Made by a program: the position numbers and the translations under genes. 64,000 nucleotides of DNA, taken from the IMG/VR virus record IMGVR_UViG_3300032213_001453. One strand, given 5' to 3'. The DNA comes from an uncultured virus (IMG/VR IMGVR_UViG_3300032213_001453) (taxonomy: Duplodnaviria > Heunggongvirae > Uroviricota > Caudoviricetes). A model generated the notes under the pieces. The model made no database searches and had not been told where the DNA came from. It saw nothing but the letters and a program-made list of their open reading frames with translations. Positions 1 to 64,000 of the stretch are shown here, one piece after another. Position 1 is the stretch's first letter. The number at the start of each line of letters is the position of its first letter.

Positions 1-114
1 AATGTTCTATCCTCCAGATTCTACAGAAGGAATTGTGACAGTAAGTTCTACACCTAGTTCCCCCCGAAATCATAAGAATATGTTATCTCTATTGAAAGCT
101 AAAGGATTGAAACT

Positions 115-420
115 GTGAAAAAGTATTATTATATTAAGACTAGGCTAACAGTAAACGAATGGGATGAGTTGATTGTCTCTCAAGATGATCCTGAACAATC
201 TGTTACCCCCCATATTTTGATTTGGCCTAATGGAGAACTTGATGGGGTTGAGGAATGGCCTATGTTCCAAGTTCATCATCGAAAGTATTTTGGTAAGTGG
301 GAAGTGGTTCATTATTCCTTTACTTATCTTCCAGATCATCTTGTTATTGATACAGAAGAACTTAAAAGGGTAGAGGTTGATAATCGTTATCCCCCCGGTT
401 TTGTATGGTCATTTAGTTAA
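115..420 (+). CDS. hypothetical protein
   Basis: 101-aa ORF with AAAGGA RBS upstream and a strong terminator downstream. Confidence 0.6.
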   Translation: MKKYYYIKTRLTVNEWDELIVSQDDPEQSVTPHILIWPNGELDGVEEWPMFQVHHRKYFGKWEVVHYSFTYLPDHLVIDTEELKRVEVDNRYPPGFVWSFS

Positions 421-447
421 TAAATAAATTTTATTTGTTTTGATTAG

Positions 448-477
448 AGGGAGGCCTTCGGGCCTCCCTTTTTTTTT
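448..477 (+). terminator. intrinsic terminator
   Basis: AGGGAGGCC-TTCG-GGCCTCCCT stem followed by a T run. Confidence 0.9.
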
Positions 478-841
478 CGCCTTATCCGGGCTTTTAAAAA
501 TGGGCCTTATAAGAGCTATTTTAGAATTTCAAGTTTTTTATCTTTCACTCTATTACATCACTTCTATAGTGAATGTATATAATCAAGTTATTATCTCTCA
601 TTCTAACCTAGAGATCTGAGATGAACATCTTTTCTACCCCGTCAAAACTCATTTTTTCTCAGATAGGTATGAAAGATACCTGATAGAACTTTCAGACGCT
701 TAGAAACGAAAATAGAGGCCTCTCAGGCTAACCTAGAGATCATTTCCGTCCCGTCTTTTTAGATATGATCTTATAAGACTACTTATAGAAATAAATAAAA
801 TAGATTTTAGAAAAAAACTTTCTTTTTTTATTTCCGATTAC

Positions 842-958
842 AATTATGTACTCAATTATGTACCTAAATAGGTACCTAATTATCCGGGCGCAATTCTCCG
901 CGAAAAGACAGCGGAGCGCCCGTCCTAATTATGTAGCTGATTATGTACATAATTAGGG
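842..958. repeat. AT-rich 12-bp tandem repeats flanking a GC-rich hairpin (886-921)
   Basis: AATTATGTACTC/AATTATGTACCT/AAATAGGTACCT units; hairpin GGGCG..CTCCGC..GCGGAG..CGCCC. Confidence 0.8.
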
Positions 959-1006
959 GGCTAAAAATAAATGGCCACCTAATTAGGCAGCCATTTATCT
1001 TGCTAC

Positions 1007-1561
1007 TTATGTCAGAGATTTTATGGCATCATTTGCCCAAGAGAATAAACGATCACGAAGACTTTCCATTTCTTCATAATACTTATTCTCCCCATCTTCA
1101 TCATCGAAACTCATAAGAGGATAATTACTGTCGAAGATTTCTTCCATCATAATTTCCTCCCCGTCTTTCGTGACTCTAATGCCGCAGAAACACATACCCG
1201 GTTCATCCCAAAAATGAATAAAAGTAAGTTCGGGGAACATCTCAGAAATCTTATCGTAACCAGTAAGAGGAGGATTCCACGGAGAATCAAAGGAATAAGT
1301 AATCTGCCCAGTATCTCCAAAGTTCTCTCCAGACATTTCGATGGAAGATTCTGCCCACTTTGTGCCCCAGTTATTTATGCACCATTCATACCCGCCAGAA
1401 TTGTAGCCCTCTAAAGACTCAAATTCTTTAGGCATAGGAATAAGAGTCCGAAGAAACGAATCAGTCTTTTCGGGATCATTAGCCGCTGCTCTACCCGCAA
1501 GAACTCTCAGAGTAATTGTAGGACCGTCAATGACGACTTTATTGTAGCACCAATTAGGCAT
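1007..1561 (-). CDS. DUF1281/YubB ferredoxin-like domain protein
   Basis: Motifs MPNWCxN, YEWCINNWGTKW, FDSPWNPP, DEPGMCFCG; GGAGG RBS before ATG at 1561. Confidence 0.7.
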   Translation of the reverse strand: MPNWCYNKVVIDGPTITLRVLAGRAAANDPEKTDSFLRTLIPMPKEFESLEGYNSGGYEWCINNWGTKWAESSIEMSGENFGDTGQITYSFDSPWNPPLTGYDKISEMFPELTFIHFWDEPGMCFCGIRVTKDGEEIMMEEIFDSNYPLMSFDDEDGENKYYEEMESLRDRLFSWANDAIKSLT

Positions 1562-1697
1562 TTTTATCCTCCAGTTTATCTGAACGCATAACGGCAGAAC
1601 TAACCCATTCTCCATCTGGCATTTCTAAGAAACATTGAGCGCAAACTCCACCCTCAACTTCTTCTGTATCACCACAGATTTCACAATTATCAGGCAT
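1554..1697 (-). CDS. small Cys-rich protein (47 aa, two CxxC)
   Basis: MPDNCEIC...CAQC; overlaps both neighbours in operon fashion. Confidence 0.5.
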   Translation of the reverse strand: MPDNCEICGDTEEVEGGVCAQCFLEMPDGEWVSSAVMRSDKLEDKNA

Positions 1698-1963
1698 TAT
1701 GACTCTCCCATACAAATTAGGCAGAAGTATTTCACTTCTTTATCTACAGAATGATCTAGAACATCTGAATAGCAAATCATGTGATCTTTCTCGAAATACT
1801 CTCCACAAGCATCACAAGCAACTTCACCTAGAAGAATAGTGGGATCACAATCCTCACAACTACCGTTGATCCAATCCGGCCATTCTCCGGCATCAGTTTC
1901 TCGGCCACAAGTATCGCAACTTCTAACGTCGGCTTTTACCCAATCCATTGAGTCAGGCATCAT
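1697..1963 (-). CDS. Cys-rich putative Zn-binding protein
   Basis: Four CxxC motifs. Confidence 0.55.
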   Translation of the reverse strand: MMPDSMDWVKADVRSCDTCGRETDAGEWPDWINGSCEDCDPTILLGEVACDACGEYFEKDHMICYSDVLDHSVDKEVKYFCLICMGES

Positions 1964-2180
1964 AGTTCACTTTCTTGGGGGTAGGAATAGCGGGATTCTT
2001 CTCGCTCCAATGTTCCTCAAACATTTTGACAGTTTGAGCAACTTTTCTTTCAGCAGACTCTTTCTCCATAGAAATAAGTTCTAACTGTCGCCAAACTGGA
2101 ATAATAGAAAGCAAATGACGAAACTCTTGTTCCATCTTTGTCTTTTCACCATTCGTGTATTTACCGTATTCCCAAGACAT
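1953..2180 (-). CDS. hypothetical protein
   Basis: GGAGG RBS before ATG at 2180; operonic. Confidence 0.55.
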   Translation of the reverse strand: MSWEYGKYTNGEKTKMEQEFRHLLSIIPVWRQLELISMEKESAERKVAQTVKMFEEHWSEKNPAIPTPKKVNYDA

Positions 2181-2185
2181 GATAA

Positions 2186-2401
2186 CTAAGCCTCCAAGCA
2201 TTCTTTGTGAAAGTAGCGGATAAGAAAACGGGAAAGATGATCTTTCCAAACTTCTTTAGCAACAATCGGGTAATCAAACCTGAGATGAACTACGGAATCG
2301 AAACTACTAACAAAACCTGTGCGGGGAAAGAATTCGTCACATTTATCACAAATGTACAATTCGTCTAGGTTTGTTGATTCTGTGATCTCTACCTGAAACA
2401 T
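2186..2401 (-). CDS. hypothetical protein (CxxC ... HxxC)
   Basis: ORF coupled to the upstream gene; GGAGG RBS. Confidence 0.55.
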   Translation of the reverse strand: MFQVEITESTNLDELYICDKCDEFFPRTGFVSSFDSVVHLRFDYPIVAKEVWKDHLSRFLIRYFHKECLEA

Positions 2402-2610
2402 CAGATGTAACCTCCAAGTCCAATAGATTCCAATACATCAAACGGAACATCATTGTAATCATACAATGCCATAGCACAACAACATTCCACTTCCATTTCA
2501 TCCTCAAACCAATCTCGCCACGGAGCGTCAGCGATAGAGGCAGAACTAAGCCCCAATTTGGAGATGAGACAACCATCAACTTCTGCCATGAACTTCTGAA
2601 AATCAGTCAT
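2401..2610 (-). CDS. hypothetical acidic protein
   Basis: GAAAGG RBS before ATG at 2610. Confidence 0.55.
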   Translation of the reverse strand: MTDFQKFMAEVDGCLISKLGLSSASIADAPWRDWFEDEMEVECCCAMALYDYNDVPFDVLESIGLGGYI

Positions 2611-2794
2611 TCTCAATAACCTTTCCGGGATAAATTGCGGGCATGAATTGCTCTGGATTATTACGACGATACTCATCGTAATTTCTATTCTGAAAATTAG
2701 TCCATAACATTGTCACAAACATTACGGAAATAATAGCCAGAAAGATTGCTGAAGCCTTTGTGATTGTGTTCAGTTTGTTATCCATAAATGCCAA
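2603..2794 (-). CDS. small membrane protein
   Basis: One hydrophobic helix; first gene of the leftward operon. Confidence 0.45.
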   Translation of the reverse strand: MAFMDNKLNTITKASAIFLAIISVMFVTMLWTNFQNRNYDEYRRNNPEQFMPAIYPGKVIEND

Positions 2795-2950
2795 TTTAGC
2801 CGCTGTAACCTGTCTGTGTCAAAAGTTTCTATAGGAACTTCGGTTAGACCCGGGCTTCTAAAATGGGGGCTTATAAGACCCTTTTTAGAAACTAATGTTA
2901 GTTATTGGATTAGAAATCTGAAAGACCCCTTATAAACCTAAATAGGAATA

Positions 2951-3103
2951 GAATTATGCACTAAACTATCAACCTATTTATGTACCTAATTTTACGGGCA
3001 CAAGACTCCGCCAAAGAGCAGCGGAGTGCCCGCCATAATTATGTACCTAATTATGTTCCTAATTAGGTACGTATTTATGTAGCTATTTATGTACATAACT
3101 ATG
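2951..3103. repeat. AT-rich 12-bp tandem repeats flanking a GC-rich hairpin (2995-3032)
   Basis: 3037-3096 = AATTATGTACCT AATTATGTTCCT AATTAGGTACGT ATTTATGTAGCT ATTTATGTACAT. Confidence 0.85.
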
Positions 3104-3115
3104 GGGGCAATGATG

Positions 3116-3142
3116 AAGCCCCCGCCACAGGAGCGGGGGCTT
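3116..3142 (-). terminator. probable terminator hairpin
   Basis: AAGCCCCCGC...GCGGGGGCTT downstream of 3187..3462. Confidence 0.6.
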
Positions 3143-3186
3143 ATTTATGCGCCTAGTGAGGTACCTCTCTAGGTCTTAGGTTAGGC

Positions 3187-3462
3187 TCAAACCTTCGCAG
3201 CGCGAATGCGAACCTGCGGGACTCCCGCCGTGTCGTAATCGATACGGCAGTCATCGTTCCGCACGTGTCGCCAGTGCTTGCGAATGATCTGAGACACCGC
3301 CGAGCGTGAAGCCTTCGGGACATTCCCGAAGGTCTCGCGGAGGATGATCGCCTGACCCGCCTTCACCTTTTTCAGCGAAGCCGCTAGGTCGGGGTTGATC
3401 TCCACCTTGCGCCCGCGAGGGGAAACCACCACCTCGTTAGCGTCAATGAATTCATCAGCCAT
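3187..3462 (-). CDS. small basic protein, paralogue of 4017..4289
   Basis: MADEFI..EVVVSPRGRKVEI...IRKHWRHVR...RIDYD.AGVPQVR shared; GGAGGTG RBS. Confidence 0.8.
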   Translation of the reverse strand: MADEFIDANEVVVSPRGRKVEINPDLAASLKKVKAGQAIILRETFGNVPKASRSAVSQIIRKHWRHVRNDDCRIDYDTAGVPQVRIRAAKV

Positions 3463-3490
3463 TTATGTTCACCTCCCTTCCGTTGGTGTG

Positions 3491-3506
3491 TGTTTCACGT
3501 GAAACA
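3491..3506. promoter_or_regulatory. parS: parS site (perfect consensus)
   Basis: TGTTTCACGTGAAACA, the canonical chromosomal ParB-binding palindrome. Confidence 0.85.
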
Positions 3507-3558
3507 CCGCCCCGTTCGGGCCTGCCCCGTTCGGTATGCCTTCATTATCGACCCCGAA

Positions 3559-3620
3559 CATGAACGGAAGGTAAACACAACCTTGCTTTCACCTAAAGAA
3601 AAAGCAAAAGGTAAGTGAAC
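3559..3620 (-). promoter_or_regulatory. PHO-box-like 11-bp-phased repeats upstream of a -10 element
   Basis: CATGAAC 3559, GGTAAAC 3570, AGTGAAC 3614, all in 11-bp phase. Confidence 0.5.
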
Positions 3621-3643
3621 GTCAGAACTGCCGGAAACATCGT

Positions 3644-3862
3644 TTATGCGCCAAATTATTTAGGGATTTATAAGCCCATTTATAAACCTAATTAGCGAAA
3701 TAGAAATGTACTAAATTATGTACATAATTATGTACCTAAATTGCTGGGCGTTTATGTTCCGGTAGGGCTGGAACATAAACGCCCACCTAATTATGTACCT
3801 ATTTAGGTATCCAATTAGCTGTCTATTTATGTGGCTATTTGGGTGGCTATTTATGTGCCTAT
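3644..3862. repeat. AT-rich 12-bp tandem repeats flanking a perfect hairpin (3746-3784)
   Basis: Six units at 3789-3860; hairpin GGGCGTTTATGTTCC-N9-GGAACATAAACGCCC. Confidence 0.85.
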
Positions 3863-3887
3863 TCGCAAGTTTCGGGGGGTTATGTCA

Positions 3888-3903
3888 AGTGACGGATGTC
3901 ACA
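3888..3903. promoter_or_regulatory. CRP/GlxR-type box (one mismatch)
   Basis: AGTGA-CGGATG-TCACA upstream of 4017..4289. Confidence 0.5.
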
Positions 3904-4016
3904 CATAATCGGGAAAATAATCGTTGTTTGGGGTAGACATGAGCCTGAGGTTCCGGTAGTGTTATCTACATGGAGTTGAGCAAGTCGCTCGGCTCACGAA
4001 TCAAGGAGAAGGAAAC

Positions 4017-4289
4017 ATGGCAGACGAGTTCATTAGTGCGGAAGAAGTTGTTGTTTCTCCCCGAGGCCGTAAGGTTGAGATCATGCCGGACCTAGCGGCA
4101 ACTCTCAAGAAACTGAAGGAAGGCCAAGCGATCCGCCTTTCCGAAACTTTCGGTGAAGTGTCGAAGGCTCACCGTTCGTCGGTGTCGCAGGTGATCCGTA
4201 AGCATTGGCGTCACGTCCGTGACGACGAGCCACGCATCGACTACGATCAGGCAGGCGTGCCTCAGGTTCGGGTGCGAGCCACACGATAG
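4017..4289 (+). CDS. small basic protein, paralogue of 3187..3462
   Basis: High visible similarity to 3187..3462; AAGGAG RBS. Confidence 0.8.
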   Translation: MADEFISAEEVVVSPRGRKVEIMPDLAATLKKLKEGQAIRLSETFGEVSKAHRSSVSQVIRKHWRHVRDDEPRIDYDQAGVPQVRVRATR

Positions 4290-4322
4290 CCTTTCCGCCG
4301 AGGCTATCCGGCTCCCCGATAG

Positions 4323-4354
4323 AAAGGCCCCCGGTTCCGCCACCGGGGGCCTTT
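4323..4354. terminator. intrinsic terminator (bidirectional-looking)
   Basis: AAAGGCCCCCGGT-N6-ACCGGGGGCCTTT. Confidence 0.8.
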
Positions 4355-4401
4355 CGTTTACCGGGCTATTTATTTACATTCTTATAAGGCTAGTTGGGAA
4401 C

Positions 4402-4535
4402 CTAATTATGAAAATACACGCACACTCAATTAGGCACCTAATTATGTGCCTAATTTTGCGGGTGCAAAAGTGTGCGATGAAGCTGCACACGGGCACCCGC
4501 CCTAATTATGTACCTATTTGGGAACATAATTGGGG
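4402..4535. repeat. AT-rich 12-bp repeats flanking a GC-rich hairpin (4458-4500)
   Basis: AATTAGGCACCT AATTATGTGCCT ... AATTATGTACCT; GCGGGTGC..GTGTGC..GCACAC..GCACCCGC. Confidence 0.75.
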
Positions 4536-4573
4536 GGACAATTATGAAGCCCCTCCGAAGAGGGGCCGCATAA

Positions 4574-5074
4574 TTAGAAGCCTAATTCGGTGAGGCGTCC
4601 CCATGCCCCTTCCGGCATACTTATGTACCTATCTGTGTCCCACATCATTTCGTTGAGGAGTTGGATCTCTTCGTCGATTTCGTTCTGTCGGGAGATTTCC
4701 ATCTGCTGTTCGATCCGGCGATCCCATCCAATTTGTTCGTAGCGACGTTCGTCGCTGATGAGTCCGTCTCCCATGTCGGCAAGGATGTTGAGGAGACTGA
4801 AGGCACGCTCTTCCCATTTGCCCATTTCCTCACGTTCCTGAAAGTCGATCAGTCGCCCGTTGAGAACCTGAGCGCAGTAGTGAGACTTGGCAGCCTTGAT
4901 GTGGATAACTTCCAGCACGTTCCCGTCGTCGTACATGGCGAGGGATGTGATGGGGAGAATCTCGGCGCTGTAGAACACCTTGGTGAATGTCTTCATGATG
5001 TGGCGGGCGACGATTGAGAAGTTCTCTCGCCCGACGTTTCCGATGGTGCCACCGATGAGTTCGGTACCGTACAT
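4574..5074 (-). CDS. hypothetical protein (166 aa)
   Basis: GGAGG RBS before ATG at 5074; acidic C-terminus. Confidence 0.65.
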   Translation of the reverse strand: MYGTELIGGTIGNVGRENFSIVARHIMKTFTKVFYSAEILPITSLAMYDDGNVLEVIHIKAAKSHYCAQVLNGRLIDFQEREEMGKWEERAFSLLNILADMGDGLISDERRYEQIGWDRRIEQQMEISRQNEIDEEIQLLNEMMWDTDRYISMPEGAWGRLTELGF

Positions 5075-5168
5075 AATCAGCCTCCGTGGTTGTGGGGAGC
5101 CGTTCTCCCCAACAAGTAAGACGGTATCACGGATGGGCGGTGGGCGCACATCGAAACGGGCCATTCTA

Positions 5169-5186
5169 GGTGAACTTTAGGTGAAC
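5169..5186 (-). promoter_or_regulatory. PHO-box-like direct repeat
   Basis: Minus strand reads GTTCACC-TAAA-GTTCACC (11-bp period). Confidence 0.6.
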
Positions 5187-5393
5187 AAATCTGAGCCAGA
5201 AAACTGGCCCATCCGGGGAAAATTATGTGGCTCTTATAATCTTTTTTTTGGAACATAATTAGGAATACAATTATGAACATAAAGACTCAGATAGGTATGT
5301 GGATTGGATTATATGCTAAATTATGTACATAAATAGGAACCTAAACGGCGGACGAGCAAGCGTGCGATGGAGTGGGTGGCGAGCACCCGCAAA

Positions 5394-5431
5394 AAGTTAT
5401 CCACAGGCTCCGAAGAACCTGTGGATAACTT
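5394..5431 (-). terminator. terminator hairpin built from two inverted DnaA boxes
   Basis: AAGTTATCCACAGG-N10-CCTGTGGATAACTT with a minus-strand T run; TTATCCACA at 5397, TGTGGATAA at 5420. Confidence 0.75.
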
Positions 5432-5435
5432 CTGG

Positions 5436-5801
5436 TCAGTCTACGACGATTGCGATTTCGTCAGGCCCGAACACGCCAGTCTTGACGTAGTAGGTCACTA
5501 GCCAAGTCTTGAGAGCCATGCTCTGAGTTTGTTCGTTGGTGGTGGCTCGGCCAAGGTCCGATTCCGTGGCTCGGTAGCAGTCACCCTTGGCGGAGTGATC
5601 CCGACGACGTAGGGCCGGATTCTTGACGACAGCCGGAGCCAGTCGGGGGAGTTTGTGAATCTGGCCCGAAGCGATTGCGGCTTCGATGTCTGGCCGACGG
5701 ACTCGGGCCAGAGCCAGAGCGTGATCGACTGCGGCTAGTTGGGCCTTGGTTGGTTTCTTGGTCGGAGTGGCTACCGACTTGGTGTAGAGGCTGATTGCCA
5801 T
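5436..5801 (-). CDS. basic protein, member of a 3-paralogue family
   Basis: PT(K/R)KPTKA...(R/K)VRRP(D/E)xEA...RRRD(H/Y)...D.GRA...YYV..GV shared with 6335..6709 and 7237..7605; appears leaderless. Confidence 0.8.
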   Translation of the reverse strand: MAISLYTKSVATPTKKPTKAQLAAVDHALALARVRRPDIEAAIASGQIHKLPRLAPAVVKNPALRRRDHSAKGDCYRATESDLGRATTNEQTQSMALKTWLVTYYVKTGVFGPDEIAIVVD

Positions 5802-5822
5802 AGGTGCATTATTGCGAACCTA

Positions 5823-5884
5823 AGTGAACGAATGGTGTCGTGATGGTAAACGGAAGGTAATTTGTAGGTGAACATCAGGTGAAC
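5823..5884 (-). promoter_or_regulatory. PHO-box-like array of six 11-bp units
   Basis: AGTGAAC 5823, GGTGTCG 5834, GGTAAAC 5845, GGTAATT 5856, GGTGAAC 5867, GGTGAAC 5878. Confidence 0.7.
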
Positions 5885-6031
5885 AAACTCTCCTCGTAGA
5901 TTGGCTCCTGCGGGCCTCTGAGGGTGTCGGATGATGGGTAGGTGCGGGCGATTCTGCGGGCCGTCAGAGACGATTCTAGGGGCCTCTCACGGGGAATTCA
6001 CTTTCATGCATGATTATGCAGAGGGGCATTG

Positions 6032-6047
6032 TGTGACGTTTGTCACA
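6032..6047. promoter_or_regulatory. CRP/GlxR-type box
   Basis: TGTGA-CGTTTG-TCACA, perfect consensus, intergenic. Confidence 0.6.
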
Positions 6048-6334
6048 TCAGATTTTGATTGTGTACTAAATTAGGTACATAAATACGGCGAAGAAAGCCG
6101 GACGAGCAAGCGAGCGATGGAGTTACCGGGCTGTGCGCCCGTCCCGGGCCTTCAAAATGGGTCCTTTTAATCTTTTTTTCTGAGTATAATTTGAAACATA
6201 GATTGGGACATAAATTATGTTTTCCCTGCATAGAATACGAAAATGTACTAAATCTCGGTATATTCTATCCCCGTTGTTGCAGGGCGAGCAAGCGAGCGAG
6301 GGAGTCGGGGCGGAGCACCCTCGCTCGCTGCCTG

Positions 6335-6709
6335 TCAATCGTCGTCCACCACGATGGCCAACTCATCCTCACCGATGACGCCGGTAGCGACGTAGTACGT
6401 CGTGAGCCATGTCTTCGCTGCCATGCTCATCGTCTGAGGGTTGGTGCTCGCTCGCCCCATGTCGGCAGCGGTGAGCGTGTAGGCGTGAGCGTCGGTGCGG
6501 TAGTCACGTCGGCGGCGTCCGGCGTCCTTCACTTCGGCGGCGGTGAGCGTGGTGAGTTTGTGGAATCCACCGCGAGCGATGAATGCCTCAATGTCGGGGC
6601 GACGAACCCTAGCGAGCGCTAAAGCGTGCTCAGCGGCGGCGAGCGCTGCCTTCGTGGGTTTGCGGGTCGGGGTGGCACTGCTCTTGCGGTACATTCGGAC
6701 GGTGCTCAT
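6335..6709 (-). CDS. basic protein, member of the 3-paralogue family
   Basis: Paralogy to 5436..5801; GAAAGG RBS before ATG at 6709. Confidence 0.8.
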   Translation of the reverse strand: MSTVRMYRKSSATPTRKPTKAALAAAEHALALARVRRPDIEAFIARGGFHKLTTLTAAEVKDAGRRRRDYRTDAHAYTLTAADMGRASTNPQTMSMAAKTWLTTYYVATGVIGEDELAIVVDDD

Positions 6710-6818
6710 TTGGAGCCTTTCTGTATGGGTTTTTAGGAACATACTCAACTGCTGAGGGAAATCTAGTCGGTGCTACAAGGGCGAGCAAGCGAGCGAGGGA
6801 GTCGGGGCGGAGCACCCG

Positions 6819-7085
6819 CTAGGGACGTTCCAAACCAGCGTGAGCGACTGCTATGGCCCTCAGTACGTTCATACCGGGAAAGGCTAGGAACGTAACCTCG
6901 TTGATGATTTCGCCAGCACGCTCGTTCATCCGAATGATGGAGAAAGCGACGGCCCCACTTGGGAGCCACGCGAACGGATGAAGGATGATGTCGGGGGCGT
7001 CAGAAAACCCGTAGTTCTCACCTTGCCCTACCCACTCGGCGCACGTATCGAATTCAGAAATGGAATCGGTCAGGGAGTCAAACAT
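6819..7085 (-). CDS. hypothetical protein (88 aa)
   Basis: GAAAGG RBS before ATG at 7085; fills one repeat interval. Confidence 0.65.
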   Translation of the reverse strand: MFDSLTDSISEFDTCAEWVGQGENYGFSDAPDIILHPFAWLPSGAVAFSIIRMNERAGEIINEVTFLAFPGMNVLRAIAVAHAGLERP

Positions 7086-7188
7086 AGGAACAACCTTTCG
7101 GGATAGGTACTCAACTAGGGACGATACTAGAACGGAAGATGGAGGGCGAGCAAGCGAGCGAGGGAGTCGGGTGCGGAGCACCCGCAAA

Positions 7189-7227
7189 AAGTTATCCACA
7201 GGCCCGACTGCTGCCTGTGGATAACTT
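7189..7227 (-). terminator. terminator hairpin built from two inverted DnaA boxes
   Basis: AAGTTATCCACAGG...CCTGTGGATAACTT; boxes at 7192 and 7216. Confidence 0.75.
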
Positions 7228-7236
7228 CGGTTTCGA

Positions 7237-7605
7237 TCAATCGGGATCGACAACTACGGCGAACTCATCGGCAGCGAGGACACCGGCTTCGACATAGTAG
7301 TTCATGATCCAGATTCGGAGTGCCATAGAGACGGTCTGTTCCGATGCCGTGGCCCGTCCCTTGTCACCTTCGGTGACGATGTAGGCAGATCCCTTGCCGG
7401 TGTGATCACGACGGCGACGGCCTGAATCTCGAACCTCGGCGTCGGTGAGTTCGGGGAGAGAGTGGAAGGCACCGGATCGAAGGAACGCTTCCAGTTCGGG
7501 ACGGCGAACCTTCGACAGAACTAGAAGGTAGTCGGCGTATTCCAGTATGGCCTTCGTCGGCTTGCGGGTTGGGGAAATGCTGGCCTTGCGGTAGATCCGG
7601 ATCAT
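7237..7605 (-). CDS. basic protein, member of the 3-paralogue family
   Basis: Paralogy; GAAAGGGA RBS before ATG at 7605. Confidence 0.8.
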   Translation of the reverse strand: MIRIYRKASISPTRKPTKAILEYADYLLVLSKVRRPELEAFLRSGAFHSLPELTDAEVRDSGRRRRDHTGKGSAYIVTEGDKGRATASEQTVSMALRIWIMNYYVEAGVLAADEFAVVVDPD

Positions 7606-7626
7606 GTCGATCCCTTTCGGTTGGTG

Positions 7627-7642
7627 TGTTTCACGTGAAACA
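7627..7642. promoter_or_regulatory. parS: parS site (perfect consensus)
   Basis: TGTTTCACGTGAAACA. Confidence 0.85.
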
Positions 7643-7688
7643 CTCGGACACCGGCTTGCTTGCCGATAGGTACATCGTTGCAAACCCA

Positions 7689-7739
7689 AGTGAACGGAAG
7701 GTGAACTAGGAGCGAACTGAGGGGAAAGATTAGGTGAAT
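7689..7739 (-). promoter_or_regulatory. PHO-box-like array of 11-bp units
   Basis: AGTGAAC 7689, GGTGAAC 7700, AGCGAAC 7711, GGGAAAG 7722, GGTGAAT 7733. Confidence 0.65.
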
Positions 7740-7756
7740 CATTAGGTGCATCTAGG

Positions 7757-7772
7757 TGTGACAAGCGTCACA
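7757..7772. promoter_or_regulatory. CRP/GlxR-type box
   Basis: TGTGA-CAAGCG-TCACA, perfect consensus. Confidence 0.6.
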
Positions 7773-7784
7773 CGAAATGAGGGG

Positions 7785-7932
7785 TTTTCCACAGGGGTAC
7801 CTTATGGGCTGCGGCGCAAGGGGGGTCCGATCGATCCTGAGGCGTTCTAGGGGGGTCTGAGAGGATCGGCTTTCTGGGGGTTTTCCACAGTTTCCACAGC
7901 CCTGTGGATAACTTTGCTGGGGCTGTGGATAA
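7785..7932. promoter_or_regulatory. DnaA-box cluster
   Basis: TTTTCCACA 7785 and 7881, GTTTCCACA 7890, TGTGGATAA 7903 and 7924, then a short AT-rich patch. Confidence 0.75.
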
Positions 7933-8054
7933 CTTTCTTATAAAGTATAAGATTATTCGCATACTCAATCTGGGACGGCTGCGCCACCTTCCAAGAAGGG
8001 CGAGCAAGCGAGCGAGGGATTCGGGCTGTAGGCCCGCCTGACTAGCGAATAGGA

Positions 8055-8080
8055 AAGGCCCCGCAAGATTGCGGGGCCTT
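8055..8080. terminator. terminator hairpin
   Basis: AAGGCCCCGCAA-GA-TTGCGGGGCCTT. Confidence 0.7.
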
Positions 8081-8144
8081 GTGCGGGTGATTCTGTTGCC
8101 ACGCTCCCTAGCGCCGACTCTCAGTCAGTCAGAACGAACGCCGA

Positions 8145-8318
8145 TCAGTAATCAGCATCCCAGCGCTCTCCCGCATAATCGGGATCGAAAGCGTCAGGGG
8201 CTGAATCACCGGAGAGGCTGTACGCGCATGATGCGTCGTGACAGTCCCAGCAACGTCCGCCGTTCCACAACGTGGCAACGCTGTCGCCACACTCGGAACA
8301 CGTCTGCAGAGTATCCAT
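8145..8318 (-). CDS. small Zn-finger-like acidic protein (57 aa)
   Basis: CSEC...CWDC; GGAGGTG RBS. Confidence 0.65.
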   Translation of the reverse strand: MDTLQTCSECGDSVATLWNGGRCWDCHDASCAYSLSGDSAPDAFDPDYAGERWDADY

Positions 8319-8439
8319 TTTCACCTCCCTCCGGGCCTTGGTTGGCATCATTGTAAACACACGCTCAAGGGGAACACAAGTACCTACCCAAACAGCAGGG
8401 CGAGCAAGCGAGCGAGGGAGTCGGGCAGGAGCGCCCTTC

Positions 8440-8604
8440 TTAGCCGTCGAATTCCGGCCAGTAATCCTCTCCGTGGCCGTAGGGATCAGGCTCGGACAAT
8501 TCATCCTGATCTATCTGGCCAAGACAAACAGAGCACAAACCCTGAGCGAAGATTTCGCGGGAGCAGTAGAAACAGCAGTCGATTCCACCAGTACGTTCGT
8601 TCAT
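8440..8604 (-). CDS. small Zn-finger-like acidic protein (54 aa)
   Basis: MNERTGGIDCCFYC...CSVC; AAGGAG RBS; below the ORF-track cut-off. Confidence 0.6.
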   Translation of the reverse strand: MNERTGGIDCCFYCSREIFAQGLCSVCLGQIDQDELSEPDPYGHGEDYWPEFDG

Positions 8605-8707
8605 GAGGGTTCTCCTTTATCTAGGTACTAAAGACTGAGACTAATCTAGTCCCTATTGGCAGGGCGAGCAAGCGAGCGAGGAATTCGGCCCGGAGCGCCC
8701 TTTCGGC

Positions 8708-9022
8708 TCACACGGAATCGGCTAGAGTGTTGCGAGTGCCGGGGCGGTAGAGAGCAAGTTTCTTATAGTAGTTCCCGATAACGAACGAATTCCAAGACGG
8801 CGTGAAGAATACCGTGTGAGTCACCTTGTCTTCGCAGTAGGCCACCTCATCGAATTGGAGCGAGTCGTCGGCGTTAAGCGTAACGATCACGTCTCCGATG
8901 CGAGCGTCACAAGCGCGCGCTCCCCAAACCTTCCAATAGCCGGGTTCTCCTGCCTTAAGTTCTTGCCCTTCTTGCGCTGCGAGTCGTGCCGCTGCGAGTC
9001 CGTCAAGTTGATCTATAGCCAT
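8708..9022 (-). CDS. hypothetical protein (104 aa)
   Basis: GAAGGGG RBS before ATG at 9022; TTGACA-N16-TATACT promoter upstream. Confidence 0.65.
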   Translation of the reverse strand: MAIDQLDGLAAARLAAQEGQELKAGEPGYWKVWGARACDARIGDVIVTLNADDSLQFDEVAYCEDKVTHTVFFTPSWNSFVIGNYYKKLALYRPGTRNTLADSV

Positions 9023-9164
9023 TTCGTTCCCCTTCACCGTTTGGCTGACTATTTGCCAGCTCTGTTTGTAAGTATACATCAAACCTAGAGTGTGTCAAGA
9101 ACCTAATCCGCAGGGCGAGCAAGCGAGCGAGGGGCCGGGTCGGAGCGCCCTCGCTCGCCCCTTC

Positions 9165-9380
9165 TCACTCTCCCAGTCCGCAAGCGAGGCGGAATCGTTC
9201 GGGATCGAATCGGGGGTTCTGGGTGACGAGGAAGCAGGAGAGTGACTCCACTGCTCGCCGGAATCCCTCCTCCTCCATCTCGGCGTCTCCGTGGCCCCAG
9301 TCGCCGCGATCCTCAGTGCGGATCGCGTCAACTGAGACGGCGAGCATTCGGGCCAGTTCGTTGTAGTCCTTGCGTGTCAT
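9165..9380 (-). CDS. conserved small phage protein (MTRKDY...NPRFD..RF..AC type)
   Basis: Motif pattern typical of small phage proteins; GAGGG RBS; TATAAT promoter upstream. Confidence 0.65.
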   Translation of the reverse strand: MTRKDYNELARMLAVSVDAIRTEDRGDWGHGDAEMEEEGFRRAVESLSCFLVTQNPRFDPERFRLACGLGE

Positions 9381-9519
9381 GGTTCCCTCTCTTGGGGCCA
9401 GTGGGTCCGGCTCCGTGATCATTATAAGCACACACTAAATAGAGATGCAAGTACCTACCCAATTAGCAGGGCGAGCAAGCGAGCGAGGGGCGCTGGTCGG
9501 AGCGCCAGCGCCCCTCTTC

Positions 9520-9621
9520 TCATCTCCCTCGCTTGGGATCGGTGTACCACTGCCAGAGGGCCAGCAGTGGGAAGGAGAGCCAGAACATGGCAGCGATGAC
9601 ATCACCGAGGTAGACGCGCAT
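9520..9621 (-). CDS. 33-aa membrane peptide
   Basis: MRVYLGDVIAAMFWLSFPLLALWQW...; TGATG coupling to 9621..9710. Confidence 0.45.
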   Translation of the reverse strand: MRVYLGDVIAAMFWLSFPLLALWQWYTDPKRGR

Positions 9622-9710
9622 CAGAGGCTCACAATCTTTCGGGCGATGATGTAGCCGAGGAGTAATCCCGGGGGAGTTGCTAGGGCGAGAGTGATGAGTG
9701 CGTGAATCAT
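9621..9710 (-). CDS. 29-aa membrane peptide
   Basis: MIHALITLALATPPGLLLGYIIARKIVSL; GAAAGGG RBS. Confidence 0.45.
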   Translation of the reverse strand: MIHALITLALATPPGLLLGYIIARKIVSL

Positions 9711-9848
9711 GATTCCCTTTCTGCTAGCGGGCCGTTCCCGCTATGCGGACAGTCTGACATACATTCCAGCGTGACACAAGTACCTACCTAATCGGTAGGG
9801 CGAGCAAGCGAGCGAGGGGGCTGGCCGGAGCGCCAGCCCCCTTCTCTC

Positions 9849-10124
9849 TCACTTCTGGGGGCGTGAGACGTGGACTGTGGGGAGTTCGCATCGTGAGACT
9901 GTCACGACGCCCAGAGGGCCTTCCCAGAGGGTGTGGTTTCCGTTGGTGTGGAGGCAGCGGTAGCCACCCTCTGCCAGCGAGCGATTCCATTCGATGGCAT
10001 TGTTCACGTGGGCAGGGTTGGTGTGTTCGGGGCGATCATTGATGAAGAACTCAACAACGTCGGGGTGAACGGCGTGGGCGATGTTTCCGGTGTATGGGTT
10101 GGCGATGGAGCGGTGGGTGTTCAT
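9849..10124 (-). CDS. hypothetical protein (91 aa)
   Basis: GGAGG RBS before ATG at 10124; TTGACG promoter upstream. Confidence 0.65.
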   Translation of the reverse strand: MNTHRSIANPYTGNIAHAVHPDVVEFFINDRPEHTNPAHVNNAIEWNRSLAEGGYRCLHTNGNHTLWEGPLGVVTVSRCELPTVHVSRPQK

Positions 10125-10435
10125 GGTGTGGGCCTCCGTAGGTCCGTTGTGGTTGGTATGGACATCATTGCAGATCTGACTAGGTACGTCAATACGTGCT
10201 GGCACGTATTCCATTCTGGGGGATTCTCCCCCCATTGCTGCAGGGCGAGCAAGCGAGCGATGGTGCTGGCCTGAGCGCCAGTTGTGTGTGGGTGGTTTAG
10301 GTTTTCCCAGATCGTGTAAAAACGGGGCAGCATTGTTTTGGTGTGTATTAAAGTTTTTGTGTTTTTTGGGTTGAAAAAACCCCAGTTGTTGGCTGGGGTT
10401 TTGGGGGGGTGTTGTGTTGTTTTGTGGTGTTGTGG

Positions 10436-10870
10436 TTATGTGGTTGTCCATGCGTTGAGTAGTGCTTTGGTTACCATTTCGGTGGAGAGTTCGATGTGTT
10501 CGTAGTTGCGTTCTACGAGTGCGTTTGTTTGTGTTTCGTTGTATTGGCCGTGTGAGCTTGAGTGTACGATTTCTGTGTCTACGAGTGATTGTTCGGGGGA
10601 GAGGATGACGTGGACGAGTTCGTGTACGAGTATTTTTTCGATGGTTTCGTTGTTGTGTCGGACTGCTGATGGGAGGTACCATTTGATGTTTGCGTCCATG
10701 TATTGCCATTGGGCGTGTGTGGTTGCGGTGACTTTGTGTTCTTCAAGGTCGTAGTATGTGTCTAGGTATGTGTGTTGGATGTCCCAGTGGTTGAGGCCGA
10801 GGCGGGTTTGCCAGATTGGGGCGAGTTTGTCGATGAGTTTTGTGATTCTTGTGTTGGGGTTTTCTGGCAT
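10436..10870 (-). CDS. HEXXH Zn-metallopeptidase-like protein
   Basis: LVHELVHV motif; W..RLGL..W N-terminus; TGCTATAAT promoter. Confidence 0.65.
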   Translation of the reverse strand: MPENPNTRITKLIDKLAPIWQTRLGLNHWDIQHTYLDTYYDLEEHKVTATTHAQWQYMDANIKWYLPSAVRHNNETIEKILVHELVHVILSPEQSLVDTEIVHSSSHGQYNETQTNALVERNYEHIELSTEMVTKALLNAWTTT

Positions 10871-10926
10871 GGTGTTGTCTTTCTGTGTGTGTTTATTATA
10901 GCATAGTTGTTGTGGGGGCTTTCCGG

Positions 10927-10940
10927 CGAACATTTGTTCG
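10927..10940. promoter_or_regulatory. LexA (Gram-positive/actinobacterial SOS) box
   Basis: CGAAC-ATTT-GTTCG over the -35 region of the 10436..10870 promoter. Confidence 0.6.
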
Positions 10941-10948
10941 TTTTGTTG

Positions 10949-11533
10949 TTAGGCGTGGACCTTTTGGAGCCATCGTGTCATTCTTTGGAGGTTTTCTGTT
11001 GGGGCGTATGTGATGAATGTGCCGTCGATGGAGTCGTATTTTTGGGCTTTTGCGTAGCGTAATCTTTTTAGGCTATTAACTCTACCCATGTGGGTCCATA
11101 GACCTCTCTGGCGGGCTTCTAGGACCCAATGGGAGGCTTCTGGACCGAGCTTCCAGTCGGTGTCGCCTCCGGTGAATACCGCATCGGCGTTATCTGGAAT
11201 ATGTGTGCATCCGTTTTGTAGCACATATGCTACTTTGTAACCTAAATCTTTTACTACTTCGGACCATTGGTACCAAAGTTCGTCGGTTTCTTTGGCGTCA
11301 GCTACTACATCGGGTATTACGGCGAAAAGGCAGCCCGGTTCGTCTTGATAACGTACAAGATTCTTTTCCCAACGTGATTGTTGCCAGTTTGCTGAGAAAC
11401 ATCCGTTATCTAACGCCCATATGGCATTGGGTACGACTTTTTCTCCTGATCTTGGAGTGATCATTTGGCCAAAATGACCTTCACTTATCTGTTCTTTCAC
11501 CTCTTTAGTGCAGGCTGGCGTCAGATATAGCAT
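10949..11533 (-). CDS. TGT/DpdA-like TIM-barrel protein (putative)
   Basis: LDNGCF, PDVV, HMGRV and DSIDG motifs resemble tRNA-guanine-transglycosylase-like phage proteins. Confidence 0.45.
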   Translation of the reverse strand: MLYLTPACTKEVKEQISEGHFGQMITPRSGEKVVPNAIWALDNGCFSANWQQSRWEKNLVRYQDEPGCLFAVIPDVVADAKETDELWYQWSEVVKDLGYKVAYVLQNGCTHIPDNADAVFTGGDTDWKLGPEASHWVLEARQRGLWTHMGRVNSLKRLRYAKAQKYDSIDGTFITYAPTENLQRMTRWLQKVHA

Positions 11534-11768
11534 TTTCTTTGCTTTCTTGCTTCCATTTGATCATATTTGTGAAGTTTACTGCCCACCACATGAAGCTCAT
11601 GGCAATAAATCCGGGTTTTCCGTAGATTACGCTGTAAATAAACCAAGGAATTGAGTGGGTTAGCACGATGAGCCAGCCCCACCAGTACTTTTTGCCGATG
11701 TACCACATTCCTGTAATACCGAAAAGCTCAAAGGCAAACAGTACCCACGTCCACGATGCTTCACTCAT
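11505..11768 (-). CDS. PnuC-like small membrane protein
   Basis: Three TM helices, Trp-rich, KK.WWGW motif. Confidence 0.5.
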   Translation of the reverse strand: MSEASWTWVLFAFELFGITGMWYIGKKYWWGWLIVLTHSIPWFIYSVIYGKPGFIAMSFMWWAVNFTNMIKWKQESKENAISDASLH

Positions 11769-12409
11769 TTTTGTTTTTCGCTACTCAACTTGTATTCGTA
11801 AGCGTCAGAGTCTTCTGTGATCGATTTTGAGGCGTCTTCAACATCCCAGAGGTTTGTGTTCACCAATCGATCAATAAGATTCTCATCTATCTTAGTGGTG
11901 AAGGAAGGTTCAAACAATCTGCAGCGATTATTTGGCTGAATAGCGTAGTTACCATCGTCTCGTTGAATAATATGACCACATTTATGCTGGTCAGGGCTTT
12001 CTGAATAGCTGGTATCCAAAACATTTGCGTCAGGATTGTGCCAATCAAGCGTCATAAGGTATTTGCCACTGATTTGCTTGCCAGTTCGATCACGATAAAG
12101 CATTCTCATGTTTCTAAGGTTAGCGAACTGTGAAACAGAGACATGAGGAGAGAATGAGTTCCAAAGGACAAGATCATGCAAGTCTACTTCCGGAGAGTCT
12201 TCTCTTGAACAGAAAGCAGAAATTGGCATTCGCCACCAAACGGCTCCGTCTTCCATCAGGAAATGAAAAAGTGGACTCCGGTTCTGGACTGATGCTACTC
12301 CGAAGATAACTACTGGAAACTTCTTTTCGTGGCTGTCTTTTTGATTTCGCAGAAAGTTTCCACGAACAAAACATTCAATAGGTGGAATGTTAGCGTTTAA
12401 TTCGGGCAT
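11765..12409 (-). CDS. conserved phage hypothetical protein
   Basis: 214-aa ORF with AGGAG RBS. Confidence 0.7.
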   Translation of the reverse strand: MPELNANIPPIECFVRGNFLRNQKDSHEKKFPVVIFGVASVQNRSPLFHFLMEDGAVWWRMPISAFCSREDSPEVDLHDLVLWNSFSPHVSVSQFANLRNMRMLYRDRTGKQISGKYLMTLDWHNPDANVLDTSYSESPDQHKCGHIIQRDDGNYAIQPNNRCRLFEPSFTTKIDENLIDRLVNTNLWDVEDASKSITEDSDAYEYKLSSEKQK

Positions 12410-12435
12410 ATGAACTCCTTATTGTTTCATTCATA

Positions 12436-12675
12436 TTACATAACGGGGTGACTTTCCTGTACTTCAATGTCTGAAGTAACTCTTTCATGTCCCCAGAGAC
12501 GAACGGCGGGGATACAGGGATCAAAGCCTTCATCCCACTCATTAGCTTCTTCATCTGTCATGTCAAGCCAATCATGTGTAGCACAAGTAGGTTTGCTTAT
12601 CCAGCCATTCTCAACACCAATGTCAAGCCACTTCCAATAATCAAGCTTCATTTCGTTCCATCTCCTGTAACTCAT
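12436..12675 (-). CDS. hypothetical protein
   Basis: Operonic ORF; C.THD...DPC motif. Confidence 0.55.
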   Translation of the reverse strand: MSYRRWNEMKLDYWKWLDIGVENGWISKPTCATHDWLDMTDEEANEWDEGFDPCIPAVRLWGHERVTSDIEVQESHPVM

Positions 12676-12871
12676 TTATCTTAGAGAATAAAAGGTCCGC
12701 ATCCGCTGGCGGTACTTTCACAATCTTACAATTAGACTGTGAAGTTGCCACCGGCAGATGCGGTCCTTTAGATCCACATGACCAACATTGCTGAGGCTTT
12801 CCATCATCCAAGGCCCAACTACAATCACATACACACAAAAACCCTTTGACGTATGGTTGGAAAGCACTCAT
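12641..12871 (-). CDS. Zn-ribbon protein
   Basis: CxC...CxxC. Confidence 0.5.
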   Translation of the reverse strand: MSAFQPYVKGFLCVCDCSWALDDGKPQQCWSCGSKGPHLPVATSQSNCKIVKVPPADADLLFSKINELQEMERNEA

Positions 12872-12880
12872 GTTAGTATT

Positions 12881-13174
12881 TTACTTATTGTTCTCTTTAC
12901 GCAAGTGGACCTTGTAAAGAATGAGGTAACCAATCAAATCATCAATTGGATCTTCGTCCTCATCGGGCTGCTGATTAGCGATTCTGGATAACTTGTCATC
13001 CATCCTCACTCGCAAAGCGTCAGCAGCAGAACCGCGAAAAAAGACATTCAACGGGGAAAGAGCAGAATCACCATACTTCCGATTCTTATCAATCAACATT
13101 GCTTTAATCGCGTCACACTCTAACTCAATAAGAGCAGGAGTGCTTAAGGGTTTAGGCGACATTGGCCAAGCCAC
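12881..13174 (-). CDS. DUF1599 / nucleotide-modification-associated domain 1 (MazG-like)
   Basis: KNRKYGDS...RMDDKLSRI...DLIGYLIL. Confidence 0.7.
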   Translation of the reverse strand: MAWPMSPKPLSTPALIELECDAIKAMLIDKNRKYGDSALSPLNVFFRGSAADALRVRMDDKLSRIANQQPDEDEDPIDDLIGYLILYKVHLRKENNK

Positions 13175-13517
13175 TATTCTTCACATTTGAGATAGTGTCG
13201 GCAAGAACAATGGCGTAATGTTCAATGTCAAAGTCCTTAACAATTTCCTTCTCATTGGCAAGGACATAAAGGGTTGACAAAATATGAAGGGCGGCGTATC
13301 CAGAACTAATGCATCCAGCACCCATATTGCTAAGCTTAACTGTCTTAGCAAAAGACTTGCCATCTTCATCTTGATCAACAATGGTCACATGGTTGTAATA
13401 ACCATCAGACATTGTTTCGGTCACGTTAAACGTATCCCCTGTTGCAGCGAGCAACATAAAAGCTTCGTCAAGGACCTTGCTAATTTCAGGTGTCTTGAGA
13501 AATGTTTCGATATCCAT
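13152..13517 (-). CDS. hypothetical protein
   Basis: GGAGG RBS; GTGCTATAGT promoter upstream. Confidence 0.6.
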   Translation of the reverse strand: MDIETFLKTPEISKVLDEAFMLLAATGDTFNVTETMSDGYYNHVTIVDQDEDGKSFAKTVKLSNMGAGCISSGYAALHILSTLYVLANEKEIVKDFDIEHYAIVLADTISNVKNSGLANVA

Positions 13518-13653
13518 AATTTCCTCCAGTTAGTGGTGGGTTATCTTAGACCGATCTTTTTGTTACTTAATAACATTTTGGGCGACCGGCCTTGAAAGAG
13601 ACTATAGCACAACAAGAATCGGTGCTATCACGATTTTCTGATTATTTTTGGAA

Positions 13654-13911
13654 TTATTCGAAGTCGATTACTTCTTCTTCGAAAGTTCCTTCAATCTCAC
13701 CTACAACACGAACAGAGAAGGATTCTACCTTCTCCTGAAGCATCATAAGAAGCTCTGATGCGCCTTCATGATCGTCCTCTGAGATGAGTTGCAGCCATTC
13801 GCTTGTTCCAACCCAAATATCAACAAGATCAAGGAAATTTTTTGCCTTGATAAAAACAAGATCACTGGGCTTAGAATCTTCTGCCCTGTCGATTTCTTCA
13901 AAAAACGTCAT
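13654..13911 (-). CDS. hypothetical acidic protein
   Basis: Coupled ORF. Confidence 0.55.
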   Translation of the reverse strand: MTFFEEIDRAEDSKPSDLVFIKAKNFLDLVDIWVGTSEWLQLISEDDHEGASELLMMLQEKVESFSVRVVGEIEGTFEEEVIDFE

Positions 13912-14204
13912 TAATCCAACTTCTTTCTATCAAACCATATCCGGTGAAGCTCTAGCTTTTTATATGCTTCATCCGACGAATAGTATACTTTAGCATACGC
14001 TCTGCGGGCGGGTTCGTCGTAGGCATCGCATTTGTTGTTCATGCAGATAAAAAGAACCTTGTAATCCTCTGGATGAGCGGATATGTGAATGGCATCAATA
14101 AGCTCACATTTTTTATTGCAGTATCTGCAAGGTTTATCTGGATACGGGAAGTTGGGTATAGGTTTTCCTAAAAGCTCTCCCCGAAAGTGTTCTGCTAAGT
14201 TCAT
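13911..14204 (-). CDS. Cys-containing hypothetical protein
   Basis: CxxC...C..C; coupled ORF. Confidence 0.55.
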   Translation of the reverse strand: MNLAEHFRGELLGKPIPNFPYPDKPCRYCNKKCELIDAIHISAHPEDYKVLFICMNNKCDAYDEPARRAYAKVYYSSDEAYKKLELHRIWFDRKKLD

Positions 14205-14413
14205 GAAAGATATTCTATCACTCTTTCGAGTTGTTTGGCGATACTTTGAGTGCAGTCAATGAGCATACGAATTTCATCAACATCATATTGCTCTGTTCTC
14301 ACTATCTCAAGCCACCAAGATGGAGTTAGATCGCCATTTTTGTTGTATACGTCAATTGTCAATCTGGTTGACGGGTCTAGATCGTTATTAAATATCTCAA
14401 CAGGCATATTCAA
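14201..14413 (-). CDS. hypothetical protein
   Basis: GGAGG RBS. Confidence 0.5.
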   Translation of the reverse strand: MNMPVEIFNNDLDPSTRLTIDVYNKNGDLTPSWWLEIVRTEQYDVDEIRMLIDCTQSIAKQLERVIEYLS

Positions 14414-14431
14414 CCTCCAAGGTAGATATTA

Positions 14432-14779
14432 TCAAATATCTAGGTCGGTAGATTCTTTTTCTGTTAGATGAACCTTTTCGTGCTCCGATTGCCAGATTTG
14501 AACATTGTCCAGTCTTTCATCAAGTCGGTCTACTTTGCTATCTATGCCGGAAACCTGATTGCTGAGATGACTAAGGAGTGTTTTGCTTTCTTCTGCAACT
14601 GCTTTGTTGTCGTTATGCTGCTGAGTGTTTTCTATTCTGAAAGCTTCGGCTTCGCTTCTCATTCTGCTTGAAGCCTTCTTGTTTGATCTTATTACTGCGA
14701 ATATGCTGCTTCCTGCTGTAATCAACGCAACTGTGATAGGTACAACAATATCTTGAGCTGCTGAGGCTAACTCACTCAT
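14432..14779 (-). CDS. membrane-anchored coiled-coil protein
   Basis: N-terminal TM helix followed by a heptad coiled coil. Confidence 0.6.
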   Translation of the reverse strand: MSELASAAQDIVVPITVALITAGSSIFAVIRSNKKASSRMRSEAEAFRIENTQQHNDNKAVAEESKTLLSHLSNQVSGIDSKVDRLDERLDNVQIWQSEHEKVHLTEKESTDLDI

Positions 14780-15192
14780 TATGACTCCAATGCATTCTAG
14801 TTATAAGATCAAGTCTCATTAATAGATTATATCAACCTCTTACTTTTAATGCCAAGACGTTCATAAATATCCACCGGCAAAAAAAAATCTGCGATTTGCA
14901 CGCGAGATTTTGGATCTTGTGGTATCTTGCAATTAGCTGAAAAAAGCTGTGATCACAGAACAGGTTGATGAGTACGGTTTCGCGAGTATACCAAGCGAAA
15001 TCCTTTTTGTCATTCCCGTTTTTAAGAAACTGGAAAAGATCTGTTATATAATATATATTCTTTAAAACTTCTTATAAAGTTTATAATAGAATCCTGTAGT
15101 CTAAGGAACATAAATGATCTGTAAGGTCAGAGTATGCTAGGATGGTCATACCCAAGGAAGGGTAGGCGACACGGCCTCTAGACTGGAGAATC

Positions 15193-15582
15193 ATGGAAAA
15201 TTACTATAGCTTTCTTATGGAAGAACTTAAAGAGATTACTGAAGAGTTTGATAGTCCTTCTCAGATTGCTCATGAAGTTTGTCTACTTCTTAGTGTAGAT
15301 GGTCTACCTATTCCAGAAACTTTTTTTAAGCTGTATACAGCAAATCTTGCCATAGAGCTTTCTATCCTCTATAATGCTGCAGCATATTTTTCAGGTGCAG
15401 GATTTTTGAATATTGCCTGTGACTGTAATGACTCTGACAAGAGTCTTTGTGAATACTCTGATATCCATCAGAATCCTTTCTTTACAAAGGGCATGGAAGA
15501 GAACTTCTCTCAGCAGGAGTGCTGGCAGCATATTGACATTGCTGTAAATAATATCCGGGAGCATATTATCTGTGATAGTTAA
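15193..15582 (+). CDS. hypothetical protein
   Basis: GGAG RBS; first rightward gene. Confidence 0.6.
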   Translation: MENYYSFLMEELKEITEEFDSPSQIAHEVCLLLSVDGLPIPETFFKLYTANLAIELSILYNAAAYFSGAGFLNIACDCNDSDKSLCEYSDIHQNPFFTKGMEENFSQQECWQHIDIAVNNIREHIICDS

Positions 15583-16102
15583 GTATCCATCTAAGAATTT
15601 AGATCAAGTATCTATTCCAGTATTAGAACATCTTTCTCTTCCAGAAAGAGAAGAGCTTGCTCTTGATATGAGAAAAGAATGCTGGAATGTAAATGGATTA
15701 GGTATTTCCGCAATTCAAATTAATAAGCCCTTCCAGATGTTTGGTATAATTAATCCAAATAAAAAAGATCTAATGTGGATATGTGATCCACATATTGAAT
15801 CTTATTCAGGCTTTGAAATTTTCAATGAAGGATGTCTATCTATTCCAGATTATTTTTGGCCTATTAAAAGGCCGAAATCTATTTGTATATCATATTATGA
15901 TATTTATGGGAATAAACACTGCAAGACCTTCAAGGGACTTTACGCTAGGATAGTCCAACATGAACTGGATCATTTAGATGGTATTCTCATCCCGGATTTT
16001 CTGACAGAAGAGCAGAGAGAAGAGTTCCTTCGACATTTTAAGGCAAAGTCAAAAATTTCAGAGTATAATGCTCCGGAAATAGATATGCCTTGGGATGTTT
16101 AA
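15572..16102 (+). CDS. def: peptide deformylase
   Basis: GLGISAIQI, EGCLS and QHELDH signature motifs. Confidence 0.95.
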   Translation: MIVKYPSKNLDQVSIPVLEHLSLPEREELALDMRKECWNVNGLGISAIQINKPFQMFGIINPNKKDLMWICDPHIESYSGFEIFNEGCLSIPDYFWPIKRPKSICISYYDIYGNKHCKTFKGLYARIVQHELDHLDGILIPDFLTEEQREEFLRHFKAKSKISEYNAPEIDMPWDV

Positions 16103-16166
16103 CTCAGTTGGTCAGAGTGTCTCGCTTACACCGAGAAAGTCGGGGGTTCGAATCCCTCAACATCCA
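16093..16166 (+). tRNA. tRNA-Val(UAC)
   Basis: Cloverleaf; anticodon arm TCTCG-CT-TAC-AC-CGAGA; TTCGAAT T-loop; overlaps the def stop. Confidence 0.9.
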
Positions 16167-16168
16167 CT

Positions 16169-16366
16169 ATGGACAATATAGAAAAAGATTACAATTTTAA
16201 ACTCACGGAGATGGAAGCAGCTTTTCTAAACGCTGCCGTTGTAGACTTCTTCCACAAGATGAAGACAGCAGCGGAAGAAAAGTCTGTAGTTCTCTTTACA
16301 GATGATAGATATCTTGTTGCAAAAAGTCTTTGGAACAAGATTGAGAAAGAAATCCCAATTATATAG
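16169..16366 (+). CDS. hypothetical protein
   Basis: ORF between tRNA and HNH gene. Confidence 0.5.
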   Translation: MDNIEKDYNFKLTEMEAAFLNAAVVDFFHKMKTAAEEKSVVLFTDDRYLVAKSLWNKIEKEIPII

Positions 16367-16380
16367 GCTATAATGACTAT

Positions 16381-16728
16381 ATGATATATCGTGAATACAT
16401 TACGTCGGATGAGTGGAAAAAGCGCAAAGAGCGTTATTTTGAGAATCATCTTCGACGGTGTAGGGCTTGTGGCTCAGCCAAAAGGATTCACCTCCATCAC
16501 AAAACTTATAGACGACTTGGAGAAGAGCGGGACGCAGATTTAGTCCCGCTCTGTCATTTATGTCACTCAGCGCTTCACCGTAGACAAAGACAAAGTGGCC
16601 AGAATCTTTGGATTGCTACAGAGGCTTTTATTAGGAATAAAGAAAAAGCGAAGTCTCGGAAGAAAAAGAAGAAAAAGCAAGTTATAAAGAGAAAGTCAAG
16701 ATTGCATAAAAAAGAAACAAGATCGTGA
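16381..16728 (+). CDS. HNH endonuclease-like protein
   Basis: CRAC...HLHHKTY...DLVPLCHLCH. Confidence 0.8.
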   Translation: MIYREYITSDEWKKRKERYFENHLRRCRACGSAKRIHLHHKTYRRLGEERDADLVPLCHLCHSALHRRQRQSGQNLWIATEAFIRNKEKAKSRKKKKKKQVIKRKSRLHKKETRS

Positions 16729-16767
16729 TATAATCACGTCTTGAAAAAATAATTTCTAGGATCTTAT

Positions 16768-17571
16768 ATGATATATGCAAAAGTTATTGAAGATAGCATA
16801 ACAGCAGATGGGAAGCGTCTGACGACGATGGAAGTGCAAATGCACCGATTTGTCCTTGCTGAATTTAATACTCACAGAGTTTTTTCAAGAAATTCTGCGT
16901 CGTCTAGAGCGATACCTATTGAGAAGCAAATTGCGAAAATATTCAATCACCCGGCGTACCCAGTTTCTTGGGGAACTAATAAGTCGGGAATGCAGGCTGG
17001 CGAGCCTCTTGGTACAGCAGACGAAAGAAAAGCAAAAAGCATCTGGAAGAAGAGTTGCAAAAACGCCATTAAGTCCTCAAGAAAGCTTGAGAAACTTGGG
17101 GTTCATAAAGAAATAGCGAATAGAATCCTTGAGCCATATATGTGGCATACAGTTATTGTGACTTCAACTGAGTGGGATGGATTTTTCGAACAAAGGTGTA
17201 GTTACATGGCTCAGCCTGAAATTCGATTAGTTGCCAATGCTATGAGAGATGCCTACAAGAAGTCTGTGCCATTTTTGCTTATTGATGGAGAGATGCATCT
17301 TCCGTACATTCAGCCGGGAGAGTTTAATCTTCCAGATTATAAAAAAGCAAGAATATCTATTGCAAGATGTGCTAGAGTTTCTTACTTAACTCATGATAAT
17401 ATTTACTCAATTGAAAAAGACTTAGGTCTATTTGATAGACTTTGTACAGCAGATCCACCTCATTGGAGTCCAATGGAACACGTTGCAACTCCACTCACTG
17501 ATGAACTTGATCCATCAGGAAATTTTAATGGCTTTGCTCAGGTAAGACATAATTTACATTTGGTGTTCTAA
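16768..17571 (+). CDS. thyX: flavin-dependent thymidylate synthase
   Basis: EFNTHRVFSRNSASSRAIP, AQPEI, ARVSY and HWSPMEH motifs of phage ThyX. Confidence 0.85.
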   Translation: MIYAKVIEDSITADGKRLTTMEVQMHRFVLAEFNTHRVFSRNSASSRAIPIEKQIAKIFNHPAYPVSWGTNKSGMQAGEPLGTADERKAKSIWKKSCKNAIKSSRKLEKLGVHKEIANRILEPYMWHTVIVTSTEWDGFFEQRCSYMAQPEIRLVANAMRDAYKKSVPFLLIDGEMHLPYIQPGEFNLPDYKKARISIARCARVSYLTHDNIYSIEKDLGLFDRLCTADPPHWSPMEHVATPLTDELDPSGNFNGFAQVRHNLHLVF

Positions 17572-17762
17572 TGGTTAAATCAACTTTATGTGCTAGTAAA
17601 GATCATAAAAAATGTGAAGAAAAACATTGTGAATGTTCATGCCACCACACTTCTGATTGTAATTGTTTTGCTTGCAGAATAAGAACTATATCTTTTGGTG
17701 ATGTTCCGGGTGGGTATAAGTCTAGTAATCCTTCAACTTCAAATAAGCTTGAAGACTTCTAG
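17571..17762 (+). CDS. Cys/His-rich small protein
   Basis: Many Cys and His residues in 63 aa. Confidence 0.45.
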   Translation: MVKSTLCASKDHKKCEEKHCECSCHHTSDCNCFACRIRTISFGDVPGGYKSSNPSTSNKLEDF

Positions 17763-17846
17763 GAAGGGTGGCAGAGCGGACGAATGCGTCGGTCTTGAAA
17801 ACCGTTGTGGGGAAACTCACCGTGGGTTCGAATCCCACTCCTTCCA
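17762..17846 (+). tRNA. tRNA-Ser(UGA)
   Basis: Long variable arm; anticodon loop CT-TGA-AA. Confidence 0.9.
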
Positions 17847-17896
17847 CGCTTTTAATATAATTTTGTGATATAATACGAATGTTCTTAGGAGGAATA

Positions 17897-18955
17897 GTGG
17901 GATATTACCTAATCGATAATCCGCCAGCAAGTAAGCAATTCTGGCCATCAAGAAATAATGGGCTTAGTGGTGGTGTAGTCATTCATACTACCGAAGGCGC
18001 AGGCGGAGATACTGCAGCAGAAAATACTGCTTCGTTTATTTCACGGCGTTCAGATCCGGGCAGCTATCACATGATAGTCGATACAGATTCTTCTGTGGCC
18101 ATGATGCCTGATGATTATGTTGCGTTTGGCGTTGCAGCTTCCGGATTCAATAGTACCTGTTGGATGATTGCTATTGCAGCACAATCAGCCGCTCTTGATC
18201 CAAATAGCCCCTATACTCAAGCGGAAGTTGATCGACTGGGCGCAGAGATTGTTGCCTTCTGGCAGCGCAATGGAATTAATATCGCAGAAGCTTCGCAGTT
18301 TATTGGCGAGGAAGTTAAGGATCGCCCCGGACTTGCTCATCATGGCGACGTTCAGCCTTGGGACAGAAGTGATGCATGGAGTCGTCGTGAAGATCGTTGG
18401 ATCTTTGATTCTATGCTCCTTCAGGCTATTGAACGTCATTCTGGTTCTGTACCCGCACAGCCTGTTGAGCCTACTAAGCCAGTTCCTGTTCTTCCTGAGT
18501 CAATTTGGAAGATTGGTTCTACTGGAGATAAGGTTCGCGAGATTCAAAAAGTTGTTGGTGCAAATCAAGATGGAGTCTTTGGGCCTGCTACTGAATCTGC
18601 TGTCAAGCAGTGGCAGGCAAATCTTAAGATCTCCTCCGATGGTATTTGGGGTCCTGCTACTGAACAAGCAACACATGATCTTTTTGTATTCCTGAATAAT
18701 CTTCAGGCTGTTGCTCCTAGCAATCCATTCTTCGATGCACTTAATGATGCAAGAAGTCAGGTTCTCAGGGAAGGTTCGACTGGAGGGTCTGTGAAGATTC
18801 TTCAGACCGGCTTGAATGGTAGGGGATATCCTCTTGTTGGAGATGGTATCTTTGGTCCTGCAACATCTAACGCTGTCCGCAAATTTCAATCTGACAACGG
18901 ACTTGCCGTTGATGGTGTTGTTGGTCCCCAGACATGGACATCTCTTCTCTCTTAA
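17897..18955 (+). CDS. endolysin: N-acetylmuramoyl-L-alanine amidase with two peptidoglycan-binding domains
   Basis: VIHTTE, SYH and HGD amidase motifs; DG.FGP.T..AV..(W/F)Q...DG..GP.T repeats. Confidence 0.9.
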   Translation: MGYYLIDNPPASKQFWPSRNNGLSGGVVIHTTEGAGGDTAAENTASFISRRSDPGSYHMIVDTDSSVAMMPDDYVAFGVAASGFNSTCWMIAIAAQSAALDPNSPYTQAEVDRLGAEIVAFWQRNGINIAEASQFIGEEVKDRPGLAHHGDVQPWDRSDAWSRREDRWIFDSMLLQAIERHSGSVPAQPVEPTKPVPVLPESIWKIGSTGDKVREIQKVVGANQDGVFGPATESAVKQWQANLKISSDGIWGPATEQATHDLFVFLNNLQAVAPSNPFFDALNDARSQVLREGSTGGSVKILQTGLNGRGYPLVGDGIFGPATSNAVRKFQSDNGLAVDGVVGPQTWTSLLS

Positions 18956-18961
18956 AATAAG

Positions 18962-19642
18962 ATGGCTAGAGTTAGCGTTCTTCTCACTGTCTATAATAAG
19001 CCTCAATGGTTAAAACAGTGCATTGACTCTGTAATTGACCAGACATATGATAATTGGGAACTTATAATTCTTGATGACAATTCTCCTGATCCAATGGTTC
19101 AGGAGATTTTGTCTTCTTACAAAGATGAAAGAATTAAGATATATACATCTAATGTTTCTGAGCAGGATAGATATAAAACAGCTAGATACGCTACCTTAAT
19201 AAATCTGGGCGTCTATGAGATAGCAACTGGCGACTATATAACATATCTTACTGATGATGACTTTTATTATCCAGATCGACTTGAATCTATGCTCAAAAGT
19301 TTTGAAAATGAGAACATCAATATAGTTTATGGAAGTCAAAGATCAATTCAACCTGATGGAACTACTATTGAAATAAGAGAAACTCAGGGGATATTAGATA
19401 TTGCATATAACATAGTTGATCATAATTCGGTAATGCATAGAACTCAGTTGTTCTACGATGTTGGTGGATGGCCGGATAACCCAGAATATTGGGCGGGAGC
19501 CGATGCGTATTTCTGGAATAGAATAACTGACGCTGGACACAAGTTCTATCCAGTAGAAGGTGGTCCTTATGAAGCTAAGAGATATCATGGCGACAGTGTT
19601 CAGTATCTAGTTCATAATGGGAGGTTCTTTCCAAATGAATGA
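18962..19642 (+). CDS. glycosyltransferase family 2
   Basis: VSVLLTVYN, QTYDNWELIILDDNS, DDD. Confidence 0.9.
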   Translation: MARVSVLLTVYNKPQWLKQCIDSVIDQTYDNWELIILDDNSPDPMVQEILSSYKDERIKIYTSNVSEQDRYKTARYATLINLGVYEIATGDYITYLTDDDFYYPDRLESMLKSFENENINIVYGSQRSIQPDGTTIEIRETQGILDIAYNIVDHNSVMHRTQLFYDVGGWPDNPEYWAGADAYFWNRITDAGHKFYPVEGGPYEAKRYHGDSVQYLVHNGRFFPNE

Positions 19643-20309
19643 CAAAGTGTTATTGGGTATTATTGACAATAAAAGACCAGATTGTTTAGATGCCACAATT
19701 CAATCTTTAGAAGATAATTTATTTTGTGATTTTTTTAAAAAAGTAATTATTGATGATTCTGGAGATAGTGAGTATTCAAAATATCTTGAAGAAAAATACT
19801 CAGATAGATATGAAATTTATTCTCATTCTGTAAATATGGGACTTTCTGGTTCAATAAGAACCTTATGGAATATAGCAAATGTTTACGATATAGATTATGT
19901 TTGGCATCAAGAAGGCGATTTTATTTTTAATAAAAAAATTGATGTTAATATATTAAAATATAAGCTGAATAATAAAAAAACTCTTGCTCAAGTTGCCTTG
20001 AAAAGACAGGCAATTAATGATCAAGAAATTTCTGTTGGTGGATTTATGTATCAAGATCCAACTTCATATGAGCCATATATACATGATAATGTTAAGTGGT
20101 TAGAGCATAGAAACTTCTTTACTTTAAATCCATGTCTATATCCAAAATGGGTATTTAATTTGGGATGGCAAGTCGGTTGGGGAGAGAAAGAGTTTTCAGA
20201 ACTTCTGTTTTCAGATCCATATGTCAAGTGTGCATATTTAGGACATATCGAAGATCCTCCTTTGGTAGATCATATAGGACACTACAGAGGGGATGGCTGG
20301 CGTGTATGA
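19635..20309 (+). CDS. glycosyltransferase (GT-A fold)
   Basis: IIDDSG, EGDF, HIG motifs. Confidence 0.75.
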   Translation: MNDKVLLGIIDNKRPDCLDATIQSLEDNLFCDFFKKVIIDDSGDSEYSKYLEEKYSDRYEIYSHSVNMGLSGSIRTLWNIANVYDIDYVWHQEGDFIFNKKIDVNILKYKLNNKKTLAQVALKRQAINDQEISVGGFMYQDPTSYEPYIHDNVKWLEHRNFFTLNPCLYPKWVFNLGWQVGWGEKEFSELLFSDPYVKCAYLGHIEDPPLVDHIGHYRGDGWRV

Positions 20310-20932
20310 ACGCATACAATGAAGATTTTTATAATCAAATACATGATGGAGCCTTGTCATCTGCAAGAGCTATCGTACCCGAAGTAATAAGCATATTTAA
20401 ACCAAAGTCTGTAGTTGACTTTGGCTGTGGAACGGGGGCTTGGCTATCAGTATTTAAAGAGAATGGCATAGATGAAATAGCCGGAGTCGATGGATCTCCA
20501 GAGGGACATTCTCTTATACCCGAAGAAAGTTTTACACTAAGAGATCTTTCTTCAGAGTTTTTTTTAAACAAAAAGTATGATTTAGCTATATCACTTGAAG
20601 TTGCTGAGCATATTCCTCATGAATTTGCTGATCAATTTGTGACTAATATTTGCAATAGCTCAGACAATATACTGTGGTCAGCAGCCGTTCCGGGCCAAAA
20701 AGGCGTTGGACATATAAATGAACAGTGGCCAAGTTATTGGGTACCGAAGTTTCATCAAAAAGGCTATGTATGTTCGCCTATTTTTAGATTTAATTTTTGG
20801 AATAATGAAAATATTGAAAACTGGTATAGACAAAATATATTGATCTTTACAAAGAATCCAGTTCTATTCAAAAATATTAAAGTTGATCATCAAATCTTAG
20901 ATGTTATACATTATAATAACTGGAGTGTCTAG
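20306..20932 (+). CDS. class I SAM-dependent methyltransferase
   Basis: VVDFGCGTG, YDLAISLEVAEH, HINEQ. Confidence 0.9.
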   Translation: MNAYNEDFYNQIHDGALSSARAIVPEVISIFKPKSVVDFGCGTGAWLSVFKENGIDEIAGVDGSPEGHSLIPEESFTLRDLSSEFFLNKKYDLAISLEVAEHIPHEFADQFVTNICNSSDNILWSAAVPGQKGVGHINEQWPSYWVPKFHQKGYVCSPIFRFNFWNNENIENWYRQNILIFTKNPVLFKNIKVDHQILDVIHYNNWSV

Positions 20933-21546
20933 TGAAAAATCTAGTTATTATCGGAGCAGGTTCTCACGGTTCTGGTATAGAGACAATAGTCAGTGCTATA
21001 AACGATCAAGTTCCGACTTGGAATTTGCTTGGATATCTTGATGATGATAAAAATAAGGCCGGAGTTATCGGTGGTGTTGATAAAAGCATCGATAATGTTT
21101 ATTATGTTATCGGAGTTAACGAACCATACTTAAAACGTAAAATGTTTCTTAAAAAAAGATTAACTATTCCAGCGACATTAGTTCATCCATCAGCAATCAT
21201 TGGCAAGAAAGTTTTTTTAGGTGATGGTGTAGTCATTTTCCCGGGAGTTATTATTACTGGAAATGTATGGATAAATTCAGACTCTCATGTGAATGTTGGC
21301 TCAACAGTAAGCCAAGGAACAGAAATTGGAAAGTTTTGCAGCATTGGTCCCGGAGTTAATATTGCTGGAGAAGTAAATATAGGTGATAATGCTTTCATTG
21401 GAACTGGAGCTTCTATTATTAATTTAATCAATATTGCTGAAAATACAACTATAGGTGCCGGAAGTGTTGTTGTGAAAAATATAGATAATCCCGGTACTAC
21501 TGTGGCGGGAGTTCCAGCCAGAAGGATTAAAGATTTAAATGAATAA
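20932..21546 (+). CDS. NeuD/PglD-family sugar acetyltransferase
   Basis: IIGAGSHG, LVHPSA, hexapeptide repeats, GVPAR. Confidence 0.9.
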   Translation: MKNLVIIGAGSHGSGIETIVSAINDQVPTWNLLGYLDDDKNKAGVIGGVDKSIDNVYYVIGVNEPYLKRKMFLKKRLTIPATLVHPSAIIGKKVFLGDGVVIFPGVIITGNVWINSDSHVNVGSTVSQGTEIGKFCSIGPGVNIAGEVNIGDNAFIGTGASIINLINIAENTTIGAGSVVVKNIDNPGTTVAGVPARRIKDLNE

Positions 21547-22291
21547 AGTATTCGCTATAGCTATGGTAAAAGATGAAGCAGATATTATTGAATATACAAT
21601 CAAACATCTTCTTTGTGAAGATATTGATAATTTTATTGTATTAGACAATATGTCTTCTGATGGAACTAGAGATATTCTGGAAGACCTTGCTAGAGAGTAT
21701 AAGAATATATTGATAGAAGATGATTTTGAAGTGGCATACTATCAATCACTGAAAATGACAAATCTGGCAAATAAAGCAGTGTCAAATGGTGCTGACTGGA
21801 TTATCCCATTCGATGCAGATGAAGTCTGGTACGCGACTTCCGGGGAAACTCTTGGATCTGAGCTTAGATCTCTATCGGAGCCTATAGCTGTGGCTAAGGT
21901 ATTTGATCACTTTCCAACCTCTGATGATCCAGTTGGAGATAATCCAATCAAAACTATTCTACATAAAGAGCCGCTACCAGAGCTTTGGCCATGCGTAGCA
22001 TTTAGGGCCGAAGATGATTTTGAAATCCTTCAGGGAAATCACAATGTTATAAGATCTGGAGAACGAAACTATAGTGCTGTAGAAATAAGACACTTCCAAT
22101 ATCGATCTTTTGAGCAGTTTAAAAGGAAGCTCCGAAACGGTAAAATTGCATACGACGCCACTAATCTCCCCGAGGGAGAGGGTGCTCATTGGAGACAAAT
22201 GGGTGCTCTAGATGATGATTCGCTATTCCAACTATGGCAAGATTTTTTGTCAACAGATATGATTTTAGATCCAGCACCAACAAGATCTTGA
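21539..22291 (+). CDS. glycosyltransferase family 2-like
   Basis: MVKDEADII, DNMSSDGT, DADE, HFQYRS. Confidence 0.85.
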   Translation: MNKVFAIAMVKDEADIIEYTIKHLLCEDIDNFIVLDNMSSDGTRDILEDLAREYKNILIEDDFEVAYYQSLKMTNLANKAVSNGADWIIPFDADEVWYATSGETLGSELRSLSEPIAVAKVFDHFPTSDDPVGDNPIKTILHKEPLPELWPCVAFRAEDDFEILQGNHNVIRSGERNYSAVEIRHFQYRSFEQFKRKLRNGKIAYDATNLPEGEGAHWRQMGALDDDSLFQLWQDFLSTDMILDPAPTRS

Positions 22292-22327
22292 AAAATATAG
22301 TATAATGATTTTGAACATTGGACGCTT

Positions 22328-23023
22328 ATGAGTGAAAATAAAATCCATACTATAGTTGTAACTCCTTTTAAAAATGAAGTAGAGATGACTATCAAGTATA
22401 TTAATCTTTTGAAGAATGAAAAATTTGATCAAGCTATTATGTACGATAATGGGTCTAGGGAAGAAGTTATCAGAGATATCAGAAACTTTATTTCTGATGA
22501 TCCTAGATTTACCATTGTAGACGCATCAGGATGGAAGCTCCATCAAATGTGGAATCATGCATGGTCAGAGGCTGTATCTAAATTTGATATATTTAATATT
22601 GCTTTCTTTAATAATGATATTGAATGGTCTGAACCACTTGTAGAAAAGATGTCGGAACTCTTGAGATCTCAGGATCAAGTCGGCTGCGTCTATCCAGATC
22701 ACGGATACTTCAACACTGATGCAAAATTTGTCTTAACTCCCACTACCGGAACTAAAAAAGATGGCGGGATGTGCGGATTCTGCTTTATGTTGAGGGGAGA
22801 ACTCGCTCCAGATGAGATGCCATATGTAGATGAAAATCTTATTTGGTGGTTTGGTGATGATCACGTTGAGATGAATGTCCGAAAAGCTAATTATTATGTA
22901 TGTCGCATTAATGGTCTTCATATAACTCATATAGAAGAAGCAACTGCCGCAAATGGCGAAAACACTTGGGTCGAAGAGGCCAAGAGAAAAGATGCAGAGT
23001 ACTGGTACTCTACATATCACTAA
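22328..23023 (+). CDS. glycosyltransferase family 2-like
   Basis: DNGS, NNDI, WFGDD. Confidence 0.8.
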   Translation: MSENKIHTIVVTPFKNEVEMTIKYINLLKNEKFDQAIMYDNGSREEVIRDIRNFISDDPRFTIVDASGWKLHQMWNHAWSEAVSKFDIFNIAFFNNDIEWSEPLVEKMSELLRSQDQVGCVYPDHGYFNTDAKFVLTPTTGTKKDGGMCGFCFMLRGELAPDEMPYVDENLIWWFGDDHVEMNVRKANYYVCRINGLHITHIEEATAANGENTWVEEAKRKDAEYWYSTYH

Positions 23024-23033
23024 TGGAGATCTT

Positions 23034-23594
23034 ATGGAATTTGCAGATGTAACAGTTATTACCCCAACTTTAGCTCATAGACATGAGATGCTCGCTGACT
23101 GTATGGAGTCTGTGAGGAATCAGACAGTTCAGCCCAAGGCTCATATTATCGGAACTGACTACGAGCGCGTCGGAGCCAGTGCTATGTTCAATAAACTGAT
23201 TGATGCAGCAACTACCGAGTGGGTAGCTCCTCTTTGTGATGACGATATTTTATACCCCGATTATATTCAGCAGCTTGTTGATAATGCTGGTGATGCAGAC
23301 ATGATTTACCCTTGGTGTGAAGTAACCGGGACAAGAAATGGATGGAATCCTAACGCTTATTATGATGAAGAAAGAATCCTTACTTCCAATTTCATACCAG
23401 CGACTGTGCTGCTTAGAAAGTCTGCTTGGGAAGCTGTAGGCGGGTATCCGGCAGTTGTGTGCGAAGATCATGCTATGTGGGTTCAGCTTGTAACAAATGG
23501 TTTTAAAATTAAATGCCTTCCTCAAATTCTTTGGCAGTATAGATTTCATGGTAGAAACATTAGTGATGGTATTTATAATCCTTGGGAAGTTTGA
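23034..23594 (+). CDS. glycosyltransferase family 2
   Basis: VTVITPT, DDD, VGGY, EDH, YRFH. Confidence 0.85.
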   Translation: MEFADVTVITPTLAHRHEMLADCMESVRNQTVQPKAHIIGTDYERVGASAMFNKLIDAATTEWVAPLCDDDILYPDYIQQLVDNAGDADMIYPWCEVTGTRNGWNPNAYYDEERILTSNFIPATVLLRKSAWEAVGGYPAVVCEDHAMWVQLVTNGFKIKCLPQILWQYRFHGRNISDGIYNPWEV

Positions 23595-24292
23595 TGAAAA
23601 AAGTTGGCGTAGTTATACCTATTTTAAATCAATTTGAACTAGCAATTAAAGCTATTGAGTCAATTCAAATTCCAGAGGGAATGGATTGGGAACTTTTTAT
23701 TATAGATAACTGGTCTACTAATAATGGAGTTTCTGGTGCTTGGAATATGGGTGCAAGAAAAGCTATAGAAAAAAACTGTGATTATATTCTTATAATAAAT
23801 GATGATATTGTTTTATCTCCAACAACTATTGAACATATGTGTAGCCTTATTGATTTAGATTATATTGGTGTAATAACAGCAACAGACTACAGAGATTCGA
23901 TGACACCAGAGCAGGTAAAGATCTGCGAGAAGCCTGCTCATTCTGTAGATATAATGCCTGCTCCCGACTTTGCCTGCTTTATGATTACACCAGAAACCTA
24001 TGATTATATTGGCGAATTTGACAACAATATATACCCTGCATACTTCGAAGACAATGACTATTGTTATAGAACCATTTTGGCGGGTCTTAGATGTGCTAGA
24101 TCGCAGAATGCAGTATTTTACCACTACGGCTCAAGAACGCAGAATAGCGGAGAGCCTGTAGTTCCTTCTCAGTTGTTTGAAAAGAACCGAGACTATTTTA
24201 GAGATAAGTGGGGCGGGCTTCCCGGAGAAGAAGTTCACGATAAACCGTGGAATCGTCAAGATTTTACTTGGAAAGACAATTTCCTGACGTGA
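23594..24292 (+). CDS. glycosyltransferase family 2
   Basis: IIDN, NDD, GEFD...YFEDNDY. Confidence 0.85.
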   Translation: MKKVGVVIPILNQFELAIKAIESIQIPEGMDWELFIIDNWSTNNGVSGAWNMGARKAIEKNCDYILIINDDIVLSPTTIEHMCSLIDLDYIGVITATDYRDSMTPEQVKICEKPAHSVDIMPAPDFACFMITPETYDYIGEFDNNIYPAYFEDNDYCYRTILAGLRCARSQNAVFYHYGSRTQNSGEPVVPSQLFEKNRDYFRDKWGGLPGEEVHDKPWNRQDFTWKDNFLT

Positions 24293-24322
24293 TCCGTATT
24301 GGCGGTGCTATGATGCTTCTGT

Positions 24323-24397
24323 GCCTGAGTAGCTCAGTGGTAGAGCACTCGCCTTGTAAGCGAGCGGTCAAGGGTTCAAGTCCCTTCTTAGGCTCCA
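24323..24397 (+). tRNA. tRNA-Thr(UGU)
   Basis: CTCGC-CT-TGT-AA-GCGAG; encoded CCA. Confidence 0.9.
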
Positions 24398-24398
24398 G

Positions 24399-24472
24399 CC
24401 GGTAGTAGCTCAGTTGGTTAGAGCGCGATTCTTATACAGTCGTAGTCGAAGGTTCAATTCCTTCCTACCGGA
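24399..24472 (+). tRNA. tRNA-Ile(UAU)
   Basis: CCGGTAG/CTACCGG acceptor; CGATT-CT-TAT-AC-AGTCG. Confidence 0.85.
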
Positions 24473-24960
24473 CTTATGATATATAAATCAGATAGACAAA
24501 AAGCCCAGACGTTTGCATCAGAACTTATGAGGATATCATCACTTTTTGATGACAGCGTAGAACGATCTTCTCTTATTAAAATAGCTAATTTTATTTTAAA
24601 ACAAAATCAAGATATAGAAGAATTACTTTCTAAGGATAGATAATGTCGGCATCAGATCCAACAAAAGAAGAAATGCAAGATTTGGTAATATTAGTTCTTC
24701 CAAGGGTTATAGTTGAAGCTATGTGCAACCCAGATGGAGAATTCTACAATGGAGATATTGTAGATATGGCAAGAGAGAAAGCATTGAGGTATGAAGGATG
24801 AATGAAGATAGTATTAAAATTGAAATACCATTGAGCACTGCAAAAGAATTATCTAAGTTTACTGATACTTATGCTCCTCTTGTAAGATCTGTAGCAAAAG
24901 CGTGCTTCGATGCTCTGTATGATAACAAGATTGTTGTTGATGATGCAAAAAAGTGAGTCA

Positions 24961-25203
24961 ATGCAATTAGTTGATCAATTGCGAGAAAGAGTTTGTCCCG
25001 CTGGAAAACCTTGGACTGATGATGATCCTAAAAGTGATCACGGTCATACTGATTGTTTCCTTCTCAATAAGGCCGCAGATGAGATTGAACGATTGACAAA
25101 GCTCATCGCTGCATGGGCCGACGCCGAAGACGAAGCGGACATGATCCGCGGAATAGACCTGTACACCGCATACGAAGCTCTTCGCAAGGCGGTGGGGAGA
25201 TGA
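24961..25203 (+). CDS. hypothetical protein
   Basis: AADEIERL motif common in small phage proteins; start uncertain. Confidence 0.5.
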   Translation: MQLVDQLRERVCPAGKPWTDDDPKSDHGHTDCFLLNKAADEIERLTKLIAAWADAEDEADMIRGIDLYTAYEALRKAVGR

Positions 25204-25475
25204 ACGTATCTCTTGAGCTTCGTAATGAAGCTAATGGTGTCTATGAGCGTCAGCCGGAAGATCGGTATCAAAGATTACTCCTTGTTGGCGCCGATGCTAT
25301 AGACGATTTGAGAAAAGAAAATGACAATCTTCGCATGGAGATTAAGGGGAAAAACTTGGAAATTAGTCTTCTTAAAGATGAAATTAATGCAAGCAGATCT
25401 ATAGTTAAATCTTTAATTACTAGACTCAAAAATATTGCCGAAAACAGAACTGCTTGCGAGATAGTAGCGAAGTAG
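25200..25475 (+). CDS. coiled-coil hypothetical protein
   Basis: ATGA coupling; ADAIDDLR plus heptads. Confidence 0.5.
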   Translation: MNVSLELRNEANGVYERQPEDRYQRLLLVGADAIDDLRKENDNLRMEIKGKNLEISLLKDEINASRSIVKSLITRLKNIAENRTACEIVAK

Positions 25476-25480
25476 CATAA

Positions 25481-25553
25481 GCCTCTGTAACTCAGTTGGA
25501 AGAGTAGCGGCCTTTTAAGCCGATAGTCGTGGGATCGAAACCCACCGGAGGCA
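25481..25553 (+). tRNA. tRNA-Lys(UUU)
   Basis: Anticodon loop CT-TTT-AA; T-loop ATCGAAA is atypical. Confidence 0.8.
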
Positions 25554-25797
25554 CCCTCAATAAAGGAGAATAAAATGGCTAATGTAAAGATTTCGAGAGA
25601 TAAGACTCCAGATCCTATCGAAACAGAGATCAATATCTATCCAGATGGAGATGAATCTCGTCCTCGTATTGGAGTTTTGAAGATTGAAAAAGGAATGTCA
25701 AGGATGACACTTGATCCGGGAATTCTTCCGTATCAAAATTTTTGAAAATCTGGTATAATCTAAAAGTTGCGAACGTAGCGCAAAGAATGGGGTAATT

Positions 25798-26121
25798 ATG
25801 GAAAATGACTGGATCGATAAGATTGCAGCAGAAATGATGAACTCTATGGCTCAGCCAGAAAAAGAGTTTGTTCAAGCTATGATGGATATTGTAGAACGTC
25901 ATGGAAAGCTTGCTAATAACGATGGCAAGGGAATATGGGTTGGATATACTGAGGCATCTGAGAATGATGTTGCCTCTAGAGGCATTAAGTGCTTAAATTG
26001 TGCTCATTACGAGGGCGATGGTGTCTGTCACATTGTATTGCAGACTGTTGAGCCGGAAGGTCTTTGCAGACTTGCTGCAATTCCCGATGGAATTGTCCGT
26101 CTTAATGATATGATGTCTTAG
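25798..26121 (+). CDS. protein with HiPIP-like 4-Cys motif
   Basis: CLNCAHY...C.IV...VEPEGLC. Confidence 0.55.
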   Translation: MENDWIDKIAAEMMNSMAQPEKEFVQAMMDIVERHGKLANNDGKGIWVGYTEASENDVASRGIKCLNCAHYEGDGVCHIVLQTVEPEGLCRLAAIPDGIVRLNDMMS

Positions 26122-26159
26122 TCCGAACGAAGCGCGAAGTCCGTGTGAAGGCAGTGCAA

Positions 26160-26191
26160 AGACTGGGGGAGAAATCCCCCAGTCTCCTATT
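26160..26191 (+). terminator. hairpin, possible terminator
   Basis: AGACTGGGGGA-GAAA-TCCCCCAGTCT. Confidence 0.55.
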
Positions 26192-26200
26192 TGGAGAAAT

Positions 26201-27373
26201 ATGACTGATAAAATTAAAGTTGTTATTTTTAATTCAGATGAAATTAAAGATCCAGAGTTTGATAGATTTGATATTACATATGAAAAAAATGGACTATTTG
26301 CTAATAAAGTAATTTCTGAGATAGATCCTCATGTTATTATCTCATTCGGAAGCTTAAATTCTTACAAATTACTCCTCAGTCAGCCATTGTATATTAGACA
26401 GAGATGGCTTCATATCGAAGAGCCTATTAGTAACGATAATTTATTCAACGCTATTATTGGTTGCTATTCAGGTTTGATCAAAAATAATGCAAATATAAAT
26501 GAGCCAGTTATATCTGTAATAACTGCAACATATAATACCGAAGATATTTGGTGGCCGTATAGATCTCTAGTGGGTCAGGAATATAAAAACTGGGAATGGA
26601 TTGTATATGATGATGGCTCTTCCGATGAAAATACGCTTCACTCTATTAGTCAACTATCTTCAATAGATCCTAGAGTCAAAGTATTCTTTGCTAGCCACTC
26701 AGGCTCTATCGGAGAGGTAAAGAAGAATGCCTTTAGTCTTGCTAGCGGAGAGTATTTAGTTGAACTTGATCATGATGATGAACTTACTCCGTGGGCGCTT
26801 GGTGATGTCTATAGGGCATTTCAAACTTATCCAGATTCAGGATTTTGTTACTCAGACTGTGCTGAAGTAGTTGGGGATCAGCACGATAGCGCCTCTTATC
26901 CTGATGGATGGGGGTTTGGATATGGAAGCTATAGGACAGAAGTTTGGCGTGGACGTGACTATCTAGTTACGAACTATCCAGATATTAATTCCAAAACTAT
27001 ACGTCATATTGTTGGAGTTCCAAATCACTTTAGGGCTTGGAGACGTGACTTTTATCATAGTATTGGTGGACATAATAAGAATTTGTTTGTAGCTGATGAT
27101 TATGAGCTTCTTGTAAGAACTTTTCTTCACACAAAGATAGTTCATATCCAGAAGTTTGGATATATTCAGTATCATCATAAAAATAATACTCAGAAGAAGC
27201 GGAACGCTGAAATTCAGAATCTTGTTGCCCTGATTCATCAGGTGTACGAAGGTGACATTCATCAAAGATTCTTGGATCTTGAAGTCGATGACTTCATGTG
27301 GAGAGATGGTATGCTTGATTGGAATATTGAAAACCCGGAGGAAACTCCGATTGCAAACTATTTGATGAGATAA
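26201..27373 (+). CDS. glycosyltransferase family 2 with N-terminal extension
   Basis: ISVITATYN, WEWIVYDDGS, ELDHDD, ADDYEL. Confidence 0.9.
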   Translation: MTDKIKVVIFNSDEIKDPEFDRFDITYEKNGLFANKVISEIDPHVIISFGSLNSYKLLLSQPLYIRQRWLHIEEPISNDNLFNAIIGCYSGLIKNNANINEPVISVITATYNTEDIWWPYRSLVGQEYKNWEWIVYDDGSSDENTLHSISQLSSIDPRVKVFFASHSGSIGEVKKNAFSLASGEYLVELDHDDELTPWALGDVYRAFQTYPDSGFCYSDCAEVVGDQHDSASYPDGWGFGYGSYRTEVWRGRDYLVTNYPDINSKTIRHIVGVPNHFRAWRRDFYHSIGGHNKNLFVADDYELLVRTFLHTKIVHIQKFGYIQYHHKNNTQKKRNAEIQNLVALIHQVYEGDIHQRFLDLEVDDFMWRDGMLDWNIENPEETPIANYLMR

Positions 27374-27549
27374 TATTGTGAGACATATCAAAGGTAGTAC
27401 AGGCAAAAAGACATATTGGACTAGTGGAGGTAAGGTTATTCACAAACCTCGTCTTCGGGTTGCTCCATCTAAAGCCACTACTAGACAGATGACTGAAGAA
27501 GACTGGATTCGTTTTTACGAGAATAAACGTAAAAAAAGAAAGTAATCTT

Positions 27550-27636
27550 GCGGGTATGGCGGAATAGGCATACGCAGGAGACTTAAAATCTTCCGAGGGA
27601 AACCTCTTGTGGGTTCAAGTCCCACTACCCGCACCA
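27550..27636 (+). tRNA. tRNA-Leu(UAA)
   Basis: Long variable arm; loop CT-TAA-AA; encoded CCA. Confidence 0.9.
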
Positions 27637-27637
27637 A

Positions 27638-27707
27638 GCCCAATGTGCCGGATGCACAGACTAGGTTTCTACCCTTATCGTGCTAGGTTCGACTCCTAGA
27701 TTGGGCG
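27638..27707 (+). tRNA. atypical tRNA, probably Arg(UCU)
   Basis: GCCCAAT/ATTGGGC acceptor and CTAGG-TTCGACT-CCTAG T-arm are good; D-arm and anticodon stem irregular; loop TT-TCT-AC. Confidence 0.55.
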
Positions 27708-27710
27708 CTT

Positions 27711-28256
27711 ATGATAGACATAAAAATAACAAGTGATCACATCGATCAGTCAATATCAAGACTAAAGCATATGCCTGTTTATAATAATAGTCATAGAAAA
27801 GAGATGGCAAATGAAGTTGGAGTTGTAGGAGAAATAGTTGTAGAAAATTATCTTAAATCAAATAATATCTATTTAATCCACGATGATTTGACTACTCATG
27901 ATTATAGATTAAAAAATAATAAAACAATAGATATAAAGACAAAAGATAGAACAGTAGTACCGAAAGATTATTACGAATGTTCAGTCCCACTCTACAATCA
28001 CAGTCATCAGCGTCCAAATTTTTATATATTTGTGTCTTTACTTCGTGATAAAAATAAAAGAGGGCTTGAGAGATTTACAAATGCCTTTATAGTCGGAGCA
28101 GCTCGATTTATCGATATAGAGAAGAAGTCTGTAAAGTGGGAAGCCGGTCAAACAGACCCATCCAACGGCACAACATTTTGGACTGATTGCTTAAATATTA
28201 GAGTAGATCAATGTACTGACTTAGATGAAGTTATTGAAATTTGGAAGACTATCTAA
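27711..28256 (+). CDS. PD-(D/E)XK-like nuclease-fold protein (putative)
   Basis: G..GE...D......IDIKT pattern. Confidence 0.5.
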   Translation: MIDIKITSDHIDQSISRLKHMPVYNNSHRKEMANEVGVVGEIVVENYLKSNNIYLIHDDLTTHDYRLKNNKTIDIKTKDRTVVPKDYYECSVPLYNHSHQRPNFYIFVSLLRDKNKRGLERFTNAFIVGAARFIDIEKKSVKWEAGQTDPSNGTTFWTDCLNIRVDQCTDLDEVIEIWKTI

Positions 28257-28337
28257 TATAGTGTTGAATGTCTAGGAGTATTTAAAAAATTCCAAGTTTT
28301 TGACAAGGTATTTTTTAATCTTTGATATAATTTAATA

Positions 28338-28589
28338 ATGGAAAAACCAATTTGTACTATGATCTGCGAAGATTGTGGCAAGTTCTCGGTTATGCATGAA
28401 AATGCTATCACTATTTTTTTGATAAATAAAGAGTTCTTTGCGATGGCAAATTGTCTTTTTTGTGATAGACTCGCCAAAGACTCTTTGACAAAAAAAGTTA
28501 CTATATCTTTATTTTGGGAAAATGTGAAGATATTTAACTTCAATAATGGAGAGCAAATTATTGATCAAAAAATATTGGACAAAATATGA
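28338..28589 (+). CDS. Zn-ribbon protein
   Basis: Two CxxC; TTGATATAAT promoter immediately upstream. Confidence 0.55.
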   Translation: MEKPICTMICEDCGKFSVMHENAITIFLINKEFFAMANCLFCDRLAKDSLTKKVTISLFWENVKIFNFNNGEQIIDQKILDKI

Positions 28590-29572
28590 GAGAGATATCT
28601 TGGTTTAGCCCTCCCGGTCTTGGTGACAAAATGGGATACGGTTACGCAGCTATTGAAACAATCAAAGGTCTGCAGGAAAATGACATGAGGGTATCTTACG
28701 ATACAAAAGATCCTTTATGCCACATATCCTTTATTCAGCCTGAATATTATTCAGGTAATAGTGATCAATATAGAGTTGGATATACTCCTTGGGAATCTTC
28801 AATTGTACCTGATGGCTGGAAAGATATCATGCCAAAGATGCAGGAGATATGGACTCCATCTCAATATTGTGTAGATATTTTTGAAGAGAATAAATTAAAT
28901 TCTATTATTAGAAAAGTTCCTCATGGAATAGATCCTGAAATCTGGAAAATTGAAAATAGATATTTGACTGACAAGTTTATTTTTTTGCACGTTGGGGGTC
29001 CTATAGAAAGAAAAGGCGGACAGAGAGTTGTCAGTGCTTTCTTAGATCTTTTTGATGGACAAGATGATGTCAGGCTAGTTCTTAAGTCGAATGAAGTTAC
29101 CGAGTGTAGATATTATGATAAGCATGGTAACTTTAAGAGCGCTTCTGAGCATCCACAGATAGATGTTATCGATTATCAAGTGAGCGTTGAGGACTTAGTG
29201 AAAGTTTACAATTACGCTAATTGTTTAGTTTATCCGACAAATGGCGAAGGCTTTGGCTTGATTCCTTTTCAGGGAATTGCGACGGGTCTTCCTACAATTG
29301 TTACGAACGCAACCGCCTGTGCCGACTTTGCTGAGATGTCAGTTCCCCTAGACTCTAAGCCCGCTGCCGGAGTGGGAGTTCATCTTGGAAACTGGGTTGA
29401 ACCTGATGAAGATGATCTGCGGGATAAGATGAAGTTTGTTTATGAGAACTACAATTCCGTAAAAGAGAAGACTCTTCAGTCCGCAAGGATGATCCACTCA
29501 ACGCAGACATGGTTCCACGTTGGACAGCAGATAATAGAGATTTTTGGCGAGAAAATCACACAAAGAGCGTGA
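28586..29572 (+). CDS. glycosyltransferase family 4 (GT-B)
   Basis: TPS, PHGID, RKG and EGFGL motifs. Confidence 0.9.
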   Translation: MREISWFSPPGLGDKMGYGYAAIETIKGLQENDMRVSYDTKDPLCHISFIQPEYYSGNSDQYRVGYTPWESSIVPDGWKDIMPKMQEIWTPSQYCVDIFEENKLNSIIRKVPHGIDPEIWKIENRYLTDKFIFLHVGGPIERKGGQRVVSAFLDLFDGQDDVRLVLKSNEVTECRYYDKHGNFKSASEHPQIDVIDYQVSVEDLVKVYNYANCLVYPTNGEGFGLIPFQGIATGLPTIVTNATACADFAEMSVPLDSKPAAGVGVHLGNWVEPDEDDLRDKMKFVYENYNSVKEKTLQSARMIHSTQTWFHVGQQIIEIFGEKITQRA

Positions 29573-29701
29573 TAATTCGACTAGGCGCACTAGCTTAGTG
29601 GTATGCTCTATATAGCGTTCGACGCACAGGGCTTCGAATAAAAAGGTTAAATACAGAGTCTGGTCTTTAACACAGATCAGGCTCTTTTTCTAGGAGGAAA
29701 A

Positions 29702-31723
29702 GTGGGTAGTGTGCAGTTTCTTAGTTTCAGTTTGTCAGATGATTTTATTGATGGGTATGTTGATAGAGAAGTTCCTTGGGGATTTCCAATTGGCGGAGGT
29801 AACTCCCTCGGAGAATTGACATATCTTACAAAGTATTCTCGCAGGAAAGATGACGGCTCAAAAGAGAGATGGTTCGAAACTTGTCGTAGAGTTATTGAGG
29901 GAACCTTCTCTATTCAAAAGGACTGGTGTAAAGAGAGCAGACTTCCTTGGAATGAAAGGAAGGCTCAGGCTACTGCTCAGGATGCTTACGAGCGACTCTT
30001 TGTTGGCAAGTGGACCCCTCCGGGTCGTGGTCTTTGGATGATGGGCACTAAATTTGTCCACGAACAGAAAAACTCTGCAGCACTTCAGAACTGTTCTTTC
30101 CTTTCGACTGAGAGTATTTCTCCTCGGAGTGTTCACGATGCTGTTTGGCCTTTTGTTCGGCTTATGGAAATGTCTATGCTTGGCGTAGGTGTTGGCTTTG
30201 ATACAAAGGGCGCTGGTAAGCTTGAAATTCATCAGCCTACCGATGACGCTAAGACGTTTGTTGTTCCTGACTCTCGCGAGGGTTGGTTTGAATCTGTATC
30301 TACTCTTCTTGAATCTTATTTCTTTGCAAATAGAAATACAGTTGATTTTGACTACAGCCAGATTCGTCCTTCGGGAGAACCTATCAAGGGCTTCGGCGGG
30401 GTGGCTGCAGGTCCGGGTCCTTTGATTGATCTTCATGTTTCTCTGAAGAAGCAGTTCGATAATCGTGCTGGAGAGAAAATTACGGCTACTGATATTGTTG
30501 ATATCCAGAATAAAATTGGTAAGTGCGTAGTTTCCGGCAATGTTCGAAGGTCTGCAGAGATTGCCCTTGGCAGCGCCGACGACGCAGAGTTCCTTGACCT
30601 CAAGAACTGGGAAGTTAATCCAGAGCGCATGGGCGCTAATGGCTGGGGGCATACATCCAACAATTCTATTGTCGCAAATGTTGGAGATAATTTTGATCAC
30701 ATTGCAGATAGGATTGCAGACAATGGTGAGCCGGGAATTGTTTGGCTTGATCTTTGCCGTGAGTATGGCCGTCTTGTAGATCGAAAGAACGATAAGGACT
30801 GGAGAGCAGCAGGAACTAATCCTTGTTCGGAGCAGACACTTGAATCAGGTGAGTGCTGTACTCTTGTTGAGAACTTTATTTCTCGTCATGACTCTCTTGA
30901 GGACTTCGGTAAGACTCTGAAGGTTTCATATCTTTATGCAAAGTCTGTAACCTTACTTCCTACTCATTGGCCTGAGACTAACGCAATCATGCAGCGCAAT
31001 CGTCGTATTGGATGCTCTGTTTCTGGGCTGGCTCACTTTGCTGAGACAAAGGGCTGGACTGAACTTCGTGAGTGGCTTAACTCTGGATATGAGTATATCC
31101 AGCATCTTGATAACAGTTATTCAGAATGGCTGGGATGTCGCCCTTCTATTAAAACAACGTCTGTGAAGCCATCTGGGACTGTCTCACTGCTCTTTGGAGT
31201 CACTCCCGGTGTTCATTGGCCTACTGCCGATGTATACATTCGAAGGATGAGATTCTCTACAAATGATCCTCTTGTAAAGGCTTTGAAGAAGGCAGGATAC
31301 AAGACTGAACCTGATGTCATGGACCCTGCACATAGCATTGTTGCTGAACTTCCAACCGTTGGTCCTGATGTCAGAACTGAGCGGGAAGTTTCTATGTGGG
31401 AAAAGGCTTCACTCGCAATTCTCGCTCAGAGATACTGGGCTGATAATCAGGTATCTGTAACCGTAACATTTAAAGAATCAGAGAAAGATCAGATCGGGCC
31501 ATTGCTTAGATCTATTGATGGTCAGTTGAAATCTGTATCCATGTTGCCTATTCTTGAATCTGGTGGAGCTTACGCTCAAATGCCTTATGAGAGAATTGAT
31601 CTTGATACTTGGAGTAATTCTGTAAAGAAGATGAAGAGTATTGACTGGTCTGAGCTTTATGGTGGCAATTCACTTGACGCTGAAGGTGAAAAGTATTGCA
31701 GTAATGACACCTGTGAGATCTAA
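29702..31723 (+). CDS. nrdJ: class II (B12-dependent, monomeric-type) ribonucleotide reductase
   Basis: PPGRGLW, TNPCSEQ, NRRIG, VKPSGT motifs; C-terminal C...C; no beta subunit nearby. Confidence 0.9.
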   Translation: MGSVQFLSFSLSDDFIDGYVDREVPWGFPIGGGNSLGELTYLTKYSRRKDDGSKERWFETCRRVIEGTFSIQKDWCKESRLPWNERKAQATAQDAYERLFVGKWTPPGRGLWMMGTKFVHEQKNSAALQNCSFLSTESISPRSVHDAVWPFVRLMEMSMLGVGVGFDTKGAGKLEIHQPTDDAKTFVVPDSREGWFESVSTLLESYFFANRNTVDFDYSQIRPSGEPIKGFGGVAAGPGPLIDLHVSLKKQFDNRAGEKITATDIVDIQNKIGKCVVSGNVRRSAEIALGSADDAEFLDLKNWEVNPERMGANGWGHTSNNSIVANVGDNFDHIADRIADNGEPGIVWLDLCREYGRLVDRKNDKDWRAAGTNPCSEQTLESGECCTLVENFISRHDSLEDFGKTLKVSYLYAKSVTLLPTHWPETNAIMQRNRRIGCSVSGLAHFAETKGWTELREWLNSGYEYIQHLDNSYSEWLGCRPSIKTTSVKPSGTVSLLFGVTPGVHWPTADVYIRRMRFSTNDPLVKALKKAGYKTEPDVMDPAHSIVAELPTVGPDVRTEREVSMWEKASLAILAQRYWADNQVSVTVTFKESEKDQIGPLLRSIDGQLKSVSMLPILESGGAYAQMPYERIDLDTWSNSVKKMKSIDWSELYGGNSLDAEGEKYCSNDTCEI

Positions 31724-31739
31724 AGAAATACAAAACTAG

Positions 31740-31776
31740 CAAAAGCGCACCAATTCGGTGCGCTTTTGTTATTTTT
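31740..31776 (+). terminator. intrinsic terminator
   Basis: CAAAAGCGCACC-AATTC-GGTGCGCTTTTG followed by T-rich sequence. Confidence 0.8.
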
Positions 31777-31836
31777 ACATCTATTTTGGCAACAAATGTT
31801 GCTTGTTAACCACATATCTGTGATAATATTACTGTC

Positions 31837-32172
31837 ATGGCTAAGAATTTAAAGAATGTTGAAGTTGTAATAGAAGATTACAGAGGTGTTTGCCTGTGGT
31901 TAATGCCCGATGGTGCTTGTATTGGTGATGACGAAGGAAGATTTCTCTCTATGGAGGGATCTTTGAATGATTTTATCATTGAAGAAAAAATGAAGCAGGC
32001 TGCAATTCACTATATTGGAGCCGAAGCGCTTGAAGGAAAGGCGTTCTGGATGTCAGGTAGTAGAAAAATCACTGATAGCGAGGCAGACGATCATATGGAG
32101 AGAATGTTGGATGGACACATTCCAGATCCAGTAGACGTAGCTAAGCAGCTTCAAAGAGGGGGAGTACTTTGA
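31837..32172 (+). CDS. conserved phage protein upstream of portal
   Basis: 111-aa ORF with its own extended -10 promoter; coupled to portal. Confidence 0.7.
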   Translation: MAKNLKNVEVVIEDYRGVCLWLMPDGACIGDDEGRFLSMEGSLNDFIIEEKMKQAAIHYIGAEALEGKAFWMSGSRKITDSEADDHMERMLDGHIPDPVDVAKQLQRGGVL

Positions 32173-33827
32173 GACGTATATCTGCAGCAATGGCTGATGA
32201 GAAAACTACAACTATAGAGATAGATGATGTAACTAGCTCTTATACCGGAGATTTCTCTAAGACAATCGCTGAAGAGAAAGATGTTTTTAATCAGAAGATT
32301 GATGTCTCAAAGCAGACTAAGAGGGTCAAGAATAAATATTATAAACTTTCTAAGCGGTATCAAACTAGTGAAGACGGCACTGAATCTAAGTTCGTTGATC
32401 CTGAGCTTGTCAATGGCTACGGAATGTTTGATCTGGTACAGCCTCCTTATAATCTTGAAATTTTAGCCTCATTGTTCGAAGAGAACTCTGTTCATAACGC
32501 AAGTGTATTGGCCAGAACTATGAACACTGTTGCACTCGGTTATAAGTGGGAAGATACTTCTAAAACTAGAAAAAGGATTGAAAGAGCTACCACCAAAGAG
32601 GGAGAATCTCTTTCTAGACTGCGTGAAGAGTTACAAAGAGAAGAAGATCGCTTGGAAGATCTTTTTGATTCTTTCAATGTTGATGAAGATTTTCTTGAAA
32701 GTTTAGTTAAAGTTTGGATTGATTATCTAACAATAGGTAATGGGTTCTTGGAAATTGGTAGAAATAGAAATGGAACGATTGGCTATGTTGGGCATATTCC
32801 AGCGACGTTTGTTCGTGTAAGAAGAGCTAGAGATGGTTTTGTGCAAAGAGCGGGAGCGAAGTTTATTTTCTTCAGAAACTTTCAAGACTTAGAGACTGAA
32901 GACCCAATTGGCTCTGATTCAAATCCCAACGAACTAATTCACTTCAGGCAGTACAGTCCAACGAATACTTATTATGGAATTCCTTCTGCTGTATCTGCTT
33001 TAAGTGCAATTATTGGCGATAAATTTGCTAAAGAATATAATATTGATTATTTTGAAAATAAGAGTATTCCTCGTTATGCAATTATTCTAAAAGGCGCAAA
33101 TCTTTCTCAGAAGTCAAAGCAGGAAGTTGTAAACTATTTCAAGAATGAAATTAAGGGAAATAATCACGGAACTCTTTTCGTTCCACTTCCAGCAACTCTT
33201 GGCCGAGATGTTGACATAAAATTTGAGAAGCTTGAGAATACAACTCAGGAAGCTTCATTCGATAAATACCGTAAGTCAAATAGAGATGAAATTACTGTAG
33301 CAAATAGGGTCCCTGCTCCGAAGATTGGCATTTATGATAATGCCAACTTAGCAGTATCAAGGGATGCGGATAAAACATTCAAGAATCAAGTTGTTGGCCC
33401 AGATCAGAAGATCATTGAAAAAAAGCTCAATAGAATTGTTAAAGAATTTTCTGATAAAAAATCTTTCAAGTTTGCCGAGATTGATGTTATTGATGAAGAT
33501 CTTCGTTCAAGAATTTGGGATCGTTATCTTCGTACTGAAGTTATGACTCCGAATGAGGTAAGGACTAATATTGGCCTCACAGCACTTGAAAATGGGGATA
33601 TTGTTCTTCCATATCCAACAAGACTTACTCAAGAAAAACAAGATTTCGAAATGATGACTGGTCAGACTTCTAGCAGCGGAGGAGCGCCTCAGGGCAACTC
33701 TAACGCACAGGCTGGCAGTCCTCCGAAGTCAATTCAGGATAGTGCTGCCGGAGAGACTTCTTCTGCAGATGCAACAACAGGAAGAGCGGAAAGAGGATCT
33801 AAGCAAGATTCTAATCCGCCAGTTTAA
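32169..33827 (+). CDS. portal protein
   Basis: PPY.L..L, GNGFLEI.R, YYGIP, YF.N..IP and TPNEVR portal motifs. Confidence 0.9.
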   Translation: MRRISAAMADEKTTTIEIDDVTSSYTGDFSKTIAEEKDVFNQKIDVSKQTKRVKNKYYKLSKRYQTSEDGTESKFVDPELVNGYGMFDLVQPPYNLEILASLFEENSVHNASVLARTMNTVALGYKWEDTSKTRKRIERATTKEGESLSRLREELQREEDRLEDLFDSFNVDEDFLESLVKVWIDYLTIGNGFLEIGRNRNGTIGYVGHIPATFVRVRRARDGFVQRAGAKFIFFRNFQDLETEDPIGSDSNPNELIHFRQYSPTNTYYGIPSAVSALSAIIGDKFAKEYNIDYFENKSIPRYAIILKGANLSQKSKQEVVNYFKNEIKGNNHGTLFVPLPATLGRDVDIKFEKLENTTQEASFDKYRKSNRDEITVANRVPAPKIGIYDNANLAVSRDADKTFKNQVVGPDQKIIEKKLNRIVKEFSDKKSFKFAEIDVIDEDLRSRIWDRYLRTEVMTPNEVRTNIGLTALENGDIVLPYPTRLTQEKQDFEMMTGQTSSSGGAPQGNSNAQAGSPPKSIQDSAAGETSSADATTGRAERGSKQDSNPPV

Positions 33828-33839
33828 GGAGAATTGAAA

Positions 33840-34103
33840 ATGCAATATACAACATTTACTAGTGGTAGTACTGTCATTAGTTCCCAGCGTGCAGTTATTC
33901 ATGGTTTTGCGATTAGGGCTACAGCAACTGCTGTAGTTCATATTCATGACAATGCAACTGGTGCCGGAACTCCTGTATTGAGGATTGCAGCGCCAACTAC
34001 TGATACTGTCCTTTATGACTCATGTAAAGGTATTCCATTTAATAATGGAATTTATGTGGAAATTGTTTCGGGTACTGCTACTGGCAGTATTTTTTGGGAG
34101 TAG
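33840..34103 (+). CDS. small virion-associated protein
   Basis: Paralogous to 34107..34619 (IPFN.G.YV...SG...GSIF.E). Confidence 0.6.
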   Translation: MQYTTFTSGSTVISSQRAVIHGFAIRATATAVVHIHDNATGAGTPVLRIAAPTTDTVLYDSCKGIPFNNGIYVEIVSGTATGSIFWE

Positions 34104-34106
34104 AAT

Positions 34107-34619
34107 ATGCAATATAAAACTTTTGTAAATGATGGGTTGATTGTTAGTGGTAGAGTAGTCATGAATGGTTATCATGTTGCTGGCGCACTTGATAACACAG
34201 TCATGAATATAATTGATGGCATTTCGCCTTATGGTGCATCTGTTGGGACCTGCACTATAAGTAATGCAACGCCCGGTGTAGTTACGGCTAATGGCCACGG
34301 TTTTTCCGAAGGTGATACCGTTATTTTTAGCTCTACTGGATCACTTCCTGCGGGTCTTTCAGTCAATACTACTTATTATGTTAAGTACGTAGATGTAAAT
34401 ACTTTCCAGCTTGCGTTCAGCAAAGGCGGAGCTTCGATAAATACCACTAGCGCTGGATCTGGAGTTCATACAGTTTACAGAGGACCGATTGTAGTATTCC
34501 ACATTCATCTTGGTCCTACGGAAAATCAGTCAATTCCTTGGGGCATGATTCCCTTTAATACTGGTGTTTATGTTGACGTTTCTTCTGGCGCTGTTAGTGG
34601 AAGTATCTTCTTTGAGTAA
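34107..34619 (+). CDS. virion-associated protein with inserted beta module
   Basis: Paralogue of the previous gene plus an insert shared with 54743..59869. Confidence 0.6.
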   Translation: MQYKTFVNDGLIVSGRVVMNGYHVAGALDNTVMNIIDGISPYGASVGTCTISNATPGVVTANGHGFSEGDTVIFSSTGSLPAGLSVNTTYYVKYVDVNTFQLAFSKGGASINTTSAGSGVHTVYRGPIVVFHIHLGPTENQSIPWGMIPFNTGVYVDVSSGAVSGSIFFE

Positions 34620-34628
34620 AGGATTGAG

Positions 34629-34967
34629 ATGAGTAAGCCTGCAAATTATCCATTAAATGTAAGAATCGGAGATACCGAGACTGTCACTGTTACTATGCAG
34701 GATAATGATGGTAATCCTATTAATATTACTGGCAGAACTTATTCTGCTCAAATTAGAGATAAGGCAAGTTCTTCTACTGCCTTAGCTACTTTTTCGTGTA
34801 GCATAGTAAATGCTGCACAAGGCATATTTGCCTGCACGTTATCTGCTACTTCTAGCGGAAGTCTCACTCCCGCAAATGCAGTTTGGGATTTACAAGAAAC
34901 TAATGGAGTTGTTGTAACAACTTTGTTGGCGGGTGAAGCTGTAATAGATAGGGATGTTACTAGGTGA
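34629..34967 (+). CDS. fibre-attachment/adaptor-like virion protein
   Basis: P.NITG...AQIR...WDLQ...LL.G pattern; similar to 36483..36911. Confidence 0.55.
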
Positions 34968-36427
34968 ATCAATCTATTGTTTTAAAACGAACTGATGATA
35001 TTGTTTTAAAGCAAAGTGATGTTATCACTCTGGTTCAAGGCAGTAATACTATTATTGCTGTTGGTTCTAGCGTTTCCGGGCCAGTAGGCCCTCAGGGTGT
35101 TCAAGGCCCGCAAGGCCCGCAAGGCCCGCAAGGCGCTCAATCTACTGTTCAAGGCCCACAAGGTTCTCAAGGTCCACAAGGTGTTGTTGGCGCACAGGGT
35201 TCCCAAGGCCCACAGGGCGCTGTCGGTTCTCAAGGTTCTCAAGGCCCTCAAGGCGCTGTTGGTCCTCAAGGCTCCCAAGGCCCGCAAGGTCCGCAAGGTG
35301 CTCAATCTTCTATTCAAGGTCCTCAAGGAACTCAAGGTCCTCAAGGCCCACAAGGTTCTGTTGGTTCTCAAGGCGCTGTTGGCGCACAGGGTTCTCAAGG
35401 CCCACAAGGCGTTCAAGGTCCTCAGGGTAGCCAAGGCCCTCAAGGACCTCAGGGTGCTCAGTCTACTGTTCAAGGACCTCAGGGTGTTCAAGGCCCGCAA
35501 GGCCCGCAAGGTCCTCAAGGTCCTCAGGGCGCTCAATCTTCTGTTCAAGGCCCTCAGGGCGTTCAAGGCCCGCAAGGCCCGCAAGGTCCTCAAGGTGCTC
35601 AAGGCCCGCAGGGCGTTGCTGGAATATCTACTGGTTTGCGATATGTATTTAGCACAACCACAACAGATGCAAATCCGGGGCTTGGCATCTATAGATATAA
35701 CAGTGCAACCATTGCGTCAGTTACCTTTATCTACATCAGCACCACTGATGCCGATGGCGGTGGCCGTAGTGGCTGGTTGGATACTTTCGATGATTCCACT
35801 TCACCCAATGAGGGCTATCTACTCCTCACCAGTGCAGCGAATAATCAAAACATTTTTGCAGTTACAGGTGCCGTAACTGTTGCTGCGGGCTATTATAAGA
35901 TCCCCGTAAGTTTCGTTGCTGGCGCTATCCAAGTAAATGGATTGAATTGGTATCTCACATTTTCTCGTACTGGAGATCTTGGCTCTCAAGGTCCTCAAGG
36001 CCCACAAGGCTTTCAAGGCCCGCAAGGTCCTCAAGGCCCGCAAGGCTTTCAAGGCCCGCAAGGTCCTCAAGGCCCACAGGGCTTTCAAGGCCCGCAAGGT
36101 GCTGCTGGAGATTGGACGACGGCTCAAACAGTCTCTACTCCTACAATCACAACTAACGCTTATGCTGTCGTTTCGGGGGATAATGGTAAATTGCTTCTCC
36201 TCAACAACAGCGCCACAGCAATGACTTTAAATGTTAATACTGGCATTGGACTTACAGCAGGTCAGAGAATTGATTTAATTCAAACTGGATCAGGACAGGT
36301 CACAGTAGCTGGATCTGCCACCGTTAATTCTTCATCGGGCAAAAAGTTTAGAGCACAATATTCTGGTGCCACTTTAATTTGCACAGCCTCAAATACTTAT
36401 ATATTAGTTGGTGATCTGACTACATAA
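34964..36427 (+). CDS. collagen-like fibre protein
   Basis: Long G-X-Q triplet tracts; C-terminal ...RAQYS.ATL...W/Y.L.GDL domain. Confidence 0.9.
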
Positions 36428-36482
36428 GCCTATCGCTATTAATTTGATTCTATGATAAAATATACGTGTACTTGGAGGAAAA

Positions 36483-36911
36483 ATGCCTACTGTAACAACA
36501 GATGATTATGATGTAAGCCAATATAATTTTGTTATTCATCAAGGAACTACATTTAAAAGATCTATTATCTTCAAGGATTCTACTGGAACTGTTATTACCT
36601 TGGGCACAGGGGCCTCTGCTGCTATGAAAGTTCGGAAGTCCTATCCCGCTACCCAGCGCGCTGCTGCCTATAGAGATTCTCCTGTTTTGAGCTTAACTAG
36701 CTCTGGAGGAAGTCCGGCCTTAAGTTTAATTCCTGCCTCTGGGCAGGTTACTATCAATGTTCCTGCGGCAACTATGGCTGGCGTTACTGCTGGTATATAC
36801 GATTATGATTTAGAAGTAACTCTTGGGACTAGTTCTAGTGGCGGGGATTCTGGGGATGTCATAAAGCTTCTTAGTGGACTTTTTGAGATCAAGCAGGAGA
36901 TGACTTACTGA
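36483..36911 (+). CDS. fibre-attachment/adaptor-like virion protein
   Basis: QG.TF...YDYDLEV...LL.G. Confidence 0.55.
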   Translation: MPTVTTDDYDVSQYNFVIHQGTTFKRSIIFKDSTGTVITLGTGASAAMKVRKSYPATQRAAAYRDSPVLSLTSSGGSPALSLIPASGQVTINVPAATMAGVTAGIYDYDLEVTLGTSSSGGDSGDVIKLLSGLFEIKQEMTY

Positions 36912-37681
36912 TGGCTAACCAGATCGTTGTTCAAAGAATTGATGCTCAAACGACAACTGTTGGAGCCATTGGTCCTCAGGGAGCACAAGGGCCTCAAGGA
37001 CCTCAAGGATCTCAAGGACCTATTGGCCTTGGTTATCAGGGCATTACTTCTACGACTTCGATCACTATCGGAACTGGGTCGAAAACTTTTACGTTAAATA
37101 AAATTGACGCTTTGGCTGTAGGAACAAGAGTTAGGGTAGTTAGCTCTGCAAATAGCGCAAATTTCGTTGAGGGTTCGATTACAAATGTTGCGTCTCTTAA
37201 TATCGATGTGAATGTCGATGCTACTGGTGGCACTGGAACTATTGCTAGCTGGAATATTGCTGTCGCCGGTGTTGCTGGCGCTCAAGGTCCTGCGGGGATT
37301 GTGATTCAGGCTACTGCTCCAGCCAATACTGCTTTGGCTTGGGCTGATACTACTGCTACAGGTTCTTTATTTGCCCCTTATAGAATGGCTACTTCTACTA
37401 AGTCAGCTAACTATACTTTGGCTTTGACTGATGAACAGACTTTGGTTGAAGTTTCTGCTGCTGCTACTATAACTGTTCCTACTAATGGTTCTGTAGCCTT
37501 TCCTATTGGAACTCAGATCCATCTTTTGGCTACCGGAACTGGAGCAGTTACTGTTGCTCCGTTTGATGGAACTGTCACTGTCAATGCTACTCCTAGTTTA
37601 GTTTTGAGGGCACAGTGGTCTTCTGCAACACTCATCAAACGGGCTACTAATACATGGGTTTTGATCGGTGATTTAACATGA
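36911..37681 (+). CDS. short collagen-like fibre protein
   Basis: GPQ repeats; same C-terminal domain as 34964..36427. Confidence 0.8.
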   Translation: MANQIVVQRIDAQTTTVGAIGPQGAQGPQGPQGSQGPIGLGYQGITSTTSITIGTGSKTFTLNKIDALAVGTRVRVVSSANSANFVEGSITNVASLNIDVNVDATGGTGTIASWNIAVAGVAGAQGPAGIVIQATAPANTALAWADTTATGSLFAPYRMATSTKSANYTLALTDEQTLVEVSAAATITVPTNGSVAFPIGTQIHLLATGTGAVTVAPFDGTVTVNATPSLVLRAQWSSATLIKRATNTWVLIGDLT

Positions 37682-38361
37682 TCTTGGGCGTAACAGCATC
37701 TTCGCGTGTAGCCGCTGCTGCTTCTGGTCCAGCTTTTAGATCTGTTGCTACTACTACTACAACTTCTTCTACTATGACTTGCGCTATGCCTGCTGGCTTT
37801 GCTGCTGGTGATATTCTTGTTATGCAAGTAAATATTGGCGCAGACGCAAAGACTGGTAACCCGGGATACTCTGGAGCCTACCCTCCTCCGGGATGGACAA
37901 CTCGCGCAGCCTTTGACAACTTTTCGGGCGATCTTTTTGTTATGGATGTATTCACAAAGACTGCTACTGGTTCTGAAACTTCTTTGACGTGGACGGGTGG
38001 GGCTAACTGGAATGCGGGAACTATGTCGATTATGGCGATATCTGGGGCTACAGCATTCGATGTTGTCGGTACACCTTCCGGACTTGTGGCTTCATCTGTC
38101 ACTACTACTACAGCGTCAGATTTGCTGGTGGGTTGCTGGTTTAACTGGTCATCTTCATTTTACGGTTTAGGAACATTGACTAAGCCTGCTTCAATGACTC
38201 AGAGATCTAATTTAAATGTTTTTGGTGCTCCAAATAGTGTTTACTTGAATTCACTTATGTCCACTGAAACACTGTCTGCTTCTGGTGCTACTGGCACTAG
38301 AACTGCTACTGTGGGCAACACTTTGGCATATCAAATGGGCGTTCTTTTGGCGGTGAGATAG
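37678..38361 (+). CDS. Thr/Ser/Gly-rich beta-rich virion protein (putative receptor-binding or decoration)
   Basis: MILG... start; PPGWT motif; composition. Confidence 0.55.
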   Translation: MILGVTASSRVAAAASGPAFRSVATTTTTSSTMTCAMPAGFAAGDILVMQVNIGADAKTGNPGYSGAYPPPGWTTRAAFDNFSGDLFVMDVFTKTATGSETSLTWTGGANWNAGTMSIMAISGATAFDVVGTPSGLVASSVTTTTASDLLVGCWFNWSSSFYGLGTLTKPASMTQRSNLNVFGAPNSVYLNSLMSTETLSASGATGTRTATVGNTLAYQMGVLLAVR

Positions 38362-38918
38362 TGAAGTATATTGTTGGTGGTCTTAATAGAACTGGAACTA
38401 CAGCTTTAACTTATGCTCTTTCTTTTTCATCTCAAATGCCTATTTGGTATAATAAAGATATTGAGCAAACTATCAGAAGTCGTGAAGTTGATTCATTGAA
38501 CTATAATCCGAATCCAAATACCGATTATTATGCTCATGAGTATTTAACTCAACTTGCATCCGAGTGGGTTGAGGTAGTTCCTGATGATAATGTTTTAAAA
38601 ATGTCTGTATATAATTTAACGGATCTGCCAGAAGGTGAGTGGACCATTGCTCTAACGAGCAGGTCTGTAGATGAGATGCAATTGTCCTATTTTCAGTCTT
38701 TTGGCGGATCGGTGAATCAGACGGCTATAGATATGAGAGCTTCTATAGAAGAAATTTTATCTAATCGATCTGATATTAATTTAACTATTGTAAATTATGT
38801 TGATTTGGTTAATAATTCATTAGATACATTTAACTTGTTATTAAGTAATGGATGGCCGATTAGTCCAGAAATTGCTGCATCTACTATTGATGTTAATTTG
38901 TATAGGAGTAGAATATGA
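38361..38918 (+). CDS. sulfotransferase-like P-loop protein
   Basis: N-terminal IVGGLNRTGTT resembles the PAPS-binding loop; R.......S and Y.DLV motifs. Confidence 0.55.
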   Translation: MKYIVGGLNRTGTTALTYALSFSSQMPIWYNKDIEQTIRSREVDSLNYNPNPNTDYYAHEYLTQLASEWVEVVPDDNVLKMSVYNLTDLPEGEWTIALTSRSVDEMQLSYFQSFGGSVNQTAIDMRASIEEILSNRSDINLTIVNYVDLVNNSLDTFNLLLSNGWPISPEIAASTIDVNLYRSRI

Positions 38919-39526
38919 CTGTTATAAAACTTTGGAATGGTTCCGCTTGGGTTGAAACTTCTGTTGGCGCTCAGGGGTCAGTAGGCGCTCAAGGTGCTCA
39001 AGGCCCTCAGGGTCCTCAGGGTCCTCAGGGTCCTCAAGGCCCTCAAGGTGCGGGAGTTCCAGTTGGTGGTACTACTGGTCAGTTACTTGTAAAGAATAGT
39101 GCAACAAACTACGACACTACTTGGCAGGGTGGCGTGTGGACTTCTTGGACCCCAGCGGTAACCGCTACTACTACCAATCCGAATCTCGGATCAGGCGGGT
39201 TTCTCACTACTTCCGGTGCCTATGTGCAAATCGGAAAGACGGTAATGGGCTGGGCGTTAATAATCGCAGGTAGCACTAGCGTCACTGCTGGTAGCGGAAA
39301 CTATATGTTCAGCCTTCCTGTTGCACCTGTGGCGGCCACTTTTCAGCAGCAACTAGGTAGTGCAAATAATGCTGCTCTATCGCCGTTTTTCGGGATGCTA
39401 CGACTTTCTGCTGACAACACCGCAAGAGCAGCGATTGTTATCAACAACGCTGTAATCACGGCGACATCCGCGCCAATAGCGGCAAACGTGCAGATTCGCT
39501 ATCACTTCACTTATGAAACCGCATGA
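38915..39526 (+). CDS. collagen-like fibre protein
   Basis: WNGSAW, GPQ repeats, GGTTGQ.L.K.S..NYD..W, beta-rich tip. Confidence 0.8.
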   Translation: MTVIKLWNGSAWVETSVGAQGSVGAQGAQGPQGPQGPQGPQGPQGAGVPVGGTTGQLLVKNSATNYDTTWQGGVWTSWTPAVTATTTNPNLGSGGFLTTSGAYVQIGKTVMGWALIIAGSTSVTAGSGNYMFSLPVAPVAATFQQQLGSANNAALSPFFGMLRLSADNTARAAIVINNAVITATSAPIAANVQIRYHFTYETA

Positions 39527-39641
39527 TGTTTTCTTTGATCTATTATGAAATACCATCTATGACAATTAAAGATATTGCAATTTAACATAAATTGACTTTA
39601 TGTAATATTTGATATACAATTACAAGATTGGAGGCATGATG

Positions 39642-42626
39642 ATGCACTCAGCAGATTTAAATTTTACTTTCCCATTCCAAAAGATCAATAAAGAACAGAG
39701 AATCGTAACTGGTATTGCTACAGCCGATAATCCGGATCTTGTGGATGATGTTGTAAATTTTGATGCTTCTGTAGAAGCTTTTTCCAATTGGATTGGCAAT
39801 ATTCGCGAAATGCATTCTCCAGTTGCCGTTGGAAAGCTTGTTGATTGGAAGCCCGTCCCGGTAGTATTTGAGGGTGAAACTTATCAGGGTATTGAAGTTT
39901 CCGTATATATCTCAAAGGGCGCTGAAAACACTTGGCAGAAGATTCTTGACGGCACCCTTCGCGGCTTTTCTATTGGTGGCAATGTCGTAAGGGCAGAGAA
40001 GAAAAAATCCGAAAAGCTTGGCCGATATATTAACGAAATTGTTAATTATAAACTTGGTGAACTTAGTGTCGTTGATAATCCATGCAATCCTGCTGGTATG
40101 TTCGCAATGATCAAGAGTATTGATGGTGAGCTTGAGTATGTTGCTGAAGATATGCAGGATGTTTATTATTGTGAAGAAGATGCTTACACTTCAATTGGCG
40201 GGGATAGCGTTTGCCCTGTATGTGAAGATGAAATGCTTATCGTTGGAAAAGCTCAAGAATATGATGAAATTCTAGTTAACAAGCTTTATGAAGCTATTAA
40301 TGATTCTTTTCAGAAGGCTCTTTCTGACATTGATACTGTTCCTACAGATGCTATGGCTGCGGAAGCGCGCCGAGGTCTTGAGTGGAGAAAAGAATTTAAT
40401 CGTGGCGGAACTCCTGTTGGTGTAGCTAGAGCTAGAGATATTATGAATAAAGATACTCTGAGCATTTCGACTGTTAAAAGAATGCACTCATTCTTCTCTC
40501 GTCATGAGGTTGATAAGCAAGGTAGGGGGTTCACTCCCGGCGATGGTTATCCTAGCGCTGGAAGAATCGCTTGGGCTTTGTGGGGCGGAGATCCCGGCCA
40601 AACTTGGGCGCGCGCTATTACTAATAGAATTAAAGCTATGGACAAGGGTGTTGGCACTGATGTCGATGGTATGAGTGTTGAAGATCCCGGAGATGGTATG
40701 TCGAAGGCAATGCCTAGAGTTGGAAACTTTGTTTCTTGGAATTCTTCTGGCGGTACTGCTCGCGGCAAAGTGGTTAGAATTCAAAATAGCGGATCTGTGA
40801 ATGTTCCAGATTCTGATTTCTCTATAAATGGAAGTGAAGAAGACCCCGCTCTTTTGATACAGATCTGGAAAGAGACGAGTGACGGATGGGCTGCTACTGA
40901 GACTGTCGTAGGACATCGATCTTCCACGGTTTCTATTATTGCAGCTTTGGATAAATCTGTCGATACTGCGTCAGTTGGCGCAGGAGGCGGCGGCATTAAA
41001 AAGCCTCAGCAGGGAATTTATGATGATGATGAAATGAATAAAGCAGTGACTAAGCGCGAAGACGGGGAAGATTTTCCCGCCGCTGCCTTTGCTTACGTTC
41101 CGGATTCAGAAAAGCCTTCAACTTGGAAGTTGAGACTTTGGGATAGTATTTCTCAAAAAGAAACAGTAACTCAGGTTTCTAGAGCGGCTACTGCGCTTAC
41201 TTCGGCGGGATTCAGAGGGAATCAAGTTCAGATTCCTTCTGGAGATTTGCCAAAGGTTAAGGAAAAAATTCGTGCTGCTTGGCGTAGAGTCAATGGACCT
41301 GATCGCGAGTTGCCGACTGTCTTGAAGGAGACGGGATTAAATATGGAAAATAATATTAATAAGATGATGCCCATGCCAAATGGCATGGACTTACAGGTTA
41401 TTAATTCTCTGAGAAAGTCAGTGTCGGATGCACTGGTTATGTATTCTCATGCTCATGGTTATCACTGGAATGTAAGAGGTGATGACTTTGCTGTCTATCA
41501 CAGTCTTTTCGGTGAAATTTATGATGACGTTTTTAGTAGTGTAGATCCATTGGCTGAATATATTGTTAAGCTTGGTGGAGTTGCTCCAAAGAGCATTACT
41601 GAATCCATTGCAAATGCAACTCTAGCAGATGCAGTCGTTGATTCAGTTGATCCTCAGTATATGGTGCAGGCATTGGCTAGAGACAATGATGCAGTTCTTG
41701 ACACATTGAATGTAGCTTTTCAGGTTGCAGCAAATGCAAATCAGCAGGGTCTTGCAAATTTCCTTGCCGAAAGAATTGATAGTCATCAAAAGTGGGCTTG
41801 GCAATTAAAAGTCTCAGATGAAGTTTATGAAACTGAAGATATTGGAGAGGAAGTTATGGTATCAAAAAATAATAATGATTTGCAATTAGCAAAAAACTAT
41901 GCTACTATCAATGATATGTCTCAAGAAGATTTCACTGATATGCAAAAAGAAACTATTCTGTCCAAGCTTGGCAATTTCCTTTTCGGTAAGGAAACTGTTG
42001 AGAAGGGACAGGTTGTTGATGTTACTAGCATGAATCACAATCTTAGAATTGTTTCTGAGGGCAACATGGATAATGCTCCTAGAGTAACTATCAATGTTGG
42101 TGGAGGAATGCTTGAAGAAAGTGTTGGAGACACCACGCCCAAGATGGAAGTTATTAATTCTACGTCGTCCTCAAATGTTTCTGGTGGCGACGAAGCTCTG
42201 ACAGGTCAGGGTCCCGGAGAGTACGCTCTCCAGACTGTGAAGAAGTCGGAAGATGGAGAAGATGTCTCATTTAATGATGAGACTCCAGAAGGAGAAGAAG
42301 AAATGGATTTTGAGAAGGTACTTGATGGAATAAGCGCTCTTCTTGATGAGAAGCTTGAAAAGGTCAAGGCTGACATTACAGCAGAGGTAGACGGAAAGAT
42401 CGATGCCATCGAAAAGTCCGTTTCTGAGGTAAAGGATTCCGCCGAAGAGCTTTCAAGTGATCTTGAGAAGGTTGCTAATTCAGGTGCAGAAAAGAAGTCG
42501 GTTGACGTAGATGCCGATGATATTGCAGATGGTGAGACTCTCGAAAAGAGTGTTGAGTCGGAAAGCTTTTGGGGCGGAATGTTCGTCCCTGCCGAGATCG
42601 TTAAGGTCTTAGGCTACAATTCATGA
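39642..42626 (+). CDS. multidomain prohead protease/scaffold polyprotein including a Dps-like domain
   Basis: HK97-type protease motifs (REMH, GFSIGG, ELSVVDNPCNP), extra domains, acidic coiled-coil C-terminus; directly upstream of capsid. Confidence 0.85.
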   Translation: MHSADLNFTFPFQKINKEQRIVTGIATADNPDLVDDVVNFDASVEAFSNWIGNIREMHSPVAVGKLVDWKPVPVVFEGETYQGIEVSVYISKGAENTWQKILDGTLRGFSIGGNVVRAEKKKSEKLGRYINEIVNYKLGELSVVDNPCNPAGMFAMIKSIDGELEYVAEDMQDVYYCEEDAYTSIGGDSVCPVCEDEMLIVGKAQEYDEILVNKLYEAINDSFQKALSDIDTVPTDAMAAEARRGLEWRKEFNRGGTPVGVARARDIMNKDTLSISTVKRMHSFFSRHEVDKQGRGFTPGDGYPSAGRIAWALWGGDPGQTWARAITNRIKAMDKGVGTDVDGMSVEDPGDGMSKAMPRVGNFVSWNSSGGTARGKVVRIQNSGSVNVPDSDFSINGSEEDPALLIQIWKETSDGWAATETVVGHRSSTVSIIAALDKSVDTASVGAGGGGIKKPQQGIYDDDEMNKAVTKREDGEDFPAAAFAYVPDSEKPSTWKLRLWDSISQKETVTQVSRAATALTSAGFRGNQVQIPSGDLPKVKEKIRAAWRRVNGPDRELPTVLKETGLNMENNINKMMPMPNGMDLQVINSLRKSVSDALVMYSHAHGYHWNVRGDDFAVYHSLFGEIYDDVFSSVDPLAEYIVKLGGVAPKSITESIANATLADAVVDSVDPQYMVQALARDNDAVLDTLNVAFQVAANANQQGLANFLAERIDSHQKWAWQLKVSDEVYETEDIGEEVMVSKNNNDLQLAKNYATINDMSQEDFTDMQKETILSKLGNFLFGKETVEKGQVVDVTSMNHNLRIVSEGNMDNAPRVTINVGGGMLEESVGDTTPKMEVINSTSSSNVSGGDEALTGQGPGEYALQTVKKSEDGEDVSFNDETPEGEEEMDFEKVLDGISALLDEKLEKVKADITAEVDGKIDAIEKSVSEVKDSAEELSSDLEKVANSGAEKKSVDVDADDIADGETLEKSVESESFWGGMFVPAEIVKVLGYNS

Positions 42627-42639
42627 CTAATGGAGGTGA

Positions 42640-43707
42640 ATGATGAGCAGTAGAGATCTTTTAGAAAAGGTTATTAACACAACACAGATTGGCGCCGGTA
42701 CAGGCGGTATTCTGAAGCCCAGACAGGCTAATCGCTTTATTGATTACCTGTTTGATCAGTCAGTCCTTATGAAGACGGCTCGTATCGTTCGTATGAACGC
42801 TCCGACTGTTGAGATCGATAAGGTTGACATTGGCCAGCGCATCATGCGTAAGGCTACTGAAGGTACGGATGACGGCAGCAATGCTGATCCCACTTTCACC
42901 AAGGTTTCTATGACGACTGTTAAACTTCGTCTTGACTGGGAACTTACAACTGAAGGCCTTGAGGACAATATCGAAGGCGATTCTCTGGAGGACCATGTAG
43001 CTTCGCTTATGGCTCGCCAGACCGCTAACGATCTTGAGGACCTTTACATCAATGGCAGCACTGCTCTTACCGCAGATCCGCTGTATAAGGCACTTAATGG
43101 CTTCAAGGTTCTTGCTCGTACCAGTGGCGTTGTTGTTGACGCTGCCGGTGGCAACCTTACCCGTTCAACCTTCGACAAGGCCCTTCGTGCCCTGCCGAAC
43201 AAGTACCTTCAGCGTCGTTCGCAGCTTGCTTTCTCAACATCTAGCTCGCTGCTTCAGGACTACATCTGGAGTCTTTCGCTTGACGCTACGGCTAACGCTA
43301 CCTACAACCCCGGTGGCGGTGCTGGTACCACTGGTTCCGGCTTTGGTGCTGCTGCTGGTTCCCTTCTTGGCGATGCTATCGTCAATCAGGGCATGGGCGG
43401 TGCAGGTGGTGGCGCTGGTACGGATTATGTCAATGGCATTCGTCCGTTCGGCATCCCGCTGCTTGAGGTTCCTCTTTACCCTGAAACTGAGACTGGCACT
43501 TATACTGCTGCCTCAGGCAATCATGGTATCGTTGAACTTACGTTCCCGCAGAACCGTATTATCGGCATTCAGCGTGACATCACGGTTTACCGTGAGTTCA
43601 AGCCCAAGAAGGACACGATTGAATACACTCAGTTTATCCGAGTTGCCAATCAGATCGAAAACGCCGCTGCTTACGTTCACGTAAGAAATGTCAAGGTGCG
43701 TAGTTAG
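42640..43707 (+). CDS. major capsid protein (HK97 fold)
   Basis: GG.L.P.QA.RFI, LEDNIEG, DLEDL..NG motifs; position; biased codon usage. Confidence 0.9.
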   Translation: MMSSRDLLEKVINTTQIGAGTGGILKPRQANRFIDYLFDQSVLMKTARIVRMNAPTVEIDKVDIGQRIMRKATEGTDDGSNADPTFTKVSMTTVKLRLDWELTTEGLEDNIEGDSLEDHVASLMARQTANDLEDLYINGSTALTADPLYKALNGFKVLARTSGVVVDAAGGNLTRSTFDKALRALPNKYLQRRSQLAFSTSSSLLQDYIWSLSLDATANATYNPGGGAGTTGSGFGAAAGSLLGDAIVNQGMGGAGGGAGTDYVNGIRPFGIPLLEVPLYPETETGTYTAASGNHGIVELTFPQNRIIGIQRDITVYREFKPKKDTIEYTQFIRVANQIENAAAYVHVRNVKVRS

Positions 43708-43782
43708 CTCTTAACGTCATAAGTTGACGCAAACTAGATCACTGTGTTATAATGGCCTCCTAGCAATAGGAGGCCATTATTC

Positions 43783-44286
43783 ATGTCTAGAAAAATTCTG
43801 ACAGAGCAAAGTGTGACTGAAATATTAAATTTACGCAATTCCGGTATAAGTTACACAAATATCTCTAAACAAGTTGGCAGAACTCACAAGACCGTCAAAA
43901 GAATATGTGAAGAAAATGGAGTTGAACATATTGATAGACGTTATGGCCAGCATAATATTCATTGGGTTGGGGGATCTAGATCTATAGATAAAAATGGTTA
44001 TGTCAATATTTATTTATCTAAAGATCATCCTTTTTATGAAGCAATGAAAACTAGACGACAAACTATTATGGAGCATCGTTTAGTAATGGCAGAACATATT
44101 GGGCGTCCACTCAAATCCCATGAAAATGTCCATCACATTAACGGAAATCGCTCAGATAATAGAATTGAGAACTTGGAGCTTTGGAGTAAACTGCAGCCTA
44201 CGGGGCAACGTATTGAGGATAAGGTAGAATTCGCTTTAGAGATACTTTCTCTCTATCGCCCGGAAGCACTCAAGGTTCGTTCATAA
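43783..44286 (+). CDS. HNH homing endonuclease with N-terminal HTH
   Basis: EHRLVMAEHIGRPL...VHHINGNRSDNRIENL. Confidence 0.9.
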   Translation: MSRKILTEQSVTEILNLRNSGISYTNISKQVGRTHKTVKRICEENGVEHIDRRYGQHNIHWVGGSRSIDKNGYVNIYLSKDHPFYEAMKTRRQTIMEHRLVMAEHIGRPLKSHENVHHINGNRSDNRIENLELWSKLQPTGQRIEDKVEFALEILSLYRPEALKVRS

Positions 44287-44358
44287 CTTTTGTCACAAAA
44301 TTGTGATATACTTTGGCCGGGGAGAAATCCCCGGCTTTAGTATTTTTTAGGAGAAAAA

Positions 44359-44688
44359 ATGACTGATGAAACTGTTGAAGTTGTAGAGAATGTTGTGAAG
44401 AAGGAAGCAACAAAGCGCGTTGCTCGTAAGAAGGTGGAAACTGCTGAGCAGATTCTTGATGCCACTCCCAATATCTCTGATGATCCTCTTGCTGCTCTTA
44501 ATATTGAGAAGATTATGGTTAAAATGAACTTCGGGGAAGCTTATTATTCACCCAATGTTGAGTTCACCAAGGCCGATCCGTTTCAGCTTGTTGAGCCTTT
44601 AGAGGCGAATTATCTTATTAATGAGTACCCAAATAAGTTTGTTATTGCTAGCAAAAAGATGGTTGAAGACTTCTATAAACTTGGTTAA
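44359..44688 (+). CDS. hypothetical head-region protein
   Basis: AGGAG RBS; TGTGATATACT promoter. Confidence 0.6.
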   Translation: MTDETVEVVENVVKKEATKRVARKKVETAEQILDATPNISDDPLAALNIEKIMVKMNFGEAYYSPNVEFTKADPFQLVEPLEANYLINEYPNKFVIASKKMVEDFYKLG

Positions 44689-44715
44689 AAAAGAGGATAG
44701 TGTTATAATCTGTAT

Positions 44716-45588
44716 ATGAACACTTATGAATCTTACTCTTCTGTAACTCAATCATATAGCTTCCCTTCTGCCCCAACTGCTGGCACAATTAAGGTTTCTG
44801 TTTATTATGAGAATGACGAACTTCTTGTAGATTCTGCAACTCCCACTTTGGTTAGTGGAACTACTTATCAGTATGCTTTAAATCCAGATATTCTGGGATC
44901 TTTTGGTACATACTCTTTGAAGTGGCAAGCGACTATATCTAGTAGCGCATTTTATGATTTTACTGAGTTTAAAATTGAGGACTCATATGTAGCTTTAGCA
45001 GATTTTGTTGCTGAGTATCCAGAGTTTGATCTTCCGGAATATACAGCAAGATATGCTTCTATTGAAAAAATGGCTAGGAGAATTGTTGATACTTACACTG
45101 GCCAAAATTTTCAGTTTGTTAAAAATAAGTTAAAGAAATATGATGGCAACAACAGAGAGCAAATCTACCTTAACTCTAGATTAGTTTCTTTTTCAAGTGT
45201 CTTTATTGATGAATCTGATTATACCGACAAAGTTGCTTTCGATCTCAGGAGCAGATATTACTTAAGACTGTTACAGCAGTATCCGTATCCCGATAGTCGT
45301 CGTGATGATTTGTATCCGGCTATCTTTACAAATAGAGCTATTGTTTATGTGACGGGTGATTGGGGATGGCCCACTGTTCCTTGGGAGATTCAGCAGGCAA
45401 TGTCTTTGTTGATGACTGATCTTTTCAATGATGTTAAAAGAGAAAGTCGTCGTTATGGTGTAACTAGAATGGATCAAGATACTTTGAGACTTCAGTTCGA
45501 TCCATCTATCTTTAATTCGACGGGCAATATCGATGTCGATACTTTGCTTATGGACTTTGTTCTTTGGAATATGGATTATGTCTATTAA
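44716..45588 (+). CDS. head-tail connector (adaptor)
   Basis: A..IVD.YTGQ.F, G.WGW..VP..I..A, TG...VD.LL. Confidence 0.75.
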   Translation: MNTYESYSSVTQSYSFPSAPTAGTIKVSVYYENDELLVDSATPTLVSGTTYQYALNPDILGSFGTYSLKWQATISSSAFYDFTEFKIEDSYVALADFVAEYPEFDLPEYTARYASIEKMARRIVDTYTGQNFQFVKNKLKKYDGNNREQIYLNSRLVSFSSVFIDESDYTDKVAFDLRSRYYLRLLQQYPYPDSRRDDLYPAIFTNRAIVYVTGDWGWPTVPWEIQQAMSLLMTDLFNDVKRESRRYGVTRMDQDTLRLQFDPSIFNSTGNIDVDTLLMDFVLWNMDYVY

Positions 45589-45958
45589 TAAATCTTTTAT
45601 TAGATTAAGCCACCGGGTTGATCTTTATAGCAGAGTGACGACCAAAAATGATATGGGTCAAAATAAGGCTTCTTGGAACCTTGAGACTAGCTCTCAGGTT
45701 TGCTCCTATGTGCCCTCAGGGTCCTCTACAGCGATCCGAGTGTCTCCTACGGTAGAAGAGGCCGACTATTATACAATCTTCTTTCCACACGACGCTGACA
45801 TAAGTTACTCAACAAGATTTAAAAACCTTAGAACAATTGTTGGCGATAATATAATAGACTCTCGGTATATGCAGGTAATTCAGATTGACAAGAATGTTTC
45901 GCTTAGCGGACAGATTCAGCATATTCAAGTCAAGGTTAAGACGGTGATTGAGCCATGA
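45578..45958 (+). CDS. head closure (stopper) protein
   Basis: Synteny, size, ND.GQ motif. Confidence 0.6.
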   Translation: MSINKSFIRLSHRVDLYSRVTTKNDMGQNKASWNLETSSQVCSYVPSGSSTAIRVSPTVEEADYYTIFFPHDADISYSTRFKNLRTIVGDNIIDSRYMQVIQIDKNVSLSGQIQHIQVKVKTVIEP

Positions 45959-46359
45959 GTATCGATAATATTAAGGCTGCGGACACAATTGCACAAAGAG
46001 TTGATAATCAAAGAACTCGTATAAATGTTAAAAAAACTCAACTTGCGTTTACTGTCAAGAATTCTATTATGAATAATTTGCAGGAAGCTATTGGAGATAA
46101 AGCAAAGCACTTTGTTGTGGTAGTTGAGTCAGATACAAGAGGCTTAAAGATCTGCGTAAAGACAAAAGATGCAGTTGGACAATATATATATTACGGGACG
46201 AAGGGACATTCGATCACTTCTCCAGAGCCTATGCCAGTAGGCAATGACAATTTCGCTAGGTCAGCCTCACATCCCGGAACCAAAGCACTTAAACCTGAGA
46301 TTGATCAGGCAGTGAAAACTGCTTTGGCTCATGCAAAGATGATTGCGAGGTCATTGTGA
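45955..46359 (+). CDS. neck/tail-completion protein
   Basis: YGT.GH.I...HPGT motif; synteny. Confidence 0.6.
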   Translation: MSIDNIKAADTIAQRVDNQRTRINVKKTQLAFTVKNSIMNNLQEAIGDKAKHFVVVVESDTRGLKICVKTKDAVGQYIYYGTKGHSITSPEPMPVGNDNFARSASHPGTKALKPEIDQAVKTALAHAKMIARSL

Positions 46360-46763
46360 TAGGCGTAGATATAAATCCGGCTTTGCAGTCATATTTCTCC
46401 GATCATGGATATGATGGAATGTCTATTACTCCTTTGGCGGGGTATAGGGATTCTCCTGCTCCCTTTGTAGTTTGGGAAGAGTCAACATCTACTAGAAACT
46501 CTGAACAGTTCTGGCTTAGAGAGTCTGCTTTGACGTATTACGTTTACGATACAGATCTTAGCCGAGCTAAAGACATTGCCAAGGTTATTGAAAATTTTCT
46601 TCACGTTGGCGATGGAATATCCCCAATTAAGGCCAGAATGATCTCTCCAGTTTATCGACTCTGCTGGTGCAGAATGGCAAATGGCGGGATGTTTTCGGCA
46701 CTAGAGCGTGAGGGATTTGCAAGTATTGTCAGGTCTTTTGAGGTTGGATATCTTGAGATATAA
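46356..46763 (+). CDS. tail terminator protein
   Basis: PFVV motif; synteny before tail tube. Confidence 0.55.
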   Translation: MIGVDINPALQSYFSDHGYDGMSITPLAGYRDSPAPFVVWEESTSTRNSEQFWLRESALTYYVYDTDLSRAKDIAKVIENFLHVGDGISPIKARMISPVYRLCWCRMANGGMFSALEREGFASIVRSFEVGYLEI

Positions 46764-46792
46764 TTGCTTTATAAGAAAATGGAAGTTATCCT

Positions 46793-46984
46793 ATGTATAG
46801 AGCAATAACCTATATTGGCAAAGGCTCTGGCAAGATAGTGAGATTTAAAAATAAGGTCTATGAGTTTGAGTGGCAAAAATCCAAAGGGATTGGTGGCCGC
46901 TCTGATGAAGTTGAGTTCGATCATGCGATGAAACTCGCAAAGAGAAGAACCAAAAAAGGTAAAAATTTATTTATTCTAGAATAG
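46793..46984 (+). CDS. small basic protein
   Basis: 63-aa ORF. Confidence 0.5.
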   Translation: MYRAITYIGKGSGKIVRFKNKVYEFEWQKSKGIGGRSDEVEFDHAMKLAKRRTKKGKNLFILE

Positions 46985-47000
46985 GAATAGGAGGAAAGAA

Positions 47001-47546
47001 ATGGCTGTAACATTTTCAAATATTATCACGGGTGAAGGTATCATCTCAATTGGTGCCACTCTAGCAACTGTCTCCGATATTGGCGCAACTCAGGACGGCG
47101 CTGAAATCGCTTGGGAGCCAGATATGGTTGATATCGAAATCGATCAGTTCGGTGACGCTGCACGCGTAATCGTTTCAAAGATCAAGGTTTCGGTTAAGAC
47201 AAAGCTTGCTGAAGCAACGCTTGAGAATCTTGCTTACTCTTGGAATCTTCAGACTACTGGCGCTGAATCAGATCTTTCATACGGTGGTTCTACAAAGACC
47301 CTCCGTATGGGCATCCAGCCTGTTTATCCTGTTGAGCGTGCGCTTAAGATTGTCGGTCTTGCACCCGGAACTTCCGGTACTGTAAATAAGACTCGTACTT
47401 ACAACTGTAACCGAGTTATGCAGTATAGCTCAAGTTCACATATGCTGAAGCGTGCTGAGAACGTAGCATACCCCGTTGACTTCCGTATTCTCCCTGACCC
47501 TTCTGCAACTGGTCAAGAGTACGGTACCATTGTTGATCAACTCTGA
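47001..47546 (+). CDS. major tail (tube) protein
   Basis: GAT.DG, DQ, LAEATLENL, F..LPD...YG.IVD. Confidence 0.85.
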   Translation: MAVTFSNIITGEGIISIGATLATVSDIGATQDGAEIAWEPDMVDIEIDQFGDAARVIVSKIKVSVKTKLAEATLENLAYSWNLQTTGAESDLSYGGSTKTLRMGIQPVYPVERALKIVGLAPGTSGTVNKTRTYNCNRVMQYSSSSHMLKRAENVAYPVDFRILPDPSATGQEYGTIVDQL

Positions 47547-47571
47547 TTGACTTTAAAACTTAATATTGTAG

Positions 47572-47599
47572 CAAAGGGGCGAGGAAACTCGCCCCTTTG
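47572..47599 (+). terminator. terminator hairpin after tail tube
   Basis: CAAAGGGGCGAG-GAAA-CTCGCCCCTTTG. Confidence 0.75.
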
Positions 47600-47635
47600 T
47601 GCTATAATATGCTTTGACCTTATAGGAGTGAGATT

Positions 47636-47932
47636 ATGGCTAAAGTTAACAATATTCGTCCGGGAGTTGAAGTCGTTTTTACAGACAAGACACGGACAAT
47701 TTATCCCGTTTCCCTGCGTCAGCTTAGAAAGCTGAATTCAGTTATGAAGGAAATGGAAACATCTGAGAATGATGATCGTTCAGTTGACCTCATGGTTGAG
47801 GCTGCTCAGGTTATTCTTGAGGCTATTGAGCCGGAGATCGCAGCAGACCCAGAGGCCGTTGAGGATCTTCTTGATGTTAGATCATTCAATCAGCTTATTA
47901 CCGCTGCAATGGGGACTGACCCAAACGCATAG
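47636..47932 (+). CDS. tail assembly chaperone (G)
   Basis: Between tail tube and tape measure; ends at the slippery site. Confidence 0.8.
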   Translation: MAKVNNIRPGVEVVFTDKTRTIYPVSLRQLRKLNSVMKEMETSENDDRSVDLMVEAAQVILEAIEPEIAADPEAVEDLLDVRSFNQLITAAMGTDPNA

Positions 47933-48339
47933 GCGGGGGAGGCAGTGGTGGCGATGATGTCACTATTGACGATATCCCTCTAACATTACTTGAGCAAGAA
48001 GTTTTTTGTGAATGTGGTTCATGGAAAAATTTCCTTGATCTTGAGGAATCTCTTTCTTTAGATGAACTTATTGTTCTCTATGAAATGACTTCTGAAAGAC
48101 AGCAGCGTTTCATGAGAACTATGGCTTCGGCATTCGGTGGTGACACCGGAGAGATTGAGTCTGCGATCCAGCACGTTTATTCGGATTCAGATGAGAAGAA
48201 AACTGAGAATCGTGAGTACGTCCCCCTTGCTCTTGCTGACCCGAGAGTTGGCGGGGAAGTTACTCCGGCTTTTGGTGAAAATGAAGTTCAAAAGTTGCCT
48301 ATAAATCTAGGTTATTCTATAATTGAGTCTGAGCAGTAA
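47920..48339 (+). CDS. tail assembly chaperone, -1 frameshift extension (GT)
   Basis: C CCA AAC heptamer at 47920-47926; the -1 frame is open from 47920 to 48339. Confidence 0.75.
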   Translation, partial: PKRIGGGGSGGDDVTIDDIPLTLLEQEVFCECGSWKNFLDLEESLSLDELIVLYEMTSERQQRFMRTMASAFGGDTGEIESAIQHVYSDSDEKKTENREYVPLALADPRVGGEVTPAFGENEVQKLPINLGYSIIESEQ

Positions 48340-48366
48340 TCCATCAGGATTTTGTGAGTGTGAGAT

Positions 48367-51300
48367 ATGGCTATAGGTTCTGGACAAGATGAAGTAAGCA
48401 CTATTCACGTCAGAGGCGTGTCTGAGGGCATTCAGGATGTCATTAAGGACCTTAGATCTCTTGGACAGCAACTTGTTTCTGTAGATAAACAGCTTTCTAA
48501 AAGTATTAATACTGAGAAGCTTAAAAAAGATCTTGCTGCTGTTACCAGTGAGTTTTCGAAAATTGCGTCTAGCGCTGCTCAAGGAACTGCTCCCGCTGGC
48601 AATTCTGTAGATAATTTAACAGCAAAAGTTCGAACTCTTCAAAAAGAACTTAAAAATGCTCAGAAAACTTCTGCCGTGGGTCTTCAAACTGGCGCTAAGG
48701 CTTCTGACGTTAAGGCTTATAAAGATGTTATGGAAGCCGTGGGTACTCCGGTTGTCGGAAATCCTACATCTTTTGGTATGTTGCGGAAAAATATGCGAAA
48801 TTTCCGCAGGGATCTGGATGACACATCTAGATCCGGTATAGCATCTAGAGATAGTCTTCGCGCCGTAACTGGCGAGGGCGGCATTGCCTTCATGCAGCCT
48901 GCAACCAAGGCTGAGAAGTTTAATGCAACCTTGAGGGTCCTTCAGGGAAATCTTGAGGGTCTTAGTAAGCAAATGACTAATCAGGCCAAGAATACTCAGT
49001 GGATGGGTCGTCAGATGATGGAGGGCATTACGCTTCCCATTGTCGGACTTGGAACTATGGCGGTTAGGTCCTTTGCGGCTGTCTCTGCTGAGATGGTTCA
49101 GTTGAAGAAGGTCACAGAGTTTGGCGCAGATTACGACAAACTTACTACGTCAATTAGAGGGGTGTCTAGAGAGTTTGGTGTTGGCAGAAAATCTGCAACT
49201 GCTTTGTTCAAAGATATTGCCGCCTTGGGCGTTGATGGCGAAGAAAATATTGCGAAGTTTGCTGAGTCTGTTAGTGAAGTTGCAATGGTTGGTGAAACAG
49301 ATACTTCAACAGCGCTGAACTTTTTCAGAACTATGAATGCTATTTTTGCTGGAGGGGATACTACTCAAGCAGGACTTGCAAAAACAAACGAATTAATGGC
49401 TCAGATGAGCGCTGTGGCTGATGAAACTTCTTTGCAGCTTTCTGATCTTGCTCAGGCTTTCCCTGAAGTCGCTCCTGTTATGAAACAGATGGGCTTTAGC
49501 GCTGGTGGAACAGCCGCTGCTCTTGCTGGTATGTATAAGGCTGGCATTCCAGCTACCGAAGCTGCTCACGCTTTGAAGTTCTCTTTGCAACGTCTTGTAA
49601 ACCCTACGAAAAAATCTTCTGATTTAATTGCCGAGATGGGTTTTTCTTTGTTTGATGCTTCTGGTCAAGTAAAAAAAGCCGATCTTGAGATTATGTCTTT
49701 GGGCAAAAATTTGGCAGGTATGACTCCGGAAGCCGCATCCAAGGCTCTTGGAGATATGTTTGGAAATAGGCAGACTGCTAGAATGCAAACTTTCTTTACT
49801 GACGTAGAGAGAGGCAGAAAAGAACTTAAGATGCTCAGCGATGGGGTGGACGAAAATGGGAACGCGTTCTCAGCGGCCAACCTTACGTCAGATTATGCCA
49901 GAGGCCTTGTCGCTTCCGGAGTTGCCGCTGGCGCTGCAGTTACACCTCTGGAGAGATACAAAAAAGCTTCTGAAGAAATTAAGAAAGATCCAAGCGTAGC
50001 CCTCAAACGTATGAGGGCAGCGTTTGATGATATCAAAGTTCAACTTGGGGCTGCAATAACTCCGGCCTTCCTTGTATTGGGCGATAAACTTGTTAAACTT
50101 CTAGATACATTCATGAAGTCTCCTAAGTCTTTCCAGATTATGATCCTTGGGTTTGCAGGTATTCTTGCTGCAATTGGCCCGATTATTTATATTTTTGCTC
50201 AAGCAAAACACGCCATCTCTGCCTTTACTAGAGTTGCAAGTTTTGTTCTTCCGAAAATGGGAACAGTAACTCCGGAGGTTGCAGCGGGACTTATGCCCAA
50301 GGGATCTCGCGGGTTCCTTGGGATGGGTGATAAAGTGGTTCCTCTTTTGAGAGGTAAAGAAAAACGTAAATTAAAACGAGGCGCTTTAACTGATCTTGAA
50401 AAAGCGGCAGAGCAAGAAAGAAAGACTCCTGAGATTGTTACGGAAAGTCTTGTGACTAAAGAGCTTGCTGCTGCTAATGAATTATTGGCGACAACAGAAA
50501 AAGATCTTGCTGCCTCCACTCAGGCTTCGATTGTTGCTATTGAAGAAAAAACTGTTGCAATGGGTCAAGCTGCTGCTGCGGAAACTGCTGCTGCAACTAA
50601 ATCTGCTGCTACTTCTAAGGCCTCAGCCCTCTCTGGCGCTGGGGGTGTAAATCCTAAGGCTGGCCTTGGTCCTTTTGCTGCTTATGGAGATGCCGCTGAA
50701 GCTGGCGCTGCTGTTGAGGCTTCGAAGATTAATAAGGCTGCTGGCCTTGGTCCTGCTATGGCCGGGAAGTCTCCTCATCTTAAAGAAAATATTAATTCTT
50801 ATGATGAGCTTGCTCGTAAGGCTAAGCACTTAGCTTGGCTTGATAAGCAAAGAGAAGTAACTACCGCGGCAATGCCAAAGAAAATTGATCTTTCTGTTGG
50901 TCCTTTTGAGCGATTGACAAATGTTGTACAAAGATTGAATGATGCCGAGAAGGCTAGACTGGCGACTCTTCCTCCTCCACCTAATCCAAAAACTGCTATA
51001 AACTACAAGAAGATTGGTGAAAACGCAAAAGGCGCTGCTTCTGGTGTTGGCAGATTCTTGACTGGCTCAATGCAAATTGAGAAGACTGGCGCTGCCGGAG
51101 CGATTGGAAAAATTGCAAATGGCTTCATGAAGTTTAATTGGATCAGCTTACTGATTTCAGTAGTTATTGGCTTAGTCTTAACGCTAGTTGTCGCCTTCAA
51201 GGGTCTTGGGAAAAACTGGGATCAGATTAGAAAGCAAATTGAACCTTCTCTGAAAAAAGTTGGAGAAGCCTTCAATAAAGTTAAGGAAGCCATCTCTGGC

Positions 51301-54300
51301 ATTGTTGAAAAAATGAAGGGCGTTTTTGGACAACTTGGAACTGGCGCAAGCGGGGCAGAAGAAGCAGGGTCAACTATTGGCGGTGTTGGAGATATTATTT
51401 CAATGGCACTTGATGGTGTAGCGAAAGCCATTGAGTTTGTTGCAGCTATTATTCCTAAGTTGTGGCCTTTCTTCGAAAGAACTGCTTATATTGTAAAAGA
51501 CGTTGTTGCTGTTATTTATAGATTGTTTAAAACAGATTTTTCCGGAGCATTTGAAGCTGCGCTGGCCATTGTTTACGAGTTTGTAAGACCTGCCCTTATG
51601 ATGCTACAACAGTTCGCTCAAAAAGCCATTGGATGGATGGGTCCTGTTATGGGAGCTATTGCTGGTTTCTTTGAGACAGTTAGTTTTGGGAAATTGGACG
51701 ATCCTCTTGGTCTTAGAACTTTGGAGGACGATCTTGATGCTTTCGGCAGAAATGCTGGATGGATTGATAGCTTAGATGCAACATATCGTCAAGGAATATC
51801 TGGTATTTTTGGTGCTGGCACTATTGATGCAGCAAAGGAAGCTAAACCGGATGCAAACACAGCCGGTCAGATACTTGGTGATGGCGTTAATGAAGGCTTA
51901 GCAGCTAGCTCTAAAGCTCCTGAATGGGCACAAGATTGGGCTGCTCAGGTAATGAGCGTTTTGGAAAAAAAGATCGGTGACATCAAAAAGAGCGCCACCG
52001 ATGCCCTTGAGGCTTCTCATAAGATTGCAATGAAAATCTTTGACGATAGAGTCAAGGCCATTACTGATCAAGAAAAAGCGGAAGAAAAGCTTTATAAGAC
52101 TGAAGAATATCTTAATAAGAAAAAAGAAATCATGCAGAAGCGCCAGCTTGATAACGCTAATTATGCGAAGAATAGATTGCTGGCCATTTATGAGGGAAGA
52201 TTTAATGATGTAAGAACTATGGACCTTGAGCAGCAGGTGAATGGTGCTGAATCAAATAAGCAGATGGGAGATCTAGAGAAGTCTAGAGGAAGAGATCTTC
52301 TTGCTGAGCAAAGAGATAATCTTAAAGAGCAAATTAATGCTGAAAAAGATGCTGCCGAAGAAATCTATCAAACTCGCAAAACTTCTATTGAAGCTCAGAT
52401 TGACCTTATAACTCAGTATACCCCAGCAACTGTTGAGGGTGTTCAGACAATGATGGATCAGCTTAATACTGTCCTTCTTGATAATGGAGTTGATTCTTGG
52501 CCGGGTAAGACTCAGACTGCTATGGACATTATGAAGGAAGTCTTCCTTACGGCGAATAAGAATGTTGTTCAGGAGTTTATTGCTAGCGGTAAGTCTCAAA
52601 TGACCGACTGGATGGCCGCTTTTGCTGAGCCTGTTACTGTCACGATTCTTATGAAGAAGAGCGAAGCTTCTGATGTTCCGGGTGACGGAAGCATGACTGA
52701 TATTGGCGGAGGCTCCGGAGCTAAATCGCTTCCAGCCAATTTTGCGACAGATATTGTTCAAGCCTCAAAAGATTTCCTCAGAGGTAATATTGATTCAGAG
52801 GGCGGGAAGAGGATGACTGACATCTTCCAAGGTCTTATTGCTAAGGGAGATCAAAAGGCAATAGATAAGTTCCTTAGAGATGCAGAAACCCTTGCCGGTG
52901 CTCCTAGAGGCGTTACTCCTGTTCCTACGAAAGAAGAATTGCAAGCTTCTGTTGATAGACAAACTGCCAACGAAGTTAGCCAAGATAATGGCGTAGATAA
53001 GGGAAGTCTTGCTACAAATATTCTTGGCGGAGCAGGGGCTGGCGCAGCTATAGGCGGAACCATAGCAAGCTTCATTCCGATTCCAGTTGTATCCACCGTC
53101 GCTGGAGCAGCGCTTGGCGGCCTTATTGGAGGTGTTGGCGGACTTATCAAGTCACTCTTTGACTCTACTGGCTCAAGTAAGAAAACTAATGCTCAGATTG
53201 TACAAGAACTTCGTGACAAAAATATCGCTATTACTCCCAATCTTATTGAAGAGTTCAAGAAGAAGGGGTATGATATTACTGAGGAAGTTCAGAAGACTGC
53301 TCAGGCAACTGGGGCTGCATGGAGTGGAGCAGGCCAGAAAGTTGATGCAGTATTCACCGGAGTTCAAGGTAATTACAGAACTGCTGCTGCTGGTATAGCA
53401 GCCGATACTGTTGTATATACAGATGATCTCGGGAATACTTGGACTCAGACTACAAATGGAATGGTCAATCAGTTTGGCCAGACTGGCTCTGCAATTGAGG
53501 ACGAGTCCGGAAATATGACTGGTATTATGAACTTTAATACCGGAGAAGTTTCAACAAACTTTACCAAGACTACTGCTGGTATGCAACAAGATATGATCAC
53601 TGCTGCCTCTGTTATAAATGGAACAGATTTCGCAGGGGCAAAGAGTAGTACTGATGGCATTGGCTCTAATTTCCTCGGAATGATCTTTGGTCCTATTGGC
53701 TTGCTTGCAAGCTGGGCTGGATTTAGCAACGTACTAAGCACTCCGATTAAGTTTGCAACAAATATCTTCAGCGGCCTTTGGACTATGTTTAGCAGTGTCA
53801 TGGGCGATATATGGACATCTATAAAAAATGTTCCTGTGCTCGGAAGTCTTGCGTCAGGTCTGGAGTCCGGAGTTAAGGCCGTTGGGGGTGCCATCGGAGG
53901 CGTCTTTGGAGGAATTTTTGGGGCTGCATCTGGCGGATACTTTAAAGCTGTACCCGGAGGTTCACTGGTAAATCTTGCTGAAGGTGGCTTTGATGAGTTT
54001 GTCATTTCTACTGATCCAAAATATCGTGCGTCCAATATGGCGTATCTTGCTTCCGCAGCCTCTAAGATGGGAATGAGTTCTGCTCTTGGAGTCGCATCAA
54101 GAGGCGCAGGCAGGATGACATCCGGTAGTATGGATATGAAGTCTTACAGCGCTGCACAAAGTGTATCTGGTGGAGATACATATATTTCAGTTGATACGTT
54201 TATTGGCGAAGAGCAGTGGTTCGCTGATATGGCAAGTAAATACAATATGAAGACTGTCTCCAGAGATCGCAAAGTTGCGGGGCAGCAAAGAAGAGTGATA

Positions 54301-54333
54301 TCATCTTATAATAATAGATGGGATGTTAAATGA
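48367..54333 (+). CDS. tape measure protein
   Basis: 1988 aa, Ala/Gly-rich helical, TP901-like core, TM segments. Confidence 0.92.
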   Translation: MAIGSGQDEVSTIHVRGVSEGIQDVIKDLRSLGQQLVSVDKQLSKSINTEKLKKDLAAVTSEFSKIASSAAQGTAPAGNSVDNLTAKVRTLQKELKNAQKTSAVGLQTGAKASDVKAYKDVMEAVGTPVVGNPTSFGMLRKNMRNFRRDLDDTSRSGIASRDSLRAVTGEGGIAFMQPATKAEKFNATLRVLQGNLEGLSKQMTNQAKNTQWMGRQMMEGITLPIVGLGTMAVRSFAAVSAEMVQLKKVTEFGADYDKLTTSIRGVSREFGVGRKSATALFKDIAALGVDGEENIAKFAESVSEVAMVGETDTSTALNFFRTMNAIFAGGDTTQAGLAKTNELMAQMSAVADETSLQLSDLAQAFPEVAPVMKQMGFSAGGTAAALAGMYKAGIPATEAAHALKFSLQRLVNPTKKSSDLIAEMGFSLFDASGQVKKADLEIMSLGKNLAGMTPEAASKALGDMFGNRQTARMQTFFTDVERGRKELKMLSDGVDENGNAFSAANLTSDYARGLVASGVAAGAAVTPLERYKKASEEIKKDPSVALKRMRAAFDDIKVQLGAAITPAFLVLGDKLVKLLDTFMKSPKSFQIMILGFAGILAAIGPIIYIFAQAKHAISAFTRVASFVLPKMGTVTPEVAAGLMPKGSRGFLGMGDKVVPLLRGKEKRKLKRGALTDLEKAAEQERKTPEIVTESLVTKELAAANELLATTEKDLAASTQASIVAIEEKTVAMGQAAAAETAAATKSAATSKASALSGAGGVNPKAGLGPFAAYGDAAEAGAAVEASKINKAAGLGPAMAGKSPHLKENINSYDELARKAKHLAWLDKQREVTTAAMPKKIDLSVGPFERLTNVVQRLNDAEKARLATLPPPPNPKTAINYKKIGENAKGAASGVGRFLTGSMQIEKTGAAGAIGKIANGFMKFNWISLLISVVIGLVLTLVVAFKGLGKNWDQIRKQIEPSLKKVGEAFNKVKEAISGIVEKMKGVFGQLGTGASGAEEAGSTIGGVGDIISMALDGVAKAIEFVAAIIPKLWPFFERTAYIVKDVVAVIYRLFKTDFSGAFEAALAIVYEFVRPALMMLQQFAQKAIGWMGPVMGAIAGFFETVSFGKLDDPLGLRTLEDDLDAFGRNAGWIDSLDATYRQGISGIFGAGTIDAAKEAKPDANTAGQILGDGVNEGLAASSKAPEWAQDWAAQVMSVLEKKIGDIKKSATDALEASHKIAMKIFDDRVKAITDQEKAEEKLYKTEEYLNKKKEIMQKRQLDNANYAKNRLLAIYEGRFNDVRTMDLEQQVNGAESNKQMGDLEKSRGRDLLAEQRDNLKEQINAEKDAAEEIYQTRKTSIEAQIDLITQYTPATVEGVQTMMDQLNTVLLDNGVDSWPGKTQTAMDIMKEVFLTANKNVVQEFIASGKSQMTDWMAAFAEPVTVTILMKKSEASDVPGDGSMTDIGGGSGAKSLPANFATDIVQASKDFLRGNIDSEGGKRMTDIFQGLIAKGDQKAIDKFLRDAETLAGAPRGVTPVPTKEELQASVDRQTANEVSQDNGVDKGSLATNILGGAGAGAAIGGTIASFIPIPVVSTVAGAALGGLIGGVGGLIKSLFDSTGSSKKTNAQIVQELRDKNIAITPNLIEEFKKKGYDITEEVQKTAQATGAAWSGAGQKVDAVFTGVQGNYRTAAAGIAADTVVYTDDLGNTWTQTTNGMVNQFGQTGSAIEDESGNMTGIMNFNTGEVSTNFTKTTAGMQQDMITAASVINGTDFAGAKSSTDGIGSNFLGMIFGPIGLLASWAGFSNVLSTPIKFATNIFSGLWTMFSSVMGDIWTSIKNVPVLGSLASGLESGVKAVGGAIGGVFGGIFGAASGGYFKAVPGGSLVNLAEGGFDEFVISTDPKYRASNMAYLASAASKMGMSSALGVASRGAGRMTSGSMDMKSYSAAQSVSGGDTYISVDTFIGEEQWFADMASKYNMKTVSRDRKVAGQQRRVISSYNNRWDVK

Positions 54334-54746
54334 ACGCAGGAAATACTTTATTCTTCCCGGCAGCAATATGGATTGATAATGTTCAGTTAACAGATCAGGG
54401 TCGTACTCCTGTAACTAGGAACCGGGACGAAAGATTTGCTACCAATGAGCTTGCTAATGGTACAAGGAAAAGATATACAAAATCTGTAAAGCATACCTTT
54501 GGCATGAGTTGGTCGTACCTTCCAGATGACAGCACCTGCACTATTGATGGTTATGCCGGGAGGGATACTATGGTATCTCTTTTTGGTGATTCATATGGTT
54601 CTCATTTACTTAGATTTTTTTATGAAAATGGAAAGTATGAGGAGTTCACTGTTTTTGTCACAAGTTATAACGAGACTCTCACAAAGAGAGATCCAAAATC
54701 GGGAGTGTTCATTTGGGAAGTATCTGTCGAATTTGAGGAATCATGA
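54330..54746 (+). CDS. distal tail (Dit-like) protein
   Basis: ANGT.R.Y...K..F..SW..LP...EE; follows tape measure. Confidence 0.7.
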   Translation: MNAGNTLFFPAAIWIDNVQLTDQGRTPVTRNRDERFATNELANGTRKRYTKSVKHTFGMSWSYLPDDSTCTIDGYAGRDTMVSLFGDSYGSHLLRFFYENGKYEEFTVFVTSYNETLTKRDPKSGVFIWEVSVEFEES

Positions 54747-57700
54747 TTCCGATTTCGGATGATCTTCTTAGTGAACTTAATAGCGAGAATCAGACTGTTA
54801 CTCCAACTGTAAAGGCTTGGATGTCAGATATGCGGTATCTTGAGAATGTCAAGACTTATACTTCTTCTCATTCTTACTCAAAGCAAACATTGGATTTGAA
54901 TCCTCAGCTTTATTACAAGTTTGACAAAACTGAGTTCGATGTTTATGAGACTAGTAAGACGTTTACTGTCAGCATAGCTACGCCTGCTGTGGTTACTATA
55001 GCATCACACGGCCTTGCTGCGGGTACTGCCGTCATTTTGAAGACAACTGGGGCACTTCCTACGGGATTGACTGCTAGTAATTCTGCTTCTGAGACAACTT
55101 ATTATGTCCAGAATCCGGGGGCTAATACATTCAATCTTAATACTAATCAAGCAAATGCCATATTCAACTTAGCTACTGGAAGAATAAATACTAGTGGTAC
55201 TCAGAGTGGCATTCATACCTTGTACTACAATACTCTTGGCGGACATAGAATTAAGAACTACGGATCTAATAAAATATCTCTCGCAATGGGAGACTCTACT
55301 GCTGGTGTTCCAGTCTACAACTCTCTGCTTCCGACGACAATGAACTCTTTCAAGTTCTCTAATTCCGTAATAGAAGTTTTGGAACCTAAGAGAATTATAG
55401 ATACATTTAACAGAGCAGACTCTCAGAGTCTTGGCAATTGCACAAGTAGCGATGTTGCTGATTACGATATGTCGCTTTATTCTTTTAACGCTAACTCTAC
55501 TTTGTGGCAAATTTCGAGCAATCAGGCGTATTATCGTCTTGACACTATTAACGATAATGTCAAGGCTATATATCAAAATGTGCAAGGATTTGATCATTTT
55601 GTTGATTTTAAAAAAGGTGCCACCGCAAGTTCATATGGTATAGGAGCATATGTAAGATATGTTGATGAAAATAATTTTATCTCTGCCATACAAACCGCTG
55701 CCACCACTATTCTTATTCAAAAAAGAGTAAATGGTGATTTTGCTACTTTAAATACTATAACGGGATCTTTTTCTAGTTCAAACTATTATAGATTAGAAGC
55801 TAAGTATAATACGGTTACTCTGTATGATATGGGCACAAGCGAGCCAACTAACTCTTCGTCACCAGTATCGACGCTTGGCACTTCGTATGTTAGCAATACT
55901 ATATTTAGAACAAATGATGCGAAAAATGTGGGCTTGGGATTCTATAGAGCAGATACCTATAACGCCACTACTTATGCAGATTTTTATTTTGACTATTTTG
56001 CAGGTTACGGTTTTAATTATCTTGTTGGCATGGAGATTTTAAATGGTGCTAAATATAATTACTCTTCTACTGCTTTAGATACAAATACATCTGCTCAATT
56101 TGCATCTATAAATAACTGTAGTAATTTTACATACAATTTTCTTTTTAACAAAACAGCCACAGGCTCCGGTACTCAGACAATTTTTTGGCTTGGTGACTCT
56201 CTTCAGAAAACAGCAATCCAAATTTCATATATTGTTAGCACTAATAAGATAAGAATTAAAGTTGTAGATAACGCAACTCTTGCTGTCACAACTCTCACGT
56301 CATCAGCTACTTTATCTGCCGGAACTAATTATCAAATATCAGTAATAAAAAATGGTTTAACACTATCTCTGTATATCAATGGCGTCCTTGATACTTCAAC
56401 AACACTCGCTACAGGTTTTGTTCTTAGAAATATAACAACTAGTTTGATCCCATACTTTACTATTGGAGCGGACTATGCAGGTACCACTCTTGGTGATGCT
56501 GCTGGTTATCATTTTACTTATGGTTATATATCAGAGTTTTCAATGTTTGATTACGCCTTGGCTGCCGATGATTTATTGGCAATGTATACGTTTATTTCTA
56601 ACGCAGGAACTTTGGCAATTGACACCATAGACAAATACACCAGTGCAGCCCGCGCTGTGGATGGGGTACAAGAAGAAACTTTTGCTTATGCTTTTACTAA
56701 TTTTTTAAATAAAAATAATCATGTAATTAAGTCTAACAACTACTGTTATACCCCTGATAGCACAGGTTCTATTGAGAAAAATTATAGCTGGATGACTAGA
56801 GTAAAGTCTAATAGTTCTACTGGAATTTTTGCTAACCAAGATTTTATCAAAGTGAAGTTTGATGCACAAAATTGCAATAGGATCAAAGTCTCTACAGGTT
56901 TTTATTTGGGTGCTGTTGCTACGTTTAATTTTTCTGTCGAAAAGGCAGATGCGACTGTTGTTACTGGTACCAAATCTTTTGCGGGACAGTCCTATGTTTT
57001 CCTTGAATTGGCAGACTTGGGTCTTGCTGCGGATGAATATATGTCTATCACTTCAGTCAAGATCACTCCTGTAAGCACAGTGAATCCGGGGGATTTTGGC
57101 AGAATTTATACTATCAATCCTATTTGGGAAGTTGATTTAAGTGACTACGTTATTTCTTTTAACTTTGACAAGGTTAGAGAAAATTATGACGCATCGCTTC
57201 CTTTAGGAGCTACTGCTGCAAACAACGGCTCTATCACTTTGTCCAATGCTGATCTTACTTTCAACTTGTATGGTGATTCTATATATAAGGACTATCTCTT
57301 TCCAGATACAGTTGTATTCATATATTTAAATCATTATATTGAAAAAATAGAATCTTTTGAAACAATTCCTGTCGCATATGAAATGTATGTTGATGATTGG
57401 TCAATTGATGACGGGTCAATGAAAGTTGATGTTAAGTTTAGGGATTATTCAAAGTTTTTGCAAGAAGAAACTATTGCTGGATATGTCTCTCAAGGTCTTA
57501 GCGCAGGCAGATCGATCTCAGATATCTTGCTGAGAAGCGGTTTTCCTAGAAGAAAAATTTATTTTAATGATAAATATCGCGAGTCTATATTTCTGGATGA
57601 TCCTTCTGTGTATTTTCCATTTGATAAGAATCTTGATACCGTAAACGTATATGATTTACGTTCTACTACATCTAATTCTATTCAAACTGGAGCGGCAACT

Positions 57701-59869
57701 TTTTATCTTACTTATAGCGATATTGCTAATTTTAATGCTCTGACAGTAGGTAATACAGTAACAGTATATTATCTTGATGATACTTCTAAATATATGACTG
57801 GTACAATTTTGTCGAAGGGCACAAGCCCTAGTCCAAATATTATAGTAAACGTAACTTCATCTATCGGATCAGGTCTTTTGACAAATTGGGGAATTGTAAC
57901 TAGTACATATAAAGAGGTTTATGATCAGTCATCTTCTGTGTACGGTAGAGCCGTTTCTCATGTAAATGATGAGTCAGCTTCTGGTTTACTTTATTCAGAT
58001 GTTCTTAGTGTTCAGGACGATGTTCAAAGGCAGATCGATGATTTTGCTATTCAGACATTTACTCCAGAGTATAAAGATTCTTCTTATAGAACTGTATACC
58101 CTATTTATCTTTATAACGAAGATGATGATTCAAACTTCATTTTTTCAAATGACAATAATTTTACAACAGAAATAATGCATTATGTAAAAGATGCAACTAC
58201 ACTTTCATCTAGCACTGATTATTCAATTTTGACTACTGTAAGACCTTCTGGAGTTTATAATTATGATTTAAGATATAGAGTTACCGGAACGCAAGTTCGA
58301 TATGAATTTGGCCTGTGGTTAACAAGTCCACCGTTTTTTAAGATCACAAGTGGTCTTTATGATTGTACGTCTCCTCATCATTTGGTTGTCACAAAGAAAA
58401 CTGTAGGGGCGGTTGTAACGTATGAGCTTTTTGTTGATGGAGTTAGTGTCGGCTCTCAGGCCATTCCATCCGCCCTATCTGCCATCACAGACCATCAGAC
58501 GTATTTAGAGACTGATATGTCTACTTATATTAGCAACTTTTCCTACTATGACTATACATTGTCAAATGATAGGATTAAAAGCCATTATATCGCCGCCTCG
58601 CTTTCTGTGATCCCAACTTTTAAATATATCTACACTAGTGACAATAGCTATTGGGATTCAATGCTGGAAATTGCTACAGCAGATCTTGGTATGTTTTATT
58701 TTGATGAGTATGGTTATTTTAGATATGAGTATAGAAACATTCTTCACGACGTAATGTTCGATAGATATCAGAATAGTCAATACAATTTTTCTGATAGCAC
58801 AAATATTATTTCTGGTAGCTATACATCGGATGTCCAGACTAATAAAGTTACGGTGAAGGTAAACAAGTCTACTTTTGATGCAAATTCTACTTCGCCACTC
58901 TGGAGTAGCGAGCAGGGAGAGTCTCTTGCTGTCACTTCTATTACATCTGACTTGACTCCCTCTTCGACTTCAATACCTCTTGAGAATGTTGATAATCCAA
59001 TTTGGACATTATCTGGGTATGTTAAGATAGATAATGAGATTATTAAGTACGATGGTATTGATGGGAAGAATCTTGTCAAACTTACAAGAGGGTCTTTTGA
59101 TACAGAAATTTCGTGGCATACATCGGGGGCGCGCGCTAGAGAACTGAGATATTATGAAGCTAAGTATGCTGACTCACCCGCGGTTGTTGTGAATTATCCT
59201 CTTGTAACTCAAGAGGTTGTCGAAAACCTTGTCGATATCGACTACTATGTATCTGATTCTTTTTCCACCAAGATTGCTGTCTCCTTGAAAGATCCGGGGG
59301 CCTCAGCATATTCTGATAATGGGGTAAATTACTTCTACGCTAGGGGAGACTATTATACCAATGTAGTATTCCTTGAGGGGAAAGATCCTCTCACTCAGTC
59401 CGATAACTTCTTCAGAATTTCTGGGATTGCCGTAAAGAGTGATACAGCAAAAGAGAGTCTGACAAACGTAACTTCCGAGATAGCCTCAAATATTAGAAAA
59501 TACAGATTAAAAGAAATTCAAATTGACAATAAATTTATTGGTAATAAGTTTTATGCACAGTTAGTATCTGATCATATTATTGGATATTACAAGAACCCCG
59601 TCAAGATGTTCAAGATTAGCACAATTGGCGTTCCTCATTTGCAACTTGGAGATTGTGTGACAATAACAAATTTCACCGATTTTGGAATGACGAATGAAAA
59701 ATTCTGGATCATGAGTATTTCCTTGAGCTATGATGGAGGGATACAGCAAGATTTAAACCTCAAGACGTTCAGCGACTCCATTGACGCTCCGGAGATCAAG
59801 TACGGTTCTTCCGTAGCCCTTCCTCCTTCTAGCGCTGTGTCGATATCTCAATACACTACAGGACCATAA
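54743..59869 (+). CDS. large tail-tip/baseplate hub protein with LamG-like domains
   Basis: 1708 aa beta-rich; LYING/LFVDG LamG patterns; YFDEYG and PHLQLGD.V hub motifs. Confidence 0.8.
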   Translation: MIPISDDLLSELNSENQTVTPTVKAWMSDMRYLENVKTYTSSHSYSKQTLDLNPQLYYKFDKTEFDVYETSKTFTVSIATPAVVTIASHGLAAGTAVILKTTGALPTGLTASNSASETTYYVQNPGANTFNLNTNQANAIFNLATGRINTSGTQSGIHTLYYNTLGGHRIKNYGSNKISLAMGDSTAGVPVYNSLLPTTMNSFKFSNSVIEVLEPKRIIDTFNRADSQSLGNCTSSDVADYDMSLYSFNANSTLWQISSNQAYYRLDTINDNVKAIYQNVQGFDHFVDFKKGATASSYGIGAYVRYVDENNFISAIQTAATTILIQKRVNGDFATLNTITGSFSSSNYYRLEAKYNTVTLYDMGTSEPTNSSSPVSTLGTSYVSNTIFRTNDAKNVGLGFYRADTYNATTYADFYFDYFAGYGFNYLVGMEILNGAKYNYSSTALDTNTSAQFASINNCSNFTYNFLFNKTATGSGTQTIFWLGDSLQKTAIQISYIVSTNKIRIKVVDNATLAVTTLTSSATLSAGTNYQISVIKNGLTLSLYINGVLDTSTTLATGFVLRNITTSLIPYFTIGADYAGTTLGDAAGYHFTYGYISEFSMFDYALAADDLLAMYTFISNAGTLAIDTIDKYTSAARAVDGVQEETFAYAFTNFLNKNNHVIKSNNYCYTPDSTGSIEKNYSWMTRVKSNSSTGIFANQDFIKVKFDAQNCNRIKVSTGFYLGAVATFNFSVEKADATVVTGTKSFAGQSYVFLELADLGLAADEYMSITSVKITPVSTVNPGDFGRIYTINPIWEVDLSDYVISFNFDKVRENYDASLPLGATAANNGSITLSNADLTFNLYGDSIYKDYLFPDTVVFIYLNHYIEKIESFETIPVAYEMYVDDWSIDDGSMKVDVKFRDYSKFLQEETIAGYVSQGLSAGRSISDILLRSGFPRRKIYFNDKYRESIFLDDPSVYFPFDKNLDTVNVYDLRSTTSNSIQTGAATFYLTYSDIANFNALTVGNTVTVYYLDDTSKYMTGTILSKGTSPSPNIIVNVTSSIGSGLLTNWGIVTSTYKEVYDQSSSVYGRAVSHVNDESASGLLYSDVLSVQDDVQRQIDDFAIQTFTPEYKDSSYRTVYPIYLYNEDDDSNFIFSNDNNFTTEIMHYVKDATTLSSSTDYSILTTVRPSGVYNYDLRYRVTGTQVRYEFGLWLTSPPFFKITSGLYDCTSPHHLVVTKKTVGAVVTYELFVDGVSVGSQAIPSALSAITDHQTYLETDMSTYISNFSYYDYTLSNDRIKSHYIAASLSVIPTFKYIYTSDNSYWDSMLEIATADLGMFYFDEYGYFRYEYRNILHDVMFDRYQNSQYNFSDSTNIISGSYTSDVQTNKVTVKVNKSTFDANSTSPLWSSEQGESLAVTSITSDLTPSSTSIPLENVDNPIWTLSGYVKIDNEIIKYDGIDGKNLVKLTRGSFDTEISWHTSGARARELRYYEAKYADSPAVVVNYPLVTQEVVENLVDIDYYVSDSFSTKIAVSLKDPGASAYSDNGVNYFYARGDYYTNVVFLEGKDPLTQSDNFFRISGIAVKSDTAKESLTNVTSEIASNIRKYRLKEIQIDNKFIGNKFYAQLVSDHIIGYYKNPVKMFKISTIGVPHLQLGDCVTITNFTDFGMTNEKFWIMSISLSYDGGIQQDLNLKTFSDSIDAPEIKYGSSVALPPSSAVSISQYTTGP

Positions 59870-59870
59870 T

Positions 59871-60383
59871 ATGCCGGAATATCAATATTTAAGATGGGGA
59901 AAAGCTTCAGAACTTGATTACAAGGCTCTTAATGCTATGGCTCTTAATGACGAGTTAATCAGGGATCTGATAGATCAAAAGCCAAAAGGGACTCTTTTAT
60001 GGAAGAGGATTGAGTCAGCAACTTTAACAAGTACGGCATTTAATTCTATTGAGGGATTTGACTCTTTGCAGTTTGATGTTGAGGCTAATCGTCATATAAA
60101 AATTCAGTTATATCCTTTTACTGCGAACTCTTCTCTAGTATCAGCTAAACTTCAGATAAATCTTGTGATTGATGATGTATATTCTTATGCAAAGACAAGT
60201 ACGATTGGCTCAGCGGAGGAAGATGTGATTTCTGAAAATGTCTATTACTCATCGTCACTTGCTGAAGGAAGTCATACAATTTCCGTAAAGTATAAGATTA
60301 TAAGTGCAACAACAACTAATATAACACTTCCAAGCGGAGCGCTTCTGCTCATTCAAGACTTGGGAAAGAATATGGATGCGTAG
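59871..60383 (+). CDS. minor tail protein (paralogue 1 of 3)
   Basis: LN.M..ND N-terminus; DLG C-terminus. Confidence 0.65.
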   Translation: MPEYQYLRWGKASELDYKALNAMALNDELIRDLIDQKPKGTLLWKRIESATLTSTAFNSIEGFDSLQFDVEANRHIKIQLYPFTANSSLVSAKLQINLVIDDVYSYAKTSTIGSAEEDVISENVYYSSSLAEGSHTISVKYKIISATTTNITLPSGALLLIQDLGKNMDA

Positions 60384-60389
60384 GATAAG

Positions 60390-60932
60390 ATGAGTAATTA
60401 TAAGTTTGTCCAATGGAATGATTCAACTCCACTAGATCATCAGAGATTATATGCAATGTCTGAGAATGATCAGAATCTTTATGATTTAGTTTCTAAATCC
60501 GCAGATGGACTTTTATATGAAGACACATTGACATCAAATAAAAGTTTGACGGCCAGCGGAAATGTATTTGCTACTTCAGGATCTTTTTATGTAAGAGAAA
60601 ATAGAATTATTAAAGTTACTTTTGCTCCTTGCGGTATTTTTAGTGCTGCTAGCGACACTATTTGGAATAAGTTTAGATTTTATTTTTCTGTCTCTGGAAA
60701 CTTCTCTTCTTCGCAGCAAATAGTTGTTCATCAAAGAAATAGTGGGGCAGCAACGGGACTTCCTTCCCTTACTTCAGCAATATATGATTTAGAAAAAGGA
60801 TATCATACAATAAATATATATTGTCAAGTAACAGCAGCAGGCACAAATACAGCCTATATAGAAGCAGGATCTTCTCTTTTTGTTGAAGATTTAGGGCAAA
60901 ATACAGAGCTTCCAGCTAACAAGATTTATTGA
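60390..60932 (+). CDS. minor tail protein (paralogue 2 of 3)
   Basis: Same N- and C-terminal motifs. Confidence 0.65.
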   Translation: MSNYKFVQWNDSTPLDHQRLYAMSENDQNLYDLVSKSADGLLYEDTLTSNKSLTASGNVFATSGSFYVRENRIIKVTFAPCGIFSAASDTIWNKFRFYFSVSGNFSSSQQIVVHQRNSGAATGLPSLTSAIYDLEKGYHTINIYCQVTAAGTNTAYIEAGSSLFVEDLGQNTELPANKIY

Positions 60933-60941
60933 GGTAAGTTT

Positions 60942-61475
60942 ATGGCAAAATTTCAGAGTGTAAGATTTGGCGACAATACTCCAGTATCTTACGATAAGTT
61001 AAACTATATGATGCTTAATGATCAATATAATAAAGATGAATTAAGAAAAATTCCTAAGGGAGTTCTTGCTACCTATAAAACTGGTATTGCAGTTCTTGCT
61101 CAGAATGCTCCTTATAATCTAAATTTAAATATACCCTTTGCCGTTGATGATAGTAGGCTTGTAAAAATTACTGTTACTTGCGGTACGTTTGAATCAACTG
61201 TAACTGGCGAGATAATGAACTTATCTGTTCAAATTGATGGTATTGATGTTGGACCTAAGGCTACAGGAGTTTGTTCTGCGTTAAGCCCTTCTGTTGCATA
61301 CGGCAGGCCTGTAGCCGAGCTTATTCATATAGTTTCTCCTGCTCTTATCAAAGGAAATCACACTCTTGATTTAGTTGTATCTGGCAAGGGAGCAGTTGGA
61401 AGTCTTTTTTATGTGCCAACGCCTTATGTGTGGATCTTAGTTGAGGATATTGGTCCATATATAGACGGGGCTTGA
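60942..61475 (+). CDS. minor tail protein (paralogue 3 of 3)
   Basis: Same N- and C-terminal motifs. Confidence 0.65.
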   Translation: MAKFQSVRFGDNTPVSYDKLNYMMLNDQYNKDELRKIPKGVLATYKTGIAVLAQNAPYNLNLNIPFAVDDSRLVKITVTCGTFESTVTGEIMNLSVQIDGIDVGPKATGVCSALSPSVAYGRPVAELIHIVSPALIKGNHTLDLVVSGKGAVGSLFYVPTPYVWILVEDIGPYIDGA

Positions 61476-61478
61476 TCA

Positions 61479-61937
61479 ATGTCATTAGCTTCTAGAAGAA
61501 ATAGTATTGCTTGGGGAAAAGAGAACTTTGGTCACAAGAATCCAAATTTCAATGGTGGCAGATATATTGATGATAAAGGCTATATAAGGGTTCTTAATAC
61601 TGAGCATCCTCATAGTAATCATGGCTATGTTTATGAACATCGCCTTGTTGTTGAAAAATTTTTGAATAGAATACTTGAGTCTTGGGAAACTATTCATCAT
61701 ATAAATGAAATCAAACTGGATAATCGTCCGGAAAATCTTTTTTTAACCACTGTGCCGGAGCATAGTGCCATTCATCGTGAAGGGAAAAAGCAAAGTAAAG
61801 ACCGCAAGAAAAAAACGGGCGAACTTGCTAAGGAACGAGCGAAAAATGGGAAAAGAACAAAAGGTGGCAAATTTGCAAAATCTCCGGAGAATGCTGCTAC
61901 ACTTGAGTCTAACGAATTGGAAGGTAAAAATTCATGA
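61479..61937 (+). CDS. HNH endonuclease
   Basis: GYVYEHRLV...IHHINEIKLDNRPENL. Confidence 0.9.
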   Translation: MSLASRRNSIAWGKENFGHKNPNFNGGRYIDDKGYIRVLNTEHPHSNHGYVYEHRLVVEKFLNRILESWETIHHINEIKLDNRPENLFLTTVPEHSAIHREGKKQSKDRKKKTGELAKERAKNGKRTKGGKFAKSPENAATLESNELEGKNS

Positions 61938-63172
61938 AACATTTTTCTTATGAGGGAGACGAGTCTTTAAATCTCCCTAATCTTGACGGCAAGGAATATA
62001 TTCCACCTAAGAAAGAGACAACCATAAAGCCACCTGCTGCGCTTAAGCCTAGCGTTGATTGGGATGGAGAAGAGGTTCAAGTTACCTCAGAAGTTTATAG
62101 CGAGCCTGTGAAGGATTGGGACGAGCTTCTTGCGGAACTTGGATACGATCCTCAGATGTATGAAGTTATTGAGCCTGTCAAGATTTCTTCTTGGGATGCT
62201 AATGCTGGTGAGGGAGAAGTCAAGAGACTTTATTCTTATAAGATAGGCATTAGGGCTAAGAGGGAAACTCAGTATCGTGACGAAGATTACAAAGATCTTG
62301 TGACTCTCATTAAGAAGCATCGTCCTTTGACAGAAAAGAATGCTGATGGTGACTCAACTTTTGTTGTGTGCCTTTCAGATTGGCAGCTTGGAAAGGCTGA
62401 TGGGGATGGAACTGACGGAACTATCACGCGCATCTTAGATATGATTGATGGTGTGACTGAGCGTATCCGCGAACTCCAGAAGTCAGGGCGAAAGATGAAA
62501 ACGCTAGTTGTCGCCGGTATCGGTGATATGGTGGAGAACTGCGAAGGACATTACGCTAGTCAGACGTTCACCGTCCAGTTGAATCGTAGACAGCAGATCC
62601 GTGTCCTTCGCCGTCTTTTGACTAAGGCGGTTACTACTTGGTCAAAGATGTTCCCCGAAGTTCTGATTGTCTCAGTTCCGGGCAATCATGGGGAGAATCG
62701 AAATAGCTCAGGAAAAGCCTTCACAACTAGGGGAGATAACGATGATGTCGCTGTCTTCGAAATGGTTGCAGAGATCCTCTCCGCCAACCCCGAGGCTTAT
62801 GGCCATGTTAAATTTATTATTCCTGAGGATGAAATTTCTTTGGTGATAGAAACTAATGGAACCTATTTGGGCTTTGCTCATGGTCATGTAACTAGCAATG
62901 GCGCTGATCCTCAGAAAAAGGTTAAGGAGTGGTGGAAGGCGCAGACGTTTGCGAATAATCCGATTGGCCATGTAAATATTCTTATAACTGGACATTATCA
63001 TCATTTTTCTATTATTGAACATGATAGAACTAAGATCCATATGCAGTGTCCGGCTATGGACGGCGGGAGTGAGTGGTTCAAAGATTTGACTGGTGTTGAC
63101 TCTAGAACTGGTACACTTACTTTCGTTGTAGATAAAACTAATCGTCCCTATCGGGACTTGGAAATCATCTGA
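61934..63172 (+). CDS. calcineurin-like metallophosphoesterase (nuclease-like)
   Basis: SDWQ, GDMVE, PGNHG, HGH and GHYHH motifs. Confidence 0.85.
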   Translation: MKHFSYEGDESLNLPNLDGKEYIPPKKETTIKPPAALKPSVDWDGEEVQVTSEVYSEPVKDWDELLAELGYDPQMYEVIEPVKISSWDANAGEGEVKRLYSYKIGIRAKRETQYRDEDYKDLVTLIKKHRPLTEKNADGDSTFVVCLSDWQLGKADGDGTDGTITRILDMIDGVTERIRELQKSGRKMKTLVVAGIGDMVENCEGHYASQTFTVQLNRRQQIRVLRRLLTKAVTTWSKMFPEVLIVSVPGNHGENRNSSGKAFTTRGDNDDVAVFEMVAEILSANPEAYGHVKFIIPEDEISLVIETNGTYLGFAHGHVTSNGADPQKKVKEWWKAQTFANNPIGHVNILITGHYHHFSIIEHDRTKIHMQCPAMDGGSEWFKDLTGVDSRTGTLTFVVDKTNRPYRDLEII

Positions 63173-63176
63173 GGAG

Positions 63177-63479
63177 GTGAATTATATGAATACTTTAGGC
63201 GTAGCAGCACTTGCAGGCTTTGTTGTTCCTTTCATTGTTTCTTATCTTAAGAACACCGATTGGTCAGCACAGGCGAAGCAGGGCGTTTCGGTGGTTATTT
63301 CACTGGTTGTTGCCTTTGGCATTACCGCAATTGACAATGGTGTCGATCTTGGGAACTGGAAGGATCTTCTTCTTAATCTTGGTGTCGTCTTCACTGTCGC
63401 TCAGGTTTTCTACCAGCAGTACTTCGGTGGAACTTCTCTCAACAGTAAGCTTGAATCGATTGGAGTTGGATCTAAGTGA
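63177..63479 (+). CDS. holin-like membrane protein
   Basis: 100 aa, three TM helices. Confidence 0.6.
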   Translation: MNYMNTLGVAALAGFVVPFIVSYLKNTDWSAQAKQGVSVVISLVVAFGITAIDNGVDLGNWKDLLLNLGVVFTVAQVFYQQYFGGTSLNSKLESIGVGSK

Positions 63480-63679
63480 ATCTCACTTATCAACTTAAAT
63501 GTAAAAGATGTGGAGGCTTTATCTATGAAGAAGAAGACTTCTATGATGAAAACGACACAAGAATAATGCAACTCGGATGTTATATTTGTTCCCACAAGGG
63601 ATATATCAAATATAAGAAATGGGAAGTCTTCAAGCAGAGATTGACAGAAGCGGTTATCAGAAGTGCATCACGAAGTTGA
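63476..63679 (+). CDS. Zn-ribbon protein
   Basis: CKRCGG...CYIC. Confidence 0.6.
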   Translation: MNLTYQLKCKRCGGFIYEEEDFYDENDTRIMQLGCYICSHKGYIKYKKWEVFKQRLTEAVIRSASRS

Positions 63680-64000
63680 TCTTGTAAAGATAAAGGTAGG
63701 CAAACTTTATAGGATGCCTAATAGAAATGCTGTGAGAGTGATAAGAGTAGATTGGATGAAGAATCTTGTCATCGTTCGAAATTATCACTCTCATAGCAAT
63801 GAAGTTATTGAGTATGAAAATGCTCCTAGTTTACTTGTGCCTCTTCTGAAGATAGGAGATGTCGCTAGGATTGTTGGCAGAAAACCTGCTACTATTCGCA
63901 AGTATGAGAACAATGGTCTTTTGCCACAGGTAGAAAAAATTGCTCTAAATCACGACGGTAAGACGTGGACTAGGATATACTCTCCTGAAGACATTGAAGT
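63663..64000 (+). CDS. MerR-like HTH DNA-binding protein (runs off window)
   Basis: LKIGDVARIVGRKPATIRKYENNGLLP...RIYS..DI. Confidence 0.75.
   Translation, partial: MHHEVDLVKIKVGKLYRMPNRNAVRVIRVDWMKNLVIVRNYHSHSNEVIEYENAPSLLVPLLKIGDVARIVGRKPATIRKYENNGLLPQVEKIALNHDGKTWTRIYSPEDIE

What the first reader, a model, noticed from the sequence alone, without database searches (positions are those of the whole stretch)
3480..10945. Island that mimics the host origin region and global-regulator sites
Seen: about 7.5 kb contains two perfect parS, seven perfect DnaA boxes, four PHO-like arrays, three CRP-type boxes and one SOS box. I did not see comparable sites in the other ~55 kb. Around 7237..7605 the minus-strand order is DnaA cluster, CRP box, PHO array, -10, parS, gene, DnaA-box terminator, and 5436..5801 repeats most of this. 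Established: parS plus DnaA boxes mark bacterial oriC regions. Inference: the phage recruits or titrates host DnaA and ParB/SMC and ties a few orphan early genes to host phosphate, carbon and DNA-damage status. This could be a host-state sensing or carrier-state system built mostly from cis sites.
Basis: partly seen in the sequence, partly recalled or inferred. Interest (0 to 1): 0.87.

Follow-up and report, generated by a model that had tools for sequence, protein, structure and literature searches.

The report
Host-factor sites in phage early module
A stretch of an uncultured phage genome, possibly the repeated end that enters the cell first, holds small early genes whose control regions are built from perfect copies of binding sites for the bacterium's own replication, chromosome-segregation and nutrient-sensing proteins; this is partly known from phage T5 and still unexplained.

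Summary
All listed motifs are at the stated places and nowhere else in the 64 kb. In 1000 dinucleotide shuffles of 3000-11000, none reached the observed counts for parS, DnaA boxes, CRP-type palindromes or phased GTTCAC repeats. The single SOS box is marginal, 12 of 1000.

It is not a host or plasmid chimera, because contigs from two samples bridge both composition borders.

I read it as the GC-richer part of a block of about 9.7 kb (about 430-10,100). That block has about twice the depth of its flank, so it may be a long direct terminal repeat. This is unproven.

The block is an early-gene cassette array on the minus strand. It holds 13 small orphan genes between 3187 and 10124, plus one paralog on the plus strand. 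Twelve copies of a conserved repeat punctuate it, and there are 12-bp-phased AT-rich arrays.

Four of the seven DnaA boxes are the arms of two copies of one terminator hairpin.

Closest known is the T5 first-step-transfer repeat, which carries DnaA boxes. I also found perfect parS in the terminal repeats of vibriophage phi 3 and Arthrobacter phage Racecar.

I found no partition, replication or lysogeny genes in the window. Binding by host proteins is inferred, not shown.

The parts
430..10280 (.). Block with about twice the read depth of its right flank. Candidate long direct terminal repeat, or a module shared between strains. It holds the early-gene cassette array.
   Evidence: X1 records on 418-10113 have depth 15.7-19.0, against 8.57-8.83 on 10084-16000. 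X2 has 140-178 on 2048-10149, against 64.9 from 10242. The left edge follows the stop codon (420) and terminator of the last plus-strand ORF. The edges are approximate.
3491..3506 (.). parS-1, a perfect 16-bp palindrome in the leader of gene 3187-3462, 28 nt upstream of its ATG.
   Evidence: 20 nt are identical to the second copy (D16).
7627..7642 (.). parS-2, perfect, in the leader of gene 7237-7605, 21 nt upstream of its ATG.
   Evidence: A 7-bp RNA stem is predicted.
5394..5432 (-). Intrinsic terminator of gene 5436-5801. Its two arms are DnaA boxes (5397+, 5420-), and UUUUUG follows.
   Evidence: -33.2 kcal/mol, z -8.0, reached by 0 of 200 shuffles.
7189..7228 (-). Second copy of the DnaA-box terminator, after gene 7237-7605. 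The arms are the same (7192+, 7216-) but the loop differs.
   Evidence: -26.5 kcal/mol, z -5.2. D11: the flank is 94% identical.
7785..7932 (.). DnaA-box cluster. Two perfect boxes (7903-, 7924-), two TTTTCCACA (7785+, 7881+) and one GTTTCCACA between them, next to a 35-nt AT-rich stretch.
4900..4908 (-). Perfect DnaA box inside the coding sequence of gene 4574-5074, with the same AAG flank as the other six.
3888..3903 (.). CRP/FNR-type palindrome, 15 of 16 (AGTGAC-N4-GTCACA). It lies in the spacer of a plus-strand promoter-like site in front of gene 4017-4289.
   Evidence: ATGTCA-16-CATAAT at 3882-3909.
6032..6047 (.). Perfect TGTGAC-N4-GTCACA, upstream of gene 5436-5801.
7757..7772 (.). Perfect TGTGAC-N4-GTCACA, upstream of gene 7237-7605. 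The half-sites match the other copies but the spacer differs.
5819..5884 (-). Six direct repeat units phased at 11 nt (GTTCACC, GTTCACC, ATTACC, GTTTACC, CGACACC, GTTCACT). The array ends about 10 nt before an AATAAT -10-like hexamer. The ATG follows 6 nt after that hexamer, so the mRNA may be leaderless.
   Evidence: Phasing and -10 were read by eye.
7679..7745 (-). Six phased GTTCACC-like units upstream of gene 7237-7605. The region is homologous to the array at 5819-5884.
5169..5186 (-). Two perfect GTTCACC units 11 nt apart, upstream of gene 4574-5074.
   Evidence: D15: 88% identical to 5862-5887.
3559..3576 (-). Weaker pair, GTTTACCTTCC then GTTCATG, upstream of gene 3187-3462.
5340..10285 (-). 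Twelve copies of a conserved intergenic repeat, about 40 nt. The minus-strand core is TCGCNCGCTTGCTC, with first bases at 5367, 6117, 6299, 6796, 7161, 8015, 8415, 8679, 9130, 9486, 9815 and 10260. Copies lie between cassettes.
   Evidence: (D3-D5). Contigs of every sample break at these copies.
841..6090 (.). Six AT-rich arrays of a 12-bp-phased unit, TAATTATGTACC. Approximate spans: 841-990, 2945-3160, 3653-3867, 4367-4630, 5220-5345, 6056-6090.
   Evidence: (D1, D2, D6).
3187..3462 (-). 91-aa orphan protein with an invariant SPRGRK motif. Paralog of 4017-4289.
   Evidence: I1 (263-nt arms, 71%); 39 homologs..
4017..4289 (+). 90-aa paralog, transcribed divergently across the 554-nt AT-rich spacer.
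   Evidence: pLDDT 82.4.
4574..5074 (-). 166-aa orphan gene. The start was chosen at the ATG that follows GGAGG.
5436..5801 (-). 121-aa orphan, member 1 of a three-paralog family.
6335..6709 (-). 124-aa paralog, member 2.
6819..7085 (-). 88-aa orphan gene.
7237..7605 (-). 122-aa paralog, member 3. The fold is predicted with confidence and has no match among solved or viral predicted structures.
   Evidence: pLDDT 94.0, pTM 0.87.
8145..10124 (-). Seven short cassettes: 8145-8318 (57 aa, Cys-rich), 8440-8604 (54 aa, Cys-rich), 8708-9022 (104 aa), 9165-9380 (71 aa), 9621-9710 and 9520-9621 (29 and 33 aa, hydrophobic), 9849-10124 (91 aa).
   Evidence: GC3 is 0.56-0.75, against 0.40-0.45 in flanking genes.
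10927..10940 (.). Single SOS-type box, CGAACATTTGTTCG, 26 nt upstream of a TATAAT in front of gene 10436-10870. It lies outside the double-depth block.
   Evidence: 12 of 1000 shuffles.

Best explanation
The finding covers the GC-richer two thirds of a block of about 9.7 kb. The block is the phage's early, host-polymerase-read gene module, and it may be its long direct terminal repeat, the DNA that is present twice per genome.

The module is a cassette array. It holds 13 small orphan genes on the minus strand between 3187 and 10124, plus one paralog on the plus strand. Each cassette has its own promoter-like region and hairpin or terminator. A conserved repeat present in 12 copies separates the cassettes.

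Four genes (3187-3462, 4574-5074, 5436-5801, 7237-7605) have long control regions assembled from sequences identical to consensus sites of proteins that the host already contains at the moment of entry.

Proposed working, all of it inferred:
- 11-nt-phased GTTCACC repeats next to the -10 recruit an OmpR/PhoB-family response regulator of the PhoP type, which acts as activator.
- The TGTGAC-N4-GTCACA palindromes next to -10-like hexamers act as operators for a CRP/FNR-type dimer.
- parS lies between the start of transcription and the ribosome site. There it loads ParB, which damps or times the gene and coats the first DNA inside the cell.
- DnaA boxes in the terminator stems, and in the cluster downstream of a distal promoter, let DnaA act as a roadblock and form a DnaA complex on the repeat, as proposed for the injection-stop region of T5.

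The net effect would be that a subset of early genes is gated by host state, and that the entering DNA is occupied by host origin-type proteins.

Shown: the sites, their positions, the cassette anatomy, the double depth and the contiguity with the flanks. Inferred: which proteins bind, and every consequence of binding.
For: - Site statistics.
- Footprint-like conservation. Half-sites and heptamers are kept while spacers and loops differ between paralogous control regions.
- The DnaA-box hairpins are strong terminators.
- Cassette anatomy and the 12 repeats.
- Orphan gene content. None of the 16 island ORFs scanned matched Pfam. One of the 16 had a weak PHROG hit of unknown function.
- GC3 is 0.56-0.75 in the island genes against 0.40-0.45 beside them.
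- All 7 phage tRNAs read A-ending codons. This fits early genes that are tuned to a GC-richer host before the phage tRNAs are made.
- The block has about twice the depth of its flank in two samples.
- Relatives at 51% capsid identity are Streptomyces phages. Their BE1 cluster has terminal repeats of about 11 kb (PMC5764925, abstract seen).
- Precedent: the left terminal repeats of T5-like phages carry about 8 DnaA boxes in inverted repeats within a large untranslated, repeat-rich region (Davison preprint 10.1101/866236; abstract and passages read).
- Parallels found here. Vibriophage phi 3 has a perfect parS in the A1 leader inside its annotated repeat, plus TTATCCACA at 7267 and 7317. Arthrobacter phage Racecar has a perfect parS 155 bp from the inner end of its 20,468-bp repeat. 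Gordonia phage Hail2Pitt and Bacillus phage PBC2 have parS between small genes near a genome end.
Against: - No binding data exist, the host is unknown, and no RNA run holds the region.
- The generic promoter scan was not enriched: 7 sites against 5.5 +/- 2.2 in shuffles. Most promoter calls were made by eye.
- All seven DnaA boxes share a 12-mer. They may therefore descend from one duplicated element, or serve a protein with a longer site.
- Depth also fits two co-occurring strains that share the block. In X1, 11.2 + 8.6 is close to 19. In X2, 105 + 65 is close to 170. Unitig breaks at both edges fit that reading better than a repeat.
- In X5 and X6 island-like DNA has more depth than the right flank.
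- The nearest named relative checked, Faust, has only a 772-bp repeat and no parS.
- There are no A1, A2 or dmp homologs.
- Only 64 kb of the genome was visible, so phage-encoded regulators cannot be excluded.
Confidence: 0.5

Rival explanations
1. The sites are operators for the phage's own regulators. These could include a phage ParB-like protein encoded outside the window. The likeness to host consensus sites would then reflect shared DNA-binding folds, or capture of the host protein's gene, and not recruitment of host proteins.
For: - Racecar encodes a 'ParB-like nuclease domain' protein inside the same terminal repeat that holds its parS.
- Only 64 kb of an estimated roughly 100 kb is visible.
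- All DnaA boxes share a 12-mer, which is longer than the DnaA site.
- The divergent 90-aa pair with an invariant SPRGRK motif has weak winged-helix-like structure matches: best Z 5.1, and RepE at Z 4.8.
Against: - Five different site types each match a different well-known host consensus exactly. The 16-of-16 parS match in particular is unlikely for an unrelated operator.
- No regulator family was found among the ORFs scanned.
- The early genes must be read before any phage protein exists.
Confidence: 0.2
2. The motifs work mainly as nucleic-acid structures (terminator stems, leader hairpins) or as duplicated filler, so their likeness to protein sites has no functional consequence.
For: - Four of the seven DnaA boxes are terminator arms.
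- parS folds as a 7-bp leader hairpin.
- In Hail2Pitt a parS forms the tip of a longer hairpin followed by TTT.
- The copies are duplicates of each other.
Against: - A stem can have any sequence, yet the stems here are exact DnaA and ParB consensus sites.
- The same parS recurs in unrelated phages.
- The cluster at 7785-7932, the phased heptamers and the palindromes with free spacers are not stem-loops.
Confidence: 0.12
3. One reading: the block is a replication origin plus centromere, which lets the phage persist as a plasmid-like carrier state using host DnaA and ParAB.
For: - A DnaA-box cluster lies next to an AT-rich stretch.
- There are iteron-like 12-bp arrays.
- There are two parS sites.
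- The cumulative GC skew turns near 3 kb.
- The 90-aa protein has a weak resemblance to the iteron-binding RepE (Z 4.8, within the noise range).
Against: - No ParA, ParB, initiator, integrase or repressor was found in 64 kb.
- The named relatives at 51% capsid identity are Streptomyces phages, and the BE1 announcement (abstract) mentions no lysogeny functions. That these phages are lytic is recalled, not taken from a call.
- Four of the boxes are terminators.
- In T5 the equivalent boxes are judged unlikely to serve replication.
- The skew is confounded by gene direction and by the composition shift.
Confidence: 0.08
4. The island is an assembly chimera with host or plasmid DNA.
For: There is a GC jump from about 40% to 50-60%. 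Assemblies break inside the island.
Against: - Independent unitigs from two samples bridge both composition borders.
- The breaks coincide with the 12 repeat copies.
- The AT-rich arrays span the left border.
- There was no match to bacterial genomes beyond 6 chance singletons.
Confidence: 0.02

Closest known systems
Left terminal repeat, or first-step-transfer (pre-early) region, of phage T5 and other Demerecviridae, including its injection-stop region with DnaA boxes (Davison 2020 preprint 10.1101/866236; abstract and passages read)
   Same: - A block of roughly 8-10 kb at a genome end.
- Small genes read towards the end, as seen in the annotation of phi 3.
- Large untranslated stretches full of repeats, inverted repeats and palindromes.
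- Consensus DnaA boxes placed inside inverted repeats, described there as reminiscent of oriC.
   Different: - The terminal repeat is not proven here.
- There are no A1, A2 or dmp homologs.
- The phage is of the Streptomyces-phage lineage, not Demerecviridae.
- Here the boxes form terminator stems.
- parS, phased response-regulator repeats, CRP-type palindromes and a 12-copy cassette repeat are added.
Bacterial chromosomal origin region (oriC DnaA-box clusters with origin-proximal parS)
   Same: The same two site types in perfect consensus form, clustered within a few kb.
   Different: - No dnaA or dnaN genes.
- No DnaA-trio pattern was seen.
- The sites sit in promoters, leaders and terminators of phage genes.
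- There are only two parS sites.
parS in the terminal or early regions of other phages, found here: Vibrio phage phi 3, Arthrobacter phage Racecar, Gordonia phage Hail2Pitt, Bacillus phage PBC2
   Same: A perfect or near-perfect chromosomal-type parS lies in short gaps between small unnamed genes near a genome end. In phi 3 and Racecar it lies inside the terminal repeat. In phi 3 it lies in a gene leader, as it does here.
   Different: These phages are unrelated. The five were picked from 111 hits and are not a survey. Racecar also encodes a ParB-like protein. Only phi 3 also has DnaA boxes.
Host-takeover module in the terminal redundancy of Bacillus phage SPO1 (recalled, not read here)
   Same: Many small early genes in a long terminal repeat, each with its own host-type promoter and terminator.
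   Different: No sequence relation. Host-factor sites of this kind are not something I recall for SPO1.
Promoter-early stem-loop (PeSL) mobile regulatory cassettes of T4-type phages (recalled, not read here)
   Same: A repeated promoter-plus-hairpin unit flanks small orphan genes in a plastic region. Cassette presence differs between strains: X2 has depth 30 over 8545-9078 against 141-175 beside it, and a joint 8702 to 9039.
   Different: The repeat sequence is different. No mini-circle or recombination evidence was obtained here.
Dispersed centromere sites inside promoters of the linear plasmid-prophage N15 (recalled, not read here)
   Same: Centromere-type palindromes placed in control regions, where the partition protein also affects transcription.
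   Different: N15 encodes its own SopAB and is a plasmid prophage. Here no partition genes are seen, and the site is the chromosomal consensus.

Membership tests
T5-type first-step-transfer terminal repeat | Long direct terminal repeat (several kb) | tested here: inconclusive
   Depth is about twice the flank on about 430-10,100 in X1 and X2. The figures also fit two strains that share the block. Contigs cannot show termini.
T5-type first-step-transfer terminal repeat | Small early genes read towards the genome end | tested here: met
   All 13 genes between 3187 and 10124 except 4017-4289 are on the minus strand. The same orientation is annotated in phi 3.
T5-type first-step-transfer terminal repeat | Large untranslated regions with repeats, inverted repeats and palindromes | tested here: met
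   Gaps of 554, 533 and 539 nt. 25 direct-repeat families and 50 inverted pairs.
T5-type first-step-transfer terminal repeat | Consensus DnaA boxes inside inverted repeats | tested here: met
T5-type first-step-transfer terminal repeat | A1, A2 and dmp genes | tested here: not met
   None of the 16 island ORFs matched a named PHROG family.
T5-type first-step-transfer terminal repeat | Two-step DNA injection | not testable with these tools
   Needs an isolated phage.
oriC-type replication origin | Cluster of DnaA boxes | tested here: met
   Five boxes in 7785-7932.
oriC-type replication origin | Adjacent unwinding element with DnaA-trios | tested here: inconclusive
   An AT-rich stretch of about 35 nt lies at 7936-7970. 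I saw no trio repeat by eye, and no dedicated test was run.
oriC-type replication origin | Flanking dnaA or dnaN, or an initiator gene | tested here: not met
ParABS partition system of plasmids and plasmid prophages | parS centromere | tested here: met
   Two perfect sites.
ParABS partition system of plasmids and plasmid prophages | parA and parB genes | tested here: not met
   None among the 78 ORFs scanned against PHROGs or the 43 scanned against Pfam in the 64-kb window. The rest of the genome was not seen.
PhoP-type PHO-box promoter (Streptomyces consensus GTTCACC in 11-nt units; consensus recalled) | Two or more direct repeat units phased at 11 nt | tested here: met
   Perfect pairs at 5169/5180 and 5867/5878. 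Arrays of six units at 5819-5884 and 7679-7745.
PhoP-type PHO-box promoter (Streptomyces consensus GTTCACC in 11-nt units; consensus recalled) | Array placed at the -35 position of a mapped promoter, and bound by PhoP | not testable with these tools
   No transcription start data. Other OmpR-family regulators, for example MtrA or GlnR (recalled), use similar repeats.
CRP/FNR-type site | TGTGA-N6-TCACA palindrome | tested here: met
   Two perfect copies and one 15-of-16 copy. Half-sites are kept while spacers differ.
LexA SOS box (Gram-positive form CGAAC-N4-GTTCG; consensus recalled) | Perfect box overlapping a promoter | tested here: inconclusive
   One perfect box, reached in 12 of 1000 shuffles. 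It ends 26 nt upstream of a TATAAT, so it lies upstream of the usual operator position.
PeSL-type regulatory cassettes | Repeated promoter-plus-hairpin unit between small ORFs, with cassette flux at the repeats | tested here: inconclusive
   12 repeat copies. 5 of the 12 fold with z of -2.9 or lower. The consensus fold has no compensatory pair. One cassette is absent in the main X2 strain. The joint 6323 to 8042 has only 28 nt on one side and is unreliable.

The most novel reading that the evidence does not exclude
Unrelated phages with long terminal repeats or terminal early regions place the host's own origin-type sites (parS, DnaA boxes) on the first DNA to enter. The examples seen here are a T5-like vibriophage, Arthrobacter, Gordonia and Bacillus phages, and this Streptomyces-phage relative. 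Pre-existing ParB and DnaA would then capture, anchor or pause that DNA and time the pre-early genes. In this phage the idea is extended by reading out response-regulator and CRP-type signals as well. That would make origin mimicry a general, host-matched entry strategy and not a T5 curiosity.
Probability: 0.25. Interest if true: 0.85.

Novelty: new variant of a known kind. Interest (0 to 1): 0.62.

Why it matters
DnaA boxes in the T5 terminal repeat have been known since the 1980s without a proven role.

This block shows the same idea in a distant phage lineage. It is combined with a perfect centromere site, phased response-regulator repeats and CRP-type operators. The parS part recurs in several cultured phages with harmless hosts.

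That turns a long-standing puzzle into something testable: why does first-entering phage DNA look like a chromosome origin? Existing phage-host pairs could be used for the test.

The block also offers a compact set of natural promoters that may read host phosphate, carbon and cell-cycle state. One of its orphan protein families has a confidently predicted fold with no match among known structures.

The papers I could search do not describe chromosomal parS in the terminal repeats of lytic phages (searches, limited to open PMC and bioRxiv). This scan noted one such case before, on other DNA (e1-6011051).

Tried and rejected
Searches for relatives of the island DNA, all without result:
- Megablast of 3000-11500 against 50,697 phage records: no match.
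- 20-mer of the repeat: 0 in IMG/VR, 6 single chance hits in GTDB genomes and 9 single hits in metagenome contigs. None of these is related to the window by blastn.
- Protein-guided locus searches with the paralog family: 164 and 234 pattern hits, none confirmed.
- The nearest held virus record, G001, covers only window 10607 onward.
- The window's own assembly is not held.
- Site conservation in close relatives could therefore not be read base by base. Read laying listed only part of the differences.

RNA and structure-level checks:
- No RNA holder is listed for the region.
- Rfam: 0 matches at E of 0.1 or lower on 1-12000.
- RNAalifold on the 12 repeat copies: 6 invariant pairs and 0 compensatory. 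I do not call the repeat a structured RNA.
- Generic promoter and terminator scan: 7 against 5.5 and 16 against 9.9, not clearly enriched. It missed the DnaA hairpins because their loops are longer than 8 nt.

Protein-level checks:
- ESM Atlas gave nothing usable for either family.
- 90-aa family: Foldseek had nothing at E of 0.001 or lower. The VIA best was Z 5.1, within noise.
- 122-aa family: Pfam and PHROGs matched 0 of 42 members. Foldseek PDB and BFVD had nothing at E of 0.001 or lower. The VIA best was Z 3.2.

Other points:
- Faust (Streptomyces phage) has no parS at up to 2 mismatches and a 772-bp repeat, so the trait is not shared with that relative.
- The joint 6323 to 8042 in X5 and X6 has only 28 nt on one side, so I rejected it as evidence for a deletion.
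- Literature searches for parS in lytic phage repeats found only unrelated uses.

Full report
**What the window is.** The 64-kb window is a siphophage.
- Its capsid protein is 51% identical to those of roughly 130-kb Streptomyces phages. 127 of the 229 matching records are Streptomyces phages.
- From about 11 kb on, the gene order matches Streptomyces phage Faust. That order is minus-strand small genes, then thymidylate synthase, endolysin, glycosyltransferases, ribonucleotide reductase, portal, protease and capsid.
- The window averages about 40% G+C, but 3001-10000 has 48.5-59.7%.
- Runs holding the DNA are labelled metagenome, or aquatic, freshwater or lake metagenomes.
- All seven tRNA genes read A-ending codons. 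From this I infer that the host is GC-richer than the phage.

**Checking the observation.**
- Counts against 1000 dinucleotide-preserving shuffles of 3000-11000: parS 2 vs 0.000; TTATCCACA 7 vs 0.045; TGTGA-N6-TCACA 2 vs 0.005; GTTCAC-N5-GTTCAC 3 vs 0.002. No shuffle reached any of these counts.
- The single CGAAC-N4-GTTCG box was reached in 12 of 1000 shuffles, so it is marginal.
- Of the 37 boxes within one mismatch of TTATCCACA in the window, 10 lie between 3962 and 7932. The other 27 are one-mismatch forms scattered over the rest.
- The sites are not independent events. The two parS lie in a duplicated leader (20 nt identical, with further similarity beside it; D16 and D20).
- Four DnaA boxes are the arms of two copies of one hairpin whose flank is 94% identical (D11).
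- All seven boxes share AAGTTATCCACA.

**Anatomy on the minus strand.**
- Thirteen small genes run leftward between 3187 and 10124, and one paralog (4017-4289) faces the other way.
- Between the cassettes lie 12 copies of a conserved repeat of about 40 nt, with core TCGCNCGCTTGCTC.
- In 5 of the 12 copies the repeat folds with neighbouring bases into a hairpin at z of -2.9 or lower. The consensus fold has no compensatory pair, so I treat it as a conserved DNA or boundary element and not as a proven RNA structure.
- Downstream of several copies I read -35-like and -10-like hexamers by eye. Examples are TTGACA-16-TATACT, the one strong hit of the scan, and TTGCAT-17-TATAAT. The generic scan as a whole was not enriched.
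- Six AT-rich arrays of a 12-bp-phased unit, TAATTATGTACC, lie between 841 and 6090. They cross the left composition border.

**The four complex control regions.** The genes 3187-3462, 4574-5074, 5436-5801 and 7237-7605 have long control regions.
- In front of 7237-7605 the order is a distal promoter-like TTGAGTAT, five DnaA boxes, a TGTGAC-N4-GTCACA palindrome, six GTTCACC-like units phased at 11 nt, a -10-like element, parS, a ribosome site and the gene. After the gene comes a DnaA-box hairpin followed by UUUUUG.
- The 5436-5801 region repeats this order without the box cluster and without parS. Its ATG follows the -10-like AATAAT by 6 nt, so the mRNA may be leaderless.
- Aligning the paralogous regions shows the promoter core and the heptamers kept, while palindrome spacers and hairpin loops differ. 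That pattern is the mark of protein-binding sites.
- The two DnaA-box hairpins are strong terminators: -33.2 kcal/mol (z -8.0) and -26.5 kcal/mol (z -5.2).

**Gene content.**
- None of the 16 island ORFs scanned matched Pfam. One had a weak PHROG hit of unknown function.
- The 121-124-aa family is present three times. It has only three other near relatives in the 90% cluster database and 49 representative clusters at E of 0.001 or lower. Its predicted fold is confident (pLDDT 94.0, pTM 0.87) but matches nothing. Foldseek against PDB and BFVD found nothing at E of 0.001 or lower, and the best VIA score was Z 3.2.
- The 90-aa pair has 39 homologs and an invariant SPRGRK motif. Its structure matches are only weak and winged-helix-like.
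- GC3 of the island genes is 0.56-0.75, against 0.40-0.45 in flanking genes.
- Together with the tRNA set, I read the composition shift as early genes tuned to the host's codon pool. Acquisition from GC-richer phages is the alternative.

**Is it a chimera, and is it a terminal repeat?**
- Unitigs from the probable source sample bridge both composition borders: X1 record 2 covers 418-6308 with 0 differences, and record 7 covers 10084-14428.
- A second sample does the same: X2 record 10 covers 2048-6310 at about 96% identity.
- Inside the island, contigs break exactly at the repeat copies.
- Depth in X1 is 15.7-19.0 on 418-10113, against 8.57-8.83 on 10084-16000.
- Depth in X2 is 140-178 on 2048-10149, against 64.9 from 10242.
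- This fits a collapsed direct terminal repeat of about 9.7 kb. Its left edge follows the last plus-strand ORF and its terminator.
- BE1-cluster Streptomyces phages have repeats of about 11 kb (PMC5764925, abstract).
- The figures also fit two strains sharing the block: 11.2 + 8.6 in X1, and 105 + 65 in X2. Unitig breaks at the edges favour that reading.
- In X5 and X6 island-like DNA at 90-95% identity has depth 2-25, while 11215-14952 has 0-2.
- Faust has only a 772-bp repeat.
- I put the terminal-repeat reading at about 55-60%.
- One cassette, 8708-9022, is missing from the main X2 strain. Depth there is 30 against 141-175 beside it, and there is a joint from 8702 to 9039.

**Comparison with what is known.**
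- The Davison preprint (10.1101/866236; abstract and passages read) reports that the left terminal repeat of 25 T5-like phages has a large untranslated, repeat-rich region. That region holds about eight DnaA boxes set in inverted repeats, 'reminiscent of oriC'. A role in stopping DNA injection is proposed there but untested, and a replication role is judged unlikely.
- A blastn of the 33-nt parS leader against 50,697 phage records hit 111 records: Arthrobacter 27, Gordonia 25, Bacillus 9 and others. I examined four of them.
- Vibrio phage phi 3 is T5-like. It has a perfect parS about 38 nt upstream of the A1 start, inside its annotated repeat (1-7769). It also has TTATCCACA at 7267 and 7317.
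- Arthrobacter phage Racecar has a perfect parS 155 bp from the inner end of a 20,468-bp repeat. That repeat also encodes a ParB-like protein.
- Gordonia phage Hail2Pitt has two perfect parS between small genes 2.6-3.1 kb from its right end. One forms the tip of a longer hairpin.
- Bacillus phage PBC2 has a 15-of-16 parS 45 nt upstream of a small gene 8 kb from its left end.
- These four were chosen from the hit list and are not a survey.
- My three literature searches found no paper on chromosomal-type parS in the repeats of lytic phages.

**Mechanism.** I commit to the reading given under Best explanation.
- The block is a first-expressed module whose control regions use host proteins already present in the cell.
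- Response-regulator repeats act as activator sites.
- The CRP-type palindromes and parS act as operators.
- DnaA boxes act as roadblocks or terminator helpers, and as a DnaA complex on the entering DNA in the manner proposed for T5.
- That DnaA bound to its box can stop RNA polymerase is recalled from older E. coli work and was not read here.
- Only the sequence facts are shown. Every binding step is inferred.
- The carrier-state, replication and partition reading is not supported by gene content.

**Verdict.** It belongs with the T5-type repeat-borne host-site regions, as a new variant in another phage lineage. Function is open and testable.

Noticed in passing
window 10280-11000; gene 10436-10870 (-): A 144-aa protein with an HELVH (HExxH) motif. 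Its third codon positions are 93% A or C (A 41%, C 52%, G 6%, T 1%), which makes the plus strand strikingly G/T-rich (GC skew 0.41, AT skew -0.45). The only SOS-type box lies upstream of it. It has no Pfam or PHROG match.
   Followed up: partly
window 5436-5801, 6335-6709, 7237-7605 (-): Three paralogs of a family of about 122 aa. The AlphaFold model is very confident (pLDDT 94.0, pTM 0.87) but matches nothing in PDB (Foldseek none; VIA best Z 3.2) or in BFVD. It may be a new fold.
   Followed up: partly
window 3187-3462 (-) and 4017-4289 (+): Divergent pair of 90-aa paralogs, 71% identical at the DNA level, around a 554-nt spacer full of 12-bp-phased AT-rich repeats. The family has 39 metagenomic homologs and an invariant SPRGRK motif. 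Structure matches are only weak and winged-helix-like.
   Followed up: partly
window 841-990, 2945-3160, 3653-3867, 4367-4630, 5220-5345, 6056-6090: Arrays of a 12-bp unit, TAATTATGTACC, that alternates GTAC and TAATTA half-palindromes and is therefore symmetric on both strands. The binding partner is unknown. The arrays extend beyond the GC-rich part.
   Followed up: partly
window 16093-27708: Seven tRNA genes with anticodons tac, tga, tgt, tat, ttt, taa and tct, all reading A-ending codons. They are interspersed with glycosyltransferase and methyltransferase genes.
   Followed up: no
window 18962-29572: A block of at least five glycosyltransferase-like genes and one methyltransferase-like gene, between the endolysin and the ribonucleotide reductase.
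   Followed up: no
window 39609-42626 (+): A 1005-aa protein that joins a head-maturation protease domain with stretches matching PHROG families. One of those families is named DNA-binding protein.
   Followed up: no
L157/L156 (Arthrobacter phage Racecar), L158 (Vibrio phage phi 3), L160 (Gordonia phage Hail2Pitt), L161 (Bacillus phage PBC2): Perfect or near-perfect chromosomal-type parS in terminal repeats or terminal small-gene regions of cultured phages. In Racecar it is 155 bp from the inner end of the repeat, beside a ParB-like gene. In phi 3 it is in the A1 leader. In Hail2Pitt it forms a hairpin tip.
   Followed up: partly
window 8545-9078 and 1069-1602: In sample X2 these two bins have depth 30, while neighbouring bins have 99-175. 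The genes 8708-9022 and 1007-1615 are therefore present in only a minor strain.
   Followed up: partly

Follow-up and report, generated by a model that had tools for sequence, protein, structure and literature searches.

The 64-kb window analysed here, meaning the whole stretch of DNA, comes from a lineage of approximately 96-kb freshwater siphophages known from metagenomes, about 32 kb of which lie outside the window. It carries two copies of an exact 18-bp palindrome, GTGTTTCACGTGAAACAC, both directly 5′ of the RBS of a minus-strand gene (Table 1). The best reading of their sequence and context is that these palindromes represent genuine, selected copies of chromosomal parS, orphan on a phage lineage without detectable ParA or ParB. 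We infer that the chromosomal ParB of the host probably binds them; the joint proposal that ParB binds and that the phage genome thereby hitch-hikes on the host partition system is given a probability of roughly 0.45.

The 16-bp palindrome that characterises chromosomal-type parS, TGTTNCACGTGAAACA, is matched at 16 of 16 positions, twice, and the 16-mer core of the phage sites, TGTTTCACGTGAAACA, is exact at 3491-3506 and 7627-7642 in a search of the 64-kb window, in agreement with the first-pass annotation, which had described two exact copies of the canonical chromosomal site. Beyond these two copies, the window contains no further match with up to three mismatches, at which level 0.26 matches are expected and 2 of 100 shuffles reach two. 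By chance, 2.3e-5 exact 16-mers per window would be expected on base composition and 1.6e-5 under a first-order Markov model. The half-site GTTTCAC is not enriched (7 seen, 7.7 expected), and four of the seven belong to the two full sites. Among the 22 listed of 27 papers that contain it, the 16-mer appears in ParB/parS work on Bacillus, Caulobacter, Vibrio, Mycobacterium, Streptococcus, Hyphomonas and Burkholderia.

Table 1. Positions in the 64-kb window of the parS-like sites, the genes and leaders associated with them, and the surrounding repeats and palindromes
Feature	Position	Strand	Description
parS-1	3490..3507	.	GTGTTTCACGTGAAACAC; end 28 nt 5′ of p91 ATG
parS-2	7626..7643	.	same 18-bp palindrome, GTGTTTCACGTGAAACAC; end 21 nt 5′ of p122 ATG
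p91	3187..3462	-	ATG at 3462; 91 aa, small basic protein; gene behind parS-1
p122	7237..7605	-	ATG at 7605; 122 aa; gene behind parS-2; family other than p91
p91 leader/upstream module	3463..3582	-	GTTTACCTTCCGTTCA box, GC hairpin, parS-1, RBS
p122 leader/upstream module	7606..7725	-	duplicate of p91 leader module; contains parS-2
p90	4017..4289	+	p91 paralogue, divergent orientation, 78% aa identity; without parS
p122 paralogue	5436..5801	-	53% aa identity; upstream box shared, parS leader absent
p122 paralogue	6335..6709	-	54% aa identity; without parS
Iteron zone	851..6087	.	12-bp iterons CCTAATTATGTA, 12 bp apart, around parS-1 and the p91/p90 pair
GTGAC-N4-GTCAC palindrome	7758..7771	.	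extended TGTGA-N6-TCACA; ~150-165 nt 5′ of p122 ATG
GTGAC-N4-GTCAC palindrome	3889-3902	.	before p90
GTGAC-N4-GTCAC palindrome	6033-6046	.	third exact match

The p91 and p122 leaders align over approximately 110 nt, and the two sites therefore represent one duplicated leader module rather than independent events; the duplication may have run from p91 to p122 or in reverse. The earlier statement that two such 16-mers are very unlikely to arise by chance is thus upheld for the exact match (about 2e-5 expected), but not for two independent hits. Similarly, the sites had been placed between a putative -10 element and the RBS, of which the position directly 5′ of the RBS stands, whereas the -10 element is not established; a sigma-70 consensus promoter scan of 2800-8200 remained at chance level (5 seen, 4.1 expected). 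A terminator scan of the same interval was likewise at chance level. The minimum-energy folds predicted for both window leaders contain the palindrome as a 7-bp hairpin, which also appears in the predicted centroid fold of the corresponding leader of a relative, L120, and both window leaders are more stable than their shuffles (z -2.7 and -3.1), as would suit a 5′-UTR hairpin that stabilises the mRNA or serves as a processing site. However, such folding is expected of any perfect palindrome, the L120 leader shows no exceptional stability (z -1.05), the site is conserved letter for letter without compensatory change, and Rfam families gave sub-threshold matches only in 2500-11000, none of them at the parS sites. 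An RNA element is therefore a highly improbable explanation.

Neither p91 nor p122 belongs to a Pfam or PHROG family, and their relatives are metagenomic (37 cluster representatives for p91 and 38 relatives for p122). In the p91 family, S14-P15-R16-G17-R18-K19 and R61-K62-H63 are invariant and W64 is near-invariant (SPRGRK and RKHW motifs). The predicted models of p91 and p122 have pLDDT values of 84 and 94, respectively, and the fold search gave no PDB match at E <= 0.001 for either. The p91 model shows a winged-helix-like order of secondary structure (H-E-H-H-E-E), and the top match of a wide fold search was the operator-bound winged-helix domain of RepE (Z 4.9), within the range below Z 8 that the tool calls common. 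Together with the basic SPRGRK arm and the location of the site in p91's own leader in two phages, the model would suit an operator bound by a phage protein, for example in p91 autoregulation, the resemblance to parS being due to convergence or to competition with ParB at the host parS. Against this, convergence to a 16/16 match is very unlikely, the relatives yielded no ParB-type HTH, the structural matches stay below Z 8, and neither p90 nor the p91 genes of the relatives G003, G006 and G002 are preceded by such a site. We consider a phage operator unlikely.

The distribution of the site among relatives and strains bears on whether it is kept for a function. The p91 orthologue of L120 (68% aa identity) is preceded by the identical 18-mer, 16 nt 5′ of its ATG, and the remainder of the 120-nt leader does not align with the window leader; L119 and L120 appear to be the same phage, judging from identical match figures and spacing. 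A strain contig that shares 95% identity with the window (run X2) shows six substitutions at 3477-3487, the next one being at 3540; the interval 3488-3539, parS-1 included, has no entry among the 40 of 545 difference rows listed, which bear on site 1 and not on site 2. In the same comparison, the joints at repeat elements have short sides of 24-28 letters, which makes them unreliable and a hint only. The 16-mer is exact in G003 and has one mismatch in G006; in both cases it stands directly 3′ of the stop codon of a gene that the window lacks and is followed by a terminator, 2-3 kb from the p91 genes. For the gene preceding the site in G003, a search of the window gave no homologue. The exact 18-mer amid diverged flanks in L120, the substitutions beside but not listed inside parS-1, and the second placement in G003 and G006 make it evident that the site is kept by selection and not by chance. 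The placement in G003 and G006 is unrelated to gene starts, which fits a cis-acting DNA site.

In the window, the sites lie inside an island of 53-58% GC in a phage of otherwise about 40% GC, and the island is repeat-rich with the look of a cassette region. This composition would be compatible with passenger DNA, i.e., a functionless piece of a host chromosome or other replicon that happened to contain parS. Such an origin hardly seems credible, since the 18-mer is exact despite fully diverged flanks and although strain substitutions cluster beside it, G003 and G006 have the site at a second place, and bacterial homologues of the flanking genes were not found.

The position of the sites would also suit a mainly regulatory role, in which host ParB bound 21-28 nt before the start codons would block transcription or ribosome access at p91 and p122, tying early genes to the host cell cycle. 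In the window, as in L120, each site has the upstream region on one side and the RBS on the other, the whole leader has been duplicated onto a gene of another family, and palindromes resembling the CRP consensus in these upstream regions suggest co-option of host factors. As a precedent, ParB of Pseudomonas aeruginosa represses the genes downstream of the intergenic sites parS3 and parS4, according to the excerpted text of PMC7022226, where it is also stated that loss of Spo0J in Bacillus subtilis leaves the expression of parS-adjacent genes unchanged. The latter argues against such a role, as do the placement in G003 and G006, between a stop codon and a terminator, and the lack of a site at p90, at the two p122 paralogues and at all p91 genes of G003, G006 and G002. 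The repressor option raised by the first-pass annotation is weakened accordingly, and we regard regulation as the main function as unlikely.

Among the relatives scanned, the site is confined to the closest clade. It is present at up to one mismatch in 2 of 47 related IMG/VR records, both of the closest clade, and at up to two mismatches in none of the three closest cultured phages (Comrade, StarPlatinum and Faust of the Stanwilliamsviridae). The complete relative G002 has no parS site, and absence from this and most other relatives implies that the site is dispensable for this phage type; the independent relatives that bear it are few (L119/L120 and G003/G006). A megablast of 3000-8500 against cultured phages gave no match, and scans of viral contigs with the three p122-family paralogues of the window, or with p91 alone, retrieved no relatives. 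A viral-contig scan with the p91-family alignment yielded three loci, and a metagenome scan with a 10-sequence p122 alignment six. The overlap of a further genome, G001, with the window begins at 10607.

No ParB or ParA family was detected among the 78 window ORFs scanned against Pfam, in line with the earlier observation on the window, and ParB_N, HTH_ParB and AAA_31 (ParA) are absent from all three near-complete relatives (G002, 100%; G003, 92%; G006, 94% complete). Neither the window ORFs nor these relatives thus hold parB and parA on the same replicon, as a self-contained ParABS does, or an element-encoded ParB-family repressor of the KorB/OB type. What was found is the phi29-type combination of host-type parS on a phage without ParB or integrase, the genes outside the window being judged from the relatives; the approximately 32 kb outside the window could encode a divergent reader protein. 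No integrase was found among the 78 window ORFs scanned, and tyrosine and serine recombinases are missing from G002, G003 and G006 (0/3), so that any persistence would have to be episomal. Lysogeny, repressor and plasmid-replication genes were not recognised, and the genome content (7 tRNAs, RNR, ThyX, PDF) resembles that of virulent phages. Scans of genome contigs with the p91 family and capsid protein gave no match to a host; leads point to Actinomycetota. Orphan parS sites are common among viral records: of 50 IMG/VR records with the exact 18-mer, 7 encode ParB_N, and in the subset of 19 records with a completeness of at least 90%, 4 do.

Based on these observations, we propose the following hypothetical sequence of events, in which (i) a dimer of the host chromosomal ParB binds each site on injected or replicating phage DNA; (ii) ParB closes into CTP-dependent clamps and spreads over the adjoining early and iteron region; (iii) the unintegrated phage genome becomes coupled to the host ParABS, and possibly to SMC; (iv) the phage DNA is positioned and passed to daughter or resting cells while lysis is delayed, as in the strategy of phi29. 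As a side effect, ParB located directly 5′ of their RBS would damp p91 and p122. Binding by host ParB and hitch-hiking, taken together, are supported by the 16/16 match found twice, the selection on the site, its second placement, the absence of phage ParB and ParA from the window ORFs and relatives scanned, the recombinase-free relatives, the iteron arrays around site 1, the common orphan sites and, as far as the excerpted sources describe them, the phi29 and SGI1 precedents; the virulent-like gene content, the limitation of the site to the closest clade, the single duplicated module and the few independent relatives count against this joint proposal. The core of the earlier inference that host ParB is hijacked, namely a host-type parS without a phage ParB, is thereby best supported by the sequences, and its three options of positioning, repression and titration look alike in sequence. 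The last would turn the sites into decoys, the many parS copies of a replicating phage titrating host ParB, and hence SMC loading and ParA control, and disturbing host segregation and division during takeover. The evidence for ParB binding serves a decoy equally, and nothing in the sequence separates it from hitch-hiking; however, two sites per genome are few and most relatives have none, and we hold titration to be improbable.

In phages such as P1, N15 and mycobacteriophages with parABS systems, ParA and ParB are phage-encoded and the sites differ in sequence from the chromosomal one. The likeness to the present phage lies in centromere-like sites on phage DNA, there for episomal inheritance, but neither protein was found in the window or in the three near-complete relatives. 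Chromosomal parS and ParB have reportedly been used in a plasmid-stabilisation experiment by Lin and Grossman in 1998. The 16-bp site of chromosomal parS/ParB-CTP complexes, as given in excerpts of a review (PMC7022226), is identical to the phage site; chromosomal parS cluster near oriC beside parAB, whereas the phage sites have neither gene in view. The closest precedents are phi29 and Nf, in which host Spo0J reads the parS sites (Meijer et al. 2005, after the excerpted parts of PMC2731898 and PMC9437464). The same sources mention five parS sites in phi29 and participation of Spo0J in segregation of its genome into the prespore. Like the present phage, phi29 and Nf are, in these descriptions, classed as lytic, lack a ParB of their own and bear several copies of the ParB site of the host chromosome. 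Host parS on a phage is thus less novel than the first-pass annotation had assumed, since phi29 uses its sites with host Spo0J (PMC2731898, in part); by analogy, the present phage would add another case of orphan host parS on a lytic phage. In contrast to this approximately 96-kb siphovirus known from sequence alone, phi29 is described as a podovirus that has a protein-primed genome of 19 kb and infects a spore former; its use of the sites for spore entrapment was tested experimentally, and these sites are degenerate, whereas here two perfect consensus sites lie in 5′ leaders or, in relatives, 3′ of a gene. A second precedent is SGI1, a mobile element without its own ParAB that carries two centromere copies of another replicon and uses the ParB of that replicon: according to excerpts of PMC10954446, its two parS mimics bind the ParB of the helper plasmid and destabilise this plasmid dose-dependently, an effect that would also suit a decoy. 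SGI1 is described as an integrative mobilisable element exploiting the ParABS of an IncC plasmid, whereas here a phage apparently exploits a chromosomal system.

If host ParB loads on this phage, the phi29 trick would reach beyond a small Bacillus podovirus and its degenerate sites to perfect consensus sites on a large, uncultured siphovirus of freshwater, and it might serve further kinds of delayed or carried infection besides spore entrapment. Together with the many viral records that have the same 18-mer but no ParB, this suggests that phages recurrently target the chromosomal partition machinery, which would bear on the persistence of virulent phages in natural populations that grow slowly. 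For ParB-dependent gene control, the two short leaders also offer ready test pieces.

The early region as a whole might form a module for lytic deferment and carriage in hosts that do not form spores, in which (i) starvation would be sensed through CRP-family boxes at early promoters, which would keep the lytic programme in check; (ii) an iteron-based replicon, made up of the 12-bp arrays and the small p91 and p90, would keep the genome episomal; and (iii) the orphan parS would let the host ParABS partition this episome, giving a carrier state in freshwater actinobacteria. As a joint claim this is a long shot. Were it to hold, the 15 of 19 near-complete IMG/VR genomes that carry the exact 18-mer without ParB_N would make the borrowing of a chromosomal centromere a general phage strategy instead of a peculiarity of phi29. 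Iteron matches with up to two mismatches are concentrated in the iteron zone, which holds 35 of the 37 in the window (6.6 expected in the whole window). The TGTGA-N6-TCACA-like palindromes are candidate sites that resemble the CRP consensus as quoted in PMC2156107, and they would occupy a place comparable to that of the sites for a host global regulator (0A boxes) described, in the excerpted sources, at phi29 early promoters. All three exact GTGAC-N4-GTCAC matches of the window fall within the island, and the same palindrome recurs 110-160 nt 5′ of genes of the p91 family in L120 and G003, while G006 has degenerate versions of it.

Two perfect chromosomal parS sites had been reported in this window by the first-pass annotation, and both were recovered. 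The 16-mer TGTTTCACGTGAAACA has exactly two exact matches in the 64-kb window (3491-3506 and 7627-7642), each extending to the same 18-bp palindrome, GTGTTTCACGTGAAACAC, and no further match with up to three mismatches occurs elsewhere in the window. Half-sites are not enriched in the window (7 observed versus 7.7 expected, four of the seven inside the two full sites). The chance expectation for exact 16-mers is 2.3e-5 from base composition and 1.6e-5 under a first-order Markov model, which bears out the claim that a chance match is very unlikely; the notion of two independent hits did not hold. The leaders of p91 and p122, the small proteins encoded behind sites 1 and 2, are homologous across about 110 nt, with a GTTyACCTTCCGTTCA box, a GC hairpin, the 18-mer and then ACACCAAC-GAA-GGA in the same order, and the two sites therefore represent one module duplicated onto the gene of another family. 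The genes themselves belong to mutually unrelated families with members from metagenomes only, 37 cluster representatives for p91 and 38 for p122, and without a Pfam or PHROG match. The reported placement of each site between a -10 element and the ribosome-binding site of an orphan gene stands on its ribosome-binding side and for the unrelated families, whereas the -10 element is not established, the consensus promoter scan around the sites having remained at chance level.

Coordinates of the parS sites, the small genes associated with them and the glycosyltransferase genes in the window
Feature	Position	Strand	Remark
parS-1	3490-3507		ends 28 nt upstream of the p91 ATG, directly 5' of the ribosome-binding site
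parS-2	7626-7643		ends 21 nt upstream of the p122 ATG, directly 5' of the ribosome-binding site
p91	3187-3462	minus	gene behind site 1
p122	7237-7605	minus	gene behind site 2
p90	4017-4289		divergent p91 paralogue, without parS
p122 paralogue	5436-5801		without parS
p122 paralogue	6335-6709		without parS
Glycosyltransferase gene	18962-19642		one of six listed of seven
Glycosyltransferase gene	21539-22291
Glycosyltransferase gene	22328-23023
Glycosyltransferase gene	23582-24292
Glycosyltransferase gene	26201-27373
Glycosyltransferase gene	28586-29572

No ParB or ParA family member was found among the 78 ORFs scanned in the 64-kb window (about 32 kb of the phage lies outside it), in agreement with the earlier statement that the window lacks parA and parB. 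Searches for ParB_N, HTH_ParB and AAA_31 in three near-complete relatives (G002, 100% complete; G003, 92%; G006, 94%) likewise gave no match and were positive in control genomes. The simplest reader of the sites would therefore be the host chromosomal ParB, and we favour their interpretation as putative orphan ParB docking sites. The proposed hijacking of host ParB thus retains its premise that no phage-encoded ParB or ParA is found, while binding of ParB, which we consider probable, is itself inferred. A less probable alternative is that the sites are operators of a phage protein. The predicted model of p91 (pLDDT 84) has a winged-helix-like order of secondary structure and a basic SPRGRK arm; the winged-helix domains of RepE and Stn1 match it best, at Z values of 4.8-4.9, within the range that the tool calls common. 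For p122, whose family has three paralogues in the window and three to four in relatives, the predicted model (pLDDT 94) matched nothing in the PDB at E <= 0.001. No connection to ParB emerges from either protein.

Comparison with relatives provides evidence that the site itself is under selection. The same study yielded, in another run, a contig 95% identical to the window across 2800-6310; among the 40 of 545 differences listed, which bear on site 1 only, six substitutions fall at 3477-3487, the following one lies at 3540, and none is at 3488-3539. Two loci, L119 and L120, which appear to be one related phage because their match figures and spacing are identical, carry a p91 orthologue (68% amino acid identity) whose ATG is preceded, at a distance of 16 nt, by the identical 18-mer, and their leader outside the 18-mer does not align to that of the window. 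In the two closest near-complete relatives, G003 (capsid 83% identical; exact 16-mer) and G006 (capsid 87% identical; TGTTTCATGTGAAACA), the site lies 2-3 kb from the p91 genes, directly 3' of the stop codon that closes a small gene absent from the window and before a terminator-like hairpin. Two further alternatives, an RNA hairpin and passenger DNA, are considered unlikely; the latter accords poorly with an 18-mer retained where the surrounding leader is not. The sequence persists while its position relative to gene starts varies, a pattern more in keeping with a DNA site acting in cis than with an element dedicated to leaders.

Of 80 related IMG/VR records, 47 have contigs of at least 10 kb, and among these only G003 and G006 contain a match with at most one mismatch. 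The complete relative G002 has no parS with up to two mismatches, and none was found in three cultured Stanwilliamsviridae phages. The site is thus confined to one subclade, and phages of this type can do without it. Beyond these relatives, ParB_N is absent from 43 of 50 IMG/VR records with the exact 18-mer (loci L001-L050, records G050-G099), including 15 of the 19 whose completeness is 90% or more. Among the records lacking ParB_N, ten are near-complete, measure 16.8-18.6 kb and come from a single data set, and four of these ten have inverted terminal repeats; others, of 74 kb and 116 kb, are complete genomes that have direct terminal repeats.

We tentatively propose a scenario in which (i) host ParB would load onto the early, iteron-bearing region of the phage; (ii) loaded ParB would couple the unintegrated phage genome to the host ParABS system; (iii) this coupling would serve positioning or inheritance of the phage genome in a delayed infection; and (iv) p91 and p122 would be locally damped as a side effect. 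No tyrosine or serine recombinase was found in G002, G003 or G006. According to PMC7022226, this parS is bound by ParB, and the genes behind the intergenic parS3 and parS4 of P. aeruginosa are repressed by ParB, which is not so in B. subtilis; the former would suit a role of ParB mainly as a regulator of p91 and p122, a rival reading for which the location of the sites in G003 and G006 is less suitable. Titration of ParB by the sites is a further, less probable reading. Orphan host parS on a phage is a kind already known from phi29, which, as reported in PMC2731898 and PMC9437464, has five parS, with host Spo0J taking part in genome segregation into the prespore and early promoters held back via Spo0A boxes. 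Similarly, two parS mimics of SGI1 are described as binding the ParB of the helper plasmid and stabilising SGI1 (PMC10954446). Our literature search found nothing pertinent on phage-borne host parS beyond phi29, and among the matches listed for papers with the 16-mer no title concerned phage-carried parS. New here are the lineage and habitat, the perfect consensus, the placement in untranslated regions and the accompanying iterons and CRP-consensus-like palindromes.

These iterons, 12-bp repeats (CCTAATTATGTA) arranged head to tail with 12-bp spacing on both strands, occupy nearly every intergenic gap of 851-6087, where 35 of the 37 matches in the window (up to two mismatches) fall, versus 6.6 expected. 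Variants of the 12-bp TTATGT repeat flank the p91-family genes of L120 and G003, and the zone may be a replication origin or a binding array for the small p91 and p90 proteins. A GTGAC-N4-GTCAC palindrome (3889-3902, 6033-6046 and 7758-7771; also in L120, G003 and G006) precedes p90, p122 and the relatives' p91-family genes by 110-165 nt; its full form, TGTGA-N6-TCACA, is the CRP consensus as quoted in PMC2156107, and it may be a site for a CRP-family protein of the host or an operator of the phage. At least ten copies of another element, GGGCGAGCAAGCGAGCGAGGG, lie between small genes at 6270-10279, 5304-5373 and 6054-6123, often followed by their own complement to form a hairpin; its translation, RSLARP, also occurs in relatives. 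Contigs from other runs pass directly from 6321 to 6776, 7997 or 8042; these joints coincide exactly with the elements, but have short sides of 24-28 letters and are flagged as unreliable. If real, such joints would remove a cassette with p122 and parS-2, and the elements may mark where recombination bounds the units of an array of gene cassettes. The region 4001-10000 forms a GC island of 53-58%, whose genes are all small and functionally unassigned, several in paralogous sets.

The window otherwise represents a tailed phage of about 40% GC encoding a portal, a capsid protein, a 1988-aa tape measure, a class II ribonucleotide reductase, ThyX, a peptide deformylase, an amidase endolysin and many glycosyltransferases. 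Its capsid and portal are 51% and 42% identical, respectively, to their counterparts in Streptomyces phages of 130 kb that belong to the family Stanwilliamsviridae; related IMG/VR records measure 96-101 kb. Two genome scans for the host gave no match. A lead towards Actinomycetota comes from the structural relatives and from the bacterial proteins that most resemble the endolysin, and seven tRNAs within 16093-27708 (Val-tac, Ser-tga, Thr-tgt, Ile-tat, Lys-ttt, Leu-taa and Arg-tct), all reading A-ending codons, suggest a host of higher GC content than the phage. The DNA runs that cover the region to more than a minor extent carry metagenome, freshwater or aquatic labels. The block at 18962-29572 comprises seven glycosyltransferase genes and also encodes a methyltransferase and a PglD-like acetyltransferase. 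A 1005-aa protein (39609-42626), encoded immediately upstream of the capsid gene, has weak prohead-protease matches and carries a ferritin-like domain (E 7e-16) in addition to a Hva1_TUDOR domain, an unusual passenger on a head-assembly protein.

Follow-up and report, generated by a model that had tools for sequence, protein, structure and literature searches.

Among described systems, the closest to the locus reported here are the promoter-early stem-loops (PeSLs) of T4-type phages, in which a stem-loop, a host-type promoter, a ribosome site and a start codon precede small ORFans (as outlined in PMC2839356 and PMC4122927), and in which crossovers were mapped between the -10 box and the ribosome site or start codon (according to the account in PMC2839356). 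The host-takeover module of the Bacillus phage SPO1 is described, in the part of PMC6873191 considered here, as about two dozen small, early and mostly unknown genes in a terminal cluster; their promoters and ribosome sites are of the kind seen at highly expressed genes. In the halovirus HF2, intergenic repeats of 58 bp and 29 bp carry promoters, are conserved among related viruses, and were proposed to hold sites for a virus-encoded regulator beside the core promoter (in the portion of PMC8707807 considered here). The 64-kb stretch of DNA analysed in this study (hereafter the window) carries about a dozen small genes of unknown function in a row, and one repeat element lies in front of each of them, in agreement with the original prediction that the repeat serves as punctuation. 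The array appears to be a PeSL-like layout in a new form, in which an invariant 18-mer and an 8-mer are added to shuffling cassettes.

The 18-mer, GGGCGAGCAAGCGAGCGA, was found 12 times in the window (ten exact copies, one with one mismatch and one with two mismatches), always on the plus strand, and the rest of the 64 kb carries no copy; a recount thus gave the same ten exact and two variant, co-oriented repeats as had been claimed. The chance expectation was 0.03 copies, and 12 were reached in none of 100 shuffles. Neighbouring copies are 182-854 bp apart. In the order of the genes, which read on the minus strand, the exact copies lie at 10243..10260, 9798..9815, 9469..9486, 9113..9130, 8662..8679, 8398..8415, 7998..8015, 7144..7161, 6779..6796 and 6282..6299, followed by the copy with one mismatch (6100..6117, of the ...CGTCC type) and the one with two (5350..5367). 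On the gene strand, the element consists of a genome-specific flank, the 18-mer TCGCTCGCTTGCTCGCCC, 29 or 30 nt, and the 8-mer TTKAGTRY. The 18-mer can be written as TCGC TCGC TTGC TCGC CC, or as a tandem pair of TYGYTCGY units followed by CC, and varies almost only by C/T at positions 4, 12 and 16 (57 unique copies), its length and register being constant. It is the same in the window, in a 96.7-kb relative (G002) and in L081-type fragments, while the preceding 20-25 nt vary by genome. Some copies have up to 39 identical nucleotides in common, and flank similarity is greatest between neighbouring copies.

The 8-mers occupy positions 10206-10213, 9761-9768, 9432-9439, 9076-9083, 8625-8632 and 8361-8368 for the first six copies, and 7961-7968, 7107-7114, 6741-6748, 6245-6252, 6063-6070 and 5313-5320 for the last six (minus strand; the whole set spans 5313..10213, coordinates derived from the motif outputs). 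The spacing from the 18-mer is 29 nt in 11 of the 12 window copies and 30 nt in the remaining one (6779). Across 59 unique element copies drawn from the window and nine loci, the 8-mer (at least seven of eight positions) is found at +29 47 times and at +30 ten times, against a background frequency of 0.57% per position; 179 matches to the 18-mer outside arrays were followed by it in five cases, two of which are array fragments. The spacer has a conserved GG at its positions 10-11, and roughly every second copy has C as the final base of the 8-mer. The two-part nature of the repeat had no place in the first description of this locus.

Promoters, terminators and early expression in the array are predictions from sequence. 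A promoter-like pair (TTGNNN, 16-19 nt, TANNNT) was detected in 23 of the 59 elements, compared with 12 of 462 windows in cassette bodies (2.6%), one of 59 reverse complements and, for shuffles, 3.6 of 59. Relaxing the -10 raised the count to 38 of 59 (cassette bodies, 33/462 or 7.1%; reverse complements, 5/59; shuffles, 6.9), leaving 21 elements with no such pattern. A strict E. coli-type scan of positions 5200-10400 yielded three promoter-like sites, not above the 2.1 +/- 1.3 found in shuffles. Relative to the end of the 18-mer, the -35 starts in one of four registers, at -10, +2, +14 or +18/19. The enrichment of promoter-like pairs is in keeping with the idea that the repeat is a source of promoters, but the 18-mer itself provides the -35 in only nine of the 59 elements, the remaining pairs sitting 2, 14 or 18 nt further downstream of it. 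As noted before, TTGCTC stands 17-18 nt before TAGATT, TAGTAT or TAGAAT at four copies: 8662 and 6779 (17 nt, TAGATT), 7144 (18 nt, TAGTAT) and 6282. Other pairs are TTGTGT, 18 nt and TACAAT downstream of copy 8398, TTGACA, 16 nt and TATACT downstream of 9113, and TTGCAT, 18 nt and TATAAT at 9469. The promoter-like pair is followed by a leader hairpin and a ribosome site. In 23 copies, the 8-mer is 46-57 nt from the start codon, and 16 of these leaders carry a hairpin with z < -1.5; in short-leader copies, the ribosome site starts at least 7 nt past the 8-mer, with one exception (L081 3332), where 3 nt separate the two.

When compared with shuffles, the flank forms a strong hairpin in five of the 12 window copies (6282, 9113, 9469, 9798 and 10243), and the hairpin is weak or absent in the other seven. 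The fold-back proposed at 6282 and 9113 was recovered by folding (z of -2.85 and -2.95); at 6282, flank positions 6300-6330 pair with the 5' half of the 18-mer in an 11-bp stem. The values at 9469 and 9798 were -4.84 and -3.55, respectively. None of the 12 flank hairpins is followed by a U tract. Just before the first repeat, after the gene at 10870..10436, we recognized by eye a minus-strand hairpin followed by a T run (10370..10400), which resembles a canonical terminator; U-tract terminators thus appear to exist here, unlike the flank hairpins. L081-type flanks have no hairpin evident by eye, and a search of the element against Rfam returned no family at threshold.

Between exact copies, every interval contains, as claimed, a single minus-strand gene; these genes have a ribosome site and encode products of 91, 71, 104, 54, 57, 122, 88 and 124 aa; the exception, also foreseen, is the interval 9469-9798, with two overlapping hydrophobic peptides (9520..9710), of 29 aa (9710..9621) and 33 aa (9621..9520), joined as TGATG. 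The 91-aa gene (9849..10124) belongs to no known family; its homologues, which stand behind different promoters, are in G002 (63% identity) and L173. Another type of promoter precedes the homologues of the 71-aa gene (9165..9380) in L139 and L169, and the 104-aa gene (8708..9022) has a homologue in L081, with other sequence in its place in contigs of runs X2 and X3. Two Cys-rich products follow, 54 aa (8440..8604, homologue in L138) and 57 aa (8145..8318), the latter missing from a contig of run X4 by a joint of 8024/8041 to 8441. A family of about 122 aa, with three copies per genome, is represented by paralogues at 7237..7605 (122 aa), 6335..6709 (124 aa) and 5436..5801 (121 aa), all on the minus strand like the 88-aa gene (6819..7085). 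The first paralogue is separated from copy 7998 by a 355-nt leader with DnaA boxes. The stop codons at 6335, 6819, 8440, 8708 and 9165, singled out earlier for their closeness to the repeat, lie 22-35 nt from the 18-mer.

The relatives differ from one another at the shared parts of the element, and cassettes have been deleted, replaced, duplicated and reordered. G002 carries 20 forward and no reverse copies of the 18-mer, all within 80.8-88.0 kb, in the same place as the window array and with mostly different genes. The flanks of the two arrays are syntenic at 72% nucleotide identity, and the first (10243) and last (5350) window copies lie in contexts homologous to those of the first and last G002 copies; only two gene families of the interior are common to both. 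The order of families is B. C E F in the window, and other orders occur in metagenome fragments: E J D I A in L081,. D C in L169 and A F in L138. One promoter and leader can stand before different ORFs, and one ORF behind different promoters. Metagenome contigs from four runs showed cassette deletions and replacements that terminate at the element or within the leader; one contig had a 47-bp tandem duplication of the 18-mer and flank. The original prediction of exchangeable gene content between the repeats agrees with these data. Ten joints were listed inside the array, and of their 20 ends, counted by hand, 14 fell within -12 to +45 of a copy, a zone covering 14% of the array region, albeit the clustering arises partly by construction, because unrelated cassettes share only the element and alignments end there, and short-read contigs may be mis-joined at copies sharing up to 39 nt. 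Several true homology breaks were located in the leader or inside an ORF, away from the 18-mer. The expectation that changes in relatives would break at the repeat needs adjusting: the breaks fall at the outer edge of the flank by the stop codon, or at the leader or start codon, as often as at the 18-mer.

We favour, with somewhat better than even confidence, the reading that the element is a PeSL-like regulatory cassette boundary combined with a conserved two-part predicted protein-binding site, which would punctuate transcription and offer portable homology for shuffling. The array may represent a hyperplastic, probably immediate-early, arm of a siphovirus-like phage of ~96 kb, in which a single composite regulatory element would delimit each small gene as a cassette. 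Following the upstream stop, the GC-rich genome-specific flank, often a U-less hairpin, would act perhaps as a weak terminator or 3' end protector; then would come the invariant 18-mer, the variable spacer of 29-30 nt and the 8-mer, and a putative host-type (sigma-A-like) promoter with its -35 always between the 18-mer start and the 8-mer, in several registers. The long form would end with the leader hairpin and the ribosome site. We infer that the 18-mer and 8-mer form a joint binding site of one sequence-specific factor, of phage or host, which would bracket every array promoter and switch the whole set together, by shut-off or activation. As G002 encodes a RecA-family protein and RuvC, cassette exchange may proceed by ordinary homologous recombination on short homologies, with no dedicated recombinase.

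The comparison of layout with PeSLs, made in the original prediction, is apt in light of PMC2839356 and PMC4122927, as far as these sources describe the elements. In both systems, a composite element precedes small ORFans clustered in a hyperplastic region, and relatives differ by insertion, deletion or replacement beside elements, with crossovers inside the element, some of them in the stretch from the -10 to the start codon. The joint ends at 9009, 9019 and 9039 fall in the part of the element where PeSL crossovers were mapped, and we counted them in favour of the PeSL-like reading. The present element differs in its additional invariant 18-mer and 8-mer at fixed spacing, conserved to a degree far beyond a promoter consensus next to a promoter-like pair of varying register, and in its hairpins, which have no U tract and are strong in just five of 12 copies. 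The phage is also no T4-type myovirus: it is siphovirus-like, with a tape-measure protein and a portal nearest to those of Streptomyces siphoviruses (40-45% identity), so that 'works like' describes the relation to PeSLs better than descent. G002 encodes WhiB-like and Rpf-like domains and small HTH proteins, and on account of the former two the host is probably a high-GC actinobacterium.

Mycobacteriophage stoperators and start-associated sequences are short, asymmetric repeats with many copies in one orientation in actinophage genomes, which a phage regulator binds or which are associated with gene starts. Like them, the 18-mer is a short asymmetric sequence with many copies in one orientation; they are, however, 13-14 bp long and not two-part, and to our knowledge they have not been described as seams of cassette exchange. 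In its sequence features, the array would fit a module of the SPO1 type, whereas a shared long punctuation repeat goes unmentioned in the part of its description considered here (PMC6873191). HF2 has in common with the window long intergenic repeats with promoters (predicted ones in the window) that are conserved among relatives, but it is an archaeal virus with TATA-type promoters, and its repeats are conserved in position, with no link to cassette shuffling described in the portion of PMC8707807 considered here.

A different, and in our view rather unlikely, explanation is that the 18-mer, the spacer GG and the 8-mer are themselves a promoter, recognized by host RNA polymerase under the direction of a phage factor or of an alternative sigma, in the manner of the MotA-dependent middle promoters of T4; transcription would start ~7 nt past the 8-mer, and the sigma-A-like pairs would form a separate promoter set used earlier. 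The invariant geometry in 57 of 59 copies, the three conserved patches ~20 and 42 bp apart on one helix face, and the presence of the element in the 21 copies with no sigma-A-like pair would all fit, and a WhiB-like factor and small HTH proteins are at hand in G002. Nevertheless, the terminal C of the 8-mer in roughly half of the copies is unlike a TANNNT -10, G002 gave no match to Sigma70_r2, and we know of no actinobacterial sigma motif that fits the fixed pair. The short-leader ribosome sites respect the proposed start in all copies but L081 3332, where 3 nt leave no such room. PeSL-like elements of phage Nt-1 built on middle promoters (reported in the part of PMC4122927 considered here) would provide a precedent. 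It is improbable that the element acts instead in RNA on read-through transcripts, with the hairpin and the pyrimidine-rich 18-mer as a terminator, processing or antitermination site separating cistrons. Such a role would suit flanks that begin 22-35 nt past the stop codon in seven of ten genes and the strong hairpins with stems of differing sequence, but it sits poorly with the missing U tracts beside nearby T-run hairpins, the copies and L081-type flanks with weak or no hairpins, and the lack of an Rfam match, and the fixed 29 nt to an 8-mer upstream of the long-form start site is hard to explain.

We considered two further explanations. That the repeat is a functionless remnant of (TCGC)n microsatellite type, which tandem duplication multiplied and gene conversion homogenized, accords with its composition, with the similar flanks of neighbouring copies, as local duplication or conversion would give, and with chance 18-mer matches being common in GC-rich genomes; yet the 18-mer is identical across genomes that have drifted to 72% in their flanks and adjacent genes, never varies in length or register, and keeps its distance to the 8-mer across unrelated spacers, which makes this explanation very improbable. 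Integron attC arrays, which have reportedly been seen in phages too (PMC9892861), resemble the window array in the co-oriented layout with one gene per interval and variable content. The 47-bp duplication could likewise be taken as a trace of attC-like or HUH-type cassette capture at a recombinase site. However, attC sites are imperfect inverted repeats that share conserved core sites. The conserved part here is a direct repeat and asymmetric, its hairpins are unconserved, and promoter-like pairs and ribosome sites belong to most cassettes themselves, in contrast to mostly promoterless integron cassettes read from one promoter. Breakpoints are scattered from the flank and spacer to the leader and the beginning of the ORF. 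Searches of the 92%-complete G002 detected neither a tyrosine nor a serine recombinase (no Phage_integrase or Resolvase match), leaving the proposed integron-like mechanism unsupported, and neither recombinase families nor a Rep family were found with Pfam among the 52 ORFs of the window and 71 of 129 G002 ORFs, so that the suggested link to HUH-Rep sites likewise gained no support. We regard a recombinase site as extremely improbable.

In run X2, the read depth of array contigs was 167-178, compared with 64.9 for the adjoining 24.7-kb contig, which is only a hint that the array might lie in a terminal redundancy, as an SPO1-type module would. The ends of the G002 contig overlap by 195 bp, and the contig closes on itself.

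The 18-mer GGGCGAGCAAGCGAGCGA occurs in ten exact copies in the window, and two variant copies lie at 6100 (one mismatch) and 5350 (two mismatches). All copies are on the plus strand within 5350-10260, with none elsewhere in the 64-kb window, and only 0.03 copies are expected by chance, so that the co-oriented set of ten exact and two variant copies in the original prediction was recovered on recounting. Each interval between exact copies carries one minus-strand gene with a ribosome site (91, 71, 104, 54, 57, 122, 88 and 124 aa), apart from one that carries, in place of a single gene, a 29-aa and a 33-aa peptide with overlapping frames. This reading agrees with the earlier one of one small gene per interval and coupled peptides in one of them. 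The stop codons noted near the repeat stand on re-examination of the window genes, the TTGCTC and TAGATT-type boxes are present at the four copies claimed, and the fold-back at copies 6282 and 9113 is upheld by folding. We regard the array as a real and well-defined feature. Another interval between two copies, ~180 bp long, is devoid of ORFs and retained in all three long arrays (6120-6280 in the window, 11334-11517 in L004, a locus of the related IMG/VR virus contig G002, and 4456-4635 in the locus L081). It is AT-rich with a TTATAAG.CCC motif, and its plus strand in the window bears TATAAT as well as a hairpin followed by a T run; it may represent a small RNA or an antisense promoter.

The anatomy of the element was deduced from 59 unique copies in ten sequence sets: the window, L004, L081, L069, L128, L138, L139, L150, L169 and L173. 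The scan of metagenome contigs with the 18-mer gave at least 122 stretches, mostly single chance matches, and the metagenome loci used here are among the matches listed. Register-shifted duplicate matches, duplicate loci (L002 of L004 and L080 of L081) and simple-repeat loci (L072, L115, L154, L164 and L170) were left out, as was L142, which has two copies with different flanks and no 8-mer; the array fragments L162 and L163 lie outside the 59-copy counts. On the gene strand, the 18-mer reads TCGCTCGCTTGCTCGCCC, that is, two tandem TYGYTCGY units followed by CC. Its variation is almost wholly between C and T at positions 4, 12 and 16 (57 unique copies), and variants ending in CGTCC are located distally in all three long arrays. 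The second constant part, the 8-mer TTKAGTRY, is separated from the 18-mer by 29 nt in 47 of the 59 copies and by 30 nt in ten; the spacer sequences are unrelated and conserved solely in GG at positions 10-11. The background frequency of TTKAGTRY is 0.57% per position, and the 8-mer accompanies just 5 of 179 18-mer matches outside arrays, two of which are array fragments. The two-part element is under sequence constraint across genomes.

A promoter-like pair (TTGNNN, 16-19 nt, TANNNT) was found in 23 of the 59 elements, compared with 12 of 462 cassette-body windows, 1 of 59 reverse complements and 3.6 of 59 in shuffles; with a relaxed -10, the counts were 38/59 and 33/462 in elements and cassette bodies, respectively. 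Promoter-like pairs are thus enriched in or beside the element, in variable register. The -35 starts at -10 (inside the 18-mer, nine copies), +2, +14 or +18/19 relative to the 18-mer end, and these four registers against a constant spacing indicate a promoter-like pair that shifts position relative to an unchanging 18-mer/8-mer frame. A strict E. coli-type promoter scan of the window array returned only three sites, not above shuffles. From the 8-mer to the start codon, a long leader of 46-57 nt is present in 23 copies, containing a hairpin of variable sequence (z < -1.5 in 16 of the 23), and a short leader class measures 15-33 nt. On the other side of the element is a flank of 20-25 nt, which is similar within one genome and differs between genomes (GGGYGCTCCG..CCC in the window, ..CGTTCGTGA..CCGGC in G002 and TGTCTTTCCTGCCCCGNTCGC in the L081 type). 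It begins 22-35 nt past the stop codon in seven of ten window genes, and a strong flank hairpin was found in five of the 12 window copies (z -2.85 or lower), with a U tract in none. The 8-mer as a sigma-A -10 or -35 was rejected on its spacing and the C at its last position. To our knowledge, comparison with SigF/SigB-type, ECF, boxA and SOS-box motifs yields no fit, and Rfam gave four weak matches only, all far under their thresholds.

The cassettes turn over between relatives. G002 bears 20 copies of the 18-mer, all forward, within 80.8-88.0 kb. Both sides of the array are syntenic between the window and G002, with one block of 1690 nt at 72% identity and neighbouring proteins at 45-91%, and the first and last array copies sit in homologous contexts in both. 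The interior shares only the 91-aa gene and a family of 122-aa paralogues. The order of gene families is B. C E F. A. A. A G in the window,... B........ A. H A.. A I in G002 and E J D I A... H A. A G. in L081, and the shorter loci L169, L138 and L173 read. D C, A F and. B K, respectively; the arrays are shuffled proximally and stable distally (A. A G). The genes had been proposed to be exchangeable units, and the comparison agrees with this, with different families within syntenic flanks. In pairwise alignments, homology of a shared cassette starts at about the -35, in the leader or within the ORF and runs up to the stop codon, past which it is lost at the genome-specific flank and regained at the 18-mer. 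The expectation that breaks would fall at the repeat therefore holds in part: homology does resume at the 18-mer, but breaks also fall in the flank, the leader and the ORF. A single promoter-leader type precedes four different ORFs, and the same ORF was found behind differing promoter types.

Rearrangements were also seen in contigs from three runs of the window's probable source study and one run of another study, which were compared over 4000-12000 at 90% likeness or higher. The joints comprise two deletions (6323 to 8042 and 8024/8041 to 8441), two replacements (8437 to 9009 with 243 other letters and 8702 to 9039 with 272), three skips (8439 to 9019, 8439 to 9101 and 9816 to 10454), a 47-bp stretch of 18-mer and flank duplicated in tandem (9841 back to 9795) and a 450-bp back-joint between two copies. 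Counted by hand, 14 of the 20 ends of ten in-array joints fall between -12 and +45 relative to a copy, which amounts to 14% of the region, but such ends must pile up at the element because it is the sole sequence common to unrelated cassettes. Likewise, assembly itself breaks contigs at repeats, and copies sharing up to 39 nt could be mis-joined. The differences in gene content cannot come from alignment pile-up, assembly breaks or mis-joining. The informative joint ends are those on the unique side (9009, 9019 and 9039), all within one cassette's leader or start codon. In the run X2, depth was 167-178 over the array and the iteron region and 64.9 for the adjoining 24.7-kb contig starting at 10242; this difference could reflect a collapsed terminal repeat or a part common to several strains.

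Among databases, megablast of 5000-10500 against GenBank phages gave zero matches, and blastn of one element gave chance matches of 18-21 nt only. Of the 48 loci from a scan of genome contigs, L033 is a simple tandem repeat and the others had one match each, arguing that the 18-mer is not a host repeat family. A degenerate scan of IMG/VR found the array in G002 only. Among 36 loci collected via a conserved neighbour protein, many of them short, the 18-mer (up to four mismatches) was again found in G002 only; L183 and L182 showed no analogous array downstream, nor did the left 13 kb of Streptomyces phage Comrade contain a repeated 12-mer. The loci L183 and L185 represent more distant relatives, 69% identical on the marker protein and lacking the 18-mer; in them TTGACGGTGGTGGAAAG is present five times upstream of the marker gene (1542-5357), perhaps a promoter-linked repeat of their own.

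The array lies in a compositional island. The phage is AT-rich (35-45% GC), whereas 3000-10300 has 53-60% GC; G002 has a matching island, and independent contigs span both borders, so the island is not an assembly chimera. The 14 genes within 3187-10124 have a GC3 of 0.67, compared with 0.33-0.43 in other genes. Codons matched by the seven window tRNAs (16093-27708, all NNA-reading) make up 3.2% in these 14 genes against 11-13% in other genes, a tally with one 30-codon entry in the wrong frame, negligible for the total. Such a composition would suit genes needing expression before phage tRNAs exist, and equally genes that evade AT-rich DNA silencing or came from a foreign source, all three being speculative. 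Just upstream of the array, at 10262-10900, the plus strand has a GC skew of +0.41 and an AT skew of -0.45; the A- and C-rich coding strand spans the gene 10870..10436 (144 aa, HELVH) and its trailer. The same extreme strand bias occurs in L004 at 3500-5200, even though the genes are non-homologous.

How would such an array work? One factor may bind the 18-mer and the 8-mer together, bracketing each promoter, and, as the -35 always lies between the two, the entire set would be under the control of the bound factor. Candidates for the factor among the phage proteins are the WhiB-like protein and the 100-aa and 203-aa HTH proteins of G002, the 90-aa paralogues and the 122-aa family. Hairpins in the flank would help to end or protect the upstream message, and cassettes would be exchanged through homologous recombination between the short stretches that they share. 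The main rival to a bracketing factor is that the fixed 18-mer/8-mer pair itself serves as a promoter for a redirected polymerase. A profile for T7-type RNA polymerase (PF00940) matched nothing anywhere, the controls likewise being without a match, so that it is uninformative. The full account would be that, in an AT-rich phage with a probably GC-rich host, a compartment written in the host's codon dialect, with codons for the phage's own tRNAs nearly absent, holds the first-expressed genes in standard sockets with a two-part operator, that one factor switches the set, and that the socket is the currency in which cassettes are traded; as a whole, we consider it rather doubtful. If true, the array would be a dedicated platform for gene capture and co-regulation without a recombinase. 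Small early phage genes are a main source of host-takeover and anti-defence functions, and their acquisition and exchange are poorly understood beyond T4-type phages; the array is a sharply defined case in an uncultured, probably actinobacteria-infecting lineage. The perfectly conserved 18-mer with the fixed-spacing 8-mer at every slot makes single-factor control and the exchange seams directly testable, as is host-like composition for early expression ahead of the phage tRNAs, and the element could be a probe for the lineage's whole pool of swappable early genes in metagenomes. The interest of the array rests mainly on the two-part site and the compositional compartment.

The layout had been likened to integrons and to promoter-early stem-loops (PeSL) of T4-type phages. 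The array fails membership in the integrons on three tested features. The likeness to PeSL persists, and these are the closest known kind in layout, setting and consequences. Mapped PeSL crossovers fell in the stretch from the -10 to the ribosome site or the start codon (PMC2839356), the same part of the element as the joint ends 9009, 9019 and 9039. Unlike PeSL, the array has a long invariant two-part motif with a shifting promoter register, U-less and inconstant hairpins, and a different phage lineage. Functional parallels are SPO1's module for host takeover (PMC6873191) and the intergenic repeats of HF2 (PMC8707807).

Searches of the array proteins against Pfam, PHROGs and NCBIfam gave no family, bar one weak PHROG of unknown function. 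The ~122-aa family has three paralogues each in the window (5436-5801, 6335-6709 and 7237-7605, all minus), G002 and L081. Its sequence search gave 54 clusters, all unnamed or 'hypothetical protein', several of them on 90-97 kb contigs. The structure model is confident (pLDDT 91.7); it resembled no solved fold (best E-value of 2 by Foldseek against PDB, best Z of 3.6 in a wide VIA-align search), and Atlas gave no usable match for the family. Perfect DnaA boxes (TTATCCACA) are found at 5395-5430, 7190-7225 and 7870-7930 in the window. Two of the three 122-aa paralogues are followed by such boxes as hairpin-forming inverted pairs, and the long leaders of the family hold clusters of them; a like arrangement behind the 8-mers of these paralogues occurs in L004 and L081. 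This placement suggests that host DnaA exerts control here, or that a replication origin is present. The 12-bp palindrome TTATGTACATAA and its near variants, often in tandem at a 12-bp period, extend over 840-6082 in the window (clusters at 844-952, 2978-3098, 3716-3791, 4405-4529, 5258-5344 and 6071-6082), and 33 of 45 window matches to the 8-nt core lie below 7 kb. These clusters flank two divergent 90-aa paralogues, 78% identical (3187-3462, minus; 4017-4289, plus), with homologues in G002 and L081. Probably, this is a regulator distinct from the array, together with its operators, or else the repeats are origin iterons.

The window belongs to a tailed phage with a portal, a 1988-aa tape-measure protein, an endolysin, a ribonucleotide reductase and many glycosyltransferases, and its portal is nearest to those of ~130-kb Streptomyces phages such as Comrade (40-45% identity). 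G002 is 96,743 bp long, with a completeness rating of 92%. The 40 nt at its start are repeated at 96,548 and the 40 nt at its end at 155 (L229-L233), from which the 'linear' contig closes on itself with a 195-bp overlap, giving a genome of ~96.5 kb. G002 encodes a WhiB-like factor, an Rpf-like transglycosylase domain, RecA, RuvC, a DnaB-like helicase and a primase, a gene content from which the host is probably actinobacterial; no match to Phage_integrase, Resolvase or Sigma70_r2 was found in G002, nor any RecT. The window also carries three HNH endonuclease genes (16381-16728, 43783-44286 and 61479-61937), two of which lie within the structural and replication arm.
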